Assembly (NCBI GenBank): GCA_944389345.1
Contig: CALXMA010000004.1
Span: forward strand, 14,374 to 78,373
Source of the DNA: an uncultured Alphaproteobacteria bacterium
GTDB taxonomy: Bacteria > Pseudomonadota > Alphaproteobacteria > Rs-D84
Direction of reading: 5' to 3'
Length of the DNA stretch: 64,000 nt
Shown: positions 1-64,000 of the stretch, piece after piece
Layout of the letters: every line of letters begins with the position of its first letter
Position numbering within the stretch: the first letter of the stretch is position 1
Program-made: the position numbers and the translations under genes
Notes under the pieces: model-generated
What the model saw: the letters and a program-made list of their open reading frames with translations, nothing else
Database searches by the model: none
Told to the model about the DNA's origin: nothing

Positions 1-163
1 ACGGTACCAACTGGGTTGGTGGCGGAATTAAAAATCCACTGTTAACACCTTGGCCCAGGTGCAGGGCAACCTGGTTCTGGTTATCGCCCATAAACGGATT
101 TGTGTCGGCGAGTGCGGGTGCCGTGCATGCAATTATTAATATGGTCAACGCGATTTTTTTCAT
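1..163 (-). CDS. Partial CDS (N-terminus only; continues beyond window start): secreted protein with Sec signal peptide
   Basis: The reverse complement of 1-163 starts with ATG and reads MKKIALTILIIACTAPALA|DTNPFMGDNQNQVALHLGQGVNSGF. This is a textbook signal peptide with an AxA cleavage site. The ORF runs off the window edge and, being shorter than 60 aa inside the window, is absent from the ORF track. Confidence 0.4.
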   Translation of the reverse strand, partial: MKKIALTILIIACTAPALADTNPFMGDNQNQVALHLGQGVNSGFLIPPPTQLVP

Positions 164-244
164 GTACGAAATAATATAATATATGAGCGTTGTTTGCAAT
201 ATAAATTTATTAAATTTTATAATGAATTTTTGTGATATTCATAC

Positions 245-270
245 GTATAAAAAATCCGGGGTGTACCCGG
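245..270 (-). terminator. Rho-independent terminator downstream of tRNA-Met (minus strand)
   Basis: Hairpin CCGGG-gtgta-CCCGG (256-270). On the minus strand it is followed by a T-run, which is the complement of the A-run at 247-252. Confidence 0.55.
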
Positions 271-278
271 ATATATCT

Positions 279-355
279 TGGTAGCGGGAGAGGGACTTGA
301 ACCCCCGACACGTGGATTATGATTCCACTGCTCTAACCAGCTGAGCTATCCCGCC
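279..355 (-). tRNA. tRNA-Met (anticodon CAT; elongator Met or lysidine-type Ile2 cannot be told apart by eye)
   Basis: Reverse complement GGCGGGATAGCTCAGCTGGTTAGAGCAGTGGAATCATAATCCAC...GGGGGTTCAAGTCCCTCTCCCGCTACCA. It has a 7-bp acceptor stem, a D-arm, the anticodon loop ATCATAA, a canonical T-loop TTCAAGT and an encoded CCA. Length is 77 nt. Confidence 0.85.
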
Positions 356-411
356 AATGCCCCGCATTATATCAAAGAATTTTCAGAAAGCAAGTAAAAC
401 AATTTGCAATA

Positions 412-1080
412 TCAGAATGTATCGCCAACACGGTCATAACGTTTGTGGATGCAACCAATCGTTGTTTTGTGCACCCCCGGGGTTATCGTATAATATACAT
501 ACCGACCGTCACGACGCGAATGTACAAAATCATCGTCTGATAATTTTTTCAAATATTGCGATACCTTGGTCTGGGGGATTTGTGTGCCGTCCGAAATTTG
601 CGATACGCATGATTCACCATTGTATGTCAAAAATTCCAGAATCCGCATTTTATCATAATTTGCAAACAGTTTTATTCGGTTCGCAGACATTGTTGTATAA
701 TCAGTCGGTAAAATTTCTTTGTGGCCGGCGCGCAGAAATTTTAACTGGTCCGTCATGTGGCCGAATAATTTACGCAGGCATACAAAAATACTGGCCGGGT
801 ATTCTTCGCAAATTTCATAGTATACAAATATGCCACGACGGTGTGTGCGGACCAAATTTGCATCGCGCATTTTACGCAAAGATTGGGATACTATCATCTG
901 TTCCGTGCCGACACCGCGCGCAATCGCAGATACAGATGACATTCCGTATACGTCCAAAAATTCCAATATCCGCAGGCGCAACGGGTGGGCAATATATGTC
1001 AGACCACGTGTCGCACGTTCCATGACGGAATCTGGTAACAGGCCAGAAATTTTTACATCTGGTAAAACTTGTTTTGACAT
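412..1080 (-). CDS. Tandem (duplicated) ArsR/SmtB-family winged-helix transcriptional regulator
   Basis: The 222-aa protein contains two copies of the ArsR-type HTH signature, ...HPLRLRILEFL... and ...DKMRILEFLTYNGESCVSQIS... It is transcribed divergently from a membrane-protein gene. The overlapping plus-strand ORF 357-1025 is judged spurious. Confidence 0.7.
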   Translation of the reverse strand: MSKQVLPDVKISGLLPDSVMERATRGLTYIAHPLRLRILEFLDVYGMSSVSAIARGVGTEQMIVSQSLRKMRDANLVRTHRRGIFVYYEICEEYPASIFVCLRKLFGHMTDQLKFLRAGHKEILPTDYTTMSANRIKLFANYDKMRILEFLTYNGESCVSQISDGTQIPQTKVSQYLKKLSDDDFVHSRRDGRYVYYTITPGVHKTTIGCIHKRYDRVGDTF

Positions 1081-1123
1081 ATCATTAATATAACACGATT
1101 TTTTATGTTGGTAAATAAATTAT

Positions 1124-1174
1124 TTGACTTTTTGATATGTATTATAAATAATATGTATGAAAAACAATATGTAT
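1124..1174. promoter_or_regulatory. Divergent promoter/operator region: TTGACT -35-like hexamer followed by three direct repeats of ATATGTAT at 16-bp spacing
   Basis: The hexamer TTGACT lies at 1124-1129. ATATGTAT occurs at 1135-1142, 1151-1158 and 1167-1174 with an exact 16-bp period. The region lies between the ArsR-like gene (minus strand) and the membrane-protein gene (plus strand). Confidence 0.4.
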
Positions 1175-1208
1175 TAAAATTACTTAGTATGAAAGGGGGA
1201 ATTTTTAC

Positions 1209-1715
1209 ATGCGGTTGTTATCGAAATTATTGCCTGTGTGTGGGGCGTTTGTGCCGGGTGCGGTGTTTGCAAATCCGGCGTGTCCGATTTGTACAATTGC
1301 CATTGGTGCGGGTGTTGGGGTCGCAGAATCTTTGGGGGTGCCGACGTCTGTGGTTGGTCTGTGGGCCGGGGCGTTGTTAACATTGTTGGGGTATTGGGCG
1401 ATTAAGTTTTTTGATAAACGCGGGTGGAATTTCCCGGGACGAAATGCGTTATTAATAGGTTTGTCGGTCGCAATGATTGGGTTCGCGTATGTCGGTGATA
1501 TTGACTATACGCCTGTGTGGATATGTGATGTATTGTACATAGACCCGATATTGTTTGGCGCCATTATTGGTATGATTTTATTCATATTGGTTGAAAAACT
1601 GTATGAATGGATGAAGCGTAAAAACGGGGGGCATGCACATTTCCCGTTCGAACGCGTCGTATTGCCTGTCGTCGTGTTGGCGTTGGCCAGTTGGTTGTTC
1701 AGTGTTTGTTTCTAG
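1209..1715 (+). CDS. Hypothetical integral membrane protein (about 4 TM helices) with CPxC motif in first hydrophobic segment
   Basis: 168 aa. It contains hydrophobic stretches, the motif ANPACPICTIAIGAGVG near the N-terminus and a C-terminal hydrophobic helix. A Shine-Dalgarno-like AGGGGGA lies upstream. I do not recognise a family. Confidence 0.55.
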   Translation: MRLLSKLLPVCGAFVPGAVFANPACPICTIAIGAGVGVAESLGVPTSVVGLWAGALLTLLGYWAIKFFDKRGWNFPGRNALLIGLSVAMIGFAYVGDIDYTPVWICDVLYIDPILFGAIIGMILFILVEKLYEWMKRKNGGHAHFPFERVVLPVVVLALASWLFSVCF

Positions 1716-1735
1716 GGTATTACAGGGGGTAAAAA

Positions 1736-2299
1736 ATGGAAAAAATTAAAAACGTCAAAGAATTTGTTGAAAAGTTGGATGCGGCCAAAAAGGTTAATCC
1801 CAAGGATTTATCTTCTGACCAGGATTTAACGATTGGGATTATGAACCTGATTTCTATCGAAGAACATTTAATGTTTTCGGGTGCGAAAACCGGCAAGCAC
1901 GAATTTTATGACTTGATTAATGATGTTCGTGAACAGCGTAAGCAAATGATGCAGAAAATTATACCGTCGTACGAGGGTGAAGTATGGTGTATTTCTAAAC
2001 ATTTGTTGGCCGCGTCTATGCGTTTGTTCGAAGTTGGTACCAAGGCGTTGGCCGCAGGCGACAAAGATGGCGCGTATGATTTATTTGACCGGTCGTATGG
2101 GTTGTACTGTATTTTCTGGGGATTGAATATGGGTATGATTAACGGTGGTGTGGATGTAAAGTGGGTTAAAACAAAAAAATCATCCGAAACCGATAGGTCC
2201 GCACAGGCGGTTGTGGCAACGGATGATATGGCCGATGGTGGAAAGATGTCACGTCTGAAAAAGTGGGTGAAAAATGCGGTAAATTGCTGTATCGAATAA
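1736..2299 (+). CDS. Hypothetical protein (187 aa), probably co-transcribed with the upstream membrane protein
   Basis: GGGGGTAAAAA precedes the ATG. The gene starts 20 bp after the previous stop and is followed by a strong terminator. I recognise no family. Confidence 0.5.
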   Translation: MEKIKNVKEFVEKLDAAKKVNPKDLSSDQDLTIGIMNLISIEEHLMFSGAKTGKHEFYDLINDVREQRKQMMQKIIPSYEGEVWCISKHLLAASMRLFEVGTKALAAGDKDGAYDLFDRSYGLYCIFWGLNMGMINGGVDVKWVKTKKSSETDRSAQAVVATDDMADGGKMSRLKKWVKNAVNCCIE

Positions 2300-2328
2300 C
2301 AAAAAGTATGGTTTTTCTTTGTTGGACA

Positions 2329-2355
2329 AATCCCGCGTTCATGCGGGATTTTTTG
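2329..2355 (+). terminator. Rho-independent terminator
   Basis: Stem ATCCCGC (2330-2336) / GCGGGAT (2343-2349) with loop GTTCAT, followed by TTTTT. Confidence 0.7.
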
Positions 2356-2358
2356 TCC

Positions 2359-2386
2359 TTGATTTTTTGTGCACAGCCTTTATAAT
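2359..2386 (+). promoter_or_regulatory. Sigma70-like promoter for tRNA-Thr
   Basis: The -35-like TTGATT lies at 2359-2364. After a 16-bp spacer comes the -10 TATAAT at 2381-2386. The tRNA 5' end lies 16 bp further downstream. Confidence 0.5.
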
Positions 2387-2401
2387 TGGCGGGTAATGAT
2401 T

Positions 2402-2475
2402 GCCCTAATAGTCTAGTGGTAAAACACGTCCTTGGTAAGGACGAGTCGCAAGTCCGATTCTTGCTTAGGGCACCA
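2402..2475 (+). tRNA. tRNA-Thr (anticodon GGT)
   Basis: GCCCTAATAGTCTAGTGGTAAAACACGTCCTTGGTAAGGACGAGTCGCAAGTCCGATTCTTGCTTAGGGCACCA. The acceptor pairs GCCCTAA/TTAGGGC. The anticodon stem is CGTCC/GGACG with loop TTGGTAA, and CCA is encoded. Two oddities are one mismatch in the D-stem and a T-loop reading TCCGATT, which has C at the usually invariant U55. Confidence 0.75.
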
Positions 2476-2662
2476 GAAGTTTTCTTGTGGGAATGTGGGC
2501 GGTGATGTGATTGACAACCACGGAGTCGGCAGAACCCAATTAAAGTGATAAGCCGGGGTGGCACCGCGCACTGATTTTTTCTTTGCGCCCCCGATATTTC
2601 GAATGTGGGTGCCGTTTCCGAATTTTTTGCAAATTGGCGCCCAGAACATAAAAGGGACCGAT

Positions 2663-4432
2663 ATGTTATCTTTGAAATCTAAGTACAGAACGCATACGTG
2701 TGGCGAACTGAACAAATCCAACGTTGGCGAAACAGTTGTTTTGTCGGGATGGGTTCATCGCAAACGCGACCATGGGTCTTTGCTGTTTATCGACCTGCGC
2801 GATAATTATGGTATTACGCAGTGTGTGTTTGATGGTGGCGATGCCGATTTAGAACGTGTAAGACCGGAATCTGTGATTCAAATTACCGGTACGGTTGTTG
2901 CACGCGCAGATGATGCCGTGAATGATAAAATACCAACCGGCGCAATAGAAGTCCAGGCCAAAGAATGGCATGTTCTGACCAATGCGGATGTTTTGCCGTT
3001 CCAGGTTTTCGGTGATGATGATACTGTGTCCGAAGATTTACGTTTGAAATATCGCTATTTGGATTTGCGTCGTGAAACGTTGCACAACAATATACTGATG
3101 CGTAATCGTATGATTAAATTCATTCGTGATAAAATGTGGGATATGGGATTTTCTGAATTCCAGACACCGGTTCTGACCGCGTCCAGTCCCGAAGGTGCGC
3201 GCGATTTTATCGTGCCGTCGCGTAATCATCACGGTATGTTCTATGCGTTGCCCCAGGCGCCACAGCAATTTAAGCAAATATTGCAAATTGCCGGGTTCGA
3301 TCGGTATTTCCAAATTGCGCCATGTTTCCGAGACGAAGATTTGCGCGCCGACAGATTATTAGAATTTTACCAATTAGATTTGGAAATGTCGTTCGTAGAT
3401 TTGCGCGATATCCAGGCGGTTGGTGATACTTTAATGCCACAGATTATCCGTGAATTTGTCCCAGACGCCAAAATATGCGACGAAATTCCGCATATCCCGT
3501 TTGATGAAGCAATGTTGAAATATGGTTCGGACAAGCCTGATTTGCGTAATCCGATAATTATTCACGATGTGACGGATGTGTTCCGTGGGTCTGATTTTGG
3601 TATATTCGCAAATGCCATAGAAAACGGCAGTATCGTTCGTGCCGTGCCCGCACCAAACAGTGCAGACCGGCCACGTTCTTGGTATGATAAACTGGGCGAT
3701 TGGGCGGTCAAAGAACTGGGCCTGGGCGGATTGGGATATATTGTGTTTGCAGATGAGCCCAAAGGACCTGTTGCCAAGAAATTGGATGCAGACAGAATTG
3801 CAAAATTGCATGAAATTTCTGGGGATAATTCTTCGTTGTTCTTTATCTGTGATGCGCCAGATGTCGCGGCCAAGGCGGCGGGAAAACTGCGCAATAAATT
3901 GGGCACAGATTTGGGATTAATTGATGAAAAAGAATTCCGTTTGTGTTGGATAGAAGAATTCCCGTTCTTTGAAGAAGATCCAGAATCACCCACGGGATTG
4001 GCGTTTACCCATAATCCGTTTTCATACCCGATGGCAACGCTGGACGAATTAAAGACCAAAGACCCATTGTCTATCAAGGCCGCGCAATTCGATATGGTAT
4101 TGAATGGCGCAGAAATTTGCAGTGGTGGGTTGCGCAACTTTAATCCGGACGTTATGTTGCGGTGCTTTGAAATAACCGGGTATGATGAAGAGGTTGTAAA
4201 GCAGAAGTTTGGCGGAATGTATACCGCATTCCAATATGGTGCGCCACCGCACGGTGGATGTGCGTTTGGTTTGGACAGATTGGTTCAAATTATGTTGGCC
4301 GAACCAAATCTGCGTGCGGTTGTTGCGTTCCCGACAAATCAACGTGGACAAGACCTGATGATGGGCAGTCCGGGGCCTGTGACGGAAACACAACTGCGCG
4401 AGGCCCATATCCAGGTTCGCAAAAAAGGATAA
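2663..4432 (+). CDS. aspS: Aspartyl-tRNA synthetase
   Basis: The N-terminal OB-fold reads MLSLKSKYRTHTCGEL...GWVHRKRDHGSLLFIDLRD. Class II motifs include FRDEDLRADR, ...GGLRNFNP... and a C-terminal GLDRLV. The start is moved to the Met at 2663, which has an AAAGGGA ribosome-binding site. The ORF track begins 105 nt earlier. Confidence 0.93.
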   Translation: MLSLKSKYRTHTCGELNKSNVGETVVLSGWVHRKRDHGSLLFIDLRDNYGITQCVFDGGDADLERVRPESVIQITGTVVARADDAVNDKIPTGAIEVQAKEWHVLTNADVLPFQVFGDDDTVSEDLRLKYRYLDLRRETLHNNILMRNRMIKFIRDKMWDMGFSEFQTPVLTASSPEGARDFIVPSRNHHGMFYALPQAPQQFKQILQIAGFDRYFQIAPCFRDEDLRADRLLEFYQLDLEMSFVDLRDIQAVGDTLMPQIIREFVPDAKICDEIPHIPFDEAMLKYGSDKPDLRNPIIIHDVTDVFRGSDFGIFANAIENGSIVRAVPAPNSADRPRSWYDKLGDWAVKELGLGGLGYIVFADEPKGPVAKKLDADRIAKLHEISGDNSSLFFICDAPDVAAKAAGKLRNKLGTDLGLIDEKEFRLCWIEEFPFFEEDPESPTGLAFTHNPFSYPMATLDELKTKDPLSIKAAQFDMVLNGAEICSGGLRNFNPDVMLRCFEITGYDEEVVKQKFGGMYTAFQYGAPPHGGCAFGLDRLVQIMLAEPNLRAVVAFPTNQRGQDLMMGSPGPVTETQLREAHIQVRKKG

Positions 4433-4445
4433 TATTTATCCTATA

Positions 4446-4476
4446 CAAAAGCGGGGCAAAAATTGCCCCGTTTTTA
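4446..4476. terminator. Bidirectional rho-independent terminator between convergent aspS and asmA-like gene
   Basis: Stem CGGGGCAA (4452-4459) / TTGCCCCG (4463-4470) with loop AAA. An A-run lies on one side and a T-run on the other. Confidence 0.75.
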
Positions 4477-4489
4477 TTTGTATGTTTTA

Positions 4490-6967
4490 TTAAAACTTGT
4501 CATGTGTTTTTACAAAATCACGCATAAACGTTGCATCAAAATTATTCATAATTTCTGACAGTGAATATTTGCGTGTCCCGTCGGGGTATATAGATAAATC
4601 TATGGGCGCGGGTACGGGTGATGTGCCACGCAGTACCAGATTGAAATCTGCGGTCATGGAACCGTCGGCGATTTCCAGGTTGCCTGTCGCGTCTGTGTGG
4701 CGCATGCGCAACGTTATTGGTGTTGTTGTTGAAAACACCCCATTGTTATATTTACCGATAATGCGCATATTTTTTAATTCTGATATGCCACCATCCAGTG
4801 CGTATGACAGCGCATATTCCGCGTTAAATGTATTTATCTGGTTCGCGCCTGCAAAGAAATTATCAACACCAAAACCAACGATATATCCACCCTGGAACGT
4901 CAGGTCCAATTGACCAGACATATTATATTCCAGGTCGTGGGCGATGTTGCCGAATGTGTGCATATTTATTTCGCCCGTGATGGTTGTGTCGCCGACGTTT
5001 AACGGCATTTGTGGCCCCAGTAATTCACCGTTTGTTACAAACCTGTTTAACTGGGCAAAGATGTCATATTTGTTGCCTGTGCGTGATATGGTGGATAATA
5101 TATTCCCACGGTCTGCGTCGGTGATAGAAAATGTCTGGGTGTCGGGTTTCAGTGCGTATACAAAATTTCTGAACGCGTTTCCGCCGTATACTATTACGTC
5201 CGCCGATAACGATATGTTCACAGGAAATGTAAACGGAATAGTTATCGGTGCCGGTGTTAAATAGCCCAGTTCTTCGTAATTATCCAAGTAATCCGCATTC
5301 AAAAACGAATCCAGGTTTAATACGGTTGTATGCAGTGTTATGTTTTTATTACTGATACTGCCCGTGAATGTGTGGTCTGCGATTTTTATTTCCAGGTTCG
5401 ATACATTGTTCCCATTATATGTGCCAGATACGACGTATCCCATATTATTAAATGCGCGCATATCTGTGTTGGGAAACCAGTCTTTGGCGTTCGTTCCGGA
5501 TATGTAGAAATATTTATCTGTCAGGTATAATTCCCAACGGCCAGAATTCGGGACAAAGTGCATCATGTTGCCGTCCCAATTAAAATTGCCGACCGCGTTC
5601 TGCATGAACTTTGGTATGCCCGTCATATTCGGGTTTAACCACGATAATGTTTTATCGTTTGCAAATCTGTATGACGGTATTATATCGTCGGGACCGTTTA
5701 TCTGGTACGTGCCAGCAATGTCCGCAAATTCAAAGTCTATGGTTCCACGTGGTGCGAATTTCAGCAAATCGCGTATCGCGTCTGTGCGGTCAGGGGACGG
5801 CGTTTCGGAAAACACCAATAAATCAAATTTTTCGGGTGATACAGATATTGCGCCCGCGTAATTACCGTATGAAAATCTGGTACAATGCCAATCCGTGGGT
5901 GTTCCATAAAACAGGCATGATGCGGGGGCGCCCTGGTACGGCATATTTATCATTAAATCATGCGCGCCAAATGCGTCAATTGTCCCACCCGTGATGGCGA
6001 TGTCGTCCGCGACAATGGATTCTATTTGCAGATTATCGCGTGTGCCGTTGGCATTTACTTTCAAGTGTTCAAATGTACGTGCGCCAAAACGTATCGCGCC
6101 GGTAAAATCTAAATCAAATTTAGTTTGATAAAATATGCGCGATGGTTTGGTTAAAAATGACATATCATAGACTATGTCATGACCGCGCAATTTTACATCC
6201 TTGGTCCCGTCGGGGTTGATTGTTATGTTGCCCGTGATTCTGTCCATATGGATGTCGGTGAATTTCCATCCACGGCCACCGTCCCAATCAAATTTCATTG
6301 CCAGGTTCACGGTTTTATCTATGCGTGGTTCAGAAAAACCAAACCAACGATTTATGTCGTCTGTGCGCATCGATATTTTGCCACGTGCAGAACCGTCCGC
6401 AAATATTTGACCAGATATTTCCAAATCATCGTTTTGGTTCAAAACGTAAAATTCATCGTTTTCAAAATCTATGTCATATTTATGCTGGGCCGTGCGGATT
6501 ACACCGACCAAGTGGCCCGAATTTAACGTCGCGTTAATGATTTCAAATTCACGGTTTTTGAAATTTATATTCGAATTGTGTATTTCCAGTGGAATATCCA
6601 GATTCCACGGTATCAGATTTGATATGGATATATCCGCATCGTATATTGTTATATCATCCGTTAAACGGGCGTTATCCATATTAAATATGCTGGTAAACGG
6701 AACCGTAATCATTAACGCACCAATTGTTCCGTTTTGGATATGAACGTCATGTGCAACAATTGTTGTTCGGCCCAGCAAGCTGAAATGTATGTCCCCGTCT
6801 ATTTTTGCATGAATTCCCGTTTGTTCCGCAATCGTTGCAACGATTTTTGGTTTCAGGTTATTTAGCGTTATCATTGGTGGTACCAATACAACCGCCATAA
6901 CCCCCGCGCCAATTACGCCGACAACGGACCATAGAATTCTGCGTTTATATCTGGGTTTTAATGACAT
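4490..6967 (-). CDS. AsmA-family outer-membrane biogenesis protein
   Basis: 825 aa. There is an N-terminal TM anchor (ILWSVVGVIGAGVMAVVLV) followed by a long beta-rich periplasmic region, which is the typical AsmA/TamB-like architecture. A GAGGA ribosome-binding site sits upstream of the start codon. Confidence 0.7.
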   Translation of the reverse strand: MSLKPRYKRRILWSVVGVIGAGVMAVVLVPPMITLNNLKPKIVATIAEQTGIHAKIDGDIHFSLLGRTTIVAHDVHIQNGTIGALMITVPFTSIFNMDNARLTDDITIYDADISISNLIPWNLDIPLEIHNSNINFKNREFEIINATLNSGHLVGVIRTAQHKYDIDFENDEFYVLNQNDDLEISGQIFADGSARGKISMRTDDINRWFGFSEPRIDKTVNLAMKFDWDGGRGWKFTDIHMDRITGNITINPDGTKDVKLRGHDIVYDMSFLTKPSRIFYQTKFDLDFTGAIRFGARTFEHLKVNANGTRDNLQIESIVADDIAITGGTIDAFGAHDLMINMPYQGAPASCLFYGTPTDWHCTRFSYGNYAGAISVSPEKFDLLVFSETPSPDRTDAIRDLLKFAPRGTIDFEFADIAGTYQINGPDDIIPSYRFANDKTLSWLNPNMTGIPKFMQNAVGNFNWDGNMMHFVPNSGRWELYLTDKYFYISGTNAKDWFPNTDMRAFNNMGYVVSGTYNGNNVSNLEIKIADHTFTGSISNKNITLHTTVLNLDSFLNADYLDNYEELGYLTPAPITIPFTFPVNISLSADVIVYGGNAFRNFVYALKPDTQTFSITDADRGNILSTISRTGNKYDIFAQLNRFVTNGELLGPQMPLNVGDTTITGEINMHTFGNIAHDLEYNMSGQLDLTFQGGYIVGFGVDNFFAGANQINTFNAEYALSYALDGGISELKNMRIIGKYNNGVFSTTTPITLRMRHTDATGNLEIADGSMTADFNLVLRGTSPVPAPIDLSIYPDGTRKYSLSEIMNNFDATFMRDFVKTHDKF

Positions 6968-7014
6968 TCCTCTATTCCCTTGTTTTTTGATTATAATGAA
7001 TTATATTAACCTTT

Positions 7015-9003
7015 GTGAATAAAAAAATATTTGATCTTCAAAGTGATTATAAACCCATGGGGGATCAACCGCAGGCAATTTCCGAATTGGTGGCGGGTGT
7101 TCGTGATGGACGGCGCAGTCAGGTACTGTTGGGGGTGACGGGGTCTGGTAAAACTTTTACCATGGCTAATGTTATTGCGGAACTGGGGCGGCCGGCGATG
7201 ATTATGGCGCCTAATAAAATTCTGGCGGCACAGTTGTATACAGAAATGAAATCTTTTTTCCCGAATAATCACGTGGAATATTTTGTTTCTTACTATGATT
7301 ATTACCAGCCAGAGGCATATTTGCCAACAACCGATACATATATCGATAAAGATGCGTCTATTAATGAACAACTGGACCGTATGCGACACAGTGCAACGCG
7401 CGCCATGTTAGAAGAACGTGATGTTGTGGTGGTGTCTTCGGTGTCGTCTATTTATGGTATGGGGTCCCCAGAACAATATTCTGGGATGAAGGTTGTTTTG
7501 CGCACAGGGGATAAAACCGGTTTGGCCGATGTTGTGCGGTCGTTGGTTGATATTCAATACAAGCGTAATGATGTCGCGTTCGAACGTGGTTGTTTCCGGG
7601 TGCGCGGTGATACGTTGGATTTGTTCCCGTCGCATTCACAGGACCGCGGGTGGAAAATTTCTTTTTGGGGCGATGAAATCGAAGATATATGGGAATTCGA
7701 TACATTGACCGGGGCCAAGTTGCAAAAACTGGATAGGGTGGCGGTGTATCCAAATACGCACTATGCAACGCCTATGCCGTCTATATTACAGGCGATTGGG
7801 CAGATTCGCGCCGATTTAGCAGAACGGTTGAAATATTTTCACGATAATATGAAATATATCGAAGAACAACGTCTGCGCGAACGTGTTAATTTTGATATAG
7901 AAATGATGGAATCAACCGGTACATGTCGCGGAATTGAAAATTATTCACGATATTTATCGGGGCGTGCACCGGGACAGCCACCACCAACATTGTTCGAATA
8001 TTTACCAGATGATGCCGTGCTGTTCATAGACGAAAGTCATGTAACCGTACCACAGATTTCCGCAATGTCGCGCGGGGACAGGGCACGAAAAGAAACGTTG
8101 TCCCAATATGGATTTCGGTTGCCGGCATGTATTGATAACAGACCCCTGACGTTTGAAGAATGGGACGTGTTGCGCCCCCAGACCATATTTGTGTCCGCAA
8201 CGCCGGCGGAATGGGAACTGAATCAATCGGGTGGAATTGTGTCTGAACAGGTTATCAGACCAACGGGGTTGTTGGACCCAGAATGCGAAGTGCGCCCAAC
8301 CGAACACCAGGTGGATGATTTATTGGCCGAGGTCAAGAAAATCAAAGGTCGCGTTTTGGTTACAACATTGACCAAAAAAATGGCGGAACAATTAACGGAC
8401 TATTTCGTGGAAAATGGCGTGCGGGCCAAGTATCTGCACAGTGATATTGAAACACTGGAACGTATTGAATTGTTGCGTGATTTGCGATTGGGTAAATTCG
8501 ATGTGTTGGTGGGAATTAACCTGTTACGCGAAGGTTTGGATGTACCAGAATGTGAACTGGTCGCGATTATGGATGCAGATAAAGAAGGGTTCTTGCGGTC
8601 AACGCGGTCGCTGATTCAGACAATAGGGCGCGCGGCGCGTAATGCAAATGGGCGTGTGATTTTGTATGCGGATGTTATGACGGATTCTATGAAATCTGCG
8701 CTGGGGGAAACGGCGCGCCGTCGGGAAAAACAAATGGCGTATAACCGTGCCCACAATATCACACCGAAAACCGTGACCAAGGCCGTATTTGCCGAAGTTG
8801 GCGATAAAAACGAAAAGACCGATAAAAAACGCAAATTTGTTTATACGTCTGATGGGGTTATGGATGCAGAAACATTGCGTCGTGATATCAAAAAACTGAC
8901 CAAGCAAATGCGCGACGCCGCAGAAGATTTGGATTTTGAACGCGCCGCGGAACTGCGTGATGCTATCCATAAAATGGAAGATGATTTGTTGCTGTTGGAG
9001 TAG
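7015..9003 (+). CDS. uvrB: Excinuclease ABC subunit B
   Basis: 662 aa. Features are the N-terminal ...SDYKPMGDQPQAISEL..., the Walker A motif GVTGSGKTF and helicase motifs, and a C-terminal UvrB/UvrC-interaction domain ending ...AAELRDAIHKMEDDL. It starts with GTG at 7015. Confidence 0.95.
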   Translation: MNKKIFDLQSDYKPMGDQPQAISELVAGVRDGRRSQVLLGVTGSGKTFTMANVIAELGRPAMIMAPNKILAAQLYTEMKSFFPNNHVEYFVSYYDYYQPEAYLPTTDTYIDKDASINEQLDRMRHSATRAMLEERDVVVVSSVSSIYGMGSPEQYSGMKVVLRTGDKTGLADVVRSLVDIQYKRNDVAFERGCFRVRGDTLDLFPSHSQDRGWKISFWGDEIEDIWEFDTLTGAKLQKLDRVAVYPNTHYATPMPSILQAIGQIRADLAERLKYFHDNMKYIEEQRLRERVNFDIEMMESTGTCRGIENYSRYLSGRAPGQPPPTLFEYLPDDAVLFIDESHVTVPQISAMSRGDRARKETLSQYGFRLPACIDNRPLTFEEWDVLRPQTIFVSATPAEWELNQSGGIVSEQVIRPTGLLDPECEVRPTEHQVDDLLAEVKKIKGRVLVTTLTKKMAEQLTDYFVENGVRAKYLHSDIETLERIELLRDLRLGKFDVLVGINLLREGLDVPECELVAIMDADKEGFLRSTRSLIQTIGRAARNANGRVILYADVMTDSMKSALGETARRREKQMAYNRAHNITPKTVTKAVFAEVGDKNEKTDKKRKFVYTSDGVMDAETLRRDIKKLTKQMRDAAEDLDFERAAELRDAIHKMEDDLLLLE

Positions 9004-9006
9004 GAT

Positions 9007-9408
9007 ATGCAAAAAGTATATGAACTGAAAAATATCGATGAAACGCGTGCGTGGGCACGGGATTTTGCAAAAACACTGCGTGCGCCGTGTGTTGTTGCGT
9101 TGCATGGTGATTTGGGTATGGGAAAATCTGAGATTGCACGAACAATAATTCAGACCTTGCGTGGAACCGATACCGTCGTCCCCAGTCCAACATTCACAAT
9201 CGTACAGAACTATGATGGAATATCACATTTTGACCTGTATCGTATAGAAGATAAATCAGAGTTGGTTGAAATCGGTTTGCCGTATGCAATTCAAAACGAT
9301 ATCACGTTAATAGAATGGCCAGAAATTGCATCTGATATTTTACCGGATAATACAATTCATGTGTATTTAACCGGGGATGGCGATATGCGAAAACTGGTTA
9401 TAGAATAA
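9007..9408 (+). CDS. tsaE: tRNA threonylcarbamoyladenosine biosynthesis protein TsaE (P-loop ATPase YjeE)
   Basis: 133 aa with ...VVALHGDLGMGKSEIAR... and TFTIVQNY...HFDLYR. It starts 4 bp after the uvrB stop. Confidence 0.85.
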   Translation: MQKVYELKNIDETRAWARDFAKTLRAPCVVALHGDLGMGKSEIARTIIQTLRGTDTVVPSPTFTIVQNYDGISHFDLYRIEDKSELVEIGLPYAIQNDITLIEWPEIASDILPDNTIHVYLTGDGDMRKLVIE

Positions 9409-9416
9409 GTTAAAAA

Positions 9417-11204
9417 TTATACAGTTTTTGATTTTTTCAGCAGACTTTGTACCGCCAATGGAAAATCAGCACTGTTGGCCAGGTATGAACCACTGACCAA
9501 TAAATCAGCGCCGGCGGCCCAGCATTTCTGGGCCGTTTGTGCATTTATGCCACCGTCCACAGATATCAAGTATTTGAATCCGCCACGTTTGCGTGCCGTA
9601 TTCAAAATCGAAATCTTGCGCAGGCATGATTCTTGGAATTCTTGGCCCGCAGAACCGGGTGCAACCGCCATAATCATAATTTCATCTATTTCACGTAATA
9701 TCGGTTCCAGTATTTTAATCGAAGAATCCGGATTCAGCGCAATCCCGGCACGACGACCAGATGCGTGGATTAATTTTATCGCAGAACGTACCCCGGATGT
9801 ATTTGTCGATATGATAATCGTATTTGCACCGGCGCGTATTGCGTCTGCGGCCCAAAATTCGGGACTTTCCGTCATCAGGTGTACGTGCAAATGTGCCGTT
9901 GTATGTTTTCGTATGTATTGTAATTCTTCGATACTGCCACGTATGTTTTCAACGTACAGGCCGTCCATAATGTCGACGTGTATCATTGAAATTCCGCCCG
10001 ATGCAAACATAGAATATGTTTCCGGGCGCGACATGTCAAAGCACAATGTACTGGGCAAAACAGGAATAAATTTAGCGGTATTGTTCCGGCGACGTTTGCC
10101 AGTAAACAGCGATGTTATGCGCGACGTGATGTTATGTATGCGCTGACTGCGTGCCAGGTATGCATTGATATGGGCGTTTTCGCGCGACCAGATATATTTG
10201 AACAACGATTGTAACGTGCCGTCGCGCGCGATGTTTTTAACCGGCAGTCCAAATTCGTTTTCTATGAATTCGGATATAGTGTCTATTTCCGAACCACCGC
10301 CAGACAGAATTATCTGTGTCGGGCGACGACGTTGGATTTCCGGACCACAGTGAATGCGTATCTGGGAACAGATTTCAACCATAATTGGTAAAATAACATC
10401 GTTTATGTCCGCACGCGAAAAATCATATTCTGTGTCCGCGGGGGTAAAGCGGTCCATGTCTTTGGGCAACATTGTTGCAACGTTATGTTTTATCCGCTGG
10501 GCGTCTGCGAATTCCAGGCCAAATTTATTCGCGATTTCATTCGTTATATTTGTTCCGCCGATTTCCAGTTTTTTATGAAACATAGGGCCACGGTCTGTCC
10601 AAATTGATACCGTGGTAAATTGGGCGCCCAAATCTATGAACAATGCCGTCGTTTTTTCAGGGCGCAGAACAGACTGTTGTAAAAACTGAGAATCATAAAT
10701 CGCCAGTGGTTGAATGTGTGCCTGGTGTAAAATGGATATTATGTTTTCCAGCGCATCTTTGGAATAAAATATTACACCGAACAGTGATGACAACTGGGTA
10801 TCAATGTATCCAACGGGCGAATTTAAATCCGGTGCGCTGGGGATTTTATAGCGCAATGGAAACATATGCATAGGAAAATATCCATCCGGACAAGATATAC
10901 TGGCAATTTGTGCACTGACGTCCGATGCGGTTATTTTATGTTCGCCGGGCCATGTGGTGTTTTTTTGTTGTTTTTCAAATATGGATGGCCCCAGGTTGCC
11001 CGTTATATATGCGCCGTCAAAATGTTCCCCAATTTTATGTTCCAGTTCGTCAATCACAGATTTCAGTGCAGATACCGTATCCGTACTGTCCACCGTGTGG
11101 ATTGCAGAATCTGTAATGCGACCGGATCGTATATGGTATGCCGTGCCACGGACACCACTTGTCCCCAGGTCCAGACATAAAAAAGCAGAATCTAATAAAT
11201 TCAT
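9417..11204 (-). CDS. ftsA-rpe: Apparent in-frame fusion: short actin-like cell-division protein FtsA (N-terminal ~380 aa) + ribulose-phosphate 3-epimerase (C-terminal ~215 aa)
   Basis: The N-terminal part has ASKHA/FtsA-like motifs: LCLDLGTSGVRGTAY, FIDLGAQFTTVSIW...LEIGGTNITNEIANKFGL and IILSGGGSEIDTISEFIENEFGLPV. It lies directly downstream of ftsQ. The C-terminal part is unmistakably Rpe: SGGISMIHVDIMDGLYVENI..., HLHVHLM, ...MAVAPGSAGQEF and ISVDGGINAQTAQKCWAAGADLLVSGSYL. There is no stop codon between the two parts, so the single ORF is 595 aa. Confidence 0.7.
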   Translation of the reverse strand: MNLLDSAFLCLDLGTSGVRGTAYHIRSGRITDSAIHTVDSTDTVSALKSVIDELEHKIGEHFDGAYITGNLGPSIFEKQQKNTTWPGEHKITASDVSAQIASISCPDGYFPMHMFPLRYKIPSAPDLNSPVGYIDTQLSSLFGVIFYSKDALENIISILHQAHIQPLAIYDSQFLQQSVLRPEKTTALFIDLGAQFTTVSIWTDRGPMFHKKLEIGGTNITNEIANKFGLEFADAQRIKHNVATMLPKDMDRFTPADTEYDFSRADINDVILPIMVEICSQIRIHCGPEIQRRRPTQIILSGGGSEIDTISEFIENEFGLPVKNIARDGTLQSLFKYIWSRENAHINAYLARSQRIHNITSRITSLFTGKRRRNNTAKFIPVLPSTLCFDMSRPETYSMFASGGISMIHVDIMDGLYVENIRGSIEELQYIRKHTTAHLHVHLMTESPEFWAADAIRAGANTIIISTNTSGVRSAIKLIHASGRRAGIALNPDSSIKILEPILREIDEIMIMAVAPGSAGQEFQESCLRKISILNTARKRGGFKYLISVDGGINAQTAQKCWAAGADLLVSGSYLANSADFPLAVQSLLKKSKTV

Positions 11205-11213
11205 TTTTGTGTT

Positions 11214-11954
11214 TTATTTTACCAAGATACGGGCGTCATCGCGCATATCTATGATTTCCAGGTCTTTGGATAAAATTTGGTGGTTTTTATCCAATACAAT
11301 CAAACTGGCCATTGCGGTTTCAGGATTCTTTTCCGGCAACATTATCGTTATACCGCCCGTTGTATGAACGTTCCAACGTCTGTGTTCAATCCATTCAATA
11401 TAATCCAGGTCGTCAATAATCCCCATCGCCGCGTTAGTTATTTCCGATACATCTGGGGGTAATTCACCACGAAATACGACCGTGCCAGCCGTGCGTGTAT
11501 CAGATGGGCGATTGACGATTGTCCCGTCCGCAGACAGTGGGTAATACATTTCGCCATCTGTCCATTGGGCAACAGCCTGGTGTAATTGGACGCGTACAGA
11601 CAGGTTGCCGTTCGGCATTCTGCGTACAGATGAATTGCGCACACCCGGTGTGGCCATAATACGCTGGTTAATTTCGTCCAGGCGTGCCTGGTACGAATGT
11701 GTATTTGGGGCAATCGCAATCGCCGTCGCGATTTGGGTTAAATCCTTGTTCGGGGTGTCCGCAGACAATGATATTGTACGTATGTTGGCATTCGGACCAC
11801 GTCCGGTATATGTCAAAATAATACGTGTTGATAAATACACAGCCAAAACAATGGCTATGAAAAAATACAGCCAAAACCAGATAGAACGTTTCATGCGTTC
11901 AATTATATCATAAATTATTTTTGTTGGAAAGTGCGGGCGCAAATTAATTTGCAC
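11214..11954 (-). CDS. ftsQ: Cell division protein FtsQ (POTRA domain)
   Basis: 246 aa. It has an N-terminal TM helix (IWFWLYFFIAIVLAVYL) followed by a POTRA-like region, and it sits immediately upstream of ftsA. Confidence 0.75.
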   Translation of the reverse strand: MQINLRPHFPTKIIYDIIERMKRSIWFWLYFFIAIVLAVYLSTRIILTYTGRGPNANIRTISLSADTPNKDLTQIATAIAIAPNTHSYQARLDEINQRIMATPGVRNSSVRRMPNGNLSVRVQLHQAVAQWTDGEMYYPLSADGTIVNRPSDTRTAGTVVFRGELPPDVSEITNAAMGIIDDLDYIEWIEHRRWNVHTTGGITIMLPEKNPETAMASLIVLDKNHQILSKDLEIIDMRDDARILVK

Positions 11955-12324
11955 GCAACAGGTATCCGCGTCTGAACATACATTTGCGGTACGAACCCAC
12001 GGATTTAGATGTCGTGTTGCGTGGCACGGACAGCAAAGACCGTTGGCCCACGTCGCGATATTCGTTCGATTGGAATGTTACCCATAACCCGTCCCAGTCG
12101 GGCATCATACTGCTTTGGTTCGGGGACAATAATTTTGCAATTCGGGAACGGGGCATGTATGACGGGCGGTCTATGCCCAGGCATGCCTTGTGATCACGGA
12201 CAAATTGTTCCATTGTGACGGATTCGTTTTCCCAATTCAAAATCGTTGCGTCATCAATACTGCCCCGGTTCGCAGATGCGCATGCGGTCAACAATAATAA
12301 TAACGCAATGTATTTAATTCTCAT
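11944..12324 (-). CDS. Hypothetical lipoprotein
   Basis: 126 aa. It has a signal peptide with the lipobox LLTAC (MRIKYIALLLLLTAC|ASAN) and overlaps the ftsQ start by 11 bp. Confidence 0.55.
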   Translation of the reverse strand: MRIKYIALLLLLTACASANRGSIDDATILNWENESVTMEQFVRDHKACLGIDRPSYMPRSRIAKLLSPNQSSMMPDWDGLWVTFQSNEYRDVGQRSLLSVPRNTTSKSVGSYRKCMFRRGYLLRAN

Positions 12325-12407
12325 GTTTTGTATTATAATTTAATTGCCTTTATGGGGCAATAGTTTTTATAATGTATCAGAATGTATCATATTATGGGAA
12401 AGGAATT

Positions 12408-12734
12408 ATGGCACTGACAGTTCAGAATTTTATTAAACTGGCAAACCTGTATAATCAGATGACGATGGTTATGTCTGCGATTTGTGTGCAAAAGGGTGGA
12501 ATCGCAATCGAAAATTATGCCGGACGATATTTCTTGGCCGATGTGTTGGAATATGTTTATGAATATGGACGGCGATTGATGGAATCTGGGCGGGCCAGTG
12601 TTCCGGCGGATGTCGCCGATGTTATTCGGCGGTTTGGTGAACAGTATAATCGGGTCAAGGATTTAACAACACCCACCCAGAAACCAATATATGAAATGAC
12701 ACTGGAAGAATTTGAACGGATTATGAATATTTGA
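12408..12734 (+). CDS. Hypothetical protein (108 aa)
   Basis: The start is taken at MALTVQNF because a GGAAAGGA ribosome-binding site precedes it. I recognise no family. Confidence 0.4.
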   Translation: MALTVQNFIKLANLYNQMTMVMSAICVQKGGIAIENYAGRYFLADVLEYVYEYGRRLMESGRASVPADVADVIRRFGEQYNRVKDLTTPTQKPIYEMTLEEFERIMNI

Positions 12735-12755
12735 ATATAAAACCAAGGGCACAAA

Positions 12756-14099
12756 ATGAAAATAATCAGACACTTGTTTAATCTTTGCGCGCTGGTCGGT
12801 GGCGTCGGGTTGTTGTTTGGTTGCACACCGCGCCAAGAAAACGTCCCACAATATGATACACTGAATGTCGTAGAAAATTTTGTCATAGATGAAAATTCTG
12901 TGCCGATTTTTCCGAAAAAGGCCGCGTTGACAACCGATACCGCGCAACGGTTTTCCATAGAATTACCAAAACGCTGTACGGTCGATTGGAATAACCAGGC
13001 CGTCGTTTCCGTTGTTCCCGAAGAACCTATTGAAATTGTGCGCTTGGGTGTTGGTGATGAATTACCAGAACTGGCCGTGTCGGACTATGAATTTCGTCAA
13101 CTGACCGTGAAAGAGGCGTTGGATAAATTATTAGAAGGCACAAATATTTCGGTAATAGAAGATGGCGAATTAACGGAAACTATATCGGGGTCTATTACGT
13201 CGGGTAATTTGGCGGATTCTGTGGAATTGATGTCAAAAATGGGGCGGGCGTATTATTCGTATGACGCAGAAAACCAGGAAATACATCTGGACCATCGGGC
13301 AAAGTGGTTGTTAAAGATGCCGAAAAATGAAAGTATTATAATGGCGCTGTTGGATGCAATGCATGGCGCAGATATGCGGAACTTGTTGGTGGATTGGCAA
13401 GACAAGACCGTCGTTTTCGAAGGAAATTATCAGACCGAACGCGAAGTCGCGAAAATATTGGCAGATGTGGCGTCTAAGAAATATATGATTGCGTGGGATA
13501 TTGATGTATATCGTGTGTATCCGCGTACGGATAATCCTATTATATGGATGAATTTATTGCCGGCGTTTGGCGATAAAAATGTCAAAATGTCTGTGCCGGG
13601 TGTTGTGGGGCGCGCGTTGGTCGTGGGACCAGAAATTAATACCAAGACGTTGCAAGAATTTTTATCGCAACAATCTAATGTTGTGTTGATTTCCCAGGGT
13701 ACGTTCGTAATTCCAAACGGATGGCAATCGCGGTTTGATATTGGGCAATGCAGTAAAGAAGACAGACTGGAAACAGACCTGGTCATCGGGGCCAAGGCAA
13801 CGTACGGCGATTTCGGTGGCAAGAATAAAATTGATGCGAAAATAGTTTTACGTACCAGCAATGGGGAACTGTCATCGTTTACTATACCGTCCGATGTTGG
13901 TGATAACTATGTGATTATTGGTATACCAACGCATTCATTTGTGACAACGCCAGAAACGTTAATCAGTCCATTCGCGGAACTGGTTGTGTTTATGTCGCCA
14001 CGTATTATTTCTATTGTTGACGCAAATACAACGCCGATTGCAGATGGTACAGAAGTACCACTGGTCGGTGATGCGTTGCGTAGTTTTCTGAGTGAATAA
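12756..14099 (+). CDS. Lipoprotein with secretin-like C-terminal region (uncertain), co-transcribed with lolCD
   Basis: 447 aa. There is a signal peptide with a lipobox (LLFGC|TPRQ). A middle segment, ...LTVKEALDKLLEGTNISVIEDGE..., resembles secretin N-domains. A C-terminal segment, ...GTFVIP...DLVIGAKATYGD...ELVVFMSPRII, resembles the secretin C-domain motif (E-L-l-i-f-i-t-P-r-i) but is shorter than a canonical secretin. Its stop overlaps the lolC start. Confidence 0.5.
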   Translation: MKIIRHLFNLCALVGGVGLLFGCTPRQENVPQYDTLNVVENFVIDENSVPIFPKKAALTTDTAQRFSIELPKRCTVDWNNQAVVSVVPEEPIEIVRLGVGDELPELAVSDYEFRQLTVKEALDKLLEGTNISVIEDGELTETISGSITSGNLADSVELMSKMGRAYYSYDAENQEIHLDHRAKWLLKMPKNESIIMALLDAMHGADMRNLLVDWQDKTVVFEGNYQTEREVAKILADVASKKYMIAWDIDVYRVYPRTDNPIIWMNLLPAFGDKNVKMSVPGVVGRALVVGPEINTKTLQEFLSQQSNVVLISQGTFVIPNGWQSRFDIGQCSKEDRLETDLVIGAKATYGDFGGKNKIDAKIVLRTSNGELSSFTIPSDVGDNYVIIGIPTHSFVTTPETLISPFAELVVFMSPRIISIVDANTTPIADGTEVPLVGDALRSFLSE

Positions 14100-14109
14100 G
14101 GAATCTGTT

Positions 14110-15363
14110 ATGTTTTCAAGGTTGGAACGAAAAATCGCATTCAGATATTTGGCCGCAAAAAAACGCGGTTTTGGTTCTGTTATATCTTGGGTGTCGCTGA
14201 TAGGGATTACGTTGGGGGTGGCGACACTGATTGTGGTTATGTCTGTTATGGGCGGTTTTCATGATACGCTGTTGTCGCGTATCGTTGGTATGAATGGGCA
14301 TGTTGTTGTTTATCACCAGGATGGTGCAATTACGGATTATGACTTTTTAATTGATAAAATGCGCCAAAACAAGGTGGTGGCAGAACACGCAACCGGAATT
14401 GTGCCAATCGCCGAAGGTCAGGTTATGGCCACCGCAAATGGAAATAATACCGGGGCCATGATACGCGGTATACGTATGTCTGATTTGGCGAAAAAGGTTG
14501 ATACTGGTACACGAATTTATGGCAAGCCTTTGGATAAAATTACCGATGGTGAATTGGTTGCGGGGGCGTCATTAACACGGGCGTTGCGTGTTGGTATGGG
14601 GGACAATATTTCATTGGTTTCGGCCAATGGGGCAACCCCAACACCGTTCGGGTCTATGCCACGGATTATGGCGTATCCAGTTATGTCTTCGTTCTTTATG
14701 GGAATGTATGAATATGATTCAGGTTATATTTTTATGCCATTGGATACGGCGCAAAAATATCTGAATATACCAGGGGCCGTAACGCATATTGATTTGTTCT
14801 TGGATAATCCCGAAGAAACGACAGACGTTCGCGAAGCGTTGACACGTCTGTTGCCTGATGGTTTTGTTGTGCGTGATTGGCGCGAATTGAATCGCGGGTT
14901 TGTTGGCGCATTACAGGTTGAATCAAATGTTATGTTCTTGATTTTGATGCTGATTGTTATTGTGGCCGCGTTTAATATTGTGTCCAGTTTGGTTATGTTG
15001 GTCAAAGATAAATCCAAAGATATTGCCGTGTTGCGGACGTTTGGTGTGTCGCGTCGTTCTATGATGAAAATATTTATCTTGTCCGGGACCAGCATCGGAA
15101 TTCTGGGGGCGTTTTTTGGTACGCTGTTTGGTGTTTTAATTGCGATATATATTGAACCTATACGGCAATTTTTCCAGTGGGCAACCGGGCGCGATTTGTT
15201 TCCGGCGGAATTGTATTATTTGTCAGAACTGCCATCGAAATTGGTTTTGACCGATGTTGTTGGAATTGCGTTGATTGCCGTGTTGTTGGCGTTTTTGGCA
15301 ACGCTGTATCCCGCGTGGAAGGCCGCCAGTACAGACCCTGTGGATGTGTTGCGCAATGAATAA
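14110..15363 (+). CDS. lolC: Lipoprotein-releasing system transmembrane permease LolC/E (single-permease type)
   Basis: It reads MFSRLERKIAFRYLAAKKRGFGSVISWVSLIGITLGVATLIVVMSVMGGF, which parallels the E. coli LolC N-terminus. It has the MacB-like periplasmic domain and a C-terminal FtsX helix bundle. The start is chosen at the Met with an AAGGA ribosome-binding site. Confidence 0.85.
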   Translation: MFSRLERKIAFRYLAAKKRGFGSVISWVSLIGITLGVATLIVVMSVMGGFHDTLLSRIVGMNGHVVVYHQDGAITDYDFLIDKMRQNKVVAEHATGIVPIAEGQVMATANGNNTGAMIRGIRMSDLAKKVDTGTRIYGKPLDKITDGELVAGASLTRALRVGMGDNISLVSANGATPTPFGSMPRIMAYPVMSSFFMGMYEYDSGYIFMPLDTAQKYLNIPGAVTHIDLFLDNPEETTDVREALTRLLPDGFVVRDWRELNRGFVGALQVESNVMFLILMLIVIVAAFNIVSSLVMLVKDKSKDIAVLRTFGVSRRSMMKIFILSGTSIGILGAFFGTLFGVLIAIYIEPIRQFFQWATGRDLFPAELYYLSELPSKLVLTDVVGIALIAVLLAFLATLYPAWKAASTDPVDVLRNE

Positions 15364-15379
15364 AGAAAGGAATACAAGA

Positions 15380-16090
15380 ATGGCGAACATATTGAATTCT
15401 TTGTCAAAGGTACCAAAGGGCGACGTTGTGTTGTCTGTGCGCGATATTAAAAAGACTTTTATCGAAGGTGGACAACCGTTGCATATCTTGCGCGGGGGCG
15501 GATTTGATTTACGACGCGGGGAAATTATTGCGCTGGTTGGGCCGTCGGGCAGTGGTAAATCCACGTTGTTGCAATGTGTTGGTTTGTTGGATAAACCAAC
15601 CGGGGGCAGTATTTTGCTGGCGGGGACGCCTGTGCAGAAAATGGATGATGAAATGCGTACCATGATGCGTCGGCGCAAGATAGGATTTGTTTACCAGCGA
15701 CATAATTTACTGGCGGATTTTACGGCGTTGGAAAATGTTGTTTTACCCATGTTGGCAAATGGTGTGGATGAACGTACGGCGTCTGCGCGGGCAATGAAAT
15801 TGTTGCAATCGGCCAATGTTGCACACAGGGCGTCTCATTTGCCGGGGGAAATGTCGGGCGGGGAACAGCAACGTACCGCCGTCGCACGGGCGTTGGCAAA
15901 TGATCCGGAAATATTGCTGGCTGATGAACCAACCGGCAGTTTGGATCCGGCACATGCAACCGCTGTGTTTGATTTGTTGTTGGATTTGGTGCGCAAGAAA
16001 AAAATGGCTATGTTGTTTGTGACGCATGATATGAATTTGGCGTCGCGTGCAGACAGAAAAATTACAATCAATGACGGGATTGTGGAATAA
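15380..16090 (+). CDS. lolD: Lipoprotein-releasing system ATP-binding protein LolD
   Basis: ABC ATPase motifs are present: Walker A GPSGSGKST, the LSGGEQQR signature and Walker B ILLADEPTG. The start is at MANILNS (15380) with an AAAGGA ribosome-binding site. The ORF track begins upstream inside lolC. Confidence 0.9.
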   Translation: MANILNSLSKVPKGDVVLSVRDIKKTFIEGGQPLHILRGGGFDLRRGEIIALVGPSGSGKSTLLQCVGLLDKPTGGSILLAGTPVQKMDDEMRTMMRRRKIGFVYQRHNLLADFTALENVVLPMLANGVDERTASARAMKLLQSANVAHRASHLPGEMSGGEQQRTAVARALANDPEILLADEPTGSLDPAHATAVFDLLLDLVRKKKMAMLFVTHDMNLASRADRKITINDGIVE

Positions 16091-16103
16091 TTAGTTAAAA
16101 AAT

Positions 16104-16111
16104 TGTATAAT
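16104..16111 (+). promoter_or_regulatory. Extended -10 element (TGTATAAT) upstream of the Cys-repeat operon
   Basis: TGTATAAT lies 27 bp upstream of the first ATG of the operon. The ribosome-binding site GGGAGAGGG is at 16127-16135. Confidence 0.4.
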
Positions 16112-16137
16112 GGTATCAACAGGCAAGGGAGAGGGTT

Positions 16138-16848
16138 ATGAAAAAAGCAGGCAAGGCACCTGTGAAAAAGACAGGTAAAAAAGTTCAAGATTGTCCGATT
16201 AATTGTTGCAGTACCGCGCATAAGGTGTGGAGTGCTGTTGCATTGGCGGGGTTGTTTGCGTGCGGTTTGATTTTGGGGTTGACGTATAATCAAACAGATG
16301 CGGTTCAGGCAAAGATGGATGCACAACAGTGTGATGCAATCGCAAATGAAATTGTTAATATAACAACAAACGGCGCAACACCAGAAAATATCGATACGCT
16401 GAATGAATTAAATCAGGCGTATTTGGACGGATGTGCGGGACGGTTGGTCGTTATTGAAAAGCCTGTGGTGAAATCAATTGCGTCGCGCCCAGAAATTGTT
16501 TCTACGTGCGACAGAATTGAACAATTGTTGCAAAAACGTCTGTACCCAGAAGATAACCCAGAATACTGGAAACATTTGGCAAACGCCGATACGTACAGTA
16601 CTTTGGCCGACAGGGGGTGTGCGGAAAATTCAGAAATGTATAAAACGTTGGCGTTGCGGGAATTGGATATTGCAACGGCGTTGAAACCAACGGAATCTAT
16701 GGGAACGCGTGATGCAGAAATTGTTATCGATACGTTCAAGAAATTAGATATGCAACAAGAAGCACGTGAATTCTTGGGCAAAGTAGAAAAACTGATAGAT
16801 CCGGCAACCGATTTTATCTTGCAAATGGAACAGATTATCAATGAATAA
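16138..16848 (+). CDS. Membrane-anchored extracytoplasmic protein with two Cys-bracketed repeat units (unrecognised family); gene A of a 4-gene operon
   Basis: 236 aa. It has a Lys-rich N-terminus (MKKAGKAPVKKTGKK) and one TM helix (WSAVALAGLFACGLILGL). Two repeat units follow: C-DAIANEIV...YLDGCAGR and CDRIEQLLQKRLYPEDNPEYWKHLANADTYSTLADRGCAEN. Gene D is a paralogue. Confidence 0.6.
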   Translation: MKKAGKAPVKKTGKKVQDCPINCCSTAHKVWSAVALAGLFACGLILGLTYNQTDAVQAKMDAQQCDAIANEIVNITTNGATPENIDTLNELNQAYLDGCAGRLVVIEKPVVKSIASRPEIVSTCDRIEQLLQKRLYPEDNPEYWKHLANADTYSTLADRGCAENSEMYKTLALRELDIATALKPTESMGTRDAEIVIDTFKKLDMQQEAREFLGKVEKLIDPATDFILQMEQIINE

Positions 16849-17512
16849 AATAAAATTGAAATTTTTATGTGCCGTGTTGTCTTGTGTTGCGGTTGCGCCC
16901 GCAATGGCGGAAACCACAACGGAATTGCGCACGGACTGTACCGAAATACAATCGCGTATCAGTGAACTGGCCGCAATTACAGAACCAGATGATGCGACAA
17001 AATCTGAACTGGCACAATTACAGGCGGTGTATCGTCGGGATTGTTCAAAGCCCGCCGCAGGTCGCAGAACAATTGGGCGCGTGTCTATGGCGGCGTCGGC
17101 AACACCTGTGGCCGCAACCGCAACTGTGGACACAACCCCAGAAACTGTTGTTGTCACGGTCGCAAATTTGTTGGATGACTATTTGGACCAGCGTCGCGAT
17201 TTGTGTGCCGAATTGGCTGATGATATAGAAATGTTGGCCGATAATAATGCGTCTGATGCGGAATTAGAACCTTTGCAAAATCAGTACAAGGCAGATTGTG
17301 AAGACGTTGATCATTCAAAGACCGTGGATATAGACCCAGAAGTGGCCGCCGCAAATGTGGCACGGGGACTGTGCACAGATGGTTCAAAGCCCAATGAATA
17401 CGGTTGCTGTGATGGGGAACGGTTCACAGATATGGGAAATTTGGTGTTTGCGTGCTGTCCCGAAGATGGGGGCGAATGCTATCCACCTATTAATTCGGGG
17501 ACAAAATTATGA
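16841..17512 (+). CDS. Secreted Cys-rich protein: signal peptide + two Cys-bracketed helical repeats + C-terminal 6-Cys module ending YPPI; gene B
   Basis: 223 aa. The signal peptide is MNKIKLKFLCAVLSCVAVAPAMA|ETT. Two repeats are DCTEIQSRISELAAITEPDDATKSELAQLQAVYRRDC and LCAELADDIEMLADNNASDAELEPLQNQYKADC. The C-terminal module reads CTDGSKPNEYGCCDGERFTDMGNLVFACCPEDGGECYPPI. The gene overlaps gene A by 8 bp. Confidence 0.6.
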   Translation: MNKIKLKFLCAVLSCVAVAPAMAETTTELRTDCTEIQSRISELAAITEPDDATKSELAQLQAVYRRDCSKPAAGRRTIGRVSMAASATPVAATATVDTTPETVVVTVANLLDDYLDQRRDLCAELADDIEMLADNNASDAELEPLQNQYKADCEDVDHSKTVDIDPEVAAANVARGLCTDGSKPNEYGCCDGERFTDMGNLVFACCPEDGGECYPPINSGTKL

Positions 17513-17754
17513 AGAAAATCTATGTGGTTTTAATCGCAATTGCATTGTTTGTGTGTGGTGGAATTACCGGATATGTAATTGCCGTATGTGCCGGAAACAG
17601 TGCACATAGCGCCGATATAGATATTACGTGTATAGATGGCAGTATGCCCGATGAAAATGGTTGTTGCGCGGGCGAGGTTTATACCGATATGGGTGATTTA
17701 GGGTTTAATTGCTGTCCGCCGGGTGATGGGGATTGCTATCCACCAATCAGATAA
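17509..17754 (+). CDS. Small (81 aa) membrane-anchored/secreted Cys-rich protein carrying the same C-terminal 6-Cys module; gene C
   Basis: It has an N-terminal hydrophobic segment (MKKIYVVLIAIALFVCGGITGYVIAVCAG). It then carries CIDGSMPDENGCCAGEVYTDMGDLGFNCCPPGDGDCYPPI, which is co-linear with the C-terminus of gene B (C-x9-CC-x14-CC-x5-C-YPPI). The start overlaps the gene B stop (ATGA). Confidence 0.55.
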   Translation: MKKIYVVLIAIALFVCGGITGYVIAVCAGNSAHSADIDITCIDGSMPDENGCCAGEVYTDMGDLGFNCCPPGDGDCYPPIR

Positions 17755-17775
17755 GTTTTTATAGGAGGAGTCCAG

Positions 17776-18642
17776 ATGAGAGAGAAAGTAAAATCAGAAA
17801 AGGCAGTACGTGCACCACGTCGTCGCCGTGTGTGGCCGTGGGTGTTGGTTTTGTTAATTGTTGTATGTGGGTCTGGGGCCGTGATTCTGCATGAATTGGG
17901 GTATTTGAAATGGCGTGGAATAGATGCCGTAATAAATACCGTTATGCCGAATGACGAAAATATCAATATAGTGGCAACAGATGTTGCGGTTGCGCCCGTT
18001 GATACTGTCCAGGTCGCAGATGCGGAAAGTTCAGATATCGTTATTCGGCCCGCATGTGCCGTTATCGAAGACGCATTGTTGGCGCAAATCGTTGATGATG
18101 ATAACCCAGATTGGCAGGCACAATTTGATTCTTCGCGTGTGTATGCGACGTTGGCCCAGCGGGGATGTGCCCAAAATGCCAAGTTTTTCAGCGATATGTC
18201 TGTGCGTAAACAAACCATAGCCGAAGGATTGCGCGCGGTATATGACCAGGGCAGTGATGAAATGACGTCTGTTGAATATCTGTATTCAGATGAAAAAATA
18301 TGCCAGACAATCGAAAATCGTGTATTGCAAAATATAAACGTGAACGCGTATTCTTATGATGAATTCTTGCGCAATGCGAATACGTATTCTGTGTTGTATG
18401 AATATGGATGTCGCGATAATAAAATGGCGTATTCGCGGGCATCTATTCGTGAACTGGCAATCGCGTTGGCATTGGTGCCGGCAGACAAAATGACCCAAGA
18501 CGAAATCATAACGGTGATAGAGGTGTATAAACGTCTGGGCGCACCGACGTTGGCACATTTGGTTTTGCAACGCTTAAAGGCCCGCGGGTATGATATGGAT
18601 TTCTTGTTAAGCCTGGAAGATATCATTCATGGCATGCGATAG
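17776..18642 (+). CDS. Membrane-anchored extracytoplasmic protein with two Cys-bracketed repeat units (paralogue of gene A); gene D
   Basis: 288 aa. It has an Arg-rich N-terminus and a TM helix (RRRRVWPWVLVLLIVVCGSGAVIL). The two repeats are CAVIEDALLAQIVDDDNPDWQAQFDSSRVYATLAQRGCAQN and CQTIENRVLQNINVNAYSYDEFLRNANTYSVLYEYGCRDN. A GGAGGAG ribosome-binding site is present. Confidence 0.6.
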   Translation: MREKVKSEKAVRAPRRRRVWPWVLVLLIVVCGSGAVILHELGYLKWRGIDAVINTVMPNDENINIVATDVAVAPVDTVQVADAESSDIVIRPACAVIEDALLAQIVDDDNPDWQAQFDSSRVYATLAQRGCAQNAKFFSDMSVRKQTIAEGLRAVYDQGSDEMTSVEYLYSDEKICQTIENRVLQNINVNAYSYDEFLRNANTYSVLYEYGCRDNKMAYSRASIRELAIALALVPADKMTQDEIITVIEVYKRLGAPTLAHLVLQRLKARGYDMDFLLSLEDIIHGMR

Positions 18643-18657
18643 GTGTGTAATAAATAC

Positions 18658-18685
18658 TTGCGTTTGTCGAAAATTAGTATATAAT
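18658..18685 (+). promoter_or_regulatory. Sigma70-like promoter for tRNA-Gly
   Basis: TTGCGT (18658-18663), a 16-bp spacer, then TATAAT (18680-18685). The tRNA starts 20 bp downstream. Confidence 0.5.
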
Positions 18686-18704
18686 CACAGGGCTTTGATT
18701 TGTT

Positions 18705-18779
18705 GCGGGCATAGTACAAAGGCTAGTATGCAAGCCTTCCAAGCTTGAAATGCGGGTTCGATTCCCGCTGCCCGCACCA
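18705..18779 (+). tRNA. tRNA-Gly (anticodon TCC)
   Basis: GCGGGCATAGTACAAAGGCTAGTATGCAAGCCTTCCAAGCTTGAAATGCGGGTTCGATTCCCGCTGCCCGCACCA. The anticodon loop is CTTCCAA, the T-loop is the canonical TTCGATT, and CCA is encoded. Length is 75 nt. Confidence 0.85.
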
Positions 18780-18868
18780 GGAACAGGATAAGGTGCAGTT
18801 GAGTTGGGTAACCTTACGACGCAAACATCAACTCGTTGCTAATAACGCAACTCGTTGTGTTTTTATAC

Positions 18869-18893
18869 GCGCGGTTTCCCGCTGCCCGCACCA
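18869..18893 (+). repeat. Direct repeat of the 3' end of tRNA-Gly (truncated tRNA fragment), 114 bp downstream of the intact copy
   Basis: gcgcggTTTCCCGCTGCCCGCACCA at 18869-18893. Its 18-nt core TTCCCGCTGCCCGCACCA is identical to 18762-18779. This is the att-like duplication typical of integrase-mediated insertion at a tRNA 3' end. Confidence 0.7.
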
Positions 18894-18975
18894 AGGATTT
18901 TCACCGCAGCGAAGCAAGGGCTGAAAATCCATTGCCCACCGAAGCCGCTGGCGCAGGCGGGCGGAACACGAGATT

Positions 18976-19062
18976 GGGCGTGCGCCGGAGTTGGAGAGCC
19001 GGGGCAGACTGTAAATCTGTTGGCTTAAGCCTGAGGTGGTTCGAATCCACCCACTCCCACCA
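18976..19062 (+). tRNA. tRNA-Tyr (anticodon GTA), class II with long variable arm; possibly slightly aberrant
   Basis: GGGCGTGCGCCGGAGTTGGAGAGCCGGGGCAGACTGTAAATCTGTTGGCTTAAGCCTGAGGTGGTTCGAATCCACCCACTCCCACCA. The anticodon loop is CTGTAAA and the long variable arm is typical of Tyr. The T-loop is the canonical TTCGAAT and CCA is encoded. Two oddities are C rather than U at position 8 and a C4:U69 mismatch in the acceptor stem. Confidence 0.65.
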
Positions 19063-19305
19063 AAACACAAACCGACCGAATGGTCGGTTTTTGTTTTGTG
19101 ATGGGGTGGTGAGATGAGAACCACTGGTTCGACAATGAGTAGATTTGACAAGCACCGCGCGGTCAAATCGTTAGGAATGCCCCACAGCCGGCGTGATAAC
19201 GCCGTGCGAGGGAATCCACCCACTCCCACCAAAACACAAACCGACCGAATGGTCGGTTTTTGTTTTGTGATGGAGTGGTGAGATGAGAGCCACTGGTTTG
19301 CAATA
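19043..19305 (+). repeat. Two copies (19043-19136 and 19212-19305; ~94 bp, 3-4 mismatches) of a segment comprising the tRNA-Tyr 3' end + rho-independent terminator + ~45 bp; period 169 bp
   Basis: GAATCCACCCACTCCCACCAAAACACAAACCGACCGAATGGTCGGTTTTTGTTTTGTGATGG(G/A)GTGGTGAGATGAGA(A/G)CCACTGGTT occurs twice. The terminator hairpin is CCGACC-gaat-GGTCGG followed by TTTTT. The second copy lacks the 5' part of the tRNA, so it is an att-like scar or a tandem duplication. Confidence 0.7.
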
Positions 19306-19503
19306 TTTCAAACTAGTTTATTGTAAATACCCCAGTTTTGTAGTAAAATCCAGTAAAAGGATTATTTATGGCGTTATGACATTGGCGCGGGAAAAGGTGA
19401 GTGCTAAATCTGGTGCGTTGGTAAAGCAAAATTCAAATGAAATAGGGGACAGGTAATTGTAAATCCAATAAAACAATTACCACAGATTATAAAAACATCG
19501 CGT

Positions 19504-20038
19504 GTGGAGATGCGACAACTGGATGTGACACGTGAAAATGCAGAAATGATTTTTGATGCAATAAAAGATGAAAATTCATCTGATTTTTATTTTAATCCGA
19601 TTGGCGTTGATAATATTGTTCCAAAATCGGCCGATGAAGTATTGAAATTTATGCAACGTGAATCAGGTTGGACGGCGGATAATGGCGTCGCATTATACTT
19701 GTTTCAAAATAATAAATTTATTGGATATCGGCGGTTGTTTTTTTGATGGCGCGACGCGTACATTGCAAATGGCGACTGTATGGCTGATTCGTTCGGCGTG
19801 GGGACATGGGTTTGCGCGTGAAACGTCTGATGAAATAGAACGTATTGCGTTTGAAAAGTTGGGTGCCAATCGTATAACGCGACAATGTAGCAAGGATAAT
19901 GTGCGTTCAGCCAATTCAATAAAATCATCCGGATTTCATTTGGACGGTATCGCACGCCAAGGTGGTGTGTATCCAGATGGAAAATTATATGATAATATGA
20001 TGTGGTCTAAATTACGTTCGGAATATGTGACGAAATAG
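19504..20038 (+). pseudogene. GNAT-family N-acetyltransferase (RimJ/RimL-like) interrupted by a frameshift at a T7 homopolymer
   Basis: Two overlapping ORFs, 19504-19746 and 19658-20038, together reconstruct one GNAT fold. The upstream half ends ...LFQNNKFIGYRRLFF. The downstream half reads ...DGATRTLQMATVWLIRSAWGHGFARETSDE, which is the acetyl-CoA-binding motif region. The frames switch at GGTTGTTTTTTTGATGG around 19735-19746. Confidence 0.65.
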
Positions 20039-20144
20039 TTGTTTTTATGCGGGTTGTTGATGTGTGTAATGGTATACCCCCCCGTGGGGGATAAAATATC
20101 CGCACAGATTATTTATCTATGAATTTAACCGTGGGTAGGATTTT

Positions 20145-21752
20145 TTATTCTTCTATTTCCACGCTGTCGATGTATGTGCGGCCGACGGTTTCCAGGTTTA
20201 TTGGTTGAAAATCTGGCGATGTCATTACTGGGTCGCGATCGTCTTCGGGTAATATGATTATATTTTGTTCCTGGGTCGGTTGGGACGCCGGGGCGGTTAT
20301 ATGTGTGCCGTATGTTTCCGAACGGTATTTATCACGAAAACGCGCAGGAATATTTATATAATCGTCGGGGTTTATTCCCGGTGTTTCCAGTTCCATTGCG
20401 TCGGCTGGTTCTATTTTACGCTGTTCCAGGTTATAAATAGGGGTTAAGAAGTTTGTTGGCGCAGAACGTACAACCTGTGTCGTGCCGTCACCAGTTAATT
20501 GTACAATCTGTAATGCGCGTTCATTTTCGCCCGTGGGTTTTAATCTGTACAGACCAGATACGCCGGCATAACCACTGGGGTCCAGCAAGTATGATGCATC
20601 TGATTTTGTTGAATATATCATGCCCATTGCCATATTGGTGGCATCGTATCCAAATCCCGCCAGGTGGCCGGGGACTGTGCCAGACATCTGTTCGTACAGG
20701 TTAGAAAACGATGGTGATAGTTCCGGCAGTACCGCGTATTTTGCGCCCGCCATTGTGATGTCTGATACTATGTCAGATCCGTCCCATAATGCCGTTCCGT
20801 AAAAGCGTGCGTCGCGTGTATTCACGCCATAATAACGCAGGAACGATGCCAGGCTTTCTGTGTCGTCGCCGTTACCCAGAAACAGGACCGCGTCGTATGG
20901 TAAATCACCCAGTGTTTCCATTTTTGATAATCTGTCCAGTTGTACCGACAGAGATGATTTTTCAATCGCCCCCAGGTTTTCTTGGGTTAATATGTCGGAC
21001 AACACAGCACGTGCACGGTTATTTGCCTGGGTCCGGGCGTTGTTCATCGATGCGACATAGGTTGCGGATTTGATGGATTCTGAATCTGATTCCGTGTAAT
21101 AAAATATGCCAACAACAGGTATACCATACACGTCAGATGCACCAAGTGCGGTGCCCGCCATCAGACGGCCTGTTTCCGTGTCTGGGGCCAGGATAATAAA
21201 ATTCTGGATGCCATCAGATGACATTTCTTGGACGATTGTTTCAACGCTGTTTGTGGGCAACAGTGCCATTGACATTACGCCATCGCCAATCGCCGTTGCG
21301 TCCGATGTAAATGACAGTACCGGTAATGTTTCGGGTTTGGCATCGCGCAGGGTGCGGGCATCATTCGCAAAAACAGGGCCGATTATAACCTCAGGCTCGG
21401 TTATCAATACATTTGTCAATGTGGTTGGTAAATCAGATGCCGTGTCATAGAACGCAACCGACAGATTTCTTGGCGCGTTTTGTAATACCGCGATTTCCAC
21501 AGATGTTTGTATCGCGCGACCAACCGGCGCCAAATCACCAGACAAAGGCAACATAACGGCCATACGATGTACCGGCGCCCCCAGCAAATTATCTGATGGC
21601 GTTCCCGGTTGCATGTCAGGGGAACCGTATTGCATTTGTATCGGTGTTCCCGTTTGCAGTGTACCGTATTCTGTAAACCAACTGGTTTCGGGCTGGGATT
21701 CCACGCAACCCGCCAAAAATATCAATGTTAAAAATCCAAAAATCTTGTTCAT
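20145..21752 (-). CDS. lpoA: LpoA-like penicillin-binding-protein activator lipoprotein (LppC/YraM family; periplasmic-binding-protein-like fold)
   Basis: It is a lipoprotein with signal MNKIFGFLTLIFLAGC, and the start is moved to this Met. The arrangement is divergent from rsmI, as with yraL/yraM in E. coli. A Pro/Gln-rich linker is followed by a PBP type-1-like region (LAPVGRAIQTSVEIAVLQ). Confidence 0.6.
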   Translation of the reverse strand: MNKIFGFLTLIFLAGCVESQPETSWFTEYGTLQTGTPIQMQYGSPDMQPGTPSDNLLGAPVHRMAVMLPLSGDLAPVGRAIQTSVEIAVLQNAPRNLSVAFYDTASDLPTTLTNVLITEPEVIIGPVFANDARTLRDAKPETLPVLSFTSDATAIGDGVMSMALLPTNSVETIVQEMSSDGIQNFIILAPDTETGRLMAGTALGASDVYGIPVVGIFYYTESDSESIKSATYVASMNNARTQANNRARAVLSDILTQENLGAIEKSSLSVQLDRLSKMETLGDLPYDAVLFLGNGDDTESLASFLRYYGVNTRDARFYGTALWDGSDIVSDITMAGAKYAVLPELSPSFSNLYEQMSGTVPGHLAGFGYDATNMAMGMIYSTKSDASYLLDPSGYAGVSGLYRLKPTGENERALQIVQLTGDGTTQVVRSAPTNFLTPIYNLEQRKIEPADAMELETPGINPDDYINIPARFRDKYRSETYGTHITAPASQPTQEQNIIILPEDDRDPVMTSPDFQPINLETVGRTYIDSVEIEE

Positions 21753-21806
21753 ATACATTGAAAAATCCATTTTATTCTGTATCATTCTACTATAAAAGGA
21801 TTTGTA

Positions 21807-22607
21807 ATGCAATCTGGGCTTTATATTGTCGGAACGCCAATTGGAAACCTGGGGGATATGTCGCCCAGGTCCGTTGATGTATTGCGGAATGTCGATTTAA
21901 TTGCGGTCGAAGATACACGCGTTTTTGCCAAGTTGGCAACGCATTTCGATATTAAAACACCACGCGTTTCGTGTCATGAACATAATGAACGTGATGTTGT
22001 CCCAGATTTAATTCAAAAAATGCAGGCGGGGGCGTCAATCGCGGTTGCGACTGATGCGGGTATGCCGGGGGTCAGTGATCCTGGGTTTCGTTTGGTGCGT
22101 GCGTCGCGTGATGCGCATATTCCCGTATTTGTTGTGCCGGGGCCCGTCGCGGCGATTGCGGGGTTGGTATTGTCAGGATTCCCAACAGACAGGTTTACAT
22201 TCTGTGGCTTTTTTGATGAAAAAAAACTGCGCGATGATAATAAAATTCGTCATACGATTATTTATTATGAGAGTCCAAATCGTGTTATGGCGACAATTTC
22301 TGCAATGGCACGGGTTATGCCCGAACGCCAGATTGCCATAGTACGTGAAATTACCAAAATTCACGAAGAGGCTATCATCGGGTATCCCGCAGATTTGATG
22401 CATATAGAACCGCCACGTGGTGAAATTGTTATCGTTGTTGCACCCGCACCGGAACACAAAATGTCTGATGCGGAAATATCAGAAATTGTTAATGATATTG
22501 TCGCAGATGCGGGAACAAAAGAATCTGCGGCGGAACTGGCACGCAGAACAGGAATTTCCAGAAAAGAAGCGTACAGGCGAATATTGCACAAGGATGGTGA
22601 TGAATGA
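21807..22607 (+). CDS. rsmI: 16S rRNA (cytidine1402-2'-O)-methyltransferase RsmI
   Basis: It reads MQSGLYIVGTPIGNLGDMSPRSVDVLRNVDLIAVEDTR...ATDAGMPGVSDPG, the tetrapyrrole-methylase fold typical of RsmI. Confidence 0.88.
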   Translation: MQSGLYIVGTPIGNLGDMSPRSVDVLRNVDLIAVEDTRVFAKLATHFDIKTPRVSCHEHNERDVVPDLIQKMQAGASIAVATDAGMPGVSDPGFRLVRASRDAHIPVFVVPGPVAAIAGLVLSGFPTDRFTFCGFFDEKKLRDDNKIRHTIIYYESPNRVMATISAMARVMPERQIAIVREITKIHEEAIIGYPADLMHIEPPRGEIVIVVAPAPEHKMSDAEISEIVNDIVADAGTKESAAELARRTGISRKEAYRRILHKDGDE

Positions 22608-23158
22608 TTACGTTTGTTGGGGGATTTGAACGGGTCGCGGATTTACCCAATACGGCGTTCCCAGAATATGCGTTCGTCGGGCGCAGTAATGTTGGTAAAT
22701 CTTCGCTGATAAACGCAATAGTTGGGCGGGTGGTTGCACGTACGTCTAATACGCCGGGGCGTACGCAAACGCTGAATTTGTTTAATATTGACGACCGGGT
22801 TATGTTGGTTGATTTACCCGGATACGGGTATGCGCGGGTATCGCGCGATGATGCGATGCGGTGGTTGCGACGATTAGAAGAATATTTAATAACACGTCGT
22901 CAATTACGCAGATTATTTATATTGATAGATTCACGAATTGGTGCACGGGATTCTGATTTGGATTTAATGGATTTCTGTGATGCGAATGGAATTTCATATC
23001 AAATTGTTTATACCAAGAAAGATAAGCGGGTGCGTGAAAAATCACAATGTGTGTTGAATCATGAAAATCATCCGGCCATGATTCCAGAGATACTGGAAAC
23101 ATCCGCAGAAAAAAAAGTGGGATTGGAACCATTAAGGGCGATTATCGGTGTCAAATAA
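22604..23158 (+). CDS. engB: Ribosome biogenesis GTP-binding protein EngB/YihA
   Basis: It has EYAFVGRSNVGKSSLINAI (G1), DLPGYGYA (G3) and TKKD (G4). The start overlaps the rsmI stop (ATGA). Confidence 0.88.
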   Translation: MITFVGGFERVADLPNTAFPEYAFVGRSNVGKSSLINAIVGRVVARTSNTPGRTQTLNLFNIDDRVMLVDLPGYGYARVSRDDAMRWLRRLEEYLITRRQLRRLFILIDSRIGARDSDLDLMDFCDANGISYQIVYTKKDKRVREKSQCVLNHENHPAMIPEILETSAEKKVGLEPLRAIIGVK

Positions 23159-25667
23159 AAACGTTTTTTATGCAACAAACCCGGGACGCATGATTGATGC
23201 GCTGGGGCGGGTGTTGGATTCTGCGGGTGTGGAATTAAAAGACATGCTGATTTTTCTGCCCAGCAGACGTGCCGTGCGTTCCGTGGAACGATATCTGGTG
23301 AAACGCGCAGGGCACAGTATTATTTTACCACGGCTGGTTGCGTTGGGCGAAGGTGCGGACGATGCAGATGCGACGGATGTGGATGAAGAATGCATCGACG
23401 CGGTGTCTGATACGGAACGCGTGGCGGTGCTGGCCAAATTATTGGCCAAAGATTCTTTGGTTGGCGATGTTGCGTCTGGGTTGCCGTTGGCCCACGATTT
23501 ATTGCGTATGCAGGATTATCTGGAAAACGAAGGCGCGTGGGATAATAACAGGGACTGGACACAACTGGTCGATGAAAAATATGCTAATCATTTTCGGCAC
23601 AAGGCTGAATTATTAAACCTGTTGTCGCGGGTCCAGGCGGAAATTGTTGATAATCGTCCAACCCAGGCCCAGGTCAGAAATCGTGATATTCGGGCGTGGC
23701 GTGGGTTATTAGACAAGTATGGTTTGATTGTTGTTTGTGGGTCTACGGCCAGTGTGCCCGCAACCGCTGATTTGATGGTTGCCGTTGCGTCGCATCCGCG
23801 TGGACGGATAATATTGTCTGGGCATATTTCTGGGGATGTTGCGGATTTTGAATTGGATACAAATCCGTATAATTCCGAATATAAATTATTACAGCGTTTG
23901 GGTATGGCGCCCGGTGATGTTATACCAATCGATGCTGGGGACAGTGCCATAGAATTTATGAACTATGCATTCGGAAATAATCCAGAACGTTTGGGTGGTG
24001 GTGATGCGGTGGCGCATTGTCATTTGGTTGCATGTGCACGCGAAAGCGAAGAGGCCGACGTTGTTGCAGAAATCGCGCATCGTGCGGTGGCGGCGAATAA
24101 ATCTGTGTTGGTAATTACACCCGATGCCGCCGGAAATCAGCGTATTGCCGTTGCACTGGGGCGTCGGGGTATTGATGCGGATTTTTCTGGTGGGGTGCCC
24201 GGAAATATGACACGCGCGGGGCGTGCGCTGTTGAATTTATTTGACGCATGGGTTGATGCCGGGCGTGGCGATGATTTCGATAGAATATACGCAAAATCAG
24301 ATTACAATTTAATGCGTACAATCGAATATATTGTTGATGATGCCGGTTTGGATTTTTCGCCCAGTTTTGATATAGATGACGTGGCATCAATTCAGGTGTG
24401 GCGCGCGATAAAGAAATTGTCTGATTGTTTGGAACGCGAAAAAATCACACTGGATTTGGGCGATGCACGTGCGTTTTTGGCCGATGCGATTTCCAGAACC
24501 CAGGTTCGGAATGTGATGAAAGAAGATGCGTCTGTTATTGTTCTGGGGACCATAGAATCCAGAATGCAGGTTGCAGACGTGGTTATTCTGACCGGATTGA
24601 ATGACGGAATGTTTCCGGCGCGCGGATATGAAAATGCGTGGATTCCGTTGCGGGTCGCCCAAGAAATTGGTTTGCCGTCGCCCGACAGAAAGGTGTCTTT
24701 GCAATCGTTGGATTTTATGAATTTGTCTTGCTGTGGTGAAGTGTATTGGACGCGCAGTGAGGTTTCTGGTGGCGTTAAAACGACACCGTCGCGGTTCTTG
24801 TCACGTGTCAGTGTGCGGGGCGGGGCGTATGATAGTGATGTGGGGCATGATATTTTGCGGGCCGTTCGTGAACGCGATAATGTTGTCGCGGATCCATTGG
24901 ATAAATCGGCGCCAACGCCCGGGCCAGACTGGTCCAAGGTATATGTAACAGAACTGGAATATTTAACGCATAATCCGTATGCGTTCTATGTGCGTCATAT
25001 ATTACGGTTGCGTGTTTTGGATGATTACTGGGTTATGCCAGATGCACGAAAACTGGGGAATATTGTGCACAAGGTTATAGAAAACACACGTGATTTTGAT
25101 GCAACGCGTTTGGTCGCGGATATGCAGGTGTTGGCGCATGAAATATTGGCGCCAGACAGTGTGCTGTTTCATTTCTGGCGTCGGCGATTTGACAGAATGG
25201 CGCCTGTGATTGTTGATGCGATGAAAAATGTGCCAATCACGTCCAAGCCAGAATTAGAAGGCAGTGTCGAAATTGCCGGGCGACGTATCTGTGCAATCGC
25301 GGACAGGGTATGGGACGGTGGTGTGTTGGATATTAAAACGGGGGCCGCACCGTCCAGAGATAAAATGATTAAGGGGACTATGCCACAATTGCCGTTAGAA
25401 GCATATATCTTGCAACAGGGCGGGTTTCCAATAGAAACAACCGTTGCGTCGCAAACGCCACAGATTATGTTTGTTCAATTGCAAAACAAAAACGAAAAGA
25501 CAATCGTGTATTCTGTCGAAGATACCAGGGCAATGATAGATGGATGTGTTGAAAAAACAACCGAACTGGTCAATCAATATTCTGTTGGCCAGGCCCCATA
25601 TGAATATCATGAAACCCAGGATTCACGATACAAAATATACGATGATTTGGCACGCCAGGATGATTAA
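23148..25667 (+). CDS. AddB-like PD-(D/E)XK nuclease family protein (double-strand-break repair AddB homologue), no adjacent addA
   Basis: 839 aa. The N-terminus (MSNKNVFYATNPGRMIDALGRVL...MLIFLPSRRAVRSVERYL) resembles alphaproteobacterial AddB. The C-terminal nuclease motif reads ...ICAIADRVWDGGVLDIKTGAAPS..., which is D...(E/D)xK. Confidence 0.6.
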   Translation: MSNKNVFYATNPGRMIDALGRVLDSAGVELKDMLIFLPSRRAVRSVERYLVKRAGHSIILPRLVALGEGADDADATDVDEECIDAVSDTERVAVLAKLLAKDSLVGDVASGLPLAHDLLRMQDYLENEGAWDNNRDWTQLVDEKYANHFRHKAELLNLLSRVQAEIVDNRPTQAQVRNRDIRAWRGLLDKYGLIVVCGSTASVPATADLMVAVASHPRGRIILSGHISGDVADFELDTNPYNSEYKLLQRLGMAPGDVIPIDAGDSAIEFMNYAFGNNPERLGGGDAVAHCHLVACARESEEADVVAEIAHRAVAANKSVLVITPDAAGNQRIAVALGRRGIDADFSGGVPGNMTRAGRALLNLFDAWVDAGRGDDFDRIYAKSDYNLMRTIEYIVDDAGLDFSPSFDIDDVASIQVWRAIKKLSDCLEREKITLDLGDARAFLADAISRTQVRNVMKEDASVIVLGTIESRMQVADVVILTGLNDGMFPARGYENAWIPLRVAQEIGLPSPDRKVSLQSLDFMNLSCCGEVYWTRSEVSGGVKTTPSRFLSRVSVRGGAYDSDVGHDILRAVRERDNVVADPLDKSAPTPGPDWSKVYVTELEYLTHNPYAFYVRHILRLRVLDDYWVMPDARKLGNIVHKVIENTRDFDATRLVADMQVLAHEILAPDSVLFHFWRRRFDRMAPVIVDAMKNVPITSKPELEGSVEIAGRRICAIADRVWDGGVLDIKTGAAPSRDKMIKGTMPQLPLEAYILQQGGFPIETTVASQTPQIMFVQLQNKNEKTIVYSVEDTRAMIDGCVEKTTELVNQYSVGQAPYEYHETQDSRYKIYDDLARQDD

Positions 25668-26434
25668 TTTATATTAATCATTAATCCACAATGATCTGTT
25701 GGTTTTGGCGCCATGCGTGGTTCCATATCTATTTCGCATGCCGTTATGTTTTTCATTGCAGATGCGTTCGCCAGAAAATAGTCCAGGCGCAGACCTTGTT
25801 TCTTGCCGATTGTATCACCGCCACGGTATCCGTACCATGTGTAATCAATTGTATCGGGGTGCATTTTGCGCCATACGTCCGTCCACCCCATATCCAGCCA
25901 TGATTGCATTATTTTCCGTGCATCCGGGGCCACAATCGCAATGCCAACGTAATTTGCCGGTTTCCATACGTCTGCGTCGGTCAGTGCAACGTTAAAATCG
26001 CCACCAATAATTACAGATTCTGGGGAATTTGTATATTGAGAAATATGGTCCGTGAATGCGCGCATCCATTCCAGTTTGTATGGGAATTTCGGTGAATCAA
26101 CCGTGTCGCCGTTCGGCATATATACGTTTATAACGCGAATACGGCCGTCTATGACGCATTCGATAAAGCGTGCGTTCGGGTCTGAATAGTTGGGCAGGCC
26201 AATTGTTGTATCTTCGATAGAATATTTCGAAAATACGGCAACGCCGTTCCAACTTTTTTGGCCAAAAACCTTTACATTATATCCATATTCATCAAACAGG
26301 TTATGGGGAAAGTTAGCGTTTTCCACCTTTAATTCTTGGACCATGATGACATCGTATTCGCCGCCGCGCAAGATGTCGATGAAACTTTCCGCATGGGCGC
26401 GGATAGAATTGATATTAATTGTCAGTATTTTCAT
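25664..26434 (-). CDS. xthA: Exodeoxyribonuclease III (AP endonuclease, EEP family)
   Basis: It reads MKILTININSIRAH...VIMVQELK...GVAVFSKY...IGGDFNVA... and ends with a C-terminal ...DHCGLMININ. The start is moved to MKILTIN. It is convergent with the AddB-like gene. Confidence 0.9.
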   Translation of the reverse strand: MKILTININSIRAHAESFIDILRGGEYDVIMVQELKVENANFPHNLFDEYGYNVKVFGQKSWNGVAVFSKYSIEDTTIGLPNYSDPNARFIECVIDGRIRVINVYMPNGDTVDSPKFPYKLEWMRAFTDHISQYTNSPESVIIGGDFNVALTDADVWKPANYVGIAIVAPDARKIMQSWLDMGWTDVWRKMHPDTIDYTWYGYRGGDTIGKKQGLRLDYFLANASAMKNITACEIDMEPRMAPKPTDHCGLMININ

Positions 26435-26502
26435 ATTTGCATTCTTTTTTCCTGTGGATATAATAATTCCTGTCCAATATAAAAACAACAAGGAATTTTA
26501 TT

Positions 26503-28083
26503 ATGAATATGTATCAATTGCTGGAACGTACGACGCAGACGTGGCCGGACAATTTGTTCTTGGTGCGTGAAAACGTTACGTTTACAGGATTTATAGAATT
26601 GGTTAAGGCACGGGCAACGTCTTTGCATAATGCGGGGGTGAAGCGTGGTGATGTTGTGGGGGTATTGGCGCACAATATACCAGAATTTCCAATAACGCTG
26701 TTCGCAATTTGGTATTTGGGCGGTGTGGCATTGTTGCTGGATACGAATTTAACGCCGTTTGAATACGACAATATGACCGCAACCACAGATTGTCATATGG
26801 TTTGTGCGGAAAAGTCTTTCTTTTATAAAACTAAAAACTTCAAATTCTATGATATAACCAAGAAAGACGGTAAAATTGACCCGAAACTGAAACCGGCACC
26901 GTTGGAATCAACGGATGTGGCGACACTGTCGTTTACGTCGGGTTCAACCGGTACGCCAAAGGTTGTGCCACTGACGCATTTTAACCTGATAGAATGTTCT
27001 AATTCATTGGAAGATATGCACGAATGGATTAAGCCGGGATTCATTATGTATGGGTTCTTGCCCATGTATCATATCTTTGGATTCGCGGTCGAATTGTTGG
27101 CGACGTTGCATTATGGGGCGGGGGTATTGTTGCAACCCAGCATCAATCCAAAAGAAATTATGGAAGATTTCAAAAAATATCGCCCGCATGTTATTCCCGC
27201 CGTCCCCAGATTGTGGGAGGTTTTACGCAACCGCATAATAGAAAATATTAAATCTCAGCATAAATGGTGGTTGGCGTCGTTCGTGCTGAAATACGGTAAA
27301 GTTTTGCAGAAAATTGGACTGGGGGCGTTGGTGCGCAAGGTTCAAGAACCTGTATTGGCCGTATTTGGTGGACGCGCAAAACTGTTAATCGCAGGTGGGG
27401 CCGCCACCAAGCCAGAGGTTGAAACGTTCTATGAACGGTTGGGGCTGACATTTATTCAGGGGTATGGTTTGACCGAAACCGTGGGACCAATCTGTATTTC
27501 TAAGCCCACTAAAAAACGCTTTCCGTTTGCGTTTGGTGGACCGACAACAAACAACGAATGCGAAATTCGTGATAAAAACGAAGATGGTATCGGGGTTCTG
27601 TGGTTGCGTGGACACCAGGTGTTTGGTGGATATCTGAATAATCCGGCCGTGAACAGCGAAGTGTTCGATGAACGCGGGTTCTTTAATACCGGGGATATGG
27701 TGTCTATGGATAAAAATGGCGAACTGCATTTCGCAGGGCGGAAAAAGCAGGTCATCGTTTTGGATTCTGGGAAAAATGTTTATCCAGATGAATTAGAAGC
27801 CATGTTTATGGAAATCCCAGGGGTCAAAAATGTTGCTGTGTTCGAACACAAGGTTAAAAACAAAACCGTAACGTACGGCGTGTTCAGTGTGGAACCAACA
27901 ATGACAATCGAAAAATTGGCCGCCGCGGTTGCCCAGGCGAATAAAAAGGTTGCTTCGTATAAATGGGTTACCCATTTTGCAATGACAACCGAAGATTTGC
28001 CCACCACCAGTACCCAAAAGGTTAAACATCACGTGGTGCGTCAGAATTTGATTGAGGGCAAATATCCAATTCGGCACGAATAA
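26503..28083 (+). CDS. AMP-dependent synthetase/ligase (long-chain fatty-acid-CoA ligase-like)
   Basis: The AMP-binding motif is LSFTSGSTGTPKVV. Further motifs are ...YGLTET..., ...GDMVSMDKNGELHFAGRKK and a C-terminal ...TSTQKVKHHVV. Confidence 0.8.
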   Translation: MNMYQLLERTTQTWPDNLFLVRENVTFTGFIELVKARATSLHNAGVKRGDVVGVLAHNIPEFPITLFAIWYLGGVALLLDTNLTPFEYDNMTATTDCHMVCAEKSFFYKTKNFKFYDITKKDGKIDPKLKPAPLESTDVATLSFTSGSTGTPKVVPLTHFNLIECSNSLEDMHEWIKPGFIMYGFLPMYHIFGFAVELLATLHYGAGVLLQPSINPKEIMEDFKKYRPHVIPAVPRLWEVLRNRIIENIKSQHKWWLASFVLKYGKVLQKIGLGALVRKVQEPVLAVFGGRAKLLIAGGAATKPEVETFYERLGLTFIQGYGLTETVGPICISKPTKKRFPFAFGGPTTNNECEIRDKNEDGIGVLWLRGHQVFGGYLNNPAVNSEVFDERGFFNTGDMVSMDKNGELHFAGRKKQVIVLDSGKNVYPDELEAMFMEIPGVKNVAVFEHKVKNKTVTYGVFSVEPTMTIEKLAAAVAQANKKVASYKWVTHFAMTTEDLPTTSTQKVKHHVVRQNLIEGKYPIRHE

Positions 28084-28086
28084 AAA

Positions 28087-28116
28087 ATCCCCGGTTTTAT
28101 TCCGGGGATTTTTTTG
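28087..28116 (+). terminator. Rho-independent terminator
   Basis: Stem ATCCCCGG / CCGGGGAT with loop TTTTATT, followed by a run of 7 T. An A-run lies upstream, so it is potentially bidirectional. Confidence 0.75.
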
Positions 28117-28214
28117 GTCTTGGTCCGTGGAGTGGAAATTATTTAGTTAAAGCGTTTTGATAACTTTATAAAAATTATCGTAAAAATAATACGATATTTG
28201 ACAGGGTTAATAAA

Positions 28215-29525
28215 TTACTTTCCCAGACACAGTTGTGAAAATGTCGCGTCCAGAACGTCTGATGCGGTTATGGTTCCCAAGATTTTTCCAATTGCGTCGG
28301 CCGCGCGGTGTGTGTGTTCTGCAAAAATGTCATAGTGTTCGGATGGTGTATCCAACGCCGATTTTAATTCTGTTTTGGCGTTTGTCAGCAATTCGTATGT
28401 GCGGGCGTTTACCGCAACACCCGATTCCGCCGTTTCGGCGATTTTAGATATTTTTTTACGGATTGCGGTCATTAATGCCTTTATCCCCGTGCCGGTTTTA
28501 GTTGATGTGTATATCGCGCCACGTATGTGTGGGGTATCGCCCAGGTCTGATTTATTTATAACATATATTGTATTTGGTGCGGGGCGGGGTGGAATTTTTG
28601 TTGTGTTGTTTGCACATTGTACATTAATAATAATGTCGGCGTTTTTTATTTCTGATTGGGTGCGTGCGATTCCGATTTTTTCAACCGTGTCGGTCGCGTC
28701 GCGCAGGCCCGCCGTATCAGACAAATTCACCATATACCCATCAATGTCCAGGTTCGCAGATACCACGTCGCGTGTTGTGCCGGGGGTGTCGGATACTATC
28801 GCGCGGTTGGTTCCGACAATTGTATTAAACAATGATGATTTACCAACATTTACATCGCCCGTTAAAACAATGTTAATTCCGCCGCGGATAGCGCGCACCG
28901 CCGTATGGCGCGAAAGCGCATTGTCGATTTCGTCGTATAATTTTTTTGTCTTGGTGCGGATTGTTTGGCCGATGTTGGCCGGCAATTCGTCGTCGGCATA
29001 GTCTAATATCGCGGCCGCGTATGCAGAAATTTCTATCATCTGGGTGCGCCAATCGTTGTATGTTTCACTGTCCCCGCCCAACATAGATGCCAGCGCAGAT
29101 TTTCGTTGGGCATCCGTCTGGGCGTCCAGCAATGCGACCAATCCGTCAATATCCGCCAAATCCATTTTATTATTATAAAATGCGCGACGTGAAAATTCAC
29201 CGGGTATCGCCATGCGGGCGCCCATATCACGCAAATATTCAAATACTTTGTTTATCACCGCCGGTGCGCCGTGTGAATATATTTCAATTATGTCTGTACC
29301 GGTAAAAGAGTGGGGCGCAGAAAAATATACGGCAATAACCTGGTCAATTAAATCGCCAGATGTGTCGCGAAAGTTTGCAAAATATGCGTGGCGTGCGTCT
29401 GCCGATTTGCGATTTGTGATTTGCAAAAACAGATTATACAAATCGTCGCCCGATACACGTATGACCGCCACACCGGATTTTCCGTGCCCCGACGACAGCG
29501 CAAAAATTGTTTCGTTATTGTTCAT
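28215..29525 (-). CDS. mnmE: tRNA modification GTPase MnmE (TrmE)
   Basis: It begins MNNNETIFALSSGHGKSGVAVIRVSG. The G-domain has GDVNVGKSSLFN and DTAG, and the C-terminus ends CLGK (the conserved Cys tetrapeptide). Confidence 0.92.
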   Translation of the reverse strand: MNNNETIFALSSGHGKSGVAVIRVSGDDLYNLFLQITNRKSADARHAYFANFRDTSGDLIDQVIAVYFSAPHSFTGTDIIEIYSHGAPAVINKVFEYLRDMGARMAIPGEFSRRAFYNNKMDLADIDGLVALLDAQTDAQRKSALASMLGGDSETYNDWRTQMIEISAYAAAILDYADDELPANIGQTIRTKTKKLYDEIDNALSRHTAVRAIRGGINIVLTGDVNVGKSSLFNTIVGTNRAIVSDTPGTTRDVVSANLDIDGYMVNLSDTAGLRDATDTVEKIGIARTQSEIKNADIIINVQCANNTTKIPPRPAPNTIYVINKSDLGDTPHIRGAIYTSTKTGTGIKALMTAIRKKISKIAETAESGVAVNARTYELLTNAKTELKSALDTPSEHYDIFAEHTHRAADAIGKILGTITASDVLDATFSQLCLGK

Positions 29526-30106
29526 TTTTGTTTATTCCCACTGATTTCTTTTAATGCCATTGGAACCAATTTTGCAACGTCGGCGGTTGGGTTGGCCGAT
29601 ACCAATTTTTGCGCCATATCCACAATGTCCAATCTGCGGTATCCCAATGATTCCAGGGCCGCCAGTAAATCAGGCAATGCACCAGGCGCACCCAATGTAT
29701 CCGGGGTAAACAGTGATGCACCGGCGATTTTGTTCTTTAATTCAACAATGATTTTTTCTGCGACCTTTTTCCCGACGCCCGGCGCAGATGTTATCGTTTT
29801 GGCGTCGCCCGTCGCAATTGCCGACATAATTGTATCTGTTTTTATGGCGCCCATTATTGCCAATGCCAGTTTTGGGCCAACACCCGATACGGCCGTCAAT
29901 TGGTTAAACAGGTTTTGTGCGGCCAGACTGGAAAATCCGAACAGGCGAATTGAATCTTCACGCACAACGGTTTCAATCCATAATGACACCGTTGATTTTG
30001 GTGTCAGGTATTCAGTGGTAAAAACCTTGTACCCGACGGGGCCCGCCATCAAGATGATAAATCCGTCGCCTGTATAGTCAACAATACCTTGCAATTTTCC
30101 AATCAT
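29522..30106 (-). CDS. ruvA: Holliday junction DNA helicase subunit RuvA
   Basis: It begins MIGKLQGIVDYTGDGFIILMAGPVGYKV. A helix-hairpin-helix pair reads ...LFNQLTAVSGVGPKLALAIM...LTSAPGVGKKVAEKII. Its 3' end overlaps the mnmE start by 4 bp. No ruvB lies downstream. Confidence 0.88.
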   Translation of the reverse strand: MIGKLQGIVDYTGDGFIILMAGPVGYKVFTTEYLTPKSTVSLWIETVVREDSIRLFGFSSLAAQNLFNQLTAVSGVGPKLALAIMGAIKTDTIMSAIATGDAKTITSAPGVGKKVAEKIIVELKNKIAGASLFTPDTLGAPGALPDLLAALESLGYRRLDIVDMAQKLVSANPTADVAKLVPMALKEISGNKQK

Positions 30107-30158
30107 TTGTTATCCTTATCCCAGTAATTTTAATTCAATATATATAAAAGGTCAAATT

Positions 30159-30875
30159 ATGAGTGGACACAGCAAGTGGCATAATATTCAGCACAAAAAA
30201 GGGGCCGTCGATGCGGCGCGCAGTGGGTTGTTTACTAAGTTGGCGCGCGAAATAACAATGGCGGCAAAGTTGGGCGATAAAAATCCAGATAATAATCCGC
30301 GGTTGCGTCTGGCGATTCTGAACGCACGCAAGAATTCTATGCCGAATGATAATATCAAGCGCGCAATTGACAAGGCATCGGGCGCAAATACAGAAAACTA
30401 TGTTGCCGTTCGGTATGAAGGATATGGGCCAGGGGCCGTTCCTGTGATTGTCGAAGCGTTGACCGATAACCCACGTCGTACCGTGCCAGAGGTTCGTAAT
30501 ATTTTTGCCAAAAACGGCGGAAATATGGGCGAAGAGGGCAGCGTTGTGTTTATGTTTACACGTGCGGGACAAATTTTCTATCCGGCATCCGTTGGTAAAA
30601 CCGAAGATGAAATGATGGAAATCATTATGGATGTAAATGCCGATAACCTGGAATCAGATGAAGAAGGTTTTATTATCACGACCAAGCCTGATGATTTTAT
30701 GACTATTCAAAAGGCGTTGTCTGATAAACTGGGGGAACCGGAACGTGCGGAATTAACATGGATTCCGAATATGCCAATGGATTTAGATGATGAAGCGTAT
30801 GCCAAGTTGGAAAAATTGGTGGATGCGCTGGACGATAATGACGACGTGCAAAAGGTATTTACCGCCGCCGCATAA
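30159..30875 (+). CDS. YebC/PmpR-family DNA-binding transcriptional regulator
   Basis: It begins MSGHSKWHNIQHKKGAVDAARSGLFTKLAREI, which is canonical for the family. It lies upstream of ruvC as in many bacteria. Confidence 0.9.
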   Translation: MSGHSKWHNIQHKKGAVDAARSGLFTKLAREITMAAKLGDKNPDNNPRLRLAILNARKNSMPNDNIKRAIDKASGANTENYVAVRYEGYGPGAVPVIVEALTDNPRRTVPEVRNIFAKNGGNMGEEGSVVFMFTRAGQIFYPASVGKTEDEMMEIIMDVNADNLESDEEGFIITTKPDDFMTIQKALSDKLGEPERAELTWIPNMPMDLDDEAYAKLEKLVDALDDNDDVQKVFTAAA

Positions 30876-30980
30876 ATCTGTGTCTGGTTTTTAATGCAGG
30901 TCCGCGCCCAGGTGCGCGGATTTTTTGTATTTATTAAAATATGTGGTATCATACATATATTATATAGGTAGAAGTAAAAT

Positions 30981-31457
30981 ATGCGTGTGTTGGGAATTGA
31001 CCCGGGGTTGTTGCATACGGGTTGGGCGGTTGTTGATTCTGTGGGGACGCGACGGCACTATGTCGCCAGTGGGGTTATTTTGCCCAAGACGTCTGCACCG
31101 TTGGCGGAACGGTTGGCGGTAATTTTTCGGGGTGTGTCAGATTTGTGTGAACAGTTTTCACCAGATGTGTGCAGTATCGAAATAACTTTTGTTAATCAAA
31201 ATCCAAGAACAACATTGATTTTAGGACATGCCCGTGCCGCCGCGATTGTGGCGGTGGCGAATCGTGATATTCCCATATACGAATATGAACCGAATAAAAT
31301 TAAAAAGGCATTGACGTCTGCGGGGCATGCCGATAAAGACCAGGTTTATAAAATGGTGCGTATGTTGTTGCCGGGGGCGAATCCAAAAACATCTGATGAA
31401 AGCGATGCAATCGCAATTGCGTTGGCGCATACCAATATGGCCAGATTTGGGTTATAA
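30981..31457 (+). CDS. ruvC: Crossover junction endodeoxyribonuclease RuvC
   Basis: It begins MRVLGIDPGLLHTGWAVVD. A catalytic acidic residue sits in ...SIEITFVNQNPRTTL... and the C-terminus reads ...SDAIAIALAH. Confidence 0.9.
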   Translation: MRVLGIDPGLLHTGWAVVDSVGTRRHYVASGVILPKTSAPLAERLAVIFRGVSDLCEQFSPDVCSIEITFVNQNPRTTLILGHARAAAIVAVANRDIPIYEYEPNKIKKALTSAGHADKDQVYKMVRMLLPGANPKTSDESDAIAIALAHTNMARFGL

Positions 31458-31506
31458 TGTTTTGCTTTTTCTGGTATAATTACACTGTATCCAAAGGAGC
31501 CCCAAA

Positions 31507-31785
31507 ATGAAAAAAGAATATGAAGAAGTCCATCGGGCGAAAATGTTGTCTGTGCAACGTGTGTTGTTTCGGGCGTTTGTTATAAACTTTGCGCTGGTTT
31601 TTGCGGTTTGGTTGCTGACGTTTTGGCCAACGTTTATGTATTTGCTGGTCGGTATTACGGGGGTGTCTTTGCCGACAATGTATATTTCTGTGATAGGGTG
31701 TTTGGCCATTTGGAAATTGGCGGGCGTCGTTTTATTCTTGGTGCCGGCTGTTGCCATTTGGTGGGAACGCAAGGTTATGAAATAG
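31507..31785 (+). CDS. Small hypothetical membrane protein (92 aa, ~3 TM)
   Basis: It contains hydrophobic helices and a GGAG ribosome-binding site. I recognise no family. Confidence 0.4.
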   Translation: MKKEYEEVHRAKMLSVQRVLFRAFVINFALVFAVWLLTFWPTFMYLLVGITGVSLPTMYISVIGCLAIWKLAGVVLFLVPAVAIWWERKVMK

Positions 31786-31837
31786 CAATCGCCCCGTTGG
31801 GGCGATTTTTTATATATCGTTTTTTATTGTTTGATTT

Positions 31838-32167
31838 TTATTTTCTGAAACTGATTTTTGCAACCGCGTCATGACCAAAGTATTTGTTTATCTTGTTCGT
31901 GATTTCGTCGGACATATATGATAACTGTAATGTGAATGCCGGGTTGGCCGGGCGCAATGTTATATTAAACTTGCCATCGCGGGTTTTCTTTATCGCAACA
32001 ATTTTTGCAATCGATGAAATTTCTGGGCCCATAATTGTATCCCACCGTGCAACCAGGTCTGCATCAGATGCGCGTACGCCAAATATTCGCAACAGTCCGC
32101 CCATCGCACCCGCAATTGTTTGCGGGCGGGCAATGCGATGCGTGAATTTATTTTGTGGGTTCGACAT
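31838..32167 (-). CDS. DUF721 (DciA-like) small protein
   Basis: 109 aa. The pattern ...LRIFGVRASDADLVARWDTIMGPEISSIAKIVAIKKTRDGKFNITLRPANPAFTLQLSYMSDEITNKINKYFG...ISFR matches the DUF721 architecture (an E/W-x-I-VG-P...V-V...S-W...EL...I...N). Confidence 0.55.
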   Translation of the reverse strand: MSNPQNKFTHRIARPQTIAGAMGGLLRIFGVRASDADLVARWDTIMGPEISSIAKIVAIKKTRDGKFNITLRPANPAFTLQLSYMSDEITNKINKYFGHDAVAKISFRK

Positions 32168-33251
32168 AACTGTATTCTTTGGGCATTAATATGAACATTT
32201 GACCCTGGGCGTGTTGGCCGTGGGCGAATTGATATGCTTCTTCACCCTTGCCAAAGAATATGTCCGCACGAATCCAACCGCGAATTGCACTGCCGGTGTC
32301 TTGGGCAATCATCAGACGTGAAAATCTGCGCCCGTCGGACAGGTTGGTGTCAATGTACACCGGCATCCCCAGTGTGTATATGTCGTCGTCCATTGCAATC
32401 GAACGTATCTTTGACAACGGGGTGCCCAATTTGCCAATTACATCCGGTGGGACAGATTCATAGAAATATACATAGCGCGGATTGTTATATATAACTTCGC
32501 GGGCCAGGGTGGGGTTCTGTTTCAGGTATGACCACACCGCGTCCGCAGAATATCCGTTCGGTGGACGGATACCACGTGAACGCAACTGTTCCCCGATTGA
32601 TTTGAACGGCAAATCATTTACCGCCGCAAAGTTTAATTTTACCATGGTGCCATCGTCCAGTTGTAACATACCACTGCCTTGGATTTGGATGTTTTGGACA
32701 TCGACAATGTTGGCCCAGTACAGTACGCGTCCGATTTGTTGGTCTACGATTTGTTGTTTGGGGACACCCTTGTAATTACGACCGTCGGTTGGTACGCCCA
32801 TCAGTGGTTCGTTGCATGTGGCCGTTTTGGTTCGGCATGCCGGTATAATCGGTGAATAGTACCCAGTATACAGTCCGCGTTTTGACCCGTTGTCGTCAAT
32901 AACCTGGTACGGTTGGAAATTAGATTCAAACCATGCGCGAACCGTTGCAACGTCCGCCGATGCAGACGGCAACATACGGCATTTTTCCGCAAACAGTTCC
33001 GCATCTGGGACAACGCGTCCGCCAAACTGAATTCGTGCACGACATGAATTACGAAATGCCTGTAATGCATAACGAACGTCATCATTTCGCCATCCGGGTA
33101 AATCATTATATGATACACGGCGTAAATTGGATGGAATCACAGAATTATCACCACGGTGGGTTGGGGTTGATAAATCACAAGATGTTAATGCCAATGCGCA
33201 TATACCCAATGTAAATCCGCGCAACAGTACACGTTTTATCCAATTGGCCAT
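32148..33251 (-). CDS. mltA: Membrane-bound lytic murein transglycosylase A
   Basis: 367 aa. It is a lipoprotein (LTSC|DLS). The MltA-specific region ...YTGYYSPII... is followed by a 3D domain (...DTGSAIRGWIRADIFFGKGEEA...). Confidence 0.85.
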   Translation of the reverse strand: MANWIKRVLLRGFTLGICALALTSCDLSTPTHRGDNSVIPSNLRRVSYNDLPGWRNDDVRYALQAFRNSCRARIQFGGRVVPDAELFAEKCRMLPSASADVATVRAWFESNFQPYQVIDDNGSKRGLYTGYYSPIIPACRTKTATCNEPLMGVPTDGRNYKGVPKQQIVDQQIGRVLYWANIVDVQNIQIQGSGMLQLDDGTMVKLNFAAVNDLPFKSIGEQLRSRGIRPPNGYSADAVWSYLKQNPTLAREVIYNNPRYVYFYESVPPDVIGKLGTPLSKIRSIAMDDDIYTLGMPVYIDTNLSDGRRFSRLMIAQDTGSAIRGWIRADIFFGKGEEAYQFAHGQHAQGQMFILMPKEYSYVEPTK

Positions 33252-33335
33252 TTTTATTTATCCCCCCCACTTGTAAAACAATATCACTAGTGTTATATTA
33301 TCATAAAATGATGCGTAAAAAAAGGAGTAAACGCA

Positions 33336-33770
33336 ATGGCAAAATTTAAGATTATTTCGCAATTCTTGAAAGATTTTTCTTTCGAAAGCCCGAATGTACC
33401 AGAATTGTTCTTTAAGCGCGAAAATACCCAGGCGAAATTGGAAATAAATATCGATTTGCAAATCAAGGGTGCCGAAAATAATTTGTTTATGGTTGATTTG
33501 ATTACCAAGGTTCATTCTAAGTTGGATGAGGGTGAAAAATCTATATTCTTGATTGAATCCACGTATTCGGGTCTGGTTCAGATGGACGAATCCAAGGATG
33601 AAGAAGACAAAAAACGTGCATTGTTGATAGATGTGCCGACATTGTTGTTCCCGTCTGTACGTGCGTTGGTTGTACGCGCAACGGCGGAATCAGGGTTCCC
33701 GGCATTTGTTATGCAACCCGTGGATTTCAAAAAATTGTACGAAGATAAACAGAAAGAAGCATCTAAATAA
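33336..33770 (+). CDS. secB: Protein-export chaperone SecB
   Basis: It begins MAKFKIISQFLKDFSFESPNVPELFFK. A SecB-like beta-sheet is followed by a C-terminal acidic helix. Length is 144 aa. Confidence 0.85.
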   Translation: MAKFKIISQFLKDFSFESPNVPELFFKRENTQAKLEINIDLQIKGAENNLFMVDLITKVHSKLDEGEKSIFLIESTYSGLVQMDESKDEEDKKRALLIDVPTLLFPSVRALVVRATAESGFPAFVMQPVDFKKLYEDKQKEASK

Positions 33771-33799
33771 CATCATACATATTATATATATGTGTATTG

Positions 33800-33834
33800 G
33801 GGTTCGTGCAGAAATGCACGGACCTTTTTATTTT
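33800..33834 (+). terminator. Rho-independent terminator after secB
   Basis: Stem GGTTCGTGCA / TGCACGGACC (one G-U pair) with loop GAAA, followed by TTTTT. Confidence 0.7.
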
Positions 33835-33862
33835 CGTATTTTTATGATAGAATAATAGGGCT

Positions 33863-35047
33863 ATGGCCAAGGACAAGTATATTTCTGTGAAAAATGGTGT
33901 CAGCGGGTTTTCTTTTGCAAACCTGGGGTTGTTTACTGGGTTCGCAGATGGTATTTATAATGCCGTATATTCTTTGGTGTTGATGGAAATATTCACTAAT
34001 TCCGCGGTCGTTGGTGTCTATGTCGCAATATATGCGTTCTTTTGCATGATAGTTGGTTTGTTCGCAAATGAGGTGTTCAGACGGTTTTCCAAGGTGCGGG
34101 TGTTCTATTTCGCAATGCTGATGATGGCGATATGCTATGCGATGATGAGTTTTTCTATCCGGCCCAGCACGTTCGTTATACTGGATTTTACAACCGGGGT
34201 GGCGATTACGTTGGTCGGGGTGTTGATTCCGCTGTTTATGTCTGATTTTTCCAAGAACATAGGTATGGCCCGATTGAATTCACGGTATCATTTGTGGATG
34301 AATGTCGGTGCGTTGTTTGCGCCAATGATTGCCGTCGCCATCGCAGACCAATTTACAAATCGCAGTGCGTTTTTTGCGTCTGCGTTGATTTACTTCGCGG
34401 GGTGGTTGTCGTTCAAGTTTTTCCATGTTGTCCAAGAAGATAAACGGATTACACCGGTAAATCCGCGCAAGACCGTGCGGGCGTTGGTGAAAAATGCCGT
34501 CGCGTTTTTCAAGCGTCCCGGTATGCCACGGGCATACGCTGTTAATTTTGGGTATTATTCTTTGCGGGCAATGCGATACTTGTATGTGCCGATTGTCGTT
34601 ATGGAAAACGGTTTTTCCAAAGATACGTTGGGGTGGGTGTTAACGTTGGGGATTATTCCGTATCTGGTGTTGTCGGAAATGATGGCCGGATTGGTTCGGC
34701 GGTACGGCAAGAAAAAATGGCTGTTTGTTGGATTTTCTTCGTTTGCGGTGTTTTCTGCGCTGGCCACGTTTGTTGGGGGATGGCCGTTGTTGGCTATATT
34801 TGTTATGTGGCAGGTGTCTGGGGCGTTGATGGAATCTGTGCATGATTTGTTATTCTTTGATACCGCAAAAAAGACCGAACAAACAAGGTATTATGGAATC
34901 TTTCGTACCAGTGTCAATTTGCCAAACGTTGTTGCACCAATTTTGGGCGCGGTGTGTATAACTGTGTTCGGCGGAACGTCGGCCGTTTGGGTTGTGACCG
35001 CCGTTATTGGGGCAATATCGGCGTTGTTGGTTATGGCCAAGAAATAG
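33863..35047 (+). CDS. MFS-family transporter
   Basis: 394 aa with about 12 predicted hydrophobic helices, short loops and MFS-like spacing. Confidence 0.7.
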   Translation: MAKDKYISVKNGVSGFSFANLGLFTGFADGIYNAVYSLVLMEIFTNSAVVGVYVAIYAFFCMIVGLFANEVFRRFSKVRVFYFAMLMMAICYAMMSFSIRPSTFVILDFTTGVAITLVGVLIPLFMSDFSKNIGMARLNSRYHLWMNVGALFAPMIAVAIADQFTNRSAFFASALIYFAGWLSFKFFHVVQEDKRITPVNPRKTVRALVKNAVAFFKRPGMPRAYAVNFGYYSLRAMRYLYVPIVVMENGFSKDTLGWVLTLGIIPYLVLSEMMAGLVRRYGKKKWLFVGFSSFAVFSALATFVGGWPLLAIFVMWQVSGALMESVHDLLFFDTAKKTEQTRYYGIFRTSVNLPNVVAPILGAVCITVFGGTSAVWVVTAVIGAISALLVMAKK

Positions 35048-35136
35048 GGGACGCAACAGGGAAAATACCGCAAATTTTATTGCGAAGTGGGTAAATAAAT
35101 TGTATTATTTTCCTGATAAGAAAAGGGGAAATGTTT

Positions 35137-36234
35137 ATGGCAAAAAAAGAAGTCGCAAAAGATGTTTCGGCACCGGCAAAAAATCCGGCGTTGGAATCTG
35201 CGTTGGCACAAATTCAAAAGCAATTCGGTAAAGACGCAATTATGAAAATGGGCGATGGGTCCCAGCAGGGGATTGAGGCTATTTCGTCCGGGTCTTTGGG
35301 ATTGGATATCGCGTTGGGAATTGGTGGGTATCCGCGCGGGCGAATTGTTGAAATTTATGGTCCGGAAAGCAGTGGTAAAACCACACTGGCATTGCATGCC
35401 GTGGCCGAAGCGCAAAAAAAAGGTGGGACTTGCGCATATATTGATGCGGAAAATGCGTTGGATCCGTCGTATGCAAAAAAACTGGGTGTTGATGTCGCAA
35501 ATTTAATTATATCCCAGCCGGATTCCGGGGAACAGGCGTTGGAAATTGCCGATACGCTGATTAAATCTGGGGCGGTTGATGTTGTTGTTATCGATTCGGT
35601 TGCGGCACTGGTGCCCAAGGCGGAATTAGAGGGTAATATTGGTGATTCTTTTGTTGGAACAACCGCGCGGTTGATGTCGCAGAGTTTGAAAAAATTGGCG
35701 GGGTCTGTGTCGCGCAGTAATACGCTGTTAATCTTTATTAATCAAATCCGTATGAAGATTGGGGTTATGTTTGGAAACCCGGAAACGACATCTGGGGGGA
35801 ATGCGTTAAAGTTCTATGCGTCGGTGCGTCTGGATATTCGTCGCACGGGTCAGATTAAGGATAAAGAAAACGTTATCGGTAATGAAACGCGTGTTAAAAT
35901 TGTTAAAAACAAGGTTGCGCCACCATTCCGTACCGTCGATTTCAAAATTATGTATGGCGAAGGTATTTCCCGTATCAGTGAAATTCTGGACATGGGGGTA
36001 AAGTACGATTTTATCGAAAAAGCCGGCAGTTTTTATTCTTATAATAATGAACGTATGGGCCAGGGTGAAAATAATGCGCGTCAATGGTTGCGCGATCACC
36101 CAGATGTTCAACAGGAATTGTTAGATAAAATTATGGCGCGCGCAAATGGTATCGCCGAAGAAATGACAACGGGGCCGGCCGATGACGATGATGTTGTCGG
36201 ACAGGATGTGGCGCCGGTTGAAGGGGATTTATAA
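35137..36234 (+). CDS. recA: Recombinase RecA
   Basis: Walker A is GPESSGKTT. Further motifs are ...[17 protein letters not shown]..., the L2 loop region ...[35 protein letters not shown] and an acidic C-terminal tail. The start is taken at MAKKEV (AAGGGGAA lies 6 nt upstream). Confidence 0.97.
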
Positions 36235-36247
36235 AAAAGGGGTAAAT

Positions 36248-37153
36248 ATGAATTTGGCCAGAATTTGGACTCTGTCGGGTGTGGTTTTGCGTGGGCATGT
36301 GTTGAATTGGTTTTGGCGGGACCGTGCCGTGCGTCATGATATTCGTGGCGATGTAATAGGAACGGCGTTGCCAAAATATTTTCGGCGCTATTTATCAGCA
36401 GTTGAACGTATGCCCGTCAGAAGTGTGGTCAAAGACGATGCAAACGAAAAAATATTTACCATCTGGTTACAGGGCGAAGACAATGCGCCACCGTTGGTCA
36501 AGGCCTGCTATCGCAGTGTGCGAAAGCATTGCAAGCAAGAATTGGTGGTGTTGGACGAAAAAACGTTGCCACAATATATTACTCTGCCAGATGTAATTAT
36601 GAAAAAACGCGCCCAGGGAAAAATTAAAAACGCGCATTTCGCGGATATTTGTAGGGTGGAATTATTATATAAGTATGGCGGTTTTTGGTTGGATTCAACC
36701 GGATTTGTTACCGCACCAATTCCTGATTGGATTGTGAATGAAGATTTCTTTGTGTTCATGGCGGGGCACGCGGGCAGTCCGTACAGTTTTATACAAAACT
36801 GTTTCATTCGGGCGCGTCGGGGTGCGTATTTGCTGGATGCGTGGCGGGCAATGATTCTGGATTACTGGACCCATGAAAACAGCAACTTTGATTATTTTAT
36901 GCACCAATTAATGTTCAAGACATTGGTCATGTATGACGAACGTGCAAAAAAAGAATTCGCCAAAATGCCACATGTCGACCAAGATCCGACCCATGCGCTG
37001 TGGTGGGAATATTGTGATAAGCCGTTTAATCAAAAAACATTTGATTCTGTTGTGGCGCCCGTGTTCTTTCAAAAGACTACGTATGCCCAGGCTAAAAATC
37101 CAATCCCGGGCAGTTTCGCAGATGTTATGATTAATAAAATGAACCAAGACTGA
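36248..37153 (+). CDS. Capsular-polysaccharide-synthesis-like glycosyltransferase (DxD sugar-binding type)
   Basis: It has ...IFTIWLQGEDNAPPLVKACYRSVRKH... and ...YKYGGFWLDSTGF..., which resemble the Caps_synth/Gly_transf_sug family. The start is at MNLARIW (AAGGGG ribosome-binding site). The ORF track start lies inside recA. Confidence 0.6.
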   Translation: MNLARIWTLSGVVLRGHVLNWFWRDRAVRHDIRGDVIGTALPKYFRRYLSAVERMPVRSVVKDDANEKIFTIWLQGEDNAPPLVKACYRSVRKHCKQELVVLDEKTLPQYITLPDVIMKKRAQGKIKNAHFADICRVELLYKYGGFWLDSTGFVTAPIPDWIVNEDFFVFMAGHAGSPYSFIQNCFIRARRGAYLLDAWRAMILDYWTHENSNFDYFMHQLMFKTLVMYDERAKKEFAKMPHVDQDPTHALWWEYCDKPFNQKTFDSVVAPVFFQKTTYAQAKNPIPGSFADVMINKMNQD

Positions 37154-37170
37154 TGCGGGGGGAAATAGGT

Positions 37171-38205
37171 ATGCCGGAAATTTCTGTGATTATCCCTGTG
37201 TACAATGTGGAAAAGTATCTGCGTCGTTGTTTGGACAGTTTGTTGGCCCAGACATTTACCGATTGGCATGCGATATGTGTAAATGACGGCAGTGTGGATA
37301 AATCTGGGGAAATTTTGGCCGAATACGCACAACGCGATTCGCGTTTTACCGTGGTGAATATTCCAAATTCTGGGCCCGCATGTGCGCGAAATGTTGGTAT
37401 AGAACGGGCCCAGGGAAAATACGTAATGTGTGTTGATGGGGATGATTTTATTCATCCCCAGACAATGGAAATCGCGCATTTCTTGGCCGTGCGGGATGGG
37501 TCTGATATTGTGTCTTTTACATATGACAGATCGTATCGTCCTTATTTAATGGTGCGATATAAATTGGGGTTGGGGATAGAAAATATCGAACCGCTGGGGA
37601 TTCGGCGTCGGTATCGGCCCGCGGCGGTGCGGACGTTGGTGACGGATGATATTTTTGCCTATGCGACAGAACAGACGCATAATGCATTTAATCCAAAGCG
37701 CAGGTGGCTGATTAAGCATACGCAGGTTTGGAAAAATTTGTATAGGCGCGATTTAATTGCAGATGTAAAATTTATTGATGGAATTTTGTACGAAGATTTC
37801 CCGTGGTGGTCGGCGGTCATGCTGAAAAATCCGCGGGTGACAATTGCGCCGTTGCCGTTGTATTATTATGTGCCGAATTTTGGCGGAATATTCTTGTCCG
37901 CCGGCCAGATGCGTGCGTTTGATGGAATGTGTACGGGTGTGCGGGATACTTTTTTGTTGTACCAGGCCAAAGCGAGCCCGTATCAAATGCAACAATGGTC
38001 CAAGAACTTTAAGTGGTATTTTATCAAGTGGGCATTTAATAAAATTAAATATTTTACCAGTGTGGCGGATTTGAACAAGGCGCGCAATTGGTTCAGGGAA
38101 CTGGACAGAATTGGGGCGTTGGATAGTCCGCATAACAAAAAAACAAAAAAACTGCGTCAGAAAATTTGCGCGTTTATAAAGGATTGCCACCAAAATGACA
38201 GATGA
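37171..38205 (+). CDS. Family 2 glycosyltransferase (GT-A), paralogue 1 of 3
   Basis: It has ISVIIPVYNVEKYLRRCLDSLLAQTF...ICVNDGSVD...MCVDGDDFIHP (DxD). The start is at MPEISV. The 3' end contains an A7-C-A7 tract (38138-38152). Confidence 0.85.
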   Translation: MPEISVIIPVYNVEKYLRRCLDSLLAQTFTDWHAICVNDGSVDKSGEILAEYAQRDSRFTVVNIPNSGPACARNVGIERAQGKYVMCVDGDDFIHPQTMEIAHFLAVRDGSDIVSFTYDRSYRPYLMVRYKLGLGIENIEPLGIRRRYRPAAVRTLVTDDIFAYATEQTHNAFNPKRRWLIKHTQVWKNLYRRDLIADVKFIDGILYEDFPWWSAVMLKNPRVTIAPLPLYYYVPNFGGIFLSAGQMRAFDGMCTGVRDTFLLYQAKASPYQMQQWSKNFKWYFIKWAFNKIKYFTSVADLNKARNWFRELDRIGALDSPHNKKTKKLRQKICAFIKDCHQNDR

Positions 38206-39244
38206 CAAACCAAAAATTTCAGTAATAATTCCAATATACAATGTGGAAAAATATTTGCGTCGCTGTTTGGACAGTATGTTGTCCCAAACATTTACCGATT
38301 GGCAGGCGATATGTGTAAATGACGGCAGTCCTGATAACTGTGGTGAAATATTATCAGAATATGCCGGACGTGATGGTCGTTTCAAAATAGTAAACAAAGA
38401 AAACGGTGGGCTGTCTGATGCGCGAAATGCGGGTATGCGTGTTGCAGACGGCGATTTTATTTTATTTTTAGACAGTGATGATTTTATTCATCCGCAAACA
38501 CTGGAAATCGCATATTTTCTGGCCACGCGTGATGGCACAGACATTGTTTCTTTTACCTATGATCGCGCGTTCAGAACGGAACTGATGGTGCGTAATAAAC
38601 TGGGGTTGGCGTGCGATGGGGTTATGCCGAAAAAATATAATCGTCGGTATCAGATTGCACAAATAAAAACGTTGGTTACCGACGACGTTTATGCGTATGC
38701 AACCGAACGCACCCATAATGCATTTAATCCAAAGCGCAGGTGGCTGATTAAGCATTGTCAGGTTTGGAAAAATTTATATCGGCGTGAACTGATTTCAGAT
38801 ATTCCTTTTATTAAGGGGATTTTATTCGAAGATTTCCCGTGGTGGTCGGCGGTCATGCTGAAAAATCCGCGGGTGACAATTGCGCCGTTGCCGTTGTATT
38901 ATTATGTGCCGAATTTTGGCGGGATTGTTTTGTCGGCTAAACAGTTGCGTATTTTGCACAGTTTGTGTGATGGTATGGAATATGCGTACAAGTTATACAG
39001 CACGCAGGCCACAGAATATCAGGCGCGTCAATGGAATTACAATTTTAAGTGGTTCTTTATAAAGAAGATTTTGCGTAAAACAAAATACTTGGATAATCGG
39101 GTGGATTTGAATTCTGCGCGGGAACGTGTTTGTGAATTGGAAAAAATTGGCGCGTTGGATAATCCGCCGTGTCGGTGGGCGCGACGTGTGCGGTGTCGTG
39201 TGTGTCATTTTATAAAGGATTGTTGTAAGCATGTCAAAGCGTAA
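38195..39244 (+). CDS. Family 2 glycosyltransferase, paralogue 2 of 3 (mosaic: 5' third identical to paralogue 3, central block identical to paralogue 1)
   Basis: It has KISVIIPIYNVEKYLRRCLDSMLSQTF...NDGSPD...LFLDSDDFIHP. The DNA at 38207-38511 is identical to 39243-39547, and 38828-38922 is identical to 37792-37886. Confidence 0.85.
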   Translation: MTDDKPKISVIIPIYNVEKYLRRCLDSMLSQTFTDWQAICVNDGSPDNCGEILSEYAGRDGRFKIVNKENGGLSDARNAGMRVADGDFILFLDSDDFIHPQTLEIAYFLATRDGTDIVSFTYDRAFRTELMVRNKLGLACDGVMPKKYNRRYQIAQIKTLVTDDVYAYATERTHNAFNPKRRWLIKHCQVWKNLYRRELISDIPFIKGILFEDFPWWSAVMLKNPRVTIAPLPLYYYVPNFGGIVLSAKQLRILHSLCDGMEYAYKLYSTQATEYQARQWNYNFKWFFIKKILRKTKYLDNRVDLNSARERVCELEKIGALDNPPCRWARRVRCRVCHFIKDCCKHVKA

Positions 39245-40253
39245 ACCAAAAATTTCAGTAATAATTCCAATATACAATGTGGAAAAATATTTGCGTCGCT
39301 GTTTGGACAGTATGTTGTCCCAAACATTTACCGATTGGCAGGCGATATGTGTAAATGACGGCAGTCCTGATAACTGTGGTGAAATATTATCAGAATATGC
39401 CGGACGTGATGGTCGTTTCAAAATAGTAAACAAAGAAAACGGTGGGCTGTCTGATGCGCGAAATGCGGGTATGCGTGTTGCAGACGGCGATTTTATTTTA
39501 TTTTTAGACAGTGATGATTTTATTCATCCGCAAACACTGGAAATCGCGCACAAGTACATTGTACAAAATAACGCAGATGTGTTTTTGTTTGGGTATGATG
39601 AAAAATCGCACCGTAAATTATTACGGTTGATGCGGGGCGGGTTTGATGTGTCGGGGTGTGTGCCGGGGGCGGTGAGCAGAAAATACAATATCGATGGCGT
39701 GCATGTGCACAAGATAAAAAAATTATTGTTTCACTGTACCGAACGAAATCGTACTGTGCGGGTTTTGCATCCTGTGCGTCGGCATTGTTTCCCGGTGTTG
39801 GCATTGTATCGACGTGATTTCATTTCTGATTTGCCGTTCGTGCGTGGAATTATATATGAAGATTTTGTTTGGTGGTCTTTATTGATTCTGCGTCGGCCCA
39901 AGACGGTTATGACAAAATTACCGTTGTATTTTTATATGCCGAATCCGACGTCTATATTAAATGCATCGCGTGCGTTGCGGGTGGTGAAATCATTATGTGA
40001 TGGAATTGGTATTGTTTACGATGCGTATTCTGTGAATGCGACGGGGCGCGAATTAAAGCATTATATGCGGGAGTTTTTGTGGCCGTTTACATTCATCGCA
40101 ATGCAACATGCACGCCAGATTACAGACGAAAAAGACCGGGCCATTGTGGCAGATAATTTGAAAAAATTATACAGCGCGGGTGTGTTTGATAATCCACCGA
40201 ATCGGCGCGCACGGCGGTATCTGGGGCGAATACGGGATTTTATAAATAACTAG
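39231..40253 (+). CDS. Family 2 glycosyltransferase, paralogue 3 of 3
   Basis: The N-terminal 100 aa are identical to paralogue 2. The C-terminal two-thirds have diverged (...VFLFGYDEKSHRKLL...). Confidence 0.85.
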   Translation: MSKRKPKISVIIPIYNVEKYLRRCLDSMLSQTFTDWQAICVNDGSPDNCGEILSEYAGRDGRFKIVNKENGGLSDARNAGMRVADGDFILFLDSDDFIHPQTLEIAHKYIVQNNADVFLFGYDEKSHRKLLRLMRGGFDVSGCVPGAVSRKYNIDGVHVHKIKKLLFHCTERNRTVRVLHPVRRHCFPVLALYRRDFISDLPFVRGIIYEDFVWWSLLILRRPKTVMTKLPLYFYMPNPTSILNASRALRVVKSLCDGIGIVYDAYSVNATGRELKHYMREFLWPFTFIAMQHARQITDEKDRAIVADNLKKLYSAGVFDNPPNRRARRYLGRIRDFINN

Positions 40254-41101
40254 ATTCTGGATTTTTGAAAGCGCGATGGAATTTTTACAACGCGACGCAG
40301 GCCGAACATCCCGGGTTTGTCGAATGCATATATTGGGCGTGCAAAAGTTTGTATGATGCGCGCGTATCGCATCCATTTTTCGTCGCGTACGGGCAGGGTG
40401 GATACCGCATTAATTGTTCCGTTCCCCCGACGGCGCAGGTGATTTACCCAATCGGGACCACGGGATTTGGCCTTGTTCAACAGCATCTGCATATCGACCG
40501 CACCAAAGTGTAACAAGTATAAGTTTTTATCAATGTGAAAATTGTGACCAGATATGCTGTGGAAACCACTGCCCCAATGGGCGGGGGTGGTTTTTACAAC
40601 AGGCTTGGTATATCTGGTGGATAACAGTGCATATTCACGTTGGGCCAGGATGGGTTTGTTGATGTCCAAAGTTTTTTCTGTGTTCGTGTTTTGACCAACG
40701 TCCAGTCCCAATCCCGATACCGATATATTTATGTCCAGGTCAGATAAATATTCGGCCAATGTTTTTTGTGTGTCTGGATCAACAACCAGAAATTCATCAC
40801 AATCGCAACCAATTACTATATCGTATGTTTTCAGCAATTTGTGTGCCAATGTGTTTATCAGTCCTATGCGATATTTGTCGCCATCGGCGCGCGACATTTC
40901 AACGTGCGATAATTTCTTTACATGGGCCGGACCGGCATTTTCAGGAATATTTTGATCCGTTCCATCCAGGTATATGTACAGGTTTTCACGACCAAATTGT
41001 TCCCCGTAATATTTTATCCAACGGGATAAAAAGAAATCGTCATTGCGGGCCATTGTTATGACCGCGATTTTTTTTTGTGTATGGTTTGTTGGATTGGTCA
41101 T
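40250..41101 (-). CDS. Putative GT-A-fold glycosyltransferase with A9 homopolymer at codons 9-12
   Basis: It has ...KKIAVITMARNDDFFLSRWIKYYGEQFG...YDIVIGCDCDEFLVVDPD (DxD-like). The start is taken at MTNPTNHTQKK. Nine consecutive A (minus strand) at 41068-41076 encode QKKI. Confidence 0.55.
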   Translation of the reverse strand: MTNPTNHTQKKIAVITMARNDDFFLSRWIKYYGEQFGRENLYIYLDGTDQNIPENAGPAHVKKLSHVEMSRADGDKYRIGLINTLAHKLLKTYDIVIGCDCDEFLVVDPDTQKTLAEYLSDLDINISVSGLGLDVGQNTNTEKTLDINKPILAQREYALLSTRYTKPVVKTTPAHWGSGFHSISGHNFHIDKNLYLLHFGAVDMQMLLNKAKSRGPDWVNHLRRRGNGTINAVSTLPVRDEKWMRYARIIQTFARPIYAFDKPGMFGLRRVVKIPSRFQKSRI

Positions 41102-41946
41102 ATTCCCTCGCCAAAAAGTTTGTGAAAAAAGTATCTGCAACTTCTGTATAATATTTTAATAGGATTTCGTGTTAAAAGCCAGTCTATATATTCCGTGCCG
41201 TATGCGTCGCGTGCGCTGGTCAGTATTATGTCGCGCAGGTCGGGGGATAAATGCGACAGGATATATGACAACTGGCCACCAAGACGGCCATAGTGGCGGG
41301 TGAACGCGACCTTTTTGAAAAATGGACATTTGGATTTATAGAAATATTTTACGTTGTTGTATATCTTGCGTCCAGGGGCCGTATACAGGTACGAAAATTT
41401 AATGTTGTGTGCAAACAACATACGGGAAAATCCTTGTTCGTAAAAATATGTTATCAGGCCTTTGTTTGGTTGACGTGATACAGATGTTATAAATTTATCA
41501 AACCAGTTTGATGCAAATACCGGTTTGCGCATACCAATAAACCAAGATTGGATATGCGGGTTTTTGCGATTCGCATTATATACCAAACCAAACGCGTCGC
41601 GATTCGTTGATTCCAGTTTTTCCAGCGCGGGTAATAATGGATTTACCGGGCCATATACCGAATCGTTTATCATATATACAAATTCATAATTGCCCAGAAT
41701 TCCCGTGTCCCGGGCATATATGTATGCGCGTTTATATGAACCAAAATCGTATTCACCGTGCCGGTGGGCCGATGCAAAGATTGTGTACGGTGCAACCTTG
41801 TGCATTTCTGTGTCTGGCACATCACTGTCCATAACCAGGATAACATCGCCAAATTCAGACAGGCTTTTTGCCATATAAACCAGCGATGCATCAACCACGT
41901 TTTTTGCATTATAGCCGGCCAATAAAAATAGTCGTCTAGATTTCAC
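41098..41946 (-). CDS. Polysaccharide-biosynthesis protein (rhamnan-synthesis RgpF-like / LPS biosynthesis, uncertain)
   Basis: 282 aa. It is hydrophilic with conserved-looking acidic clusters (...VILVMDSDVPD..., ...YMINDSVYGP...). It sits inside the glycosyltransferase locus, overlapping the upstream typA stop by 11 bp and the downstream glycosyltransferase start by 4 bp. Confidence 0.4.
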   Translation of the reverse strand: MKSRRLFLLAGYNAKNVVDASLVYMAKSLSEFGDVILVMDSDVPDTEMHKVAPYTIFASAHRHGEYDFGSYKRAYIYARDTGILGNYEFVYMINDSVYGPVNPLLPALEKLESTNRDAFGLVYNANRKNPHIQSWFIGMRKPVFASNWFDKFITSVSRQPNKGLITYFYEQGFSRMLFAHNIKFSYLYTAPGRKIYNNVKYFYKSKCPFFKKVAFTRHYGRLGGQLSYILSHLSPDLRDIILTSARDAYGTEYIDWLLTRNPIKILYRSCRYFFHKLFGEGI

Positions 41947-43771
41947 TGTTTTTGCGGGTTTTCTTTCTGATATTGCTGTCCAGTTCTTTTTTGCGCAGAC
42001 GAATTGTTGCGGGTGTTACCTCTACTAATTCATCATCTTGGATGTATGACAACGCTTCTTCCAGCGAAATTTTGCGTGGCGGGGCCAAGAATAATTTTTC
42101 ATCGGCGGTAACCGAACGCACGTTCGTTAATTCTTTGCCACGTACAGGATTAACCTCTAGATCATTTTCTTTGCTGTGTTCGCCGATTATCATACCGGAA
42201 TAAACCTCGGTCTGGGGGCCAACAAACAATGTTCCGCGTGGTTCCAAGTTGTGCAGGGCATACGTCGTCGTAACGCCGTTTTCCATAGATACCAATACGC
42301 CCGGACGATATTGAACAATCGGACCACGATATGGTTCGTACCCAGAAAATACACGGTTCATAACGCCTGTGCCACGTGTGTCTGTTCGGAATTCTGACAG
42401 GTATCCGATTAATCCACGTGATGGCGCAGAAAACACAACGCGCGTTTTGCCATTGCCAGATGATTTCATTTCTGTAATTGTGGCCTTGCGCTTGGTCATC
42501 TTTTCAATAACGACACCAGAAAATTCGTCGTCAACGTCGATAACAACTTCTTCCACTGGTTCCAGTTTTTCACCATTTGGACCGTCTTGCATCACAACAC
42601 GTGGACGTGAAACACTAAGTTCAAAACCTTCGCGACGCATGGTTTCGATTAATATGCCCAGTTGTAATTCGCCACGACCAGAAACCTCGAAAGATTCTTT
42701 GTTTTCGCTTTGTTCTACGCGCAGGGCGATGTTCGTTTCGGCTTCTTTGAACAGGCGTTCGCCAATCATGCGCGATGTTAATTTCTTGCCAGACCGACCC
42801 GCCAGTGGCGATGTGTTAACAAAAAATGTCATGGTCAGGGTTGGTGGGTCAATGGGCAGGGCCGGAATCGGGTCATTAACATCCGGTGCACACAGGGTGT
42901 CCGACACAGTCGCCTTGGAAAATCCGGCAATAACAACAATGTCGCCCGCAGATGCGGATTCCAGTGATACTTTTTCAATTCCACGATGTTCAATGATTTT
43001 TGTAATCTTGGCGTTTTCAACCAATTCGCCATTCATATTTATTGCCTTGACCGATTGACCAACACGAACCGTCCCAGATTCTATTTTCCCGGTCAAAATA
43101 CGACCGACATAGGGATCTGCTTCTAATGTTGTGGCCAGCATAGAAAACGGCGCGTCAATTTGACAGCGTGTGCCATTACAATCAGGGGCAGGTACGTGGT
43201 CTATGATTAACTGGAACAGTGGGGTCAAATCGCGACGTTCATCGTTTAAATCGCGTACGGCCCAACCGTCACGCCCGCATGCGTACAGATACGGGAAATC
43301 CAGTTGAGAATCTGTTGCGCCCAATTTGTCGAATAAATCGAATGTTTCACTTAATACTTCGTCTGGGCGGGCGTCAGAACGGTCAACCTTGTTAATACAT
43401 ACAATTGGACGCAGACCCAGTTTTAATGCCTTGCTTAATACGAATTTTGTTTGGGGCAATGGACCTTCGGCCGCATCAACCAATAAAACAACGCCGTCCA
43501 CCATGGACAAGATACGTTCTACTTCGCCACCAAAGTCTGCGTGGCCCGGTGTGTCAACAATGTTTATCTTGTAATCTTGCCACAGAACAGATGTTGGTTT
43601 CGCAGAAATTGTAATCCCACGTTCACGTTCCAAATCACCGCTGTCCATAACGCGTTCCGCAACGCGTTCGTTTGCGCGGAACGTGCCGGCCTGTTTCAGC
43701 ATGTTATCAACCAATGTAGTTTTGCCGTGGTCAACGTGTGCAATAATCGCAATATTTCGTATCTTCATCAT
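41936..43771 (-). CDS. typA: Translational GTPase TypA/BipA
   Basis: It has MKIRNIAIIAHVDHGKTTLVD (G1), DTPGHADF and NKVD, followed by EF-G-like domains. The start is moved to the Met preceding KIRNIAII. Confidence 0.93.
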   Translation of the reverse strand: MMKIRNIAIIAHVDHGKTTLVDNMLKQAGTFRANERVAERVMDSGDLERERGITISAKPTSVLWQDYKINIVDTPGHADFGGEVERILSMVDGVVLLVDAAEGPLPQTKFVLSKALKLGLRPIVCINKVDRSDARPDEVLSETFDLFDKLGATDSQLDFPYLYACGRDGWAVRDLNDERRDLTPLFQLIIDHVPAPDCNGTRCQIDAPFSMLATTLEADPYVGRILTGKIESGTVRVGQSVKAINMNGELVENAKITKIIEHRGIEKVSLESASAGDIVVIAGFSKATVSDTLCAPDVNDPIPALPIDPPTLTMTFFVNTSPLAGRSGKKLTSRMIGERLFKEAETNIALRVEQSENKESFEVSGRGELQLGILIETMRREGFELSVSRPRVVMQDGPNGEKLEPVEEVVIDVDDEFSGVVIEKMTKRKATITEMKSSGNGKTRVVFSAPSRGLIGYLSEFRTDTRGTGVMNRVFSGYEPYRGPIVQYRPGVLVSMENGVTTTYALHNLEPRGTLFVGPQTEVYSGMIIGEHSKENDLEVNPVRGKELTNVRSVTADEKLFLAPPRKISLEEALSYIQDDELVEVTPATIRLRKKELDSNIRKKTRKNSEI

Positions 43772-43914
43772 AATGTTCGTACCCTTAATATCTCTATTTT
43801 TTCGCAATCAATAGATTATACTATAAATTCGCGTTTTCAACAAATATATGTACAAATATTGACATTTTGTCATATTTGTCTATAATACAGTGTGTAGTAA
43901 TAAAGGGATGTAAA

Positions 43915-44355
43915 ATGATTGATTATGATGCGACATTGCAAAGTTTCTTTGCGGAATGCGTAAAGTTTTTGGAAAACCGCAAGCCATGCGCCCAGGACAA
44001 GGTGGAATTAGGTAAAATAAATATCGCCATTGATACGGTGCGTCGTGTTGCAACCAACCCGGTGAAATATTCTGACTATAATACACGGGTGAAAGAGGGG
44101 CTGGAAAAATTTGAGGTTGCAGATGGTTTCTGTATCAAATCGTCTGGGGTATTTCGTATATATGCAGATGTGTTGCATCACATGGGCGAATTAAACAGCA
44201 CATTCGATTATCGCAGAACATTGGCCCAGCAAACACTGTTAAATTCGTTGAAAAGTATGAAATATCATAACAACAAAAATATGTTCAAGGATTTTTATTT
44301 TCCGTTTATGTCGCCAACAAAATTTGCGGTCAAGGTTCGCCAAAATCAGCGATAA
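43915..44355 (+). CDS. Hypothetical protein (~146 aa)
   Basis: It is transcribed divergently from typA and is followed by a strong terminator. I recognise no family. The start is ambiguous (43867 or 43915). Confidence 0.4.
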   Translation: MIDYDATLQSFFAECVKFLENRKPCAQDKVELGKINIAIDTVRRVATNPVKYSDYNTRVKEGLEKFEVADGFCIKSSGVFRIYADVLHHMGELNSTFDYRRTLAQQTLLNSLKSMKYHNNKNMFKDFYFPFMSPTKFAVKVRQNQR

Positions 44356-44382
44356 AAAAAACCGGCAAATGCCGGTTTTTTA
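44354..44382. terminator. Bidirectional rho-independent terminator between the hypothetical gene and serS
   Basis: A7 run, then stem ACCGGC / GCCGGT with loop AAAT, then T6 run. Confidence 0.8.
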
Positions 44383-44386
44383 TTAC

Positions 44387-45667
44387 TTAGTGCTTTCCAC
44401 CAATTTTTGTACGTCCGCCCATCAACGGTTGCAGTTTTTTAGGAATATTCACACTGCCGTCGGGGTTCTGATGATTTTCCAGCACGGGAACCAATGCACG
44501 TGGAACGGCAATGCCCGTGTTATTTAATGTCGCACAGAATTTTACTTCGTTTGTTTTGTTTTCACGATAGCGTGTGTTTGTGCGACGTGCCTGGAACGTG
44601 CCGATGGACGAACAACTGCCCAGTTCTTTGTATGCGTTTTCAGATGGGACCCACGCTTCGACGTCGTTCATTTTTACCTTGTTAAATCCCATATCGCCCG
44701 TGGAATTGGCAATTACGCGATACGGTAATTCCAGGTCTTCCATAACTTCGCACAGGTTGTTCAATATATGTTCGTGCATTTCGTCGCTTTGTTCGGGTGT
44801 GCAGAATATGTATTGTTCGACCTTGTTAAATTGGTGAAAGCGCGCCAATCCGCGCGTGTCGCGACCGGCGGCACCGGCCTCTTTGCGAAAGCAGGGCGAA
44901 AAACCGGCGTATTTTATCGGCAATTCATTTTCCGACAGAATTTCGCCACTGTGCAGAGAATTCAAAATAATTTCCGCCGTCCCGGCCAGACATCTGTCTG
45001 TCCCGGCCAGCATAAATACGTCGTTGTTCATAATCGACAGGTCCGCACCCATAAAGTGGCCCGCGTCAAATATCGTCTGGGGCTTGGTAATCGATGGGCA
45101 TTCGATAAAGCGAAATCCTTTGGCGATTAATTTTTGAATGACATACGTTTCGATGGCCAATTGTAATTCTGCGGCTTCGCCAACCAGACAGTATGTGCGT
45201 GTTCCGCAAATTTGTGCAATTTTTTCTGGCATCCACCAGCCATTCATGTCCAATAAGTCCCATTGGGCGCGCGGGGTGAATTCAAATTCGCGTGGTGTAC
45301 CGACACGTTTAACTTCTATATTTGCGGTGTCGTCTGGGCCAATTGGCGCAGATGCGTCCGGAATTTGTGGTACGCGGTGCATCAGGTCATTCAATACCGC
45401 TTCTTTATCGGCCAATTCCGCCAGGTTGGCCGCAATTTCTGCACCGATTTCTTTGGAACGTGCAATTAATGGCGCCTTGTCCGTGGCGGTTGGAATTTCG
45501 CGGGTTATTTTATTCTTTTCCGCCGTCATATTTTGTGTGATTGTTTTTAATTCGCGTACGCGTGCGTCCAATGTCAATATTTCATCAACATGGTCTTTGA
45601 ATCCCTTGACACGGCATGCGTTTTTTACAATGTCTGGGTTTTCACGAATAAATCTGATGTCTAGCAT
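44387..45667 (-). CDS. serS: Seryl-tRNA synthetase
   Basis: It begins MLDIRFIRENPDIVKNACRVKGF, followed by an N-terminal coiled coil. Class II motifs include ...FRKEAGAAGRDTRGLARFHQF and ...GRTKIGGKH near the C-terminus. The start is at MLDIRF. Confidence 0.93.
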   Translation of the reverse strand: MLDIRFIRENPDIVKNACRVKGFKDHVDEILTLDARVRELKTITQNMTAEKNKITREIPTATDKAPLIARSKEIGAEIAANLAELADKEAVLNDLMHRVPQIPDASAPIGPDDTANIEVKRVGTPREFEFTPRAQWDLLDMNGWWMPEKIAQICGTRTYCLVGEAAELQLAIETYVIQKLIAKGFRFIECPSITKPQTIFDAGHFMGADLSIMNNDVFMLAGTDRCLAGTAEIILNSLHSGEILSENELPIKYAGFSPCFRKEAGAAGRDTRGLARFHQFNKVEQYIFCTPEQSDEMHEHILNNLCEVMEDLELPYRVIANSTGDMGFNKVKMNDVEAWVPSENAYKELGSCSSIGTFQARRTNTRYRENKTNEVKFCATLNNTGIAVPRALVPVLENHQNPDGSVNIPKKLQPLMGGRTKIGGKH

Positions 45668-45951
45668 AACTGTAATCCCTTGGTATTGTGATGTGTATTG
45701 CACACATATGTAATATATGTTTTATTATAAAACCGAATAAAATTTCAATATACAATTAAAACCGCACCCCAAACGGGGATGAAGACATACTGTAAAATAC
45801 AAAATTATATGTCATAACGTGCTAATTTTATTGCAGATATCTGCAAAATGCAATTAAAAAAGCCCGCATAGGGCGCGGTGCGAAATTATTTGCGCGGGGG
45901 CATCGATTATGTTATCCTGGGGCCGACATAAATCATACATAGGGGTTAAAT

Positions 45952-46857
45952 ATGAACGACATTATTATGCATGATGTTATTATTCTGGGGTCGGGACCGG
46001 CGGGACTGACCGCGGGGTTGTATTGTGCACGTGCAGGTAAAAAAACATTGATTCTGGGTGGCGACAGATTGGGCGGACAGACCGCGGGTATCGCCGTGCT
46101 GGAAAATTATCCTGGATGGGCGGGCAGTGGATTGGAATTGTCCGAATTTATGAAAAAACAGGCCGAATCATTCGGGGCCGAAATTATATTTGTGTCTGCA
46201 AAAAGTATCGATGGTGATGCGGAATCAGGTTTTAATATCTTGGCCGACGATGGCAACCACTATGTCGGGAAAACCGTTATTATCGCAACCGGCGCATCGC
46301 CACGTAAACTGGAAATCGAAGGTGCACGCGAATTATTCGGCAAGGGTGTATCATACTGTGCCACGTGTGACGGGTTCTTTTATTCCGAAAAAGACGTTAT
46401 CGTTATGGGGGGTGGCAATTCCGCATTGAATGATGCGCTGTACCTGGCGGATTTGGCACGCAGTGTAAAAATCGTATATCGCAAGGGTGCATTTACCCGG
46501 GCCGAAGCCGTATTGCGTAATCGTGTGTCAGAACGTGAAAATATTGAATGTTTGTTCAATACTGATTTGAAAAAAATTGCACAAACGGACAACGATCGTT
46601 TGGTTGTCACAACGACTGATGACCAAGAAATTATCTGTGATGGTCTGTTTGTTGCCATCGGGCACGAGGCTAATACCGATTATCTGTCCGAAGATATCCG
46701 TCGCGATAACATGGGGCGTTTAATTCCATCCGAATTGCCCACCGGTATGTTTGTCGCCGGCGACGTCGAATCAGAAATAAAAATGCAAATCGCCACGGCT
46801 GTCGGAACAGGGTGCAGTGCGGCTATGGACGCCATCGCATACCTAAATCAATTATAA
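45952..46857 (+). CDS. trxB: Thioredoxin-disulfide reductase
   Basis: The FAD motif is VIILGSGPAGLTAGLY, the redox-active site is CATCDGFF, and the NADPH motif is GGGNSA. Confidence 0.9.
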   Translation: MNDIIMHDVIILGSGPAGLTAGLYCARAGKKTLILGGDRLGGQTAGIAVLENYPGWAGSGLELSEFMKKQAESFGAEIIFVSAKSIDGDAESGFNILADDGNHYVGKTVIIATGASPRKLEIEGARELFGKGVSYCATCDGFFYSEKDVIVMGGGNSALNDALYLADLARSVKIVYRKGAFTRAEAVLRNRVSERENIECLFNTDLKKIAQTDNDRLVVTTTDDQEIICDGLFVAIGHEANTDYLSEDIRRDNMGRLIPSELPTGMFVAGDVESEIKMQIATAVGTGCSAAMDAIAYLNQL

Positions 46858-47370
46858 TCACGCATCTATACGCGGGGAAACGCCGGTCGTGTAGCGTTTT
46901 GTACACTCCCTTTGTTTTCCCGCGTATATCTGCATGATTCTAATTGATTTATCATTTGCTGAATAATCACGCATCCGTGCGTGGGGAAACGCCGGTCATG
47001 TAGCGTTTTGTACACTCCCTTTGTTTTCCCGCGTATATCTGCATGATTCTAATTGATTTATCATTTGCTGAATAATCACGCATCCGTGCGTGGGGAAACG
47101 CCGGTCGTGTAGCGTTTTGTACACTCCCTGCGTTTTGTCGTGCACATCTGCATGATTCTAATTGATTTGTCATTTGCTGAATAATCACGCATCCGTGCGT
47201 GGGGAAACGCCGGTCGTGTAGCGTTTTGTACACTCCCTGCGTTTTGTCGTGCACATCTGCATGATTCTAATTGATTTGTCATTTGCTGAATAATCACGCA
47301 TCCGTGCGTGGGGAAATGTCGGTCGTGTAGCGTTTTGTACATTCCCTGCGTTTTGTCGTGCACAGATGCA
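46856..47370. repeat. Tandem array of ~4.7 copies of a 109-bp unit (two sub-variants), palindrome-rich, in convergent intergenic region
   Basis: The unit is AATCACGCATCCGTGCGTGGGGAAACGCCGGTCGTGTAGCGTTTTGTACACTCCCTGCGTTTTGTCGTGCACATCTGCATGATTCTAATTGATTTGTCATTTGCTGAAT. Copies start at 46856, 46965, 47074, 47183 and 47292. Each unit contains CACGCA-tccg-TGCGTG and AAACGC...GCGTTT inverted repeats. Confidence 0.85.
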
Positions 47371-47375
47371 TATCA

Positions 47376-47409
47376 TAAAAAAATAGAACGGACATCCGTT
47401 CTATTTTTT
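47376..47409. terminator. Bidirectional rho-independent terminator
   Basis: A7 run, then stem ATAGAACGG (47383-47391) / CCGTTCTAT (47396-47404) with loop ACAT, then T5. It overlaps the stop codon of the J-domain gene. Confidence 0.8.
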
Positions 47410-47910
47410 ATTGAAATAATCTTTTAATGTGTTGTATGCGTCGGTAATTTTTGTAAATTTTTTTGTTGCCGTGGCTTTATCACCCGTTGTGGTGTCGGGG
47501 TGGTGGCGTTTGGCCAATGTACGATATTTCGCAGATATTTCACGCCATGAACTGGTAATTGGCAAATCCAGTGTTGCAAATGCATTAACCGCGTTGGTGG
47601 GCATTGATTTTTTCCGTGGTGGCGTTTTATCAAATGTTGTACGGCCCGTTATAAAATCATTCAAAAAATTTATGTAATCACGGTTGTCTTGTTCGGCCTG
47701 GGCCTTGTCCTTTAATGGGGCGCCAAATGTTTGACGTTCCCAATCTTCTTCTATTTCTTCGGGGCTCATACCCGCATAGAAGTTCCAATTTTTGTTATAT
47801 TCGGCCGCGTGTTCACGACAAAACCACCAGTATTCACGCAAATCGCGCGTTTTTGGCGCACGACATGTACCGGCGCGTGTGCAACCGGGATGATCGCATT
47901 TTTTTATCAT
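47401..47910 (-). CDS. J-domain protein with N-terminal Cys-rich zinc-ribbon-like region (DnaJ-like co-chaperone)
   Basis: The C-terminal J domain reads ...SWREISAKYRTLAKRHHPDTTTGDKATATKKFTKITDAYNTLKD (HPD motif). The N-terminus reads MIKKCDHPGCTRAGTCRAP...WFCREH. The start is moved to MIKKC so that it does not overlap xerD. The ORF track start lies inside xerD. Confidence 0.7.
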   Translation of the reverse strand: MIKKCDHPGCTRAGTCRAPKTRDLREYWWFCREHAAEYNKNWNFYAGMSPEEIEEDWERQTFGAPLKDKAQAEQDNRDYINFLNDFITGRTTFDKTPPRKKSMPTNAVNAFATLDLPITSSWREISAKYRTLAKRHHPDTTTGDKATATKKFTKITDAYNTLKDYFNKK

Positions 47911-48773
47911 TTTTGTTTGTTTCCTATGTGCCCCAGTGGATGGTGCATTTGTACGGTTTGTTTCAATTTGTCTGGTAACACGTGCGTGTATATTTGGGTC
48001 GTGGATATATCTTCGTGTCCCAGCATAGTTTGAATTGCGCGCAGGTTTGCGCCACCCGCCAACAGGTGTGATGCAAACGAATGGCGCAGGACGTGCGGAC
48101 TGACCCGATTGGGGTCCAGCCCCGCCAAAATCGCGCATTTTTTTAATATCTTGTAAAATCCATCGCGTGTTATATGACCCGATTTTCCCGACGATGGAAA
48201 CATATATTTAGAATCCGCAGGCGTGCGAATTTTTAACCATTTTTTCAGGGCGTCTTGGGCCGATGCGTGCATCGGAACGATTCGTTCTTTTGCGCCTTTG
48301 CCGTGGATTAATAATTTATCGCCCAGGTTTGCCGATACCGGTAATTCGCACAATTCTGATACGCGCAGACCAGATGCGTACAATAATTCTATCATTGTGC
48401 GCAGGCGTGTTGAATTTTGTGTGTCGCCCGCCGACGATACCAATAGTTCTATTTCTTGGACCGACAGAAATTTTGGTAATGGACGATTACGCTGGGGCAG
48501 TTCCAGATTCGCAGATGGGTTTTCATCTATGATTTTTTCCAGCATCAGAAATTTATAAAATCCGCGCAGTGCGCTGGCCTTGCGCGCGACAGATGATGGA
48601 CGTTCGTCCAGTTCGTCCAGGTATTTTTGTATGTCTGGGCCACTGGCACCCATTAGTCCGCCAGGAATCGAATCGTTTGCCAGGCGCAAATCAGATGCAT
48701 AACTGGATAATGTGCGTTGACTGCGACCACGTTCGGCAGACAGGGCCTCTAAAAACATATCTATGTAGTTCAT
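47907..48773 (-). CDS. xerD: Tyrosine recombinase XerD (XerC/XerD family)
   Basis: It has ...MFLEALSAERGRSQRTLSSYASDLR... The catalytic region reads ...HVLRHSFASHLLAGGANLRAIQTMLGHEDISTTQIYTHV (R, H-x-x-R, Y). The start is taken at MNYIDMF. Confidence 0.8.
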   Translation of the reverse strand: MNYIDMFLEALSAERGRSQRTLSSYASDLRLANDSIPGGLMGASGPDIQKYLDELDERPSSVARKASALRGFYKFLMLEKIIDENPSANLELPQRNRPLPKFLSVQEIELLVSSAGDTQNSTRLRTMIELLYASGLRVSELCELPVSANLGDKLLIHGKGAKERIVPMHASAQDALKKWLKIRTPADSKYMFPSSGKSGHITRDGFYKILKKCAILAGLDPNRVSPHVLRHSFASHLLAGGANLRAIQTMLGHEDISTTQIYTHVLPDKLKQTVQMHHPLGHIGNKQK

Positions 48774-48921
48774 TGATATAAAACAACCTCGGTAATATGC
48801 TGGGTTGCGGGGAACGATATTATCATCAATATCACCAATACGGCAATCAATGTCCATATTATAATCTGGTTCCGTTTGGTGTTCTTTTTACGCAATGGCA
48901 TAAATGGTCCTTTTGTTATTA

Positions 48922-50001
48922 TTATATGGTATCAAAACTGGTGATAAATACACCGGCACCCGCAATGATTATCAGTGGTGGTGCAACAATTGCCAATAAT
49001 GGCGGTAATACACCCGTCGCGCCCAGGGCACTGAAAATATTAACCAAGAAATACACCGCAAAGCACGTCAGTATCCCAATACCGAATTTTACACCAAAAC
49101 TGTAATTACGACGTTGGCGGGTTTGTGAAAATGCAACCCCCAGTGTCGCCATTGCTATCATCGTTAATGGTAAAAACAGCAGGGTCCAAAACTGGACCAG
49201 GTGTGCGCGCACGGGAACGCCGATTTCGCGCATCTTGGTTATAAATTCTGGTAAATCCCAAAATGAAATTTGGTCCGGTTGCAGGTATCTGTCCAGGACG
49301 GTTTGCGGATTTAATAATGTATTTATGTGCCAATTTTGAATGCGTAATTTACCGTGGTCGTCCCATGTGTGTGCGTTCGTGGCGTTGATGCCCGCGTCAG
49401 ACAGGGTTATTGTGTCGGCCTGGACCCGTTGGGTCAATTTGAATGTTTTGTCTTGGATATATATCGTTGCGTTGTCAAACAGCAATATGTCGCCAGATTT
49501 ATGCATGCTTTTGGCGTTCATTGTTATATATCCCGTATCAGACGATTCGCGCAACCATATCGCATCATCAATCAAGATTAAATGATCGGGGGTGATATCT
49601 TGGGCGTTCATATTTACGGAATATGGATTTATAATCGTTGTTGCAAAGACACCAATTAATATCGCGCCGATTAAAAACGGACGCGCCATTTGGTACGGCG
49701 ACAGGCCCGCACTGGCCACGATTATACTTTCACTGGATTTAGTTAAATTATATGATGCCAGCAATGTGCCCATAAATACCGCCAATGGTAAAAACAGCGG
49801 TACATATTCCATCAGACGGACCCATGAATCAACCAATGCCGCCCATACCGTCGGATTAGATGGCAGACGTTCCACAAACGTCACCGCCAGAATAATTCCG
49901 CACACCACCAATAAAACCAGCCCGACGCCCGAAAAAAAGCGTCGCATTAAAAATCTGGACAAAATACGTGGTCGTGTATGCATAAGATTTATGTCAATCA
50001 C
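48922..50001 (-). CDS. LPS export ABC transporter permease, LptF/LptG (YjgP/YjgQ) family
   Basis: It has ...ILSRFLMRRFFSGVGLVLLVVCGIILAVTFVERL... with 6 TM helices and a periplasmic beta-jellyroll. The true start may be the downstream Met at 49983. Confidence 0.75.
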   Translation of the reverse strand: MIDINLMHTRPRILSRFLMRRFFSGVGLVLLVVCGIILAVTFVERLPSNPTVWAALVDSWVRLMEYVPLFLPLAVFMGTLLASYNLTKSSESIIVASAGLSPYQMARPFLIGAILIGVFATTIINPYSVNMNAQDITPDHLILIDDAIWLRESSDTGYITMNAKSMHKSGDILLFDNATIYIQDKTFKLTQRVQADTITLSDAGINATNAHTWDDHGKLRIQNWHINTLLNPQTVLDRYLQPDQISFWDLPEFITKMREIGVPVRAHLVQFWTLLFLPLTMIAMATLGVAFSQTRQRRNYSFGVKFGIGILTCFAVYFLVNIFSALGATGVLPPLLAIVAPPLIIIAGAGVFITSFDTI

Positions 50002-50082
50002 AAAAGTATAACCCGTAGATTTGACAATTGCAAAATTAAAATGAATGCTTATAATTTCAACGAATTAATTAGGACAGGTAAT

Positions 50083-50553
50083 ATGGAAAAGAAACCAATT
50101 TCACGGGCCGGGTTTGATGGCCTGATTAAAGAACTGAAAGATTTGAAAGAAGTACAACGTCCAGAAATATTGAAAACGGTTCAATGGGCGCGGTCTTTGG
50201 GCGATTTGTCTGAAAACGCTGATTACAGTGCGGCCAAGGAAAAACAACGTCAAATAGACAAGCGGATTCAGTTTATAGAAAACTTTATCGAAAACGCCGA
50301 TGTCATCGATATAGACAGTTTGTCCGGGGACAGGGTTGTTTTTGGTGCGCGCGTCGTTGCCGAAGACGAAGATGGAAATCGTATGCAGTGTCGGATTTTA
50401 TCGGATATCGAATCGGATGGCAAACATGTGATTTCTTGTACGTCGCCGGTGGGGCGGGCATTGATTGGTCGGTGTGTCGGCGATACGTGTATCGTAAAGT
50501 TGCCCAGTGGTGAAAAAGAATATGAAATATTAGAGGTTAAATTCAAGGACTAG
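50083..50553 (+). CDS. greA: Transcription elongation factor GreA
   Basis: It has MEKKPISRAGFDGLIKELKDLKEVQRPEI...DLSENADYSAAKE. The start is at MEKKPIS. The ORF track start lies inside lptF/G. Confidence 0.9.
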   Translation: MEKKPISRAGFDGLIKELKDLKEVQRPEILKTVQWARSLGDLSENADYSAAKEKQRQIDKRIQFIENFIENADVIDIDSLSGDRVVFGARVVAEDEDGNRMQCRILSDIESDGKHVISCTSPVGRALIGRCVGDTCIVKLPSGEKEYEILEVKFKD

Positions 50554-50563
50554 GGCGCAGTAA

Positions 50564-52333
50564 ATGCCAATTCGTGTATTGCCAGATTTCTTGGTGAATC
50601 AAATTGCCGCCGGCGAAGTTGTCGAACGGCCGGCCAGTGTGGTCAAAGAATTGGTGGAAAATGCGCTGGATGCGGGTGCCGATAATATTGTCATAGATGT
50701 TGTTGATGGTGGGCGGACGCTGATATCCGTGATTGATAATGGCGGCGGAATGTCGCGTGATGATTTGGCGCATTGTGTTATGCGTCATGCGACGTCTAAA
50801 TTGCCGTCTGATGATTTGTTAAACATAAACTTTATGGGGTTCCGTGGCGAAGCGTTGCCGTCGATTGCGTCTGTGTCTGATATGGTGATTGATACGTATA
50901 ACGGCGTGGACGAAAATGGTTGGCAGTTGGATTGTGCAACGGGTGAAATTCGGCCGTCTGCGTGGGATTCTGGGACGCGAATTCGGGTCCAAAATTTGTT
51001 TGCTAATACGCCCGCGCGATTAAAATTTTTGCACAGTGACAGGGCAGAATTAATGGCGGTGGTTGACGTGGTAAAGCGTTTGGCCATGGCCAGGTCGGAT
51101 GTTGGGTTCGTGCTGAATAACAAATGGTTCTTTGCCAAAGGACAAGAATTGTCCCAGCGGGTTGTTGCCGTTATGGGCGAAGATGTACGTGGGCAAATGT
51201 TAACTGTTGATGCAAAATCTGAATCAAATGACAAATTGGCGTTGCATGGTTTTATTTCCCAGCCCACATTACGTCGTGCGTCGTCTGTGGATCAATATTT
51301 GTTTGTAAATGGTCGGCCCGTGCGGGATAAAGTATTGGTTGGGGCGTTACGGGCGTCGTATATGGATGTTATGCATGCGCGGGAATTTCCATTGTGTGCG
51401 CTGTATTTGACGTTGGACCCGCGCAGTGTCGATGTTAACGTTTCGCCCGCAAAAACAGATGTGCATTTTTTAGAACCCGCCCATGTGCGTGCGTTTATTA
51501 TCAAGACTGTGCGTAATGCGTTGGCACGGACCGTGGCAGAAAATTTGCATGATAATTCTGTGGCGCGGGCGCAATACGTTGCAAATCCGGTTATGGAATG
51601 CGCGCGCAGTGTGCCTAAATTTAATCCCGCCGATTTTCGTGTATGTGCACCCATCCGGGCGGTTGGCGATGTTTTCAAAAATAATTCGGATAATCGGGCG
51701 GGTGATAGTGTATCAAATATTACCGTGGCCAAGAATGTTGATACAGAACCGCAATTGGTCGCAGATGACAGACCGTTGGGGCGTGTTATCGGGCAAATTG
51801 GTAATAAATATATATTGGCACAAAGTGGTGAAAATTTGGTCATTGTGGACCAGCATGCCGGACATGAACGTATTACGTATGAACGTATGCGACAGCATAA
51901 CATAAAAGTTCAACCGTTATTGACACCAATCGTGGTCAGTTTGCGTCCCGAAGATGCGTTGGCGGTTATGTCTGTGGCCGACCAATTACGTGGTGGTGGA
52001 TTGGTCATAGATGATTTTGGTGATTCATCAATTGCTGTTTTTGAGAAGCCCGCCGATTGGGATTTGGATTGGAACGATTTGTTCCATGCAATCGCGGACG
52101 AGGTTCGGGAATACGGCGCGTCCGCACAACTGGGGGAACGGTTGCATTTGAAACTGGCAAACTATGCGTGTCATCACAGTGTGCGTGCCGGTCAGAAACT
52201 GGACTATAATCAAATGGATACTTTGTTGCGTGATATTGAAAAAACTGTTCGTGGGGGTGAATGCAATCACGGGCGACCAGTTTATAAAATCATTCCATTG
52301 GACGAAATCGATACGTGGTTCGAACGGGCCTGA
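50564..52333 (+). CDS. mutL: DNA mismatch repair protein MutL
   Basis: It has MPIRVLPDFLVNQIAAGEVVERPASVVKELVENALDAGA (GHKL ATPase) and a C-terminal dimerisation domain. Confidence 0.93.
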   Translation: MPIRVLPDFLVNQIAAGEVVERPASVVKELVENALDAGADNIVIDVVDGGRTLISVIDNGGGMSRDDLAHCVMRHATSKLPSDDLLNINFMGFRGEALPSIASVSDMVIDTYNGVDENGWQLDCATGEIRPSAWDSGTRIRVQNLFANTPARLKFLHSDRAELMAVVDVVKRLAMARSDVGFVLNNKWFFAKGQELSQRVVAVMGEDVRGQMLTVDAKSESNDKLALHGFISQPTLRRASSVDQYLFVNGRPVRDKVLVGALRASYMDVMHAREFPLCALYLTLDPRSVDVNVSPAKTDVHFLEPAHVRAFIIKTVRNALARTVAENLHDNSVARAQYVANPVMECARSVPKFNPADFRVCAPIRAVGDVFKNNSDNRAGDSVSNITVAKNVDTEPQLVADDRPLGRVIGQIGNKYILAQSGENLVIVDQHAGHERITYERMRQHNIKVQPLLTPIVVSLRPEDALAVMSVADQLRGGGLVIDDFGDSSIAVFEKPADWDLDWNDLFHAIADEVREYGASAQLGERLHLKLANYACHHSVRAGQKLDYNQMDTLLRDIEKTVRGGECNHGRPVYKIIPLDEIDTWFERA

Positions 52334-52421
52334 GTTTTGGGATATGTGGCGTATTTTTCCTTTACAAATTCGGCTTTTTTTACTATTCTGACACAATAAA
52401 TATTCTATCAAGGAGAAAATT

Positions 52422-52730
52422 ATGAACGATGCAACCGCGGTGGTTGATACGGCCACAACCCAGGCCACAAGTACAACGATAGATGGATGGGGGCTGTTAT
52501 TATATTGTGTAATTATTTTGGCAATAATTTACTTTTTTATGGTTCGACCAAATAAAAAGCGTATGGATGAATACCAAAAAATGCTGGATTCTATTCAGGT
52601 TGGTAATCGCATTATGGCCGCGGGTATTTATGGTACGGTCAAAAAGATTAATGACAAGACAATTGAAATGGAAATTGCAGACGGGGTCGTTATAGAAGTT
52701 AATAAGGGTGCCGTCGCAAGTGTAGAGTAA
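52422..52730 (+). CDS. yajC: Preprotein translocase subunit YajC
   Basis: It has ...LAIIYFFMVRPNKKRMDEYQKMLDSIQVGNRIMAAGIYGTVKKINDKTIEMEIADGVVIEV. Confidence 0.85.
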   Translation: MNDATAVVDTATTQATSTTIDGWGLLLYCVIILAIIYFFMVRPNKKRMDEYQKMLDSIQVGNRIMAAGIYGTVKKINDKTIEMEIADGVVIEVNKGAVASVE

Positions 52731-52745
52731 AAGAAGGGTTGGGTT

Positions 52746-54305
52746 ATGTTTAAGAAACTGGCAATAATTTTTGTCGCGGTGTTTGGCGTGTTGCTGGCGG
52801 TGCCGACAATGGCGCCGAATTTGGCACCGTATTTTCCGTCTTGGATTCAGCCGATTCCACTGGGGTTGGACTTAAAGGGTGGTGCGCAACTGTTGTTAGA
52901 AGTTGATACCGATACCATGTTCCAGGAAAAGGCCGAACAATTATACGAAGATGCACGCAGTGCATTAATTGACCGGGACAAGGGTGTTATTAGATTTTCT
53001 AATATGCGCAATGTGGATGGTGTTGTGTCGTTCGTCGTTCGTGAAGACGATGATGTGTCCAAGGCGCGCGGTCGGTTAAGAAGTGTGTTTGGTGATACGG
53101 TTGATATTTCTGTTGATGGACGGACGATGTCTTTGTCTTATTCGCCGGTTGCCAAAGACGAAATGGTCCAAGATGCGTTATCGCGCAGTATTGAAATCGT
53201 GCGTCGTCGTATTGATGCGCTGGGAACCAAAGAACCGTCTATTCAAAGTCAGGGTGGCAAATACATATTGGTACAATTGCCGGGCGTTGATAACCCAGAA
53301 CGTATCAAAGATTTAATTGGTCAGACCGCAAAAATGACGTTCCATTTGGTGAATGAAAACATTACCGCGGAACAGTTGGCGTCGGGACATGCGCCAAAGG
53401 GTACGGAGTTTTTACCGTATATGGATGCGCCCGATCAATTAATTCCGGTGTATTCACGTGTGGAAGTGTCGGGTGAATCTTTGAAAGATTCCCAGGCTGA
53501 TTTTGATCAAAATAATATGCCGGTGGTGACAACAGTGTTTGATGCGTCTGGGGCGCGCAAGTTTGCACGTCTGACAACAGACCATGTAAACGAACGGTTT
53601 GCAATTGTGTTGGACGATATGGTGTTGTCGGCGCCGACGATTCGTGAACCGATACCCGGTGGTCGTGGTCAGATTTCCGGTGGGTTCACATTACAAGGCG
53701 CCAAAGATTTGGCCGTTCTGTTGCGCAGTGGCGCGTTGCCGGCACCGTTACAGGTTATCGAAGAACGTACTGTTGGTGCGGGGCTGGGGGCGGACACAAT
53801 CGCGGCCGGAAAAATTGCGTCTTTGGTTGGTGTCATATTTATTATGATATTTATGATTGTTTGCTATCGCGGGTTCGGTGTTATCGCCAGTTTCGTGTTA
53901 ATCATCAATTTGGCGATGATTATCGGTATTACGGCGCTGTTGGGTGGTGTATTAACGTTGCCCGGAATTGCCGGTATTGTGTTAACACTGGGGATGGCGG
54001 TGGACGCAAACATTTTACCGTTCGAACGAATACGTGATGAAATTCGTGCGGGGTCGACGCCGTTGCGCGCGGTCGAGGCCGGATTCCATCGGTCTATGAA
54101 GGCCGTGTTGGACGGAAATTTGACTAATTTGATTTGTTCGTTGGTTTTGTTCCAATTTGGTGCCGGTCCGATTCGCGGATTTGCAGTGACGCTGTCTGTG
54201 GGTGTGTTGACGACGCTGTTTACGTGTGTGTCGCTGTCCAAGGTTATCATTGATTGGTACATGAACGGCAAAAATAAAAAAATTAGTTATGTAAAAAGCA
54301 AGTAA
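52746..54305 (+). CDS. secD: Protein translocase subunit SecD
   Basis: 519 aa. It has an N-terminal TM, a large periplasmic domain and a 6-TM C-terminal region (...LGADTIAAGKIASLVGVIFIMIFMIVCYRGFG...). Confidence 0.9.
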   Translation: MFKKLAIIFVAVFGVLLAVPTMAPNLAPYFPSWIQPIPLGLDLKGGAQLLLEVDTDTMFQEKAEQLYEDARSALIDRDKGVIRFSNMRNVDGVVSFVVREDDDVSKARGRLRSVFGDTVDISVDGRTMSLSYSPVAKDEMVQDALSRSIEIVRRRIDALGTKEPSIQSQGGKYILVQLPGVDNPERIKDLIGQTAKMTFHLVNENITAEQLASGHAPKGTEFLPYMDAPDQLIPVYSRVEVSGESLKDSQADFDQNNMPVVTTVFDASGARKFARLTTDHVNERFAIVLDDMVLSAPTIREPIPGGRGQISGGFTLQGAKDLAVLLRSGALPAPLQVIEERTVGAGLGADTIAAGKIASLVGVIFIMIFMIVCYRGFGVIASFVLIINLAMIIGITALLGGVLTLPGIAGIVLTLGMAVDANILPFERIRDEIRAGSTPLRAVEAGFHRSMKAVLDGNLTNLICSLVLFQFGAGPIRGFAVTLSVGVLTTLFTCVSLSKVIIDWYMNGKNKKISYVKSK

Positions 54306-54315
54306 GGGGATTGTA

Positions 54316-55191
54316 ATGAAACTGAGATTTATGAAATATCGCAAGTTATCGTACTGGATTGCGGGCGCGTTCATTGCACTGTCTGTTTTGTCGCTGGTTG
54401 TGCGTGGGTTGAATTATGGTATTGACTTTTCCGGTGGTATTTCGATGGAGGTTAAACCTGTATCTGCCGAATACACTATCGATCAAATGCGTACGGATTT
54501 GGAACAGTTTAACCCAGAATTACAATCCGTGGGAACCGATGGGGCGATTTTGGTGCGTGTTGGTCTGCCCAAGGGGGCAACCGATGCAGAACAGAATCAA
54601 AGGGTAAGTGAAATCAAAGATATTCTGGGTAATAACGTAGAATATTCCCAGGTGCAAATCGTTGGACCGAAAATTGGTGGTGAACTGGTCCGCGGTGGTA
54701 TTCTGGCCATATTGTTTTCATTTATATTAATGTCTGTTTATGTATGGGTGCGTTATCGTGGCGGGTACGCAATAGGGTCGTTTATATCGCTGTGTTTGGA
54801 CTTTGTCATCATGTTCGGATTCTTTTCTTTGACGGGATTGGAATTTAATCAGACGGCGATTGCGGTTATCTTGATGGGTGTTGGATATTCTATTAATGAT
54901 AAAGTCGTGAATTACGACCGAATCGAAGAAAATATCAAAAAGTACCATAAAATGCCTATGGACGATTTAATCGATTTGTCTGTTAATGAAATGATGCGCA
55001 GAACAATTATGACGGGGGTGTCGACCATATTGGCGATGGTTGCGTTGTTCTTGTTCGGTGGGCCTGCGTTGCGCGACTTTTCAATCGCAATGGCGTTCGC
55101 GGTTGTTATGGGGACGTTCACCAGTATTTATATTTCTAATGTGATTTTGTATCACTTTAATTTGCGCGACGAAGACGCAACGAAAAAGTAA
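54316..55191 (+). CDS. secF: Protein translocase subunit SecF
   Basis: 291 aa. It begins MKLRFMKYRKLSYWIAGAFIALSVLSL and has ...GIDFSGG... followed by a 6-TM region. Confidence 0.9.
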   Translation: MKLRFMKYRKLSYWIAGAFIALSVLSLVVRGLNYGIDFSGGISMEVKPVSAEYTIDQMRTDLEQFNPELQSVGTDGAILVRVGLPKGATDAEQNQRVSEIKDILGNNVEYSQVQIVGPKIGGELVRGGILAILFSFILMSVYVWVRYRGGYAIGSFISLCLDFVIMFGFFSLTGLEFNQTAIAVILMGVGYSINDKVVNYDRIEENIKKYHKMPMDDLIDLSVNEMMRRTIMTGVSTILAMVALFLFGGPALRDFSIAMAFAVVMGTFTSIYISNVILYHFNLRDEDATKK

Positions 55192-55228
55192 ATACAAGAC
55201 AGGTGCCAGCCACAGGGGGGAACAATAG

Positions 55229-56734
55229 ATGAGAATCGCAAAATTCTGGGTGTTTTTGTTTTTAATCCTGGGGGTGGTGCCTTGTCGTGCAGACAGTTTG
55301 TTCTTTGAAGATGAACCTGTGCAAGACGGGTTAAATGTTTTTGATGTTTCTGCGACGTTTGCCGATATTTATCAAAAATTAGACAGTGTAAAATGGGGCG
55401 GAAAAAACATAAATGTTGCAATTGAAAGTTTGGAAAAATTAAATCCAAATGCGCATATTGCCGCCACAGATGAACGCGTTGTGTTGGTATGGAAAGACGC
55501 AATTATTGCGAACTATCCACGACCGGAACCCGGTGATTGGAACGGTTTTGGGGAAATTACAACGGCGTTGGTGTTGAAATTACGTGCAAATGATGTGGCG
55601 TTGCATAATGCCAGCGAAAGTCAGATGTACCAGATGGTCGTCGACAGTTTAATGCGCGGAATTGATGAAAATGGTCGATATATTTATTCGCGCCAGGCCG
55701 AAATCAATGAAGATGGGCGGATATTAACCAGTGTCGGATTAGAAGGTGTGCGCGATTCGCGTGGCAATTATCGGGTGGACGGGATATACAAGGGATCGCC
55801 CGCGGACATTGCCGGTATTCGCGAAGGCGATTTGATTGTTGAAATTAACGGTGTGGCCGTGGCGGATATGTCTGATGCGGATTTGTCCGGGGTGATGTCT
55901 GGATTTAATTCGGGGACGGCGAAAATTAAGTTGCTGAATCCCGCCGGGGAAAAAGATGTCGTATTGCGTCGTGCAACAATCGTGTTGGCGGATGCAGATA
56001 TTGTTCATCGCAGTGATCCAGAATTTGGCGGATTATTAGAGATTGTCGTTCACAGAATTACAGATAATGCAACACAAATTGTAAATGAAGCATTGGCGAA
56101 ATATCCAGATGTTTCCGGGATTATATTGGACTTGCGGGCGGCAACCGGTGATGATGAACGGGCCGCCGCAAAGTTTGCGGGTTTGTTTGTTGGTGCACGC
56201 CCAGTTATGCGAATCGTTGAAACCGCCATGGATGAAGTAGAGGTTATCCCCGGGGGCAGTGCGGTTACAGATGCGCCGGTGGTTGTGTTGATGTCTAATA
56301 TGACGCGGGGCACCGCCGAGGCCATAGTTGCCACATTTTATGAAAATGAACGTGGGGTGTTGGTTGGAACGCCAACCGCCGGCAGTGCGCGAATCGCGTC
56401 ACGGGTGAATCTGGAAAATGGCGGGGCGTTAGAGTTATTGAACAAGGCTATTAAAACAGGTTCGGGGCGCGTTATTGATGGACGTGGAATTTTTCCCATT
56501 GTTTGTTTGTCGAATATTCGGTCTGTGAATCAACAAAATGCTTTTTTCTTGAACGTTATAAATAACGATTTTAATTCCAAAGATTTTAACCAAGAACCAG
56601 ATGTTGATGTGGATGCGATTCGTCGGGGGTGTCCGGTTATTACCAGTGGCGCCGATGAAGATGCGTTGTCAACGGCGGTGGCGGTTAAAATACTGACCGA
56701 TGAAAAGGTCTATAATAAATTGGTTGCAGAATAG
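55229..56734 (+). CDS. S41-family C-terminal-processing peptidase homologue with PDZ domain (catalytic residues possibly non-canonical)
   Basis: It has a signal peptide. The PDZ domain reads ...GSPADIAGIREGDLIVEINGVAV. The S41 core reads ...GIILDLRAATGDDERAAAKFAGLFVG... The expected Ser/Lys dyad regions read TRGTAEAIVA and TPTAGSARI. Confidence 0.6.
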   Translation: MRIAKFWVFLFLILGVVPCRADSLFFEDEPVQDGLNVFDVSATFADIYQKLDSVKWGGKNINVAIESLEKLNPNAHIAATDERVVLVWKDAIIANYPRPEPGDWNGFGEITTALVLKLRANDVALHNASESQMYQMVVDSLMRGIDENGRYIYSRQAEINEDGRILTSVGLEGVRDSRGNYRVDGIYKGSPADIAGIREGDLIVEINGVAVADMSDADLSGVMSGFNSGTAKIKLLNPAGEKDVVLRRATIVLADADIVHRSDPEFGGLLEIVVHRITDNATQIVNEALAKYPDVSGIILDLRAATGDDERAAAKFAGLFVGARPVMRIVETAMDEVEVIPGGSAVTDAPVVVLMSNMTRGTAEAIVATFYENERGVLVGTPTAGSARIASRVNLENGGALELLNKAIKTGSGRVIDGRGIFPIVCLSNIRSVNQQNAFFLNVINNDFNSKDFNQEPDVDVDAIRRGCPVITSGADEDALSTAVAVKILTDEKVYNKLVAE

Positions 56735-56755
56735 GGTACAGATACGGGGTTTATA

Positions 56756-57454
56756 ATGTTTCTGACAAAAAATAATAAGATGCGGTGGAATTGGTTGGCG
56801 TGGGGGGCGGTTATAACATGTGCGCTGGTGTTTTTAGGTATTGCATGGTTTGATAAACCCGTGTATTTGTTTATGCGCGAATTTGATTGCGGACTGTGGC
56901 GCGTGTTCGATTTCTTGTTCGATGCGGGAATGTGGGTTGCCGTGTCGGGGATTGTGTTGTTGGTGTTTTATATTAAAAAGGCAATTCATAATAGTATCAG
57001 ATTTAGAAATTCTAAGAACGAACCCAGTTTGCGCGCGCTGGTGCGGGACTGTATTAATAAAGTGCGAAACAGTTATGCGTTCTTTGTGTTTTGTTCCGTT
57101 GTGTCGGCCAGTTTGTTGGGCAAGTTATTAAAGATTTTAATTGGACGTATGCGCCCCATATTTTATGAGGCGTTGGATAAAACGGGCTTTGTGCCGTTTT
57201 CCACAGATTGGGCATTTAATTCTATGCCGTCTGGGCATACGGTGGCAACGTTTGCGGGACTGGTTATGTTGGGAATGTTGGCACCAAAAATTAAATGGTT
57301 TACGTGGTCGTTGGCGATTCTGGTCGGGTTGTCGCGTGTCGCGTATGGCGCGCATTGGCCGTCTGATGTTATTCTGGGGGCGTTTATCGGTATGGCGATG
57401 GCGGATTTGGTCAAATATTGGTTGCGTCGCGATTCAGTGGATGCAGATAAGTAG
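56756..57454 (+). CDS. PAP2-family membrane phosphatase
   Basis: The three PAP2 motifs are present: KILIGRMRP (KX6RP), PSGH, and SRVAYGAHWPSD (SRX5HX3D). The protein is multi-TM. Confidence 0.8.
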   Translation: MFLTKNNKMRWNWLAWGAVITCALVFLGIAWFDKPVYLFMREFDCGLWRVFDFLFDAGMWVAVSGIVLLVFYIKKAIHNSIRFRNSKNEPSLRALVRDCINKVRNSYAFFVFCSVVSASLLGKLLKILIGRMRPIFYEALDKTGFVPFSTDWAFNSMPSGHTVATFAGLVMLGMLAPKIKWFTWSLAILVGLSRVAYGAHWPSDVILGAFIGMAMADLVKYWLRRDSVDADK

Positions 57455-57503
57455 GCGCAGTGGTTTTATTTCGCGCTGATTCACAGGGGGAGGAAAGGTT
57501 ATA

Positions 57504-59771
57504 ATGGCAAAGCAATCTAAATTGTTGCCGGAACGCGTGTCTGGGACTTTGCGGTCGTTGGTAAAGCGTGTCTTGGGCGGGGCGTTATTGTTGGTCGCGT
57601 TATGGGCGTTGGTTAAGTTATTTTTGTTTAATCCGTATTTGGATGGAATTGGTGTCGCCAGTACGTTTGGTAATCAGACAACAATGGGACAGGTTGTCGG
57701 ATTCTTGCGGTATGTGTTCGGTTTTGTGCCGGCAATGTTTTTGATTTTGTGTGTGGCGCGATGGGGCGTGGCGTGGTTGTCTGGGTGGGATTCGGATAAT
57801 GCGCCAGAATACAATTTTATGCGGTGTTTTGTTGCGTTATGTATGGGGTCTGTGGGATTGGGGGCTTTGATGCCATCAGAAACGTTTGGTGGAATGGTCG
57901 GCGCGTTGGTTGCCACGGATATTACCAGTTTGTTGGGAACATGGGGCATTATTGTCGGCATTGTCGCGTTCGGATTGTTTTTATTGTTGGGGGGAAAGTT
58001 ATTACATATCAAGTTAGAACATATACGTGGTGCGATGCGTATGTTGTGGCACGGGGTGCGGTGGATTTTGTCGGTATTTCATTTGGTGCCGGCGAACGCA
58101 GATTCCGAATCGCAAGAATATGAATACGAAGAAGATGAAGAAGCAGAAGTTGATGAAGATTCGGATGCAGAACAGGTTGACGATGTGGCGCCCGCACGTG
58201 GTCGACGTGCGGGGGCGCGACGCAGTGCGCAACAGCGCGCAAAGTCTGTGTCGGGCGGACGCAAAAGTGTCAGTGCGCATGAATATCAATTGCCTGATAC
58301 GGCGTTCTTGGAATATTCTCATTTTGGAAAAAATGTTGTTACGCCCGAATTAAAGCGTAATGCCAGTGCAATGGAAATTCACTTTGCGGAATATGGTGTG
58401 GACGGCAAGGTTGTTGGTATCAGACCGGGGCCGATTGTCACCATGTATGAATTTTTGTTAAAAAGTGGTGTGCGTATCGCCAATGTGAACAAGGTTGTAG
58501 AAGATATGACACGCGCCATGGCCGCAACAAATATTCGAATCGCGCATATCCCCAGTACTCAATTAATCGGTGTTGAAATGGCGAATTTGAAACCACAAAT
58601 TGTGCGGTTTAGATCACTGGTTGAAAATGACGCATTCGTTAATTCCAGTTATAAGATACCGTTGGCGTTGGGGGTCAGTATCGGTGGTGATCCGATGTAT
58701 TATGATTTGGCCAAAATGCCACACATGTTAATCGCAGGGCGCACGGGGTCTGGGAAATCTGTGTTCGTGCAATCTATTATTACGTCTATTGTTTATCATT
58801 TTACGCCCGACAAGTGCAAGTTGATGATTATTGACCCCAAGGGTGTCGATTTTGGATTTTGGGATGATATTCCGCATCTGATAACGCCGATTGTAAAGTT
58901 AGACCCGAATGCCGCGGTAAATGCGCTGAAATGGGTTGTGAACGAAATGGAAAATCGGTACAAGCAATTACAAAAATTGCAGGCGCGAGAAATTGAAACA
59001 TATAATGAAACGGCCGCGAAAAAACGCGCAAATGGCGAACGGTTAACAGAACAGGTCGCCGTGGGTACCGACGAAGAAACGGGTGAATTGTTATTCGAAA
59101 CCCAAGAAGTAGATTTGTCTGATATGCCGTATATTGTTGTGATTATCGACGAAGTGGCTGATTTAATGGTTGTGGCAAAAAAAGAAGTCGAAGCGTATAT
59201 CCAGCGTATCGCGCAAAAGGCCCGTGCCGCCGGTATTCATTTGATTATGGCAACCCAGCGTCCAGATGCGACGGTTATAACCGGTGTGATTAAGGCGAAT
59301 ATCCCGACGCGTATTTCGTTCCAGGCGCGCAGTATTGTCGATTCTATGACCACATTGGGCGAAAAGGGCGCAGAACAATTATTGTCGCGTGGTGATATGT
59401 TGTTCAGCGAAGGTGGGCACAAGGCCGTGCGTATTCATGGGGCATTCATAGATGATAATGAACTGAAACGCGTGGGCGATTTCTTGCGCAGTCAGGGTGC
59501 GCCAGATTACGCCGACGGTGTGACCGATGGTGGTGCCGGGGCGGGCGGTATCGGGGTGCCCGGATTGCCCGGGGCAATTGGTGGCGACAAGGATGATGAT
59601 TTGTACAGCCAGGCCAAAGAAATTGTTTTGCGTGATAAAAAACCGACCATTTCATATCTGCAACGGCGATTGGGAATTGGGTATAACAAGGCCGCCAGTT
59701 TGATGGAACGGATGGAGGCCGACGGTATCGTCAGTGCGCCCGATGCCAAGAACAAACGTCAAATATTATAA
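57504..59771 (+). CDS. ftsK: DNA translocase FtsK
   Basis: It has N-terminal TM helices, an acidic linker (EEDEEAEVDEDSDAEQ), an ATPase domain (GRTGSGKSV, Walker B IVVIIDEVAD), and a C-terminal gamma winged-helix (...YLQRRLGIGYNKAASLMERME). Confidence 0.93.
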   Translation: MAKQSKLLPERVSGTLRSLVKRVLGGALLLVALWALVKLFLFNPYLDGIGVASTFGNQTTMGQVVGFLRYVFGFVPAMFLILCVARWGVAWLSGWDSDNAPEYNFMRCFVALCMGSVGLGALMPSETFGGMVGALVATDITSLLGTWGIIVGIVAFGLFLLLGGKLLHIKLEHIRGAMRMLWHGVRWILSVFHLVPANADSESQEYEYEEDEEAEVDEDSDAEQVDDVAPARGRRAGARRSAQQRAKSVSGGRKSVSAHEYQLPDTAFLEYSHFGKNVVTPELKRNASAMEIHFAEYGVDGKVVGIRPGPIVTMYEFLLKSGVRIANVNKVVEDMTRAMAATNIRIAHIPSTQLIGVEMANLKPQIVRFRSLVENDAFVNSSYKIPLALGVSIGGDPMYYDLAKMPHMLIAGRTGSGKSVFVQSIITSIVYHFTPDKCKLMIIDPKGVDFGFWDDIPHLITPIVKLDPNAAVNALKWVVNEMENRYKQLQKLQAREIETYNETAAKKRANGERLTEQVAVGTDEETGELLFETQEVDLSDMPYIVVIIDEVADLMVVAKKEVEAYIQRIAQKARAAGIHLIMATQRPDATVITGVIKANIPTRISFQARSIVDSMTTLGEKGAEQLLSRGDMLFSEGGHKAVRIHGAFIDDNELKRVGDFLRSQGAPDYADGVTDGGAGAGGIGVPGLPGAIGGDKDDDLYSQAKEIVLRDKKPTISYLQRRLGIGYNKAASLMERMEADGIVSAPDAKNKRQIL

Positions 59772-59794
59772 ATATGTAAAGTACCCAGGAAATC

Positions 59795-59836
59795 GGCGGA
59801 TAAGTGCTTTTATTGCTTTCTTATCCGCCTGTTTTG
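59795..59836 (+). terminator. Putative terminator hairpin after ftsK
   Basis: 10-bp stem GGCGGATAAG / CTTATCCGCC with a 15-nt loop, followed by TGTTTTGTGG. Confidence 0.45.
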
Positions 59837-59868
59837 TGGTATAATTTTCACCAAAAGGAGAATTTATA

Positions 59869-61071
59869 ATGAAAATGCAGTTGTCTTTGTTGGGGTTGGC
59901 GGTGGCGCTGGTTGGTGTAACGCCGGCATTATCTGCGACTAATTATGGTACACGTGCGGGGTCCAGCGTTGATTTGACCAGTGCACCGGCAGTGCGTGAA
60001 CGTACCCAGGTTAATTATGAAAAGTATTCTACGCGTACGTCGACCAGAACGTATGACGAAGCCGATGCAAAAAATATCTATTATACCGCACCGGCCGCGC
60101 GCAGTGATTTGTACAAGCAATATGGTGGCGATGCCCAGACCACGGTGCGTACAACACGTGCAGAAACATATCGCAATGTGTTGCAACGTAAATATTATCT
60201 GGCACATCCGTTCTTTCAACCGTTAAAGGGTAAATTCGGTTCTGTTACAGATTTTTCATATGGTATGAATTCTTATGATTTGGCGTTTACACCAATTGGT
60301 GAAATGTCTGATACGGCGTCCACATGGAATATGAGCAGATTTGCCATCAAGGAAGATTTTAGTTTCGGTATCACCGATCGCGTGGCGATTTTGGCAATGG
60401 CGCAATTTGATGTTTCAGATTACGAGTTCGATTGGTCTAATCCGAATACCCCCGATGATTCCAGTGATGATACCGGGTTTAATCTGTTCGGGTTGGGTTT
60501 CCAGTGGCGCTTTGCTGATACTGAAAAATGGATTGCAACAGCATCTGCGTATTATCAATATCAAAACGATGTTTCCAATAATGTCGTGTTGGACTTAAAA
60601 GCCGGGTACAAGGTTAGTTCTTCGACCATATACGGGTTGGCACGTGGTTGGTATTTGAACTTTGAAGATACTTCATACGGTAATGGTGCGGTCGGTGTAG
60701 ACCCAGATGGAAATCCGACAACATTCTTCTTGGCATATAACACAGATGCAGACAATACGTTCTTTTTAGAAGGCGGATTGGGCGTGTTCAGTGTGCTGGA
60801 TGAAGATTGGACATTGAATATAGAAGCCATTTTGGGTTATTACGATTGGCACAACCAGGCCAGTTTGAAGGCCGCAATCGGTTGGCAACCAAATGATTGG
60901 TTCGCGTTGAATCTGTATGGCAAGATGGCGTTGTGGGATTCTGCAAACGGCGAAGATTTGTCGTTCTGGCAGACGGATTACAAGGATGGCGTGTTCCGTA
61001 AAATGGGAACGGCCAATCTGGATAATTATTCTGACGTGACCATCGGGGTTCAGGCAATATTCTTGTTCTGA
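59869..61071 (+). CDS. Outer-membrane beta-barrel protein (hypothetical)
   Basis: 400 aa. It has a signal peptide (LAVALVGVTPALSA|T), alternating amphipathic beta-strands, and a C-terminal aromatic residue (...AIFLF). Confidence 0.6.
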   Translation: MKMQLSLLGLAVALVGVTPALSATNYGTRAGSSVDLTSAPAVRERTQVNYEKYSTRTSTRTYDEADAKNIYYTAPAARSDLYKQYGGDAQTTVRTTRAETYRNVLQRKYYLAHPFFQPLKGKFGSVTDFSYGMNSYDLAFTPIGEMSDTASTWNMSRFAIKEDFSFGITDRVAILAMAQFDVSDYEFDWSNPNTPDDSSDDTGFNLFGLGFQWRFADTEKWIATASAYYQYQNDVSNNVVLDLKAGYKVSSSTIYGLARGWYLNFEDTSYGNGAVGVDPDGNPTTFFLAYNTDADNTFFLEGGLGVFSVLDEDWTLNIEAILGYYDWHNQASLKAAIGWQPNDWFALNLYGKMALWDSANGEDLSFWQTDYKDGVFRKMGTANLDNYSDVTIGVQAIFLF

Positions 61072-61159
61072 TATAATTATGTGTGATGATGCCGGGTTCT
61101 TTTTGAACCTGGCATCGCGTTTAGTTATAACCGTGTAAATACAGGGGCAGGGAGAGAGA

Positions 61160-61885
61160 ATGCGTAAATTTTTAAGTGCTTTGTTTGGCGTTGTGATTGC
61201 AGGCGCGGGGTGCATTGGTTCCGCGCGGGCGGATGGTTTGCAATATGATACGTCCGACCCATTATATATGTTGGCGACAAATGATGTTTTGTCCCAAACA
61301 ACACTGACGTATTGGGATAATATTTTGCGTGCGGGCCAGACATTATCATACGGTATTAATGACCGTTTAAGCATTGGCGCAAATGTTCATTATCAACAGG
61401 ATTTTGACGGTTCCGAAGACGGATTTTCCAGTATAGATTTGGGGGCGGTGTATCGTGTCGGTACCGCGTCTGGGAACAGTGCGCATATCATATCTGATGT
61501 GATATTTGGATTGAAATTCGGTGGGTCTTCACGGGTGCGTACACCGTATTTTGCGGATTCTACGTATTATGCGGGATACAGATTCGGACGTCAATGGGCC
61601 GGTATGACATTGGCCGCGACAATTAAGTCCAGTTGGGTGTTCGATGATGTTGACGGTATGGCGTATATCGATTTTAAGCCCGAGGCATATTTTAGAATCG
61701 CACCAGATTGGCGATTGGGGGCACACTTTACCCTGCGCAAGGCGACGAATACGCATTTTGATCAAGAATGGCTGGGGGGCAGTTTGATTAGACAATATGG
61801 ACGTACCCAATATGTCGCACATTTGGACTATGAATTCGAAGAAGACGATTTACAGGTCGGCGTCAAGGTTAATATATTATTCTGA
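61160..61885 (+). CDS. Outer-membrane beta-barrel protein (possibly MipA/OmpV-like)
   Basis: 241 aa. It has a signal peptide (GSARA|DG) and a C-terminal ...VGVKVNILF. It is followed by a terminator. Confidence 0.55.
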   Translation: MRKFLSALFGVVIAGAGCIGSARADGLQYDTSDPLYMLATNDVLSQTTLTYWDNILRAGQTLSYGINDRLSIGANVHYQQDFDGSEDGFSSIDLGAVYRVGTASGNSAHIISDVIFGLKFGGSSRVRTPYFADSTYYAGYRFGRQWAGMTLAATIKSSWVFDDVDGMAYIDFKPEAYFRIAPDWRLGAHFTLRKATNTHFDQEWLGGSLIRQYGRTQYVAHLDYEFEEDDLQVGVKVNILF

Positions 61886-61907
61886 TGTCGGCGTGAAAAT
61901 AAAAACA

Positions 61908-61934
61908 GGCCCCGCGTTGTGCGGGGTTTATTTG
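61908..61934 (+). terminator. Rho-independent terminator
   Basis: Stem CCCCGC / GCGGGG with loop GTTGT, followed by TTTATTTG. Confidence 0.65.
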
Positions 61935-61969
61935 TTGACATTTTTATTATTTGTGCAATAATCGCAGAC

Positions 61970-62935
61970 ATGATTACAGAAAAAATAGCATTTGTTTTTC
62001 CGGGCCAAGGTTCCCAATATATTGGGATGGCGCGGGATTTATATGATAATTTTGACGTGGTTCGGCATACGTTCGAACAGGTGTCTGATATTTCACACAA
62101 AAATATTGCGGATGCATGCTTTAACGGGCCGGCGGATGTGTTGAATAAACCAGAATTGACATCGCTGGGGACGTTTGCGCATTCTGTGTCTGTGGCGCGT
62201 ATTGTCGAATCGGCATTTAATATGCCGTTGTACGAAATTGGCTATGCAATTGTTGGGCATTCTATGGGACAATATTCTGCGTTGCAATGTGCGGGCAGTT
62301 TGTCTATGAAAGATGCTGTTCATTTGTTGTCGGCACGGTCAAATTATATGTCTATGGCCGGCAAGGGCGGTGGCGGAATGGCCTGTATCGTCGGTTTGGA
62401 TAAAGAAACGGTGGAAAAATGCTTGTTGGCCGCAACAAACAAAGGATATGCCGCGATATCTAATTTGAATTCACGTACGCAATTTACCATCAGCGGACAG
62501 AACGAGGCGTTGGACGCCGTTGTCGCGCGCGCAAAAACCATGGGGGCCAAATTGGCCAAGCGTTTGAATGTCGCCGTGCCGGCACATTGTGCATTGATGG
62601 AAAACGCAGAAAAATCTTTGCGTAATTTCCTGAATACCATAGATGTCCAGGCGCCAAAAACAAATTGGTTTTCTAATCAAACCGCAATGGTTATGTCTAA
62701 TCCCCAGGACGTTAAAGATGCATTGGCAAATCAGATGAGCCATGGTGTTAACTGGGTCCAGATAATGGAAAATTTCCCAGAATATAATATTACGCGGGCA
62801 TACGAATTTGGCCCGGGGCGCACATTGACCGGGTTAATCAATCGGGCCAATGTCGGATGCCAGGCCAAGAATACCGATAATTTGGGAAATGTTCGGGCGA
62901 TGTTGGGCGAATTGGAACGCTGTATCGTGCGGTAA
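61970..62935 (+). CDS. fabD: Malonyl CoA-acyl carrier protein transacylase
   Basis: It has IAFVFPGQGSQYIGM...GHSMGQYSAL (active-site GHSxG) and ...AFHS... The start is at MITEKIAF. Confidence 0.92.
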   Translation: MITEKIAFVFPGQGSQYIGMARDLYDNFDVVRHTFEQVSDISHKNIADACFNGPADVLNKPELTSLGTFAHSVSVARIVESAFNMPLYEIGYAIVGHSMGQYSALQCAGSLSMKDAVHLLSARSNYMSMAGKGGGGMACIVGLDKETVEKCLLAATNKGYAAISNLNSRTQFTISGQNEALDAVVARAKTMGAKLAKRLNVAVPAHCALMENAEKSLRNFLNTIDVQAPKTNWFSNQTAMVMSNPQDVKDALANQMSHGVNWVQIMENFPEYNITRAYEFGPGRTLTGLINRANVGCQAKNTDNLGNVRAMLGELERCIVR

Positions 62936-62936
62936 A

Positions 62937-64000
62937 TTATTTTGATTTCTTGGCGTTCATTTTTTCGCGCAAAGAATCCCAATATTCCAGACGCTTTTTT
63001 ATATCCCGTTCGAACCCGCGTTCTATGGGGTAATAAAACTTTTGCCGTTCCATAGATTCTGGGAAACAGTTTTGACCACTGAACCCAGATTCTGTGTCCG
63101 GTTCATATATGTACCCGGCGCCATATCCCATTTCACGCATCATTTTTGTTGGTGCATTTAATATGTTTTTTGGTGGCATCAAACTGCCTGTTTCGCGGGC
63201 CGTGCGGTATGCAGATGTTTGTGCACGATAGTTTGCCGTGCTTTTTGGTGCAGTGCCCAGGTATATAACCAATTCGGTCAGTGCCAGGTCGCCTTCGGGA
63301 CTGCCCATGCGTTCATAAACCTGCCATGCGGACAGTGCGATTTGCATCGCGTTCGGATCGGCCAGGCCAATGTCTTCCATTGCAAATCGGGTCAGACGAC
63401 GAAACAGGTACATTGGGTCTTGGCCAGATGTCATCATACGGGCCGTCCAATACAGCGCCGCGTCTGTATCACTGGCGCGCAAAGATTTATGCACGGCAGA
63501 TATTAAATTATAATGTTCGTCCCCGGTTTTATCGGACAGTGGTGCACGCTTTTGTATCGCGGTGTCCAATGCGTCTGGGGTTAATTTCTTTTTGAAATTC
63601 GCGGATACCAGGTATTCAACCGTATTTAATAAAAATCGTGCATCGCCGTCTGACATTTGGGCCAGGTGAGTGCGCGCATCATTATCCAGCGGTAATTTTT
63701 TTCCCAAGAATTCTTCGGCACGCGTCATCAGTGTCATTAAATCTTGGGTCGATAATGGTTGCAATACGCCAACGTGGCATCGCGACAGCAATGCGTTGTT
63801 CAAATTAAAACTGGGGTTTTCGGTGGTGGCGCCCATAAAAACAACGGTGCCATCTTCTAGATATGGTAATAATGTATCCTGTTGCGTTTTGTTAAAACGA
63901 TGGATTTCGTCGATAAACAGTAATGTATTGCGTCCTATATCACGGTTCATTCGGGCCATTTCCATGGCCTTTTTAATATCGGCCGTTCCAGAAAATACCG
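62937..64000 (-). CDS. rarA: Replication-associated recombination protein RarA/MgsA (AAA+ ATPase), partial: N-terminus beyond window end
   Basis: The C-terminal ~340 aa are in the window: ...TLLFIDEIHRFNKTQQDTLLPYLEDGTVVFMGATTENPSFNLNNALLSRC... plus MgsA C-terminal helical domains. It is convergent with fabD with 1-bp spacing. Confidence 0.85.
   Translation of the reverse strand, partial: VFSGTADIKKAMEMARMNRDIGRNTLLFIDEIHRFNKTQQDTLLPYLEDGTVVFMGATTENPSFNLNNALLSRCHVGVLQPLSTQDLMTLMTRAEEFLGKKLPLDNDARTHLAQMSDGDARFLLNTVEYLVSANFKKKLTPDALDTAIQKRAPLSDKTGDEHYNLISAVHKSLRASDTDAALYWTARMMTSGQDPMYLFRRLTRFAMEDIGLADPNAMQIALSAWQVYERMGSPEGDLALTELVIYLGTAPKSTANYRAQTSAYRTARETGSLMPPKNILNAPTKMMREMGYGAGYIYEPDTESGFSGQNCFPESMERQKFYYPIERGFERDIKKRLEYWDSLREKMNAKKSK

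Follow-up and report, generated by a model that had tools for sequence, protein, structure and literature searches.

How the 3′ ends of two neighbouring tRNA genes came to be repeated a short distance downstream, and what the DNA between the repeats represents, are the questions raised by the tRNA-Gly/tRNA-Tyr locus of a small-genome (about 1 Mb) alphaproteobacterium resembling Candidatus Enterousia. A sequence-only reading of the 64-kb stretch of DNA analysed here (64,000 nucleotides, hereafter the window) had taken the repeats as the signature of tyrosine-integrase insertion, and the DNA between them as the scar of lost elements or as part of a hotspot still able to capture them. The features on which the argument rests are the following:

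18705–18779, + strand: tRNA-Gly(tcc), first gene of the Gly-Tyr tRNA operon (ARAGORN, Rfam tRNA model).
18780–18875, + strand: module E with a variable 5′ lead; a long, imperfect hairpin spans about 18806–18882.
18833–18853, within module E: the invariant apical core of E, TCGTTGCTAATAACGCAACTC.
18876–18893, + strand: exact copy of the tRNA-Gly tail (18 nt, end of the T-loop to CCA), an att-like core that closes E at its distal, 3′ side.
18894–18975, + strand: two-hairpin spacer before tRNA-Tyr, called H (sequence, spacer survey, folding).
18976–19062, + strand: tRNA-Tyr(gta) of 87 nt; its variable arm is long (ARAGORN, Rfam).
19043–19062, + strand: T, the last 20 nt of tRNA-Tyr, from T-loop G57 to CCA; att core for the integrase elements of relatives.
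19063–19098, + strand: two-way intrinsic terminator tA, a hairpin (19069–19090) followed by a T-run.
19099–19211, + strand: module p, type A, with a GCGAGG end.
19126–19133, within p: the motif GGTTCGAC.
19143–19149 with 19162–19168: helix P2 of p.
19189–19194 with 19199–19204: helix P3 of p.
19212–19231, + strand: second exact copy of T.
19232–19267, + strand: second copy of terminator tA (hairpin 19238–19259).
19268–19298, + strand: truncated p, left part only, ending in GGTT where the GNAT segment starts.
19299–20144, + strand: GNAT segment with a frameshifted acetyltransferase (19504–20038), one of several alternative cargo segments.
20145–21758, − strand: LppC-family lipoprotein gene, conserved, at which the variable region ends distally.

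Both repeats are real. The 18-nt tRNA-Gly tail TTCCCGCTGCCCGCACCA has exactly two matches in the window, at 18762 and, after 96 intervening nucleotides, at 18876; this exact copy had been reported correctly, and it is not a chance event (0.14 matches expected by shuffling, at least two matches in 0 of 100 shuffles). The tRNA-Tyr tail GAATCCACCCACTCCCACCA is also matched exactly twice (19043 and 19212), with 0.01 expected. The larger Tyr block, described as about 94 nt with three to four mismatches, had to be redrawn as 87 nt with two mismatches (98% identity; 19043–19129 against 19212–19298), made of the last 20 nt of tRNA-Tyr, the terminator and 31 nt more, the last 7 nt of the original claim being not homologous. 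Each intact tRNA is followed by a displaced direct copy of its 3′ part, and the identity blocks begin in a tRNA loop and extend to the 3′ end, starting at T-loop G57 for tRNA-Tyr and at the last 2 nt of the T-loop for tRNA-Gly. In the spacer between the two tRNAs, the 9-bp inverted repeat GGATTTTCA/TGAAAATCC was recovered (18895–18903 and 18923–18931), while the direct repeat proposed there is a 10-mer, CAACTCGTTG (18829 and 18848), the 11-mer GCAACTCGTTG not being repeated. The H part of the spacer (folding z-score −2.47) is found only in some species, with variants in the contigs L089 and L115; strain L003 lacks both E and H, its Gly-Tyr spacer being AGATT, and across the survey this spacer measures 5–229 nt. 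The neighbouring GNAT pseudogene is indeed a gene broken into two overlapping frames (19504–19746 and 19658–20038).

The tRNA-Tyr gene had been suspected of being impaired, on account of C8 and a C4:U69 acceptor mismatch. Both peculiarities appear in the Rfam alignment, but they are invariant in 106 of 106 loci. In this survey the gene is identical outside the variable arm, and its five variants differ only by compensatory variable-arm changes. It scores 38.5 bits with the Rfam tRNA model, above the threshold of 29 (71 bits for tRNA-Gly), and ARAGORN calls it tRNA-Tyr(gta). C8 and the mismatch are fixed traits of the lineage and the tRNA is not defective.

The DNA between the tRNA-Gly repeats belongs to a family, E, with a homologous insert of 114–115 nt in 17 species genomes and a core found on 22 metagenome contigs behind four different tRNAs. 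E also lies behind tRNA-Leu, tRNA-Gly(ccc) and tRNA-Glu, closed each time by the 3′ end of its own tRNA, and in three tRNA-Gly variants the tail copy carries the same substitutions as the host tRNA-Gly. The 21-nt core is invariant behind all four tRNAs, and the stem next to it is Watson-Crick paired in 26–31 of 31 copies, with several pair types per position. The folding z-score of E is −2.75, and the opposite strand is the more stably folded one in 23 of the 31 copies. A possible tRNA-like fold, in which the 5′ end of p or E would pair with the tail, was set aside as inconsistent across tRNA types by eye: some Gly(tcc) and Leu copies show the pairing, while the window's lineage and the Glu copy do not. 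The E loop CAACTCGTTGCTAATAAC agrees at 15 of 20 positions with the nick region of the phiX174 origin, CAACTTG/ATATTAATAAC, as checked against the phiX174 sequence, which hints, as a weaker lead, at a nick site for a rolling-circle (HUH-type) nuclease. No E-like core was found inside the integrase/Rep elements of L071, L089 and L115, hence E as a rolling-circle origin remains a lead only. In an annotated phage collection, E had chance-level matches only (E-value ≥ 0.8).

The second family, p, follows the tRNA-Tyr terminator over about 113 nt and comprises 56 sequences collected by nhmmer, with representatives in 38 of 78 species genomes. Helix P2 is 97% paired and six of its seven pairs vary on both sides, a score reached in none of 500 shuffles; its alignment holds six G-U cells and no A-C cell. 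The P3 hairpin forms in 47 of 50 copies, drawn from 34 distinct sequences. Unlike E, p folds more stably on the tRNA-sense strand (37 of 50 copies). A closing stem, TGGGG/CCCCA, obtained by single-sequence folding, was discarded for want of covariation across variants. The small basic ORF at 19114–19281 is broken in type-B units and was therefore rejected as a gene. Type-C units open with an inverted copy of T (GGGAGTGGGTGGAT), and in L006 and L104 units that carry genes also have p as their right end. The window holds one full and one truncated p unit, then the GNAT segment.

At the gathering thresholds of Rfam 15 only four tRNAs pass, and E and p match no family. Permissive thresholds gave, for 18600–19500, palindrome artefacts only (miRNA models on the terminators), and the permuted tmRNA model stayed below threshold (18.7 bits against 47). 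The cores of E and p occur once each in the 64 kb, at this locus only, and on the contigs examined from other genomes both families adjoin tRNAs, the sole exception being L125, which is not how dispersed repeats of the MITE or RPE kind are distributed. On comparative evidence, E and p are two families of conserved, folded modules that hold no genes, each associated with a copy of the adjoining tRNA's tail.

Strains that are nearly identical differ in what lies between tRNA-Tyr and LppC, so that the term hotspot was right. Ten contigs sharing an identical 288-aa neighbour protein carry one to three copies of T, and their cargo varies, with an AlbA_2 regulator and two small proteins, or HxlR and a cupin; an AAA_14/DUF4143 ATPase, a lipoprotein and GNAT are further cargo types. 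The GNAT segment and its junction with truncated p are common to the window, L001, L003, L005 and L007, while L002, L004, L006 and L008 are without the segment. The comparison of related genomes called for by the sequence-only reading did uncover occupied as well as empty or alternative states of the site. Among the 78 species genomes, 35 have at least one further T core downstream, at spacings clustered at 167–201 and 234–268 nt, with three at 1.5–4.5 kb, and tail-copy arrays reach up to three or four copies. In one sub-clade, read by eye, the same terminator and flank recur as the last array piece, as is predicted by insertion proximal to that piece. The difference in the number of identical 169-nt units between the window and L001 could be an assembly artefact. 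A look-up with RsmI yielded only two contigs, both uninformative.

An integrase at the orthologous site had also been suggested as a thing to look for in relatives, and one was found in L144, right behind tRNA-Tyr. A tyrosine integrase of about 500 aa directly follows the same Tyr tail in L071, L089, L115 and L144; in the last three only the near end of the element was observed, the integrase adjoining T, while L071 is bounded on both sides. There, T is followed by the integrase (PF00589, 3e-13), a Rep-like protein and, 4.5 kb away, TAATCCACCCACTCCCACCA; attL and attR share the same 19–20 nt at the T block, with the attR junction GGTGGT/AATCCACC. The Rep-like protein had zero matches in the annotated phage collection. 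Exact 16-nt tail copies lie 9.3 and 7.1 kb away from tRNA-Thr in L146 and tRNA-Lys in L150, respectively. Elements of the relatives of the L071 integrase measure 4.5 to about 9 kb, sit at tRNA-Tyr, tRNA-Thr and tRNA-Lys, and are bounded by repeats of the last 16–20 nt of the target tRNA. They encode the integrase, a DUF5906 or DUF927 primase-helicase-like gene and a small protein matching REP_ORF2-G2P (PF23343). Genome comparison thereby demonstrates that a tyrosine integrase family inserts elements at the last 16–20 nt of tRNA genes in this lineage, the integrase being the putative catalyst at these sites. The insertion signature that had been read from the window holds in part: the tRNA-Tyr repeat is of att type, from T-loop to CCA, and bounds an integrase element in L071, but no integrase lies inside the repeats, or elsewhere, in the window or the strain variants L001–L010, and a tblastn search of the window with the L089 integrase (L071-type family) gave nothing better than E ≥ 2. 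The attR-proximal arms of L071, L146 and L150 share direct repeats of the AAAAGTGyyAAGCAAA type, seen by eye, and E and p were accordingly dropped as candidates for the arm regions of integrase elements. Since the arms are unlike E or p and the elements of L071, L089 and L115 hold no E-like core, the link between the modules and the integrase is one that we infer.

With a probability of roughly 55%, the locus is an integrase-targeted tRNA 3′-end hotspot at which non-autonomous structured modules have accumulated. The 3′ end of tRNA-Tyr is demonstrably a site-specific insertion target, and that of tRNA-Gly appears to be another. Insertion would rebuild the tRNA and leave its former 3′ fragment on the distal side of the element; several rounds of insertion, then internal deletion and recombination between the repeated pieces, would yield arrays of the form tRNA-[segment-tail copy]n that differ between strains, the segments of the window being gene-less members of E and p. 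The extra 169-nt unit in the window may stem from unequal exchange between copies. The Gly-Tyr spacer probably tolerates only a short, terminator-less insert, leaving tRNA-Tyr co-transcribed with tRNA-Gly. E and p themselves may be elements, or element ends, that are non-autonomous and depend for movement on a recombinase acting in trans, with their hairpins as the putative cis-acting part. Covarying helices are unexpected for double-stranded arm sites, and a viral-contig collection was devoid of the Tyr tail, the Gly tail and the cores of E and p; both observations speak against the hotspot reading, as do the lack of an integrase in the window and its strain variants, the dissimilar arm regions and the possible assembly artefact in the number of 169-nt units.

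Local duplication without site-specific recombination, as proposed for the 178-bp repeats of E. coli tyrT, is an unlikely origin of the array. Unequal crossing-over or template switching between the tRNA T-loop and T-loop-like motifs downstream (GGTTCGA and GAATCC in p, GTTCGGATTC at the base of E) would double the stretch from T-loop to motif. The head-to-tail 169-nt units are 98% identical, L008 has a truncated second tRNA-Tyr directly behind the first, the end of the E copy in L125 resembles a T-loop, with no tRNA in its vicinity, and terminator loops are flipped between copies (GAAT vs ATTC), which can be read as hairpin template switching. The repeated block, moreover, often spills into native flank, reaching 87 nt in the window, while in L128 and L142 it joins 36–95 nt of flank to the tail (the terminator in L128, about 95 nt in L142), and these two cases can be accounted for equally by integration and by unequal exchange or template switching, a further point against the hotspot reading. 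However, the microhomology amounts to only 6–10 nt, and duplication leaves unexplained both the recurrence of E and p, in many species, behind different tRNAs and the gene-bearing segments and integrase elements bounded by the same blocks. The conservation and covariation of E and p already contradict the idea of dead scars, in which islands were inserted and lost and the 75–110 nt between the repeats are neutral debris, and we regard it as highly improbable. Real remnants exist, since in L131 only about 100 nt of the left end of an integrase element follow a tRNA-Leu tail copy, and the GNAT gene is frameshifted; yet E and p persist in species whose LppC is only 45–76% identical to that of the window, their helices stay paired through two-sided changes, and the E core does not vary from one tRNA to another. 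The inter-repeat DNA is not junk, because it is part of two conserved folded module families.

Folding raises the further question of whether E and p act as RNA. They would then be functional RNAs of the tRNA operon transcript, that is 3′-trailer or spacer RNAs or tRNA-like processing signals, the tail copy providing a 3′ end that resembles a tRNA's and on which the same maturation enzymes could act. The covarying helices and conserved unpaired motifs are consistent with this proposal, as are the folding preference of p for the tRNA-sense strand and its G-U but no A-C cells; E sits between the tRNAs or before the terminator and should therefore be transcribed with the tRNA, and the inverted T of type-C units could pair with the tail in a helix of about 11–14 bp with an ACCA overhang. 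Nevertheless, a generic tRNA-like end would not require a tail matched to the local tRNA, a match that points to a process acting on DNA, E is more stable on the opposite strand, p follows an intrinsic terminator with no promoter-like site found for it, no Rfam family matches, RtT included, and both modules are missing from many species and from strain L003, hence dispensable; an RNA function is accordingly rather doubtful. There is also a more far-reaching reading, with the odds against it: E (about 96 nt) and p (about 113 nt) could be undescribed, gene-less hairpin elements that colonise many tRNA 3′ sides in Rs-D84, always followed by a T-loop-to-CCA copy of the host tRNA, with p also closing gene cassettes. 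The tRNA-Tyr array would then work like a tRNA-anchored integron, built as (gene)-folded site-tail core, and recombination would proceed through a folded single strand with a recombinase encoded elsewhere.

The insertion part of these findings is known biology; the new part is the structured modules between the repeats. What looked like short leftovers between tail repeats are conserved base-paired modules that match no described RNA family, are common to dozens of uncultured, genome-reduced gut and rumen species, and lie behind at least five tRNA species (four for E, two for p). If mobile, they would rank among the smallest known site-specific elements and illustrate how a plastic cassette site is maintained next to a tRNA in a genome of only 1 Mb; as RNAs, they would constitute a new family derived from tRNA trailers. 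In both cases the locus is a concrete system open to testing: its cores are defined, occupied and empty alleles occur naturally, and an integrase family is at hand as a candidate.

That mobile DNA integrates into tRNA genes is textbook knowledge, and sublocation classes of such integration were reportedly set out by Williams in 2002. Tyrosine-integrase islands and prophages in tRNA genes are defined in Islander (PMC4383910). As in such islands, the locus has an intact tRNA behind which a displaced 3′ fragment is directly repeated, with a loop-to-CCA block, the integrase of relatives adjoins the rebuilt tRNA, and the site is polymorphic between strains. In contrast to them, the window and its strains have no integrase between the repeats, which enclose conserved structured modules of 96–150 nt or small integrase-less gene sets in arrays of up to three or four tail copies. 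P4-like integrative satellites and plasmids carry an integrase and a primase-helicase and reside at tRNA genes. The autonomous elements of relatives likewise combine Int with a primase-helicase-like gene at tRNA 3′-end sites; they differ in also carrying the PF23343 REP_ORF2-G2P-like small protein, and they belong to relatives, not to the window.

In E. coli, tyrT is followed by 3.14 copies of a 178-bp unit, each of which contains 19 nt from the 3′ end of tRNA-Tyr, and rtT RNA is Rfam family RF00391; these distal repeats and the RNA are said to have been described by Egan and Landy in 1978, Rossi et al. in 1981 and Bosl and Kersten in 1991. The window shares with tyrT head-to-tail units of about 170 nt directly after tRNA-Tyr (169-nt spacing, a 20-nt tail in each unit), followed by terminator signals, and a small basic ORF through the unit (19114–19281 here, tpr in E. 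coli). However, type-B units do not conserve this ORF, the units of the present locus differ from strain to strain and include genes, counterparts of them exist at other tRNA genes, and the RtT covariance model (RF00391) gave no match at the gathering score and none at E ≤ 10.

Integron cassette arrays and integrase-less attC clusters (CALINs) are built on the attC core GTTRRRY/RYYYAAC and the IntI integrase. The array behind tRNA-Tyr is similarly ordered as (gene)-structured site-short core repeated at a fixed attachment point, with site structure conserved above sequence. In contrast, its core is the 3′ end of a tRNA; judged by eye, the base of E (GTATCC/GGATTC) and the GTTCGAC of p depart from the attC consensus, and no IntI-like ORF was present in the loci examined. 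CIMEs, known from Streptococcus thermophilus in connection with site-specific accretion, are integrase-less att-flanked elements in tandem with ICEs. Like them, the units described here are non-autonomous, bounded by att cores, arranged in tandem and located where autonomous integrase elements insert as well; unlike them, they are as short as about 114–169 nt, with covarying hairpins and with ends dissimilar to those of known autonomous elements.

A search for the exact Tyr tail (the last 20 nt of tRNA-Tyr) across one genome per species gave 108 stretches, nearly all from 'Candidatus Enterousia' or unnamed Alphaproteobacteria in animal-gut and rumen metagenome assemblies. These bacteria belong to the order Rs-D84, with a genome size of about 0.75-1.0 Mb (PMC12306168). 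Near the tRNAs, the gene order is LolCE, LolD, four small Cys-containing proteins, then LppC, RsmI, EngB and AddB, and the window shows no island signal in its base composition, which is flat at about 45% G+C. The relevant features are as follows.

Features of the tRNA locus in the window
16138-18642, + strand: four consecutive Cys-protein genes (products of 236, 223, 81 and 288 aa)
18658-18685, + strand: likely operon promoter, TTGCGT-16 nt-TATAAT, just 5′ of tRNA-Gly
18705-18779: tRNA-Gly(tcc), called by ARAGORN; 71 bits against a threshold of 29 (Rfam tRNA model)
18876-18893: exact second copy of the Gly tail (last 18 nt of tRNA-Gly)
18976-19062: tRNA-Tyr(gta), called by ARAGORN; 38.5 bits against the same threshold of 29 (Rfam tRNA model)
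19212-19231: exact second copy of the Tyr tail
19043-19129 and 19212-19298: the two Tyr blocks, 98% identical

The four Cys proteins, described in the sequence-only reading as a Cys-repeat operon, have no Pfam match and contain recurring Cys motifs (e.g., CC..GE.YTDMG.L.F.CCP..G..CYPP in two of them). This operon is kept beside the tRNAs in relatives, with a 539-aa protein at the corresponding position in one of them (L144). The likely promoter was missing from the consensus scan because its first hexamer fits just 3 of 6 positions. In the window's clade LppC-RsmI converges on the tRNAs from downstream, while in one sub-clade (L013, L020, L025, L029, L033, L038, L039 and others) it lies upstream of tRNA-Gly/Tyr on the same strand, its LppC about 45-47% identical to that of the window; the neighbourhood has therefore been inverted, though the tRNAs still adjoin LppC.

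The duplication of the Gly tail was reported correctly at first reading. That of the Tyr block holds as well, at 87 nt rather than about 94, and each block includes a two-way intrinsic terminator. Each tail motif occurs twice in 64 kb, far above the shuffled expectation. The repeat claimed in the first inter-tRNA spacer reduces to a single duplicated 10-mer, CAACTCGTTG. The doubt cast on tRNA-Tyr function does not stand: C8 and the C4:U69 mismatch are constant in 106 loci, most of them found by searching for the exact last 20 nt, a segment that could not vary in this sample. These loci hold five tRNA-Tyr variants, every difference falling within the variable arm with pairing kept (GGCTTAAGCC, GTCTTACGAC, GTCTTATGAC and others). 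Judged by its sequence, the tRNA-Tyr is not defective.

Seventeen species genomes share the Gly-tail spacing of 114-115 nt, with a homologous insert, here called E, in every one. E folds as a long imperfect hairpin with an invariant apex, TCGTTGCTAATAACGCAACTC; in the stem by the apex, each of nine positions has Watson-Crick pairing in 26-31 of the 31 copies, and two to four pair types occur at most of them. In three tRNA-Gly variants with T-stem or acceptor-stem changes, the downstream tail copy mirrors each change. [quoted passage not shown]

Behind tRNA-Tyr, the roughly 113 nt from the terminator to the second Tyr tail belong to the p family (56 sequences, among them 38 of the 78 species genomes). 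Pairing in helix P2 stands at 97%, and 6 of its 7 pairs change on both sides (71 cells), a score reached by 0 of 500 shuffles, while slid controls are at most 45% paired; 47 of 50 copies, with 34 different sequences, form helix P3. Conservation extends to the unpaired motifs GTTCGAcaAtGAGTAG and CGTyAcG..TGCcccGCAG. In L128, p lies behind tRNA-Gly(ccc) and ends in the tail of that tRNA; in L006 and L104, it is the right end of gene-bearing units. At least one further Tyr-tail copy is present in 35 of 78 species, at spacings that fit the module sizes, and one unit variant (type C) begins with an inverted Tyr-tail copy. E and p each occur once in the window and match no Rfam family. A 55-aa basic ORF, MRTTGSTMSRFDKHRAVKSLGMPHSRRDNAVRGNPP... 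(19114-19281, + strand), extends from p across the tail copy and into the terminator. It is reminiscent of tpr, the protamine-like ORF in the tyrT repeats of E. coli; because type-B units interrupt it with a stop codon, it is probably not a gene.

Ten contigs of near-identical strains, defined by an identical 288-aa protein just upstream and with flanks 97-100% identical, differ between tRNA-Tyr and LppC.

Content between tRNA-Tyr and LppC in the strain variants
L001: Tyr tail once; GNAT
L002: Tyr tail three times and a degenerate fourth; gene-less
L003, L005: Tyr tail three times; 504-aa AlbA_2/Schlafen-type protein, two small proteins, HxlR and cupin, GNAT
L004: Tyr tail twice exactly and a degenerate third; AAA_14/DUF4143 ATPase
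L006: Tyr tail three times; HxlR and cupin
L008: Tyr tail twice; truncated second tRNA-Tyr (2229-2326 in L008, 5′-truncated, beginning about tRNA position 14) and lipoprotein

In L003, AGATT replaces the entire 191-nt Gly-Tyr spacer insert. None of these variants encodes an integrase. Assembly artefacts could account for strain differences in how many identical 169-nt units are present, but not for the differing gene contents; the content of the tRNA-Tyr site turns over within a species. The truncated tRNA-Tyr of L008 lies 4 nt past the complete one, so that the tail copies are 78 nt apart. A unit of roughly 33 nt, AAAAAGTCCCTTGAAAAAGTGTAAAAAATATAC, occurs as four tandem copies just before the ATPase gene of L004 (about 11710-11840). 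The AlbA_2/Schlafen-type protein (PF04326; Fic-like C-terminus) contains a short run of SDQV repeats and has homologues at the tRNA-Tyr site in two species (L005, 11597-13111; L040, reoriented, 1643-3232).

In relatives, integrase elements make use of the 3′ end of tRNA-Tyr. Following the Tyr tail and terminator, L071 has a 502-aa protein (Phage_integrase domain, 3e-13; DUF6538-like N-terminus), a Rep-like protein and, 4.5 kb away, TAATCCACCCACTCCCACCA; the L071 integrase, which has more than 237 relatives, occupies the equivalent position in L089 and L115. A search of the orthologous site, suggested by the sequence-only reading, was positive: L144 has the order FtsQ, LolCE, LolD, Cys proteins, tRNA-Gly, E, tRNA-Tyr, Int, a DUF5906 primase-helicase-like gene and more, with one of these integrase relatives directly after tRNA-Tyr. 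Another relative, after tRNA-Thr (L146), has the last 16 nt of the tRNA copied exactly 9.3 kb away, and one after tRNA-Lys (L150) has a 16-nt tail copy 7.1 kb away. Tail copies thus bound integrase elements, as that reading held of tRNA 3′-end repeats, and in this lineage this integrase family probably produces such repeats of the terminal 16-20 nt of tRNAs, in direct orientation. The arrangement agrees with the standard model outlined in PMC4383910, where the split tRNA gene is restored by the island and the far end is marked by the displaced fragment. The element start, whose first roughly 100 nt read AAAACATTAGAAAACCGGCATT..., a hairpin, then GGTTC, recurs after a tRNA-Leu tail copy in L131 (6640-6760, reoriented; compared with L144 9864-9990), where a large gene other than an integrase follows; this segment is a true remnant of an integrase element's left end.

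We favour, at roughly 55%, an integration hotspot with accretion. E and p would be non-autonomous elements or element ends, inserted or retained at tail cores; E would be tolerated within the operon because it is short and terminator-less, and larger cargo would gather solely after tRNA-Tyr, the last operon gene. A simple link of E or p to the known integrase is counted against by the attR-proximal arms (far ends) of L071, L146 and L150, which carry other direct repeats unlike E or p, and by the absence of an E-like core inside the integrase elements L071, L089 and L115. The covarying helices are better explained by a folded single strand of RNA or DNA than by double-stranded arm sites; the folding-strand test gives a divided answer, p favouring the tRNA strand and E the opposite one. 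A tRNA-anchored cassette system with a folded recombination site may be entertained tentatively, and a trailer-RNA function of E and p appears unlikely. That the short inserts are dead scars of element loss, as was first proposed, is very improbable, E and p being conserved across species with covarying helices.

Plain duplication, of the kind proposed for tyrT, is as unlikely as the trailer-RNA function, and the hotspot, trailer-RNA and duplication readings are compatible with one another. The duplicated block takes in 36-95 nt of native flank in L128 and L142, and the partial tandem tRNA of L008 and the flipped terminator loops between copies also speak for some share of duplication. Copies of the otherwise identical hairpin differ in the 4-nt loop, either GAAT or the reverse complement ATTC, a pattern suggestive of a small inversion at the hairpin or a polymorphism from template switching; L002 and species-representative loci have other loops (e.g., GGAT, GATT, AGAT).

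Terminator loop-variant sites
Window: 19078-19081, 19247-19250
L003: 14117-14138
L004: 11463-11484
L006: 11629-11650
L008: 2500-2521, 3435-3456

Structurally, the locus corresponds to a tRNA integration site, apart from the lack of an integrase in this genome's segments; it is also similar to CIMEs, arrays of integrase-less elements built up by accretion. Its layout is like that of an integron cassette array, but it has neither integron core sites (by eye) nor IntI. The E. coli tyrT repeats, reportedly tandem units after tRNA-Tyr with the protamine-like ORF tpr, are alike in layout and differ in sequence and structure. The new part is the conserved E and p families.

Follow-up and report, generated by a model that had tools for sequence, protein, structure and literature searches.

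How do neighbouring glycosyltransferase genes that differ over much of their length come to contain stretches of identical DNA? The question is raised by a window of 64,000 nucleotides from an uncultured alphaproteobacterium, in which three overlapping genes for family-2 glycosyltransferases (GT2), here called G1, G2 and G3, stand head to tail in a small island of glycosyltransferase genes flanked by recA and typA (Table 1). An earlier note on this DNA proposed recent gene conversion or recombination among the paralogues. Four kinds of observation now back that proposal: a contrast in synonymous divergence, the corresponding block of a sister species (L097), the state of one strain (L113) and the hybrid genes of two further assemblies (L091 and L092). 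We consider it highly probable that the tandem GT2 paralogues exchange segments by gene conversion or homologous recombination of the RecA type, and that they do so recurrently.

Table 1. Genes of the island and the features within them, in positions of the window
Feature	Position	Strand	Remarks
recA, left border of the glycosyltransferase island	35137..36234	+	Pfam RecA, E 2e-139; 365 aa in all related contigs
Caps_synth/DXD-type glycosyltransferase, first gene of the island	36248..37153	+	PF05704, E 1e-60; PF04488; 301 aa
G1, GT2 paralogue, 344 aa	37171..38205	+	PF00535, E 9e-33; alternative start at 37153 gives 350 aa
42-nt block in G1	37678..37719	+	partner 38714-38755 in G2
96-nt block, G1 copy	37791..37886	+	corresponds to G2 aa 212-243, with the invariant E-D pair
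A7-C-A7 tract inside G1	38137..38151	+	encodes part of NKKTKKL; invariant
G2, GT2 paralogue, 349 aa	38195..39244	+	PF00535, E 2e-37; 11-nt overlap with G1 stop
305-nt block, G2 copy	38207..38511	+	codons 5-106; exact identity; dS ~0.03
17-nt identity in G2	38759..38775	+	partner 37723-37739 in G1; crossover interval of the L092 hybrid
96-nt block, G2 copy	38827..38922	+	crossover interval of the L091 hybrid gene
G3, GT2 paralogue, 340 aa	39231..40253	+	PF00535, E 1e-37; 14-nt overlap with G2 stop
305-nt block, G3 copy	39243..39547	+	begins at G2 stop codon; exact identity
GT2_4-type glycosyltransferase, convergent with G3	40250..41101	-	PF13704, E 2e-12; 283 aa
RgpF-like protein (rhamnan synthesis protein F family, N-terminal part only)	41098..41946	-	PF05045, E 2e-13
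typA/bipA, right border of the island	41936..43771	-	Pfam GTP_EFTU + BipA_C; 611 aa

The proteins of the locus are conserved to different degrees. The flanking TypA is about 95% identical in the sister species and the RgpF-like protein only about 60%, while the Caps_synth protein has 71-76% identity in two sister species. Exactly the same G1 protein is present on contigs in 54 blocks of the sequence collection. The body of G3 is a member of a separate, older subfamily; in many alphaproteobacterial MAGs, G3-type and G2-type proteins are found on the same contigs. L097 has the same three-gene array. At this site another sister species (L011) has a single G2-like GT2 accompanied by a GT4, which shows the content of the island to be evolutionarily fluid. 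There is no GT2 array adjoining recA in L012 and L013, whose RecA proteins are 73% and 70% identical. A megablast search of the region against E. coli genomes gave no match, and a 40-mer from the 305-nt block was not found in a scan of JGI metagenome contigs.

All three products exceed the cut-off of PF00535 (23.3 bits) by a wide margin, with 114 bits for G1, 129 for G2 and 130 for G3. G2 and G3 have DSDD at residues 93-96, for which G1 has DGDD, and 39 homologues all retain D93, D95, D96, E212 and D213. An AlphaFold model of G2 (pLDDT 91.3, pTM 0.90) predicts a GT-A core with a C-terminal helical bundle. Its top matches in the PDB are GT2 enzymes of the GT-A fold; the nearest solved folds, GalT1/CgT, RmlT, TarP and TarS, are found by Foldseek with E values of 1e-15 to 1e-20 and a TM score of about 0.6. 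We predict that G1-G3 are non-processive family-2 glycosyltransferases of the GT-A fold, belonging to a small island for a surface glycan. Their NCBIfam matches are N-terminal and sub-threshold and do not allow a specific enzyme name: no equivalog reaches its cut-off, the best, PRK10073, scoring 129 bits where 423 are required. NCBIfam has no match for the Caps_synth, GT2_4 and RgpF-like proteins. The island probably serves in the decoration of LPS or LOS. The organism encodes LptF/G-type proteins, which imply LPS.

Direct string comparison reproduced, to the coordinate, a 305-nt block common to G2 and G3, after which the two genes diverge, as the earlier note had described. The block of 95 bp from 37792 that it had reported for G1 and G2 exists too, with a true extent of 96 nt and a start one position earlier, and the additional identity of 42 bp between these two genes could be located. 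Further identical runs have 17-24 nt; between G1 and G3 there are short runs only. All copies of the blocks are in register, with a period of exactly 1036 nt. In the structure model the 305-nt block maps to beta1-beta4 plus the DXD motif; in G2 it spans that half of the GT-A fold which binds the nucleotide sugar, continuing past DSDD into helix 4.

Is this patchwork more than chance? In a GENECONV-like permutation on the 544 polymorphic sites of G1-G3, a run of 86 concordant sites in G2/G3 and one of 43 in G1/G2 both gave p<1e-4, and G1/G3 was not significant (p=0.66). For G2/G3 the max-chi-square reaches 259 at alignment column 320. The bodies of G2 and G3 are about 36-59% identical at the DNA level.

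If the patchwork is not chance, it might still be a product of assembly: collapsed repeats, or wrong walks through short-read graphs, could have made the blocks as well as the hybrid and two-copy variants. Most or all of the comparison sequences are apparently short-read metagenome assemblies. Four public scaffolds (L008, L010, L108 and L112) have gaps of 100 N exactly at the 305-nt repeat. L101 and L102 are short contigs with a repeat at one end, of the kind that alternative Eulerian walks would give, and the coverage of the two-copy contig L093 is only 4x. SNPs in the interior of the block always appear in both copies and, L113 excepted, differences specific to one copy are confined to some 50 nt at the edges of the block. 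As single SNPs inside the 305-nt repeat cannot be phased in such assemblies, exact identity of its interior is not verifiable from them. We did not take SNPs shared by both copies as evidence of concerted evolution, since short-read assemblers yield the same pattern. Likewise we considered L093, L112, L101 and L102 as deletion, duplication or reciprocal-hybrid variants and set them aside as ambiguous, on account of low coverage, placeholder gaps or contig ends in repeats.

Other features of the data speak against an origin in assembly. An assembler cannot turn uniformly diverged genes into a sharp change from ~100% to ~40% identity. More than 20 independent metagenome assemblies of this species, with two contig-naming styles among them, have the identical three-gene layout and the same block, and so the mosaic is not an artefact of one assembly. 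The mosaic of L097, at 80-95% identity, cannot be collapsed. In strain L113, which is about 99% identical overall, the assembly resolves 10 differences in the 305-nt pair and 3 in the 96-nt pair; larger differences in the other assemblies would therefore have shown. L113 is informative in another way. Its block in G2 resembles that of the window, unlike its block in G3; the G3 block of the window differs from that of L113 at 8 sites, yet equals the G2 block. This indicates a conversion from G2 to G3 in the lineage of the window.

The hybrid genes provide a further argument. In L091 (a scaffold of 36 kb) and L092 (5.9 kb), both free of N, the order is G1, a hybrid with the 5' part of G2 and the 3' part of G1, and then G3. 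The two hybrids switch cleanly, at different crossover points. The 3' part of the hybrid is identical to that of the neighbouring G1, including SNPs that are private to the strain. The crossover of L091 falls in the 96-nt repeat and might, had the assembly used small k-mers, reflect another walk through the graph. That of L092 falls between the last G2-type site at 38758 and the first G1-type site at 38776 (G2 coordinates), and the 17-nt identity between them is below any usual k-mer size and too short for ambiguity in a de Bruijn graph. All this evidence from polymorphisms and hybrids comes from metagenome assemblies and none of it from single molecules. On balance we regard faulty assembly as a very unlikely explanation of the blocks and their variants.

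Could the similarity be old instead? A chimeric gene might have been born once, and strong purifying selection on the shared domain might have done the rest with no ongoing exchange. The N-terminal GT2 half is indeed conserved family-wide, G2-type and G3-type proteins from different genomes sharing about 72-79% of their amino acids, and synonymous divergence around the E-D region is lowered everywhere. The 96-nt region has a dS of 0.45-0.63 in every orthologue or cross comparison, to be set beside 0.09 for G1/G2 in the window, where dS exceeds 1 elsewhere. Some of the high similarity of G1 and G2 near the 96-nt block is accordingly constraint and plain conservation, or older exchange. The 305-nt block is a different matter. 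Selection on the protein leaves synonymous differences, whereas here the dS of G2/G3 is close to zero (about 0.03, against 1.4-2.5 elsewhere in the two genes) and that between orthologues is 1.6. Sliding identity gives 93-100% within the genome for the 5' segment of G2 and G3, and 70-79% for orthologues over the same segments.

The sister species is equally difficult to reconcile with a single old event. In L097 the 5' block of the G2' and G3' genes has a dS of 0.42 versus about 1.6 for orthologues, and its identity within the genome is 95/82/80% versus 70-79% in the same segments of orthologues. The breakpoint lies at alignment column 323, in the window at 320, with the 3' boundary just after the DXD motif. 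In each of the two species the 5' block of G3 clusters with the G2 of its own genome, not with the orthologous G3, which means that they were homogenised separately, after their split. Within one species the state varies among strains, and the breakpoints of the hybrids differ. An old chimera without later exchange is thus highly improbable. Homogenisation of the 5' block is not a general trait of such gene pairs: it is absent in nine more distant genomes with a G2-type and a G3-type gene, in which identity within the genome equals that across genomes.

Horizontal replacement of alleles between strains or species, as opposed to exchange between paralogues within a genome, would suit the mosaic of flank SNPs among strains, which indicates that the population recombines, and the G3 block of L113 could be an imported diverged allele, but we give this idea hardly any credence because it leaves unexplained both the identity of the G3 and G2 blocks within one genome and the match of the 3' parts of the hybrids to the adjoining G1, down to its private SNPs. 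We also looked at a G3 allele with an MTDD start (P0121) as a possible marker of a separate lineage and rejected it, as this allele is also found with an MSKR start (P0211) and SNPs in the flanks form a mosaic.

Exchange between the paralogues themselves probably proceeds as follows. Genes that stand head to tail at a period of 1036 nt would keep similar stretches in register, and because the similar stretches recur at this period, RecA-type recombination between misaligned or sister copies could repeatedly transfer segments. The exchange would be non-reciprocal gene conversion, with an occasional change in copy number possible. In the lineage of the window, the 5' segment of G2 (the nucleotide-sugar-binding half through the DXD motif) would have overwritten that of G3, and a short segment near the catalytic E-D region would have been homogenised between G1 and G2. 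Tracts would end where homology collapses; the low identity of the G2 and G3 bodies could explain why two species have a common 3' boundary. Certain other strains have the G1 sequence in place of the last third to half of G2. One suggestion of the earlier note fails at this point. A deletion between the 305-bp repeats was expected to create a hybrid gene; it would only remove G2 and leave G3 with MTDD for MSKR, a matter of four N-terminal residues.

What such exchange does to the glycan can be a subject of speculation. G2 and G3 may share a donor sugar and differ in their acceptors. The part swapped in the hybrids corresponds to the C-terminal helical bundle of the structure model, and hybrid genes may alter the glycan. 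We infer that exchange could affect donor and acceptor specificity, and with it glycan structure, and that variation of the array may be under selection, for example by phage or host immunity. A bolder version can be put forward only tentatively, and we doubt it more than we believe it. Conversion would recur and would respect domain boundaries: in two species independently, G3 would repeatedly have had its donor-binding half reset to that of G2, and the acceptor-side, helical C-terminal modules of G1 and G2 would be shuffled in a minority of strains. The array would then be a module-swapping device for strain-level surface-glycan types in an apparently gut-associated host, under diversifying selection by phage or host immunity.

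Another route to variation, a change in length of the A7-C-A7 tract, was considered. The tract had been placed at the end of G1; it exists, 52 nt before the stop codon and not at the very end. Alignments of 9 kb to more than 15 assemblies are ungapped and show no change in its length, and phase variation at the tract was rejected for this reason. The locus does not behave as a simple-sequence-repeat contingency locus, the alignments of the array being ungapped in all complete assemblies.

Whatever its effect on the glycan, the locus is a clean, population-supported case of segmental gene conversion between adjoining glycosyltransferase genes, in a lineage of alphaproteobacterial MAGs without cultured representatives. 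It marks the recA-typA island as the strain-variable surface-glycan locus of the species, which can help in the typing of strains and in considering selection by phage or immunity. There is a practical side as well. Because the 305-nt repeat breaks or misleads short-read assemblies, with N gaps, possibly chimeric short contigs and possibly a false two-copy contig, calls of gene content at this locus need long reads.

The mechanism is not new; it is a familiar bacterial route to variation of surface sugars. In tuf genes, rRNA operons and pilE/pilS (whose gene conversion is summarised in PMC10745880), too, identity between paralogues exceeds that between orthologues, tracts have sharp boundaries and exchange is RecA-dependent. 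Unlike these, the window has one subdomain homogenised and the rest of each gene diverged, and in contrast to systems of the pilE/pilS type it has no silent cassettes, all three copies being intact ORFs of expressed type. The solved enzymes nearest to the G2 model (GalT1/CgT 5hea, RmlT 8bz*, TarP 6h*, TarS 5tz*) share the predicted GT-A core with DXD and a C-terminal helical extension, and the N-terminal 120 aa align at the level of sequence. However, they are only 17-23% identical, and their substrates, Gram-positive wall teichoic acid or serine-rich-repeat adhesins, are not applicable here.

The closest analogue is the lgt locus of Neisseria. Its rearrangements are ascribed to homologous pairs recombining with one another, and two of its products, LgtA and LgtD, likewise belong to GT2 and have about 340 aa. 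No Lgt-named family is among the NCBIfam results for G1-G3, and the host of the window is an uncultured alphaproteobacterium. The window differs from lgt, moreover, in having no poly-G or other variable homopolymer tract, and so no slipped-strand phase variation, and in that its paralogues follow directly on one another and overlap at their stop and start codons. In lgtA-B-C-D-E, ORFs 1 and 2 have their homologues in ORFs 4 and 5 (PMC2191774); strain 15253 retains only lgtA and lgtE (PMC2192810); and deletion of lgtB has been observed during infection (PMC10745880). The resemblance to the loci of N. gonorrhoeae and N. meningitidis is one of architecture only: tandem LOS glycosyltransferase genes, homologous but non-identical pairs among them, and a content that varies from strain to strain.

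Adjacent paralogues of this array exchange segments non-reciprocally, and they have done so recurrently in two species and polymorphically within one. The three GT2 genes G1, G2 and G3 lie head-to-tail, and a repeat search places all copies of the identical blocks in register at exactly 1036 nt. The triplet, its long G2/G3 block and the 42-bp G1/G2 stretch are as the earlier note described them; the other G1/G2 block, given there as 95 bp, is indeed identical, but is one nucleotide longer.

Coordinates of the array genes, recA and the identical blocks in the window
Feature	Position	Strand	Remarks
recA	35137-36234	same orientation as array	14 nt before first glycosyltransferase gene
G1, GT2 ORF	37171(37153)-38205	+	PF00535 match far over threshold
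G2, GT2 ORF	38195-39244	+	PF00535 match far over threshold
G3, GT2 ORF	39231-40253	+	PF00535 match far over threshold
305-nt identical block	38207-38511 (G2) = 39243-39547 (G3)		direct comparison
96-nt identical block	37791-37886 (G1) = 38827-38922 (G2)		direct comparison
42-nt identical block	37678-37719 (G1) = partner 1036 nt downstream		direct comparison

Recombination analysis favours exchange. When the 544 sites that vary among G1-G3 were permuted in a GENECONV-like test, runs of concordant sites were significant for G2/G3 (86 sites, p<1e-4) and G1/G2 (43 sites, p<1e-4), and not for G1/G3 (p=0.66). The G2/G3 maximum chi-square, 259, lies at alignment column 320, and dS for this pair is ~0.03 inside the 305-nt block versus 1.4-2.5 elsewhere. 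Around the 96-nt block G1/G2 dS is 0.09, against 0.45-0.63 for the same region in all orthologue and cross comparisons and more than 1 in other regions. The lowering at columns 631-735 (window 37789-37893 / 38825-38929) is found in every comparison, orthologous, paralogous or cross-species, next to saturated neighbours; it could reflect nucleotide-level constraint or repeated older exchange. Since all comparisons share it, part of the G1/G2 similarity here is conservation.

A sister species, represented by contig L097, has the layout of the window (recA-CapsS-G1'-G2'-G3'-GT2_4-RgpF-typA, CapsS being the Caps_synth-type gene 5' of G1). The 5' segments of its G2' and G3' are 95/82/80% identical per 90-nt bin (dS 0.42), while orthologues compared between L097 and the window are 70-79% identical there (dS ~1.6), and the maximum chi-square breakpoints coincide (column 323 versus 320). 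This pattern implies that in each species, independently of the other, G2 and the 5' part of G3 were homogenised. The tract stops at the point where homology is lost, as the gene bodies are only 36-59% identical. G2-type and G3-type genes share contigs in many related metagenome-assembled genomes and form an old gene pair. In nine such genomes, N-terminal identity between the two types is the same within a genome as between genomes, so homogenisation is lineage-specific rather than general.

Within the species, strain L113 has flanks ~99% identical to the window, and yet its 305-nt copies differ at 10 sites and its 96-nt copies at 3. Its G2 copy of the 305-nt block resembles that of the window and its G3 copy does not: between the G3 blocks of the window and L113 there are 8 differences, yet in the window the G3 block equals that of G2. 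These states indicate a recent G2-to-G3 conversion in the lineage of the window. Four hybrids were among the proteins found with G2 as query. In scaffolds L091 (36 kb) and L092 (5.9 kb), both free of N, the array reads G1, a G2-5'/G1-3' hybrid, G3. Their switch points are clean and different, within the 96-nt block in L091 and within a 17-nt identity (38759-38775) in L092. Because 17 nt is too short to mislead a de Bruijn assembler, at least L092 reflects real molecules. Real hybrids come from exchange between G1 and G2 within their 3' half. Taken with dS, the permutation and L097, these alleles essentially bear out the earlier note's reading of recent gene conversion or recombination among the paralogues.

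Two short contigs that begin or end in repeats match alternative graph walks and are probably assembly chimeras. L101 (1461 nt) encodes a G3-type start, G2 body and G1 tail (protein P0003), and L102 (1120 nt) a G1 head and G2 tail (P0004); with a G3 of MTDD start they would make up a "swapped tails" array, which is just what the alternative Eulerian walk through the two repeats gives. In all assemblies but L113, each SNP in the block's interior occurs in both copies, with copy-specific differences only within ~50 nt of the edges. We set these shared SNPs aside as evidence of exchange, since short-read collapse would give the same pattern; given possible collapse, "exactly identical" should be taken to mean one or two differences at the most. 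In four public scaffolds a 100-N gap falls exactly within a 305-nt repeat copy (L008 ~11104-11203, L010 ~3603-3702, L108 and L112 5592-5691), and in L112 G1 runs through this placeholder straight into the G3 body. Such gaps are a practical annotation hazard; gene callers report truncated genes of 201-218 aa on the gapped scaffolds.

Recombination between the 305-nt repeats had been expected to create a hybrid gene. Instead, its outcome would be loss of G2, with G3 intact save four N-terminal residues. Copy number differs among the sequences compared: three GT2 genes in L097, one G2-like gene in L011, and two in contig L093, whose precise 1036-nt deletion within the repeat is covered at only 4x. 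G1 and G2 overlap by 11 nt (38195-38205), G2 and G3 by 14 nt (39231-39244). Each downstream gene thus has its first four codons within the 3' end of the gene before it, and the N-terminus of G3 (MSKR or MTDD) reports the upstream paralogue. Among the G3 cluster members listed, the normal G2-to-G3 junction (MSKR) is on ~50 contigs and a G1-type-to-G3 junction (MTDD) on 5.

The array belongs to a six-gene glycosyltransferase island flanked by recA and typA/bipA: a Caps_synth-type gene and G1-G3 on the plus strand and, convergent with them, a GT2_4-type glycosyltransferase gene and one for an RgpF-like protein. G3 and the GT2_4 gene overlap by 4 nt at their stops (40250-40253). The recA gene lies 5' of the array, in this orientation, in all three sister species; its position directly upstream of a recombining array is probably coincidence. 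The envelope carries LPS, to judge from LptF/G-type genes in the neighbourhood. Searches for related sequences returned only metagenome-derived ones, one sister-species contig (L100) being labelled gut metagenome. The closest genome record, the nearest GTDB species representative, is the metagenome-assembled genome L011 (RecA 97%, TypA 95% identical). Between recA and typA (6827-11595, versus window 36248-41946) it has Caps_synth, one G2-like GT2 (341 aa, 75% identical to G2), a GT4-type glycosyltransferase (380 aa), GT2_4 and RgpF-like genes, content which marks the island as a variable glycan locus in the clade. Island gene content differs across sister species although RecA and TypA are 95-97% identical. 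Sister-species identity is only ~60% for the RgpF-like protein (41098-41946) and 76-79% for GT2_4 (40250-41101), next to ~95% for the adjoining TypA. By sequence divergence, evolution of the whole island is much faster than that of its flanks.

The G2 model (pLDDT 91.3, built on 39 homologues) predicts a GT-A core at ~residues 8-245 and, C-terminal to it, a helical bundle at residues 250-340. The nearest solved folds, GalT1/CgT, RmlT, TarP and TarS, are non-processive, polymer-decorating GT2 enzymes. PDB and NCBIfam sequence matches are confined to the N-terminal ~120 residues, and none reaches a curated cut-off. On the model the 305-nt block covers residues 5-106 (beta1-beta4, the DSDD motif at 93-96 and the first part of helix 4), the predicted nucleotide-sugar half of the fold; the 96-nt block covers residues 212-243, including the invariant E212-D213. 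Several suggestions can be made as to what this means. RecA-dependent homologous recombination between misaligned copies would drive the exchange. G2 and G3 might use a common donor sugar and different acceptors, hybrids might alter the glycan, and selection by phage or host immunity may keep the variation.

The feature is real and the phenomenon of a known kind, occurring here in a poorly studied, uncultured lineage. The A7-C-A7 tract that the earlier note remarked on is present (38137-38151), but its length is constant in every assembly, which gives no sign of phase variation. Among known systems the Neisseria lgt locus comes closest, with tandem LOS glycosyltransferase genes in homologous pairs (PMC2191774) and strain-variable gene content (PMC2192810, PMC10745880). 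The lgt locus has poly-G phase-variation tracts, which the window's array lacks, and the likeness lies in the recombinational aspect. In its recombination the array works like an lgt-type locus, without being placed as a member of that class.

Follow-up and report, generated by a model that had tools for sequence, protein, structure and literature searches.

A conserved long hairpin at the 3' end of trxB and its tandem copies in Candidatus Enterousia

Integron attC sites are hairpins of ~60-140 nt that keep their structure and a few unpaired bases while the sequence of the stem varies. Rickettsia palindromic elements, for their part, can contribute codons to host genes. REPs are described as sequences of 20-40 nt, present in >100 copies per genome, alternating in orientation within BIMEs and associated with a RAYT transposase (PMC2817692). 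An array of REPs can act as terminator and stabiliser in a 3' UTR, e.g., REP325 of E. coli yjdMN (bioRxiv 10.64898/2026.03.23.713779), and the stems of terminators are documented to undergo compensatory evolution (PMC5381666). Here, we describe a palindromic array behind trxB in the window, by which we mean the whole 64-kb stretch of DNA that was analysed. Judged by the related loci retrieved with TrxB, the window belongs to Candidatus Enterousia, an uncultured group of gut Alphaproteobacteria in the order Rs-D84, and the TrxB of the best species representative is 92% identical to that of the window. Genomes of this group measure ~0.75-1.0 Mb (PMC12306168).

The array behind trxB and the anatomy of its units

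The strongest repeat of the window, by a wide margin, is a single array identified by TRF, with 4.8 copies of a 109-bp period, 95% matches, no indels, and a score of 854 (Table 1). This agrees with a preliminary description of the sequence, which had counted ~4.7 copies of 109 bp ending at a bidirectional terminator. The latter is a canonical A-tract/stem/T-tract terminator and stands between the array and a convergent gene for a J-domain protein, the other boundary of the gap. A tyrosine recombinase gene of the XerD type lies ~0.5 kb from the array, and no transposase-like gene was seen in the trxB neighbourhood. The array had been judged to be neither a CRISPR nor coding, and both judgements stand: the copies are contiguous and have no unique spacers, and the 95-aa open reading frames of the array matched no Pfam family, had no homologue among 5.8 billion proteins, and were left uncalled by the gene callers on sister contigs. 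No promoter was called inside the units. The copies had also been divided into two sub-variants, c1-2 and c3-5. This division applies to the right arm (alignment columns 59-76); in the left arm (columns 14-20), c1 differs from c2-c5 as well. The sequences of c3 and c4 are identical. Internal copies lack the left foot of the hairpin described below and the last copy lacks the right foot, and the spacer between units links the right foot to the following ATAATCA. From c1 to c5, the score against our covariance model (CM, see below) drops from 118 to 69, 62, 64, and 36 bits.

Folding and an inverted-repeat search reveal that each unit is a single imperfect hairpin of ~105 nt, and not two strong inverted repeats with a weaker third, as had been proposed. 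Of the two motifs then singled out, AAACGC/GCGTTT is part of the long stem, and CACGCA-tccg-TGCGTG, found neither in c1 nor in other species, arises as a by-product of a single variant of the left arm. In unit 1, the hairpin has two arms of 50 nt and a minimum free energy of -51.7 kcal/mol. Its basal stem starts within the last four codons of trxB and takes in the stop codon (CTA AAT CAA TTA TAA, 46843-46857). The array does follow trxB, as first reported, and its first hairpin starts 10 nt upstream of the array start, inside the gene. Eukaryotic thioredoxin reductases use selenocysteine recoding. A selenocysteine or other recoding signal was considered for this locus and rejected: the gene ends in TAA, an in-frame TGA is missing, and the peptide that would follow the stop is not conserved.

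Table 1. Features of the trxB locus, in positions of the window
Feature	Position	Strand	Evidence or remark
trxB (thioredoxin-disulfide reductase, 301 aa)	45952-46857	+	Pfam Pyr_redox_2 1e-39; NCBIfam TRX_reduct 284 bits
Unit-1 hairpin, conserved core element	46844-46951 (arms 46844-46893 and 46902-46951)	+	inverted repeat I1; CM 118 bits; covariation; invariant unpaired bases
Hairpin 1 foot, A/U-rich, TAAATCAATTA / TAATTGATTTA	46844-46854 / 46941-46951	+	left half is the last trxB codons
Hairpin 1 T.C mismatch	46855 / 46940	+	T opens the TAA stop codon
Hairpin 1 short stem	46856-46860 / 46935-46939	+	
Hairpin 1 short stem	46862-46864 / 46931-46933	+	
Hairpin 1 symmetric TC/TC internal loop	46865-66 / 46929-30	+	
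Hairpin 1 variable 16-bp mid-stem	46867-46882 / 46913-46928	+	
Hairpin 1 second TC/TC loop	46887-88 / 46907-08	+	
Hairpin 1 apical stem GTGTA/TACAC	46889-93 / 46902-06	+	
Hairpin 1 apical loop GCGTTTTG	46894-46901	+	
Whole tandem array	46854-47371	+	4.8 x 109 bp; TRF and gap-free alignment of five copies
Array copy c1	46854-46962	+	
Array copy c2	46963-47071	+	
Array copy c3	47072-47180	+	
Array copy c4	47181-47289	+	
Array copy c5	47290-47371	+	truncated, 82 nt; right lower stem converted to CAGATG
Inter-unit spacer TCATTTGCTGA	46952-46962; again at 47061-47071, 47170-47180, 47279-47289	+	read from the sequence
Canonical bidirectional intrinsic terminator AAAAAAATAGAACGGA-CA-TCCGTTCTATTTTTT, A7-stem-T6	47377-47410	.	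folds on both strands; inverted repeat I4
Convergent gene for a J-domain protein (169 aa in the gene calls of sister contigs)	47401-47910	-	Pfam DnaJ domain; gene calls on L001-L010

Covariation, invariant loops, and exchange of the stem

The conservation of the hairpin was quantified on 28 + strand units from ~27 species. Standard pairs occupy 88.6% of the pair cells, against 30-45% when the partners are slid, 25 of the 41 pairs change on both sides, and the covariation score is 0.43, against 0.07-0.13 in the slid controls; since the alignment had been fitted to the model, the pairing and covariation counts are somewhat too high. The same picture nevertheless emerges from the slid controls and from the raw folds of each species. 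Pairing extends into the codons of trxB, where a change from Q to K (CAA to AAA) is matched by a change from G to T in the right foot. Folding and covariance analysis, both suggested at the outset, support one long hairpin per unit. The unpaired bases are nearly constant: both TC/TC loops, the T.C of the foot, and the C and G of the apical loop are the same in 26-28 of the 28 units.

The mid-stem evolves differently. It comes in a few unrelated sequence types, which are common to several species and units and are shuffled among them, and even strains with ~99% identical flanks can differ in the entire 16-bp stem that lies between the loops. Up to 15 of 112 positions of unit 1 differ between strains in which trxB and the 2.9 kb upstream are ~99% identical to the window. 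Because these differences all lie within the two arms and are mutually complementary, they correspond to the replacement of an allele or unit rather than to point mutations. The last unit is also polymorphic for CATCTG/CAGATG, an inversion of 4 nt that improves the pairing of the stem and is the footprint described for template switching (PMC8794818).

We used the non-canonical pairs to look for the functional strand. There are 959 Watson-Crick pairs, 49 G.U, and 38 A.C, and the near equality of the last two (49 versus 38) gives no bias from which a strand could be assigned. An RNA under selection on one strand usually has more G.U than A.C, so that the counts speak against the 3'-end reading preferred below. 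The absence of a wobble bias is in keeping with a stem that has to fold in both convergent transcripts, or with arms that are kept identical by template switching. The conserved mismatches are all pyrimidine-pyrimidine on the + strand and become tandem G.A on the - strand, which is why the latter usually folds slightly better. The RNA in the sense of trxB is favoured by the fixed orientation relative to trxB, by the position of the terminator on the far side of the array, and by a copy at another locus (see below) that is oriented likewise with respect to its tRNA gene.

Distribution among relatives and changes in copy number

The covariance model was built from 31 units. With filters off, its matches in the window are the five units of the array only. 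Applied to 562 kb from 70 related species, it gave 68 matches, all directly 3' of trxB and always with a + strand score about twice the - strand score. Copies in relatives, which had been named as a check, are thus found at this site, in constant orientation, in ~30 of the 70 species. These species carry 1-3 copies, and unit 1 is intact in every one of them (90-118 bits). The element remains at trxB where the dnaJ-like and xerD genes are displaced.

Between trxB and the next gene, four forms of gap occur among the 70 species. In 11 species, it measures 11-36 bp, contains only a short A-tract/stem/T-tract bidirectional terminator, and lacks the element. In 7 species, it measures 104-123 bp and holds exactly one long hairpin followed by T-rich sequence, with no other terminator; here, the hairpin replaces the normal one. 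A third form is the tandem array, whose period is 99, 102, 104, 105, 107, or 184 bp depending on the lineage (109 bp in the window). The fourth is enlarged by inserted genes for small cysteine-rich secreted proteins, and no transposase or mobility gene was found among the inserted segments. The canonical terminator has the same position relative to the array in three relatives (L021, L031, and L066) as in the window. Wherever the two coexist, in these four cases, the terminator is distal to trxB, which places the array in the 3' UTR of trxB. The presence of a normal terminator in the window species also makes the hairpins dispensable for termination there. With respect to the usual signature of a terminator, a G+C-rich hairpin followed by a U-tract, the position and the hairpin of the units fit, and a simple consensus scan makes no call; the U-tract after the stem is interrupted (UUCUAAUUGAUUUA). 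Other convergent gene pairs in these genomes also bear hairpins, of 45-105 nt.

In the sequence covered, copies elsewhere were rare. With filters off, the model found no second copy in ~80 kb of this species (the window and ~15 kb of extra flank, i.e., ~9% of a genome) or in 20 kb from a different part of the closed genome of L011, a relative; the weak matches in the flank and in L011 are unrelated terminator hairpins. Long hairpins at fba/efp (L086-89) and at L092:17493-17577 also matched weakly and were rejected as members of the family because their sequences are different. The exact 22-nt pattern of the apex has no match in GTDB representative genomes, and the clade-level pattern has none in viral contigs and a single one in JGI metagenomes. 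A family-level gapped pattern gave one match in viral contigs, which we discarded as a chance match in AT-rich DNA (8-9 bits). Nothing was found by blastn against plasmids and phages. At the gathering score, only tRNAs passed the Rfam search of the window and nine related loci; at E up to 10, the best sub-threshold matches in the region fall on the terminator and not on the units.

The metagenome match, L081, is a contig of 1.35 kb in which a family member of 125 nt abuts the CCA end of tRNA-Thr(UGU). It is the only member found away from trxB. It has the same orientation relative to the upstream gene as at trxB and faces a convergent open reading frame, and a BrnA-like neighbour ties L081 to the order Rs-D84. 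In L082, L084, and L085, the orthologous site behind tRNA-Thr is empty. No target-site duplication flanks the trxB element (ATACC/TAAAT on the left, ATTTA/TCATT on the right) or the L081 copy (CACCA/AAAAT, ATTTT/ACACA). Hence, of the dispersal raised as a possibility in the preliminary description, there is one instance in a relative and none in the ~80 kb of this species, and the proposed signs of a MITE, namely dispersed copies and target-site duplications, did not appear within the ~9% of a genome that was covered.

In the TrxB tree, five or more clades have the element, with absences nested among them, and this patchy distribution tracks the C-terminus of the protein. The ending YLN[QK]L* is confined to element-bearing species, and species without the element end in YLNS[RK]x*, e.g., YLNSRG*. 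Two deep-branching species, L066 and L055 (TrxB 73-77% identical), have unit 1 and a partial second unit, joined by a TTTGCTGA-ATAAT spacer as in the window; in L066, the canonical terminator comes next. Because the layout and the spacer are the same in these species, the layout of 1.5-1.8 copies is old. The larger arrays with other periods or junctions are later, lineage-specific expansions. Sister species can differ in copy number (3 versus 1), and contigs with identical TrxB range from 1.8 to 4.8 copies, although the latter are short-read assemblies (L001-L010) in which part of the differences may reflect collapse, given that c3 is identical to c4 and that two or three scaffolds have N gaps. 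The 1-3 copies among species include the closed genome of L011, a circular long-read assembly, so that the arrays are not assembly artefacts. The array had been suspected to be an expansion-prone minisatellite, and this fits the variation of both copy number and unit make-up between strains and species.

Origin, function, and comparison with known systems

Our preferred reading, held with moderate confidence, is that unit 1 is a conserved hairpin at the 3' end of the trxB transcript, acting in the manner of a REP/BIME, and that the extra units are products of palindrome instability. Unit 1, an ancient element that is orthologously conserved across a genus-level clade and fixed at the 3' end of trxB, is most likely the functional copy. 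In the way that REP/BIME arrays work in E. coli, it would most likely serve in the transcript as an oversized intrinsic terminator, as a barrier to 3'-exonucleases, or as both. We infer the transcription of the hairpin, its role in termination or stabilisation, and the mutational mechanisms as follows. Unit 1 would stand in for the ordinary bidirectional terminator between convergent genes, with the stop codon held within the A/U-rich basal stem. The instability of the palindrome in the DNA would generate extra copies: its conserved segments (foot, CATCT, and apex) may undergo unequal crossing-over or replication slippage, by which units are added, deleted, and shuffled, and template switching between the arms may maintain the complementarity of each stem. 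A structured 3'-UTR element or REP/BIME-like array was among the options first listed. Both fit a covarying palindromic unit that lies in a convergent gap, between the trxB stop and the terminator. Membership of REP/BIME proper is not borne out, given the size and orientation of the units and the lack of dispersed copies in ~9% of a genome.

A plain terminator needs neither two invariant TC/TC internal loops nor an invariant apical loop. These loops and the apex are left unexplained by the 3'-end model and suggest a factor that reads the hairpin. In its general form, this alternative takes the hairpin, in the form of RNA or of extruded single-stranded DNA, for the recognition module of a trans-acting RNA-binding protein, ribonuclease, or DNA hairpin-binding enzyme, which would read the TC/TC loops and the apical loop; the stem would be a duplex of fixed length and termination would be secondary or absent. 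We regard it as unlikely, and it is compatible with the 3'-end hairpin rather than exclusive of it. The near-invariance of the unpaired bases beside a stem that turns over completely, and the strictly conserved orientation, speak for such a module, as does the persistence of the mismatches despite template switching, which removed one of them in the truncated last unit. Against it, no partner gene is linked to the element, the neighbours being alike in species with and without it, and no Rfam family was matched. The stronger proposal that unit 1 is an undescribed structured RNA or ssDNA module read by a dedicated trans factor, with the UC/UC loops and the apex as rulers around a rapidly swapped 16-bp duplex and the tandem copies as reserve 'alleles', seems to us decidedly improbable; were it true, unit 1 could be a processing substrate or a recognition hairpin that carries specificity.

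The alternatives without a host function have to account for the same invariant bases. A non-autonomous mobile palindromic element, like a REPIN, a MITE, or a Rickettsia palindromic element, could have landed at the 3' end of trxB, supplied the new last codons and stop, and later been inherited and amplified locally. The build of two inverted arms over ~100 nt is REPIN-like (PMC3116915, PMC3337134), the patchy distribution is tied to the altered C-terminus (YLNQL* versus YLNSRG*), and the copy behind tRNA-Thr in L081 occupies an unrelated site that is empty in the three other contigs. We nevertheless find this origin quite unlikely because the regions of this species and of L011 that were searched hold no second copy, target-site duplications are absent at both sites, the inserted segments contain no transposase, and there is no plasmid or phage match. 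Moreover, one orthologous site filled in ~30 species, with invariant internal features, is not expected of a decaying selfish insertion. The array could otherwise be a neutral palindromic minisatellite that arose in situ by template switching at an old terminator and that persists and expands by mutation alone, free of selection. Template switching can indeed make and keep perfect stems without selection (PMC8794818), natural strains (L001, L002, and L003) carry hybrid units whose arms pair poorly, units farther downstream are truncated or reduced to half-units, and several lineages have lost the element. All of this must be set against the integrity of unit 1 in all element-bearing species and against mismatched loops that are invariant down to ~73% TrxB identity, the opposite of unselected homogenisation, which makes a purely neutral array very unlikely in our view.

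The neighbouring recombinase raises the question of a site-specific recombination site, dif-like or attC-like, for which one could also invoke the resemblance to attC, likewise a hairpin with unpaired bases, conserved structure, and variable sequence. This reading is largely refuted, and we see hardly any chance for it. The recombinase is of the ordinary Xer type (NF001399, 302 bits, above the cut-off), with integron-integrase models far below theirs, and trxB has this gene as a neighbour also where the element is lacking; once trxB and xerD are separated, the element follows the former. There are no cassette genes and no 28-bp dif-like core, and the GC skew is positive throughout the window without a change of sign, so that this is neither the terminus nor a dif site. 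The earlier suggestion of an array bound by XerD or a nucleoid protein is, on similar grounds, not supported, since xerD and the J-domain gene adjoin trxB equally where the element is absent and the element stays with trxB.

The trxB hairpin provides a well-supported structured non-coding element, with 25 covarying pairs and no Rfam match, for uncultured, genome-reduced gut bacteria that have almost no functional annotation. It is also a natural example of a long palindrome that stays complementary while its sequence is replaced and that turns into a minisatellite. In practice, the array disrupts short-read assemblies (N gaps) and could serve as a strain marker in Enterousia. If a protein does read the invariant loops, the element would give a handle on the recognition of RNA or DNA hairpins in this lineage.

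Among the systems introduced above, attC differs in several respects: the trxB locus has no integron integrase, cassettes, or R/L core boxes, and its apex is conserved, whereas that of attC is variable. The element shares with REPINs, MITEs, and Rickettsia palindromic elements the nature of a non-coding palindrome of ~100 nt and the occurrence at a second kind of site, in L081; as in the Rickettsia elements, it supplies codons to its host gene, here the last ones of trxB and the stop. Those families have many dispersed copies per genome, whereas here L081 is the only copy found beyond trxB and no target-site duplications are seen. Bidirectional terminators offer another comparison. The element fills the exact gap in which relatives have an A-tract/stem/T-tract terminator, with an A/U-rich foot around a G+C-rich stem and Watson-Crick pairing without wobble bias. 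It differs from them by a length five times the usual one, by the invariant internal and apical loops, by the interrupted U-tract, by its tandem amplification, and by its coexistence with a normal terminator in the window species. As to REP/BIME, these also are head-to-tail palindromic units at gene 3' ends, frequently in the gap of a convergent pair, with a copy number that varies between strains, and REPs paired in inverted orientation form hairpins too. The extragenic 3'-end location and the strain-variable copy number are both found at trxB. The units differ in that each 109-bp repeat contains a complete hairpin of 105 nt, all in direct orientation, at one orthologous locus in ~30 species, overlapping a stop codon, with no dispersed copies in ~9% of a genome and no known RAYT. 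Hence, the element is not a member of the REP/BIME family, yet it would work like a REP/BIME and like a bidirectional terminator.

Hairpins beyond trxB

The hairpin family, otherwise found 3' of trxB, has one further member detected at another site, on a metagenome contig that lacks trxB (see table). None of the three orthologous tRNA-Thr sites compared in relatives (L082, L084 and L085) carries a copy. A gene for a BrnA-type antitoxin adjoins the hairpin on the contig. Enterousia genomes also have unusually long hairpins between converging genes at other loci, and the fba/efp hairpin and the L092 stem show no sequence kinship with the trxB element. Within the window, a terminator-like palindrome occurs twice, 131 nt apart, shortly 3' of tRNA-Tyr (18976-19062), in what looks like a local terminator duplication.

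Coordinates of the features (L-numbers denote loci or contigs of relatives)
Feature	Location	Strand	Description
Palindromic terminator-like sequence CAAAACACAAACCGACCGAATGGTCGGTTTTTGTTTTG	window 19061-19098 and 19230-19267		38 nt; two identical copies
Hairpin-family member	L081:864-995 (Ga0123356_10516859)		125 nt; directly 3' of tRNA-Thr(UGU)
Cysteine-rich-protein gene insertions	L012:2270-3170, L045:5500-6170, L063:3750-4400, L067:5327-6205, L029/L030:5017-5583		in trxB-dnaJ gap
Hairpin	L086-L089, about 16094-16242		~105 nt; between fba and efp
Perfect stem	L092:17493-17577		18 bp; 3' of ybeY-lnt fusion gene
J-domain gene, longest ORF	window 47401-48138	-	245 aa; 230-nt overlap with xerD-like gene
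J-domain gene, shorter version	window 47401-47910	-	169 aa; 4-nt overlap with xerD

The trxB-dnaJ gap and its flank

In several relatives, the gap between trxB and the convergent J-domain gene has acquired one or two genes, which encode small cysteine-rich proteins with signal peptides. Because these genes enter the gap both with and without the hairpin, the gap is a hot spot for accessory-gene insertion. Runs of N fall exactly within the repeat array in three scaffolds (L004, L008 and L012); the array therefore breaks short-read metagenome assemblies, and copy numbers taken from assemblies of this type are untrustworthy. The true start of the J-domain gene is likely that of the shorter version, which is the one chosen by the gene calls of the sister contigs.

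Replichore

The GC skew is positive across the window (1-64000; range 0.0-0.3), with a single dip at 40-50 kb, a stretch whose genes are on the minus strand. The whole window is therefore inside a single replichore.
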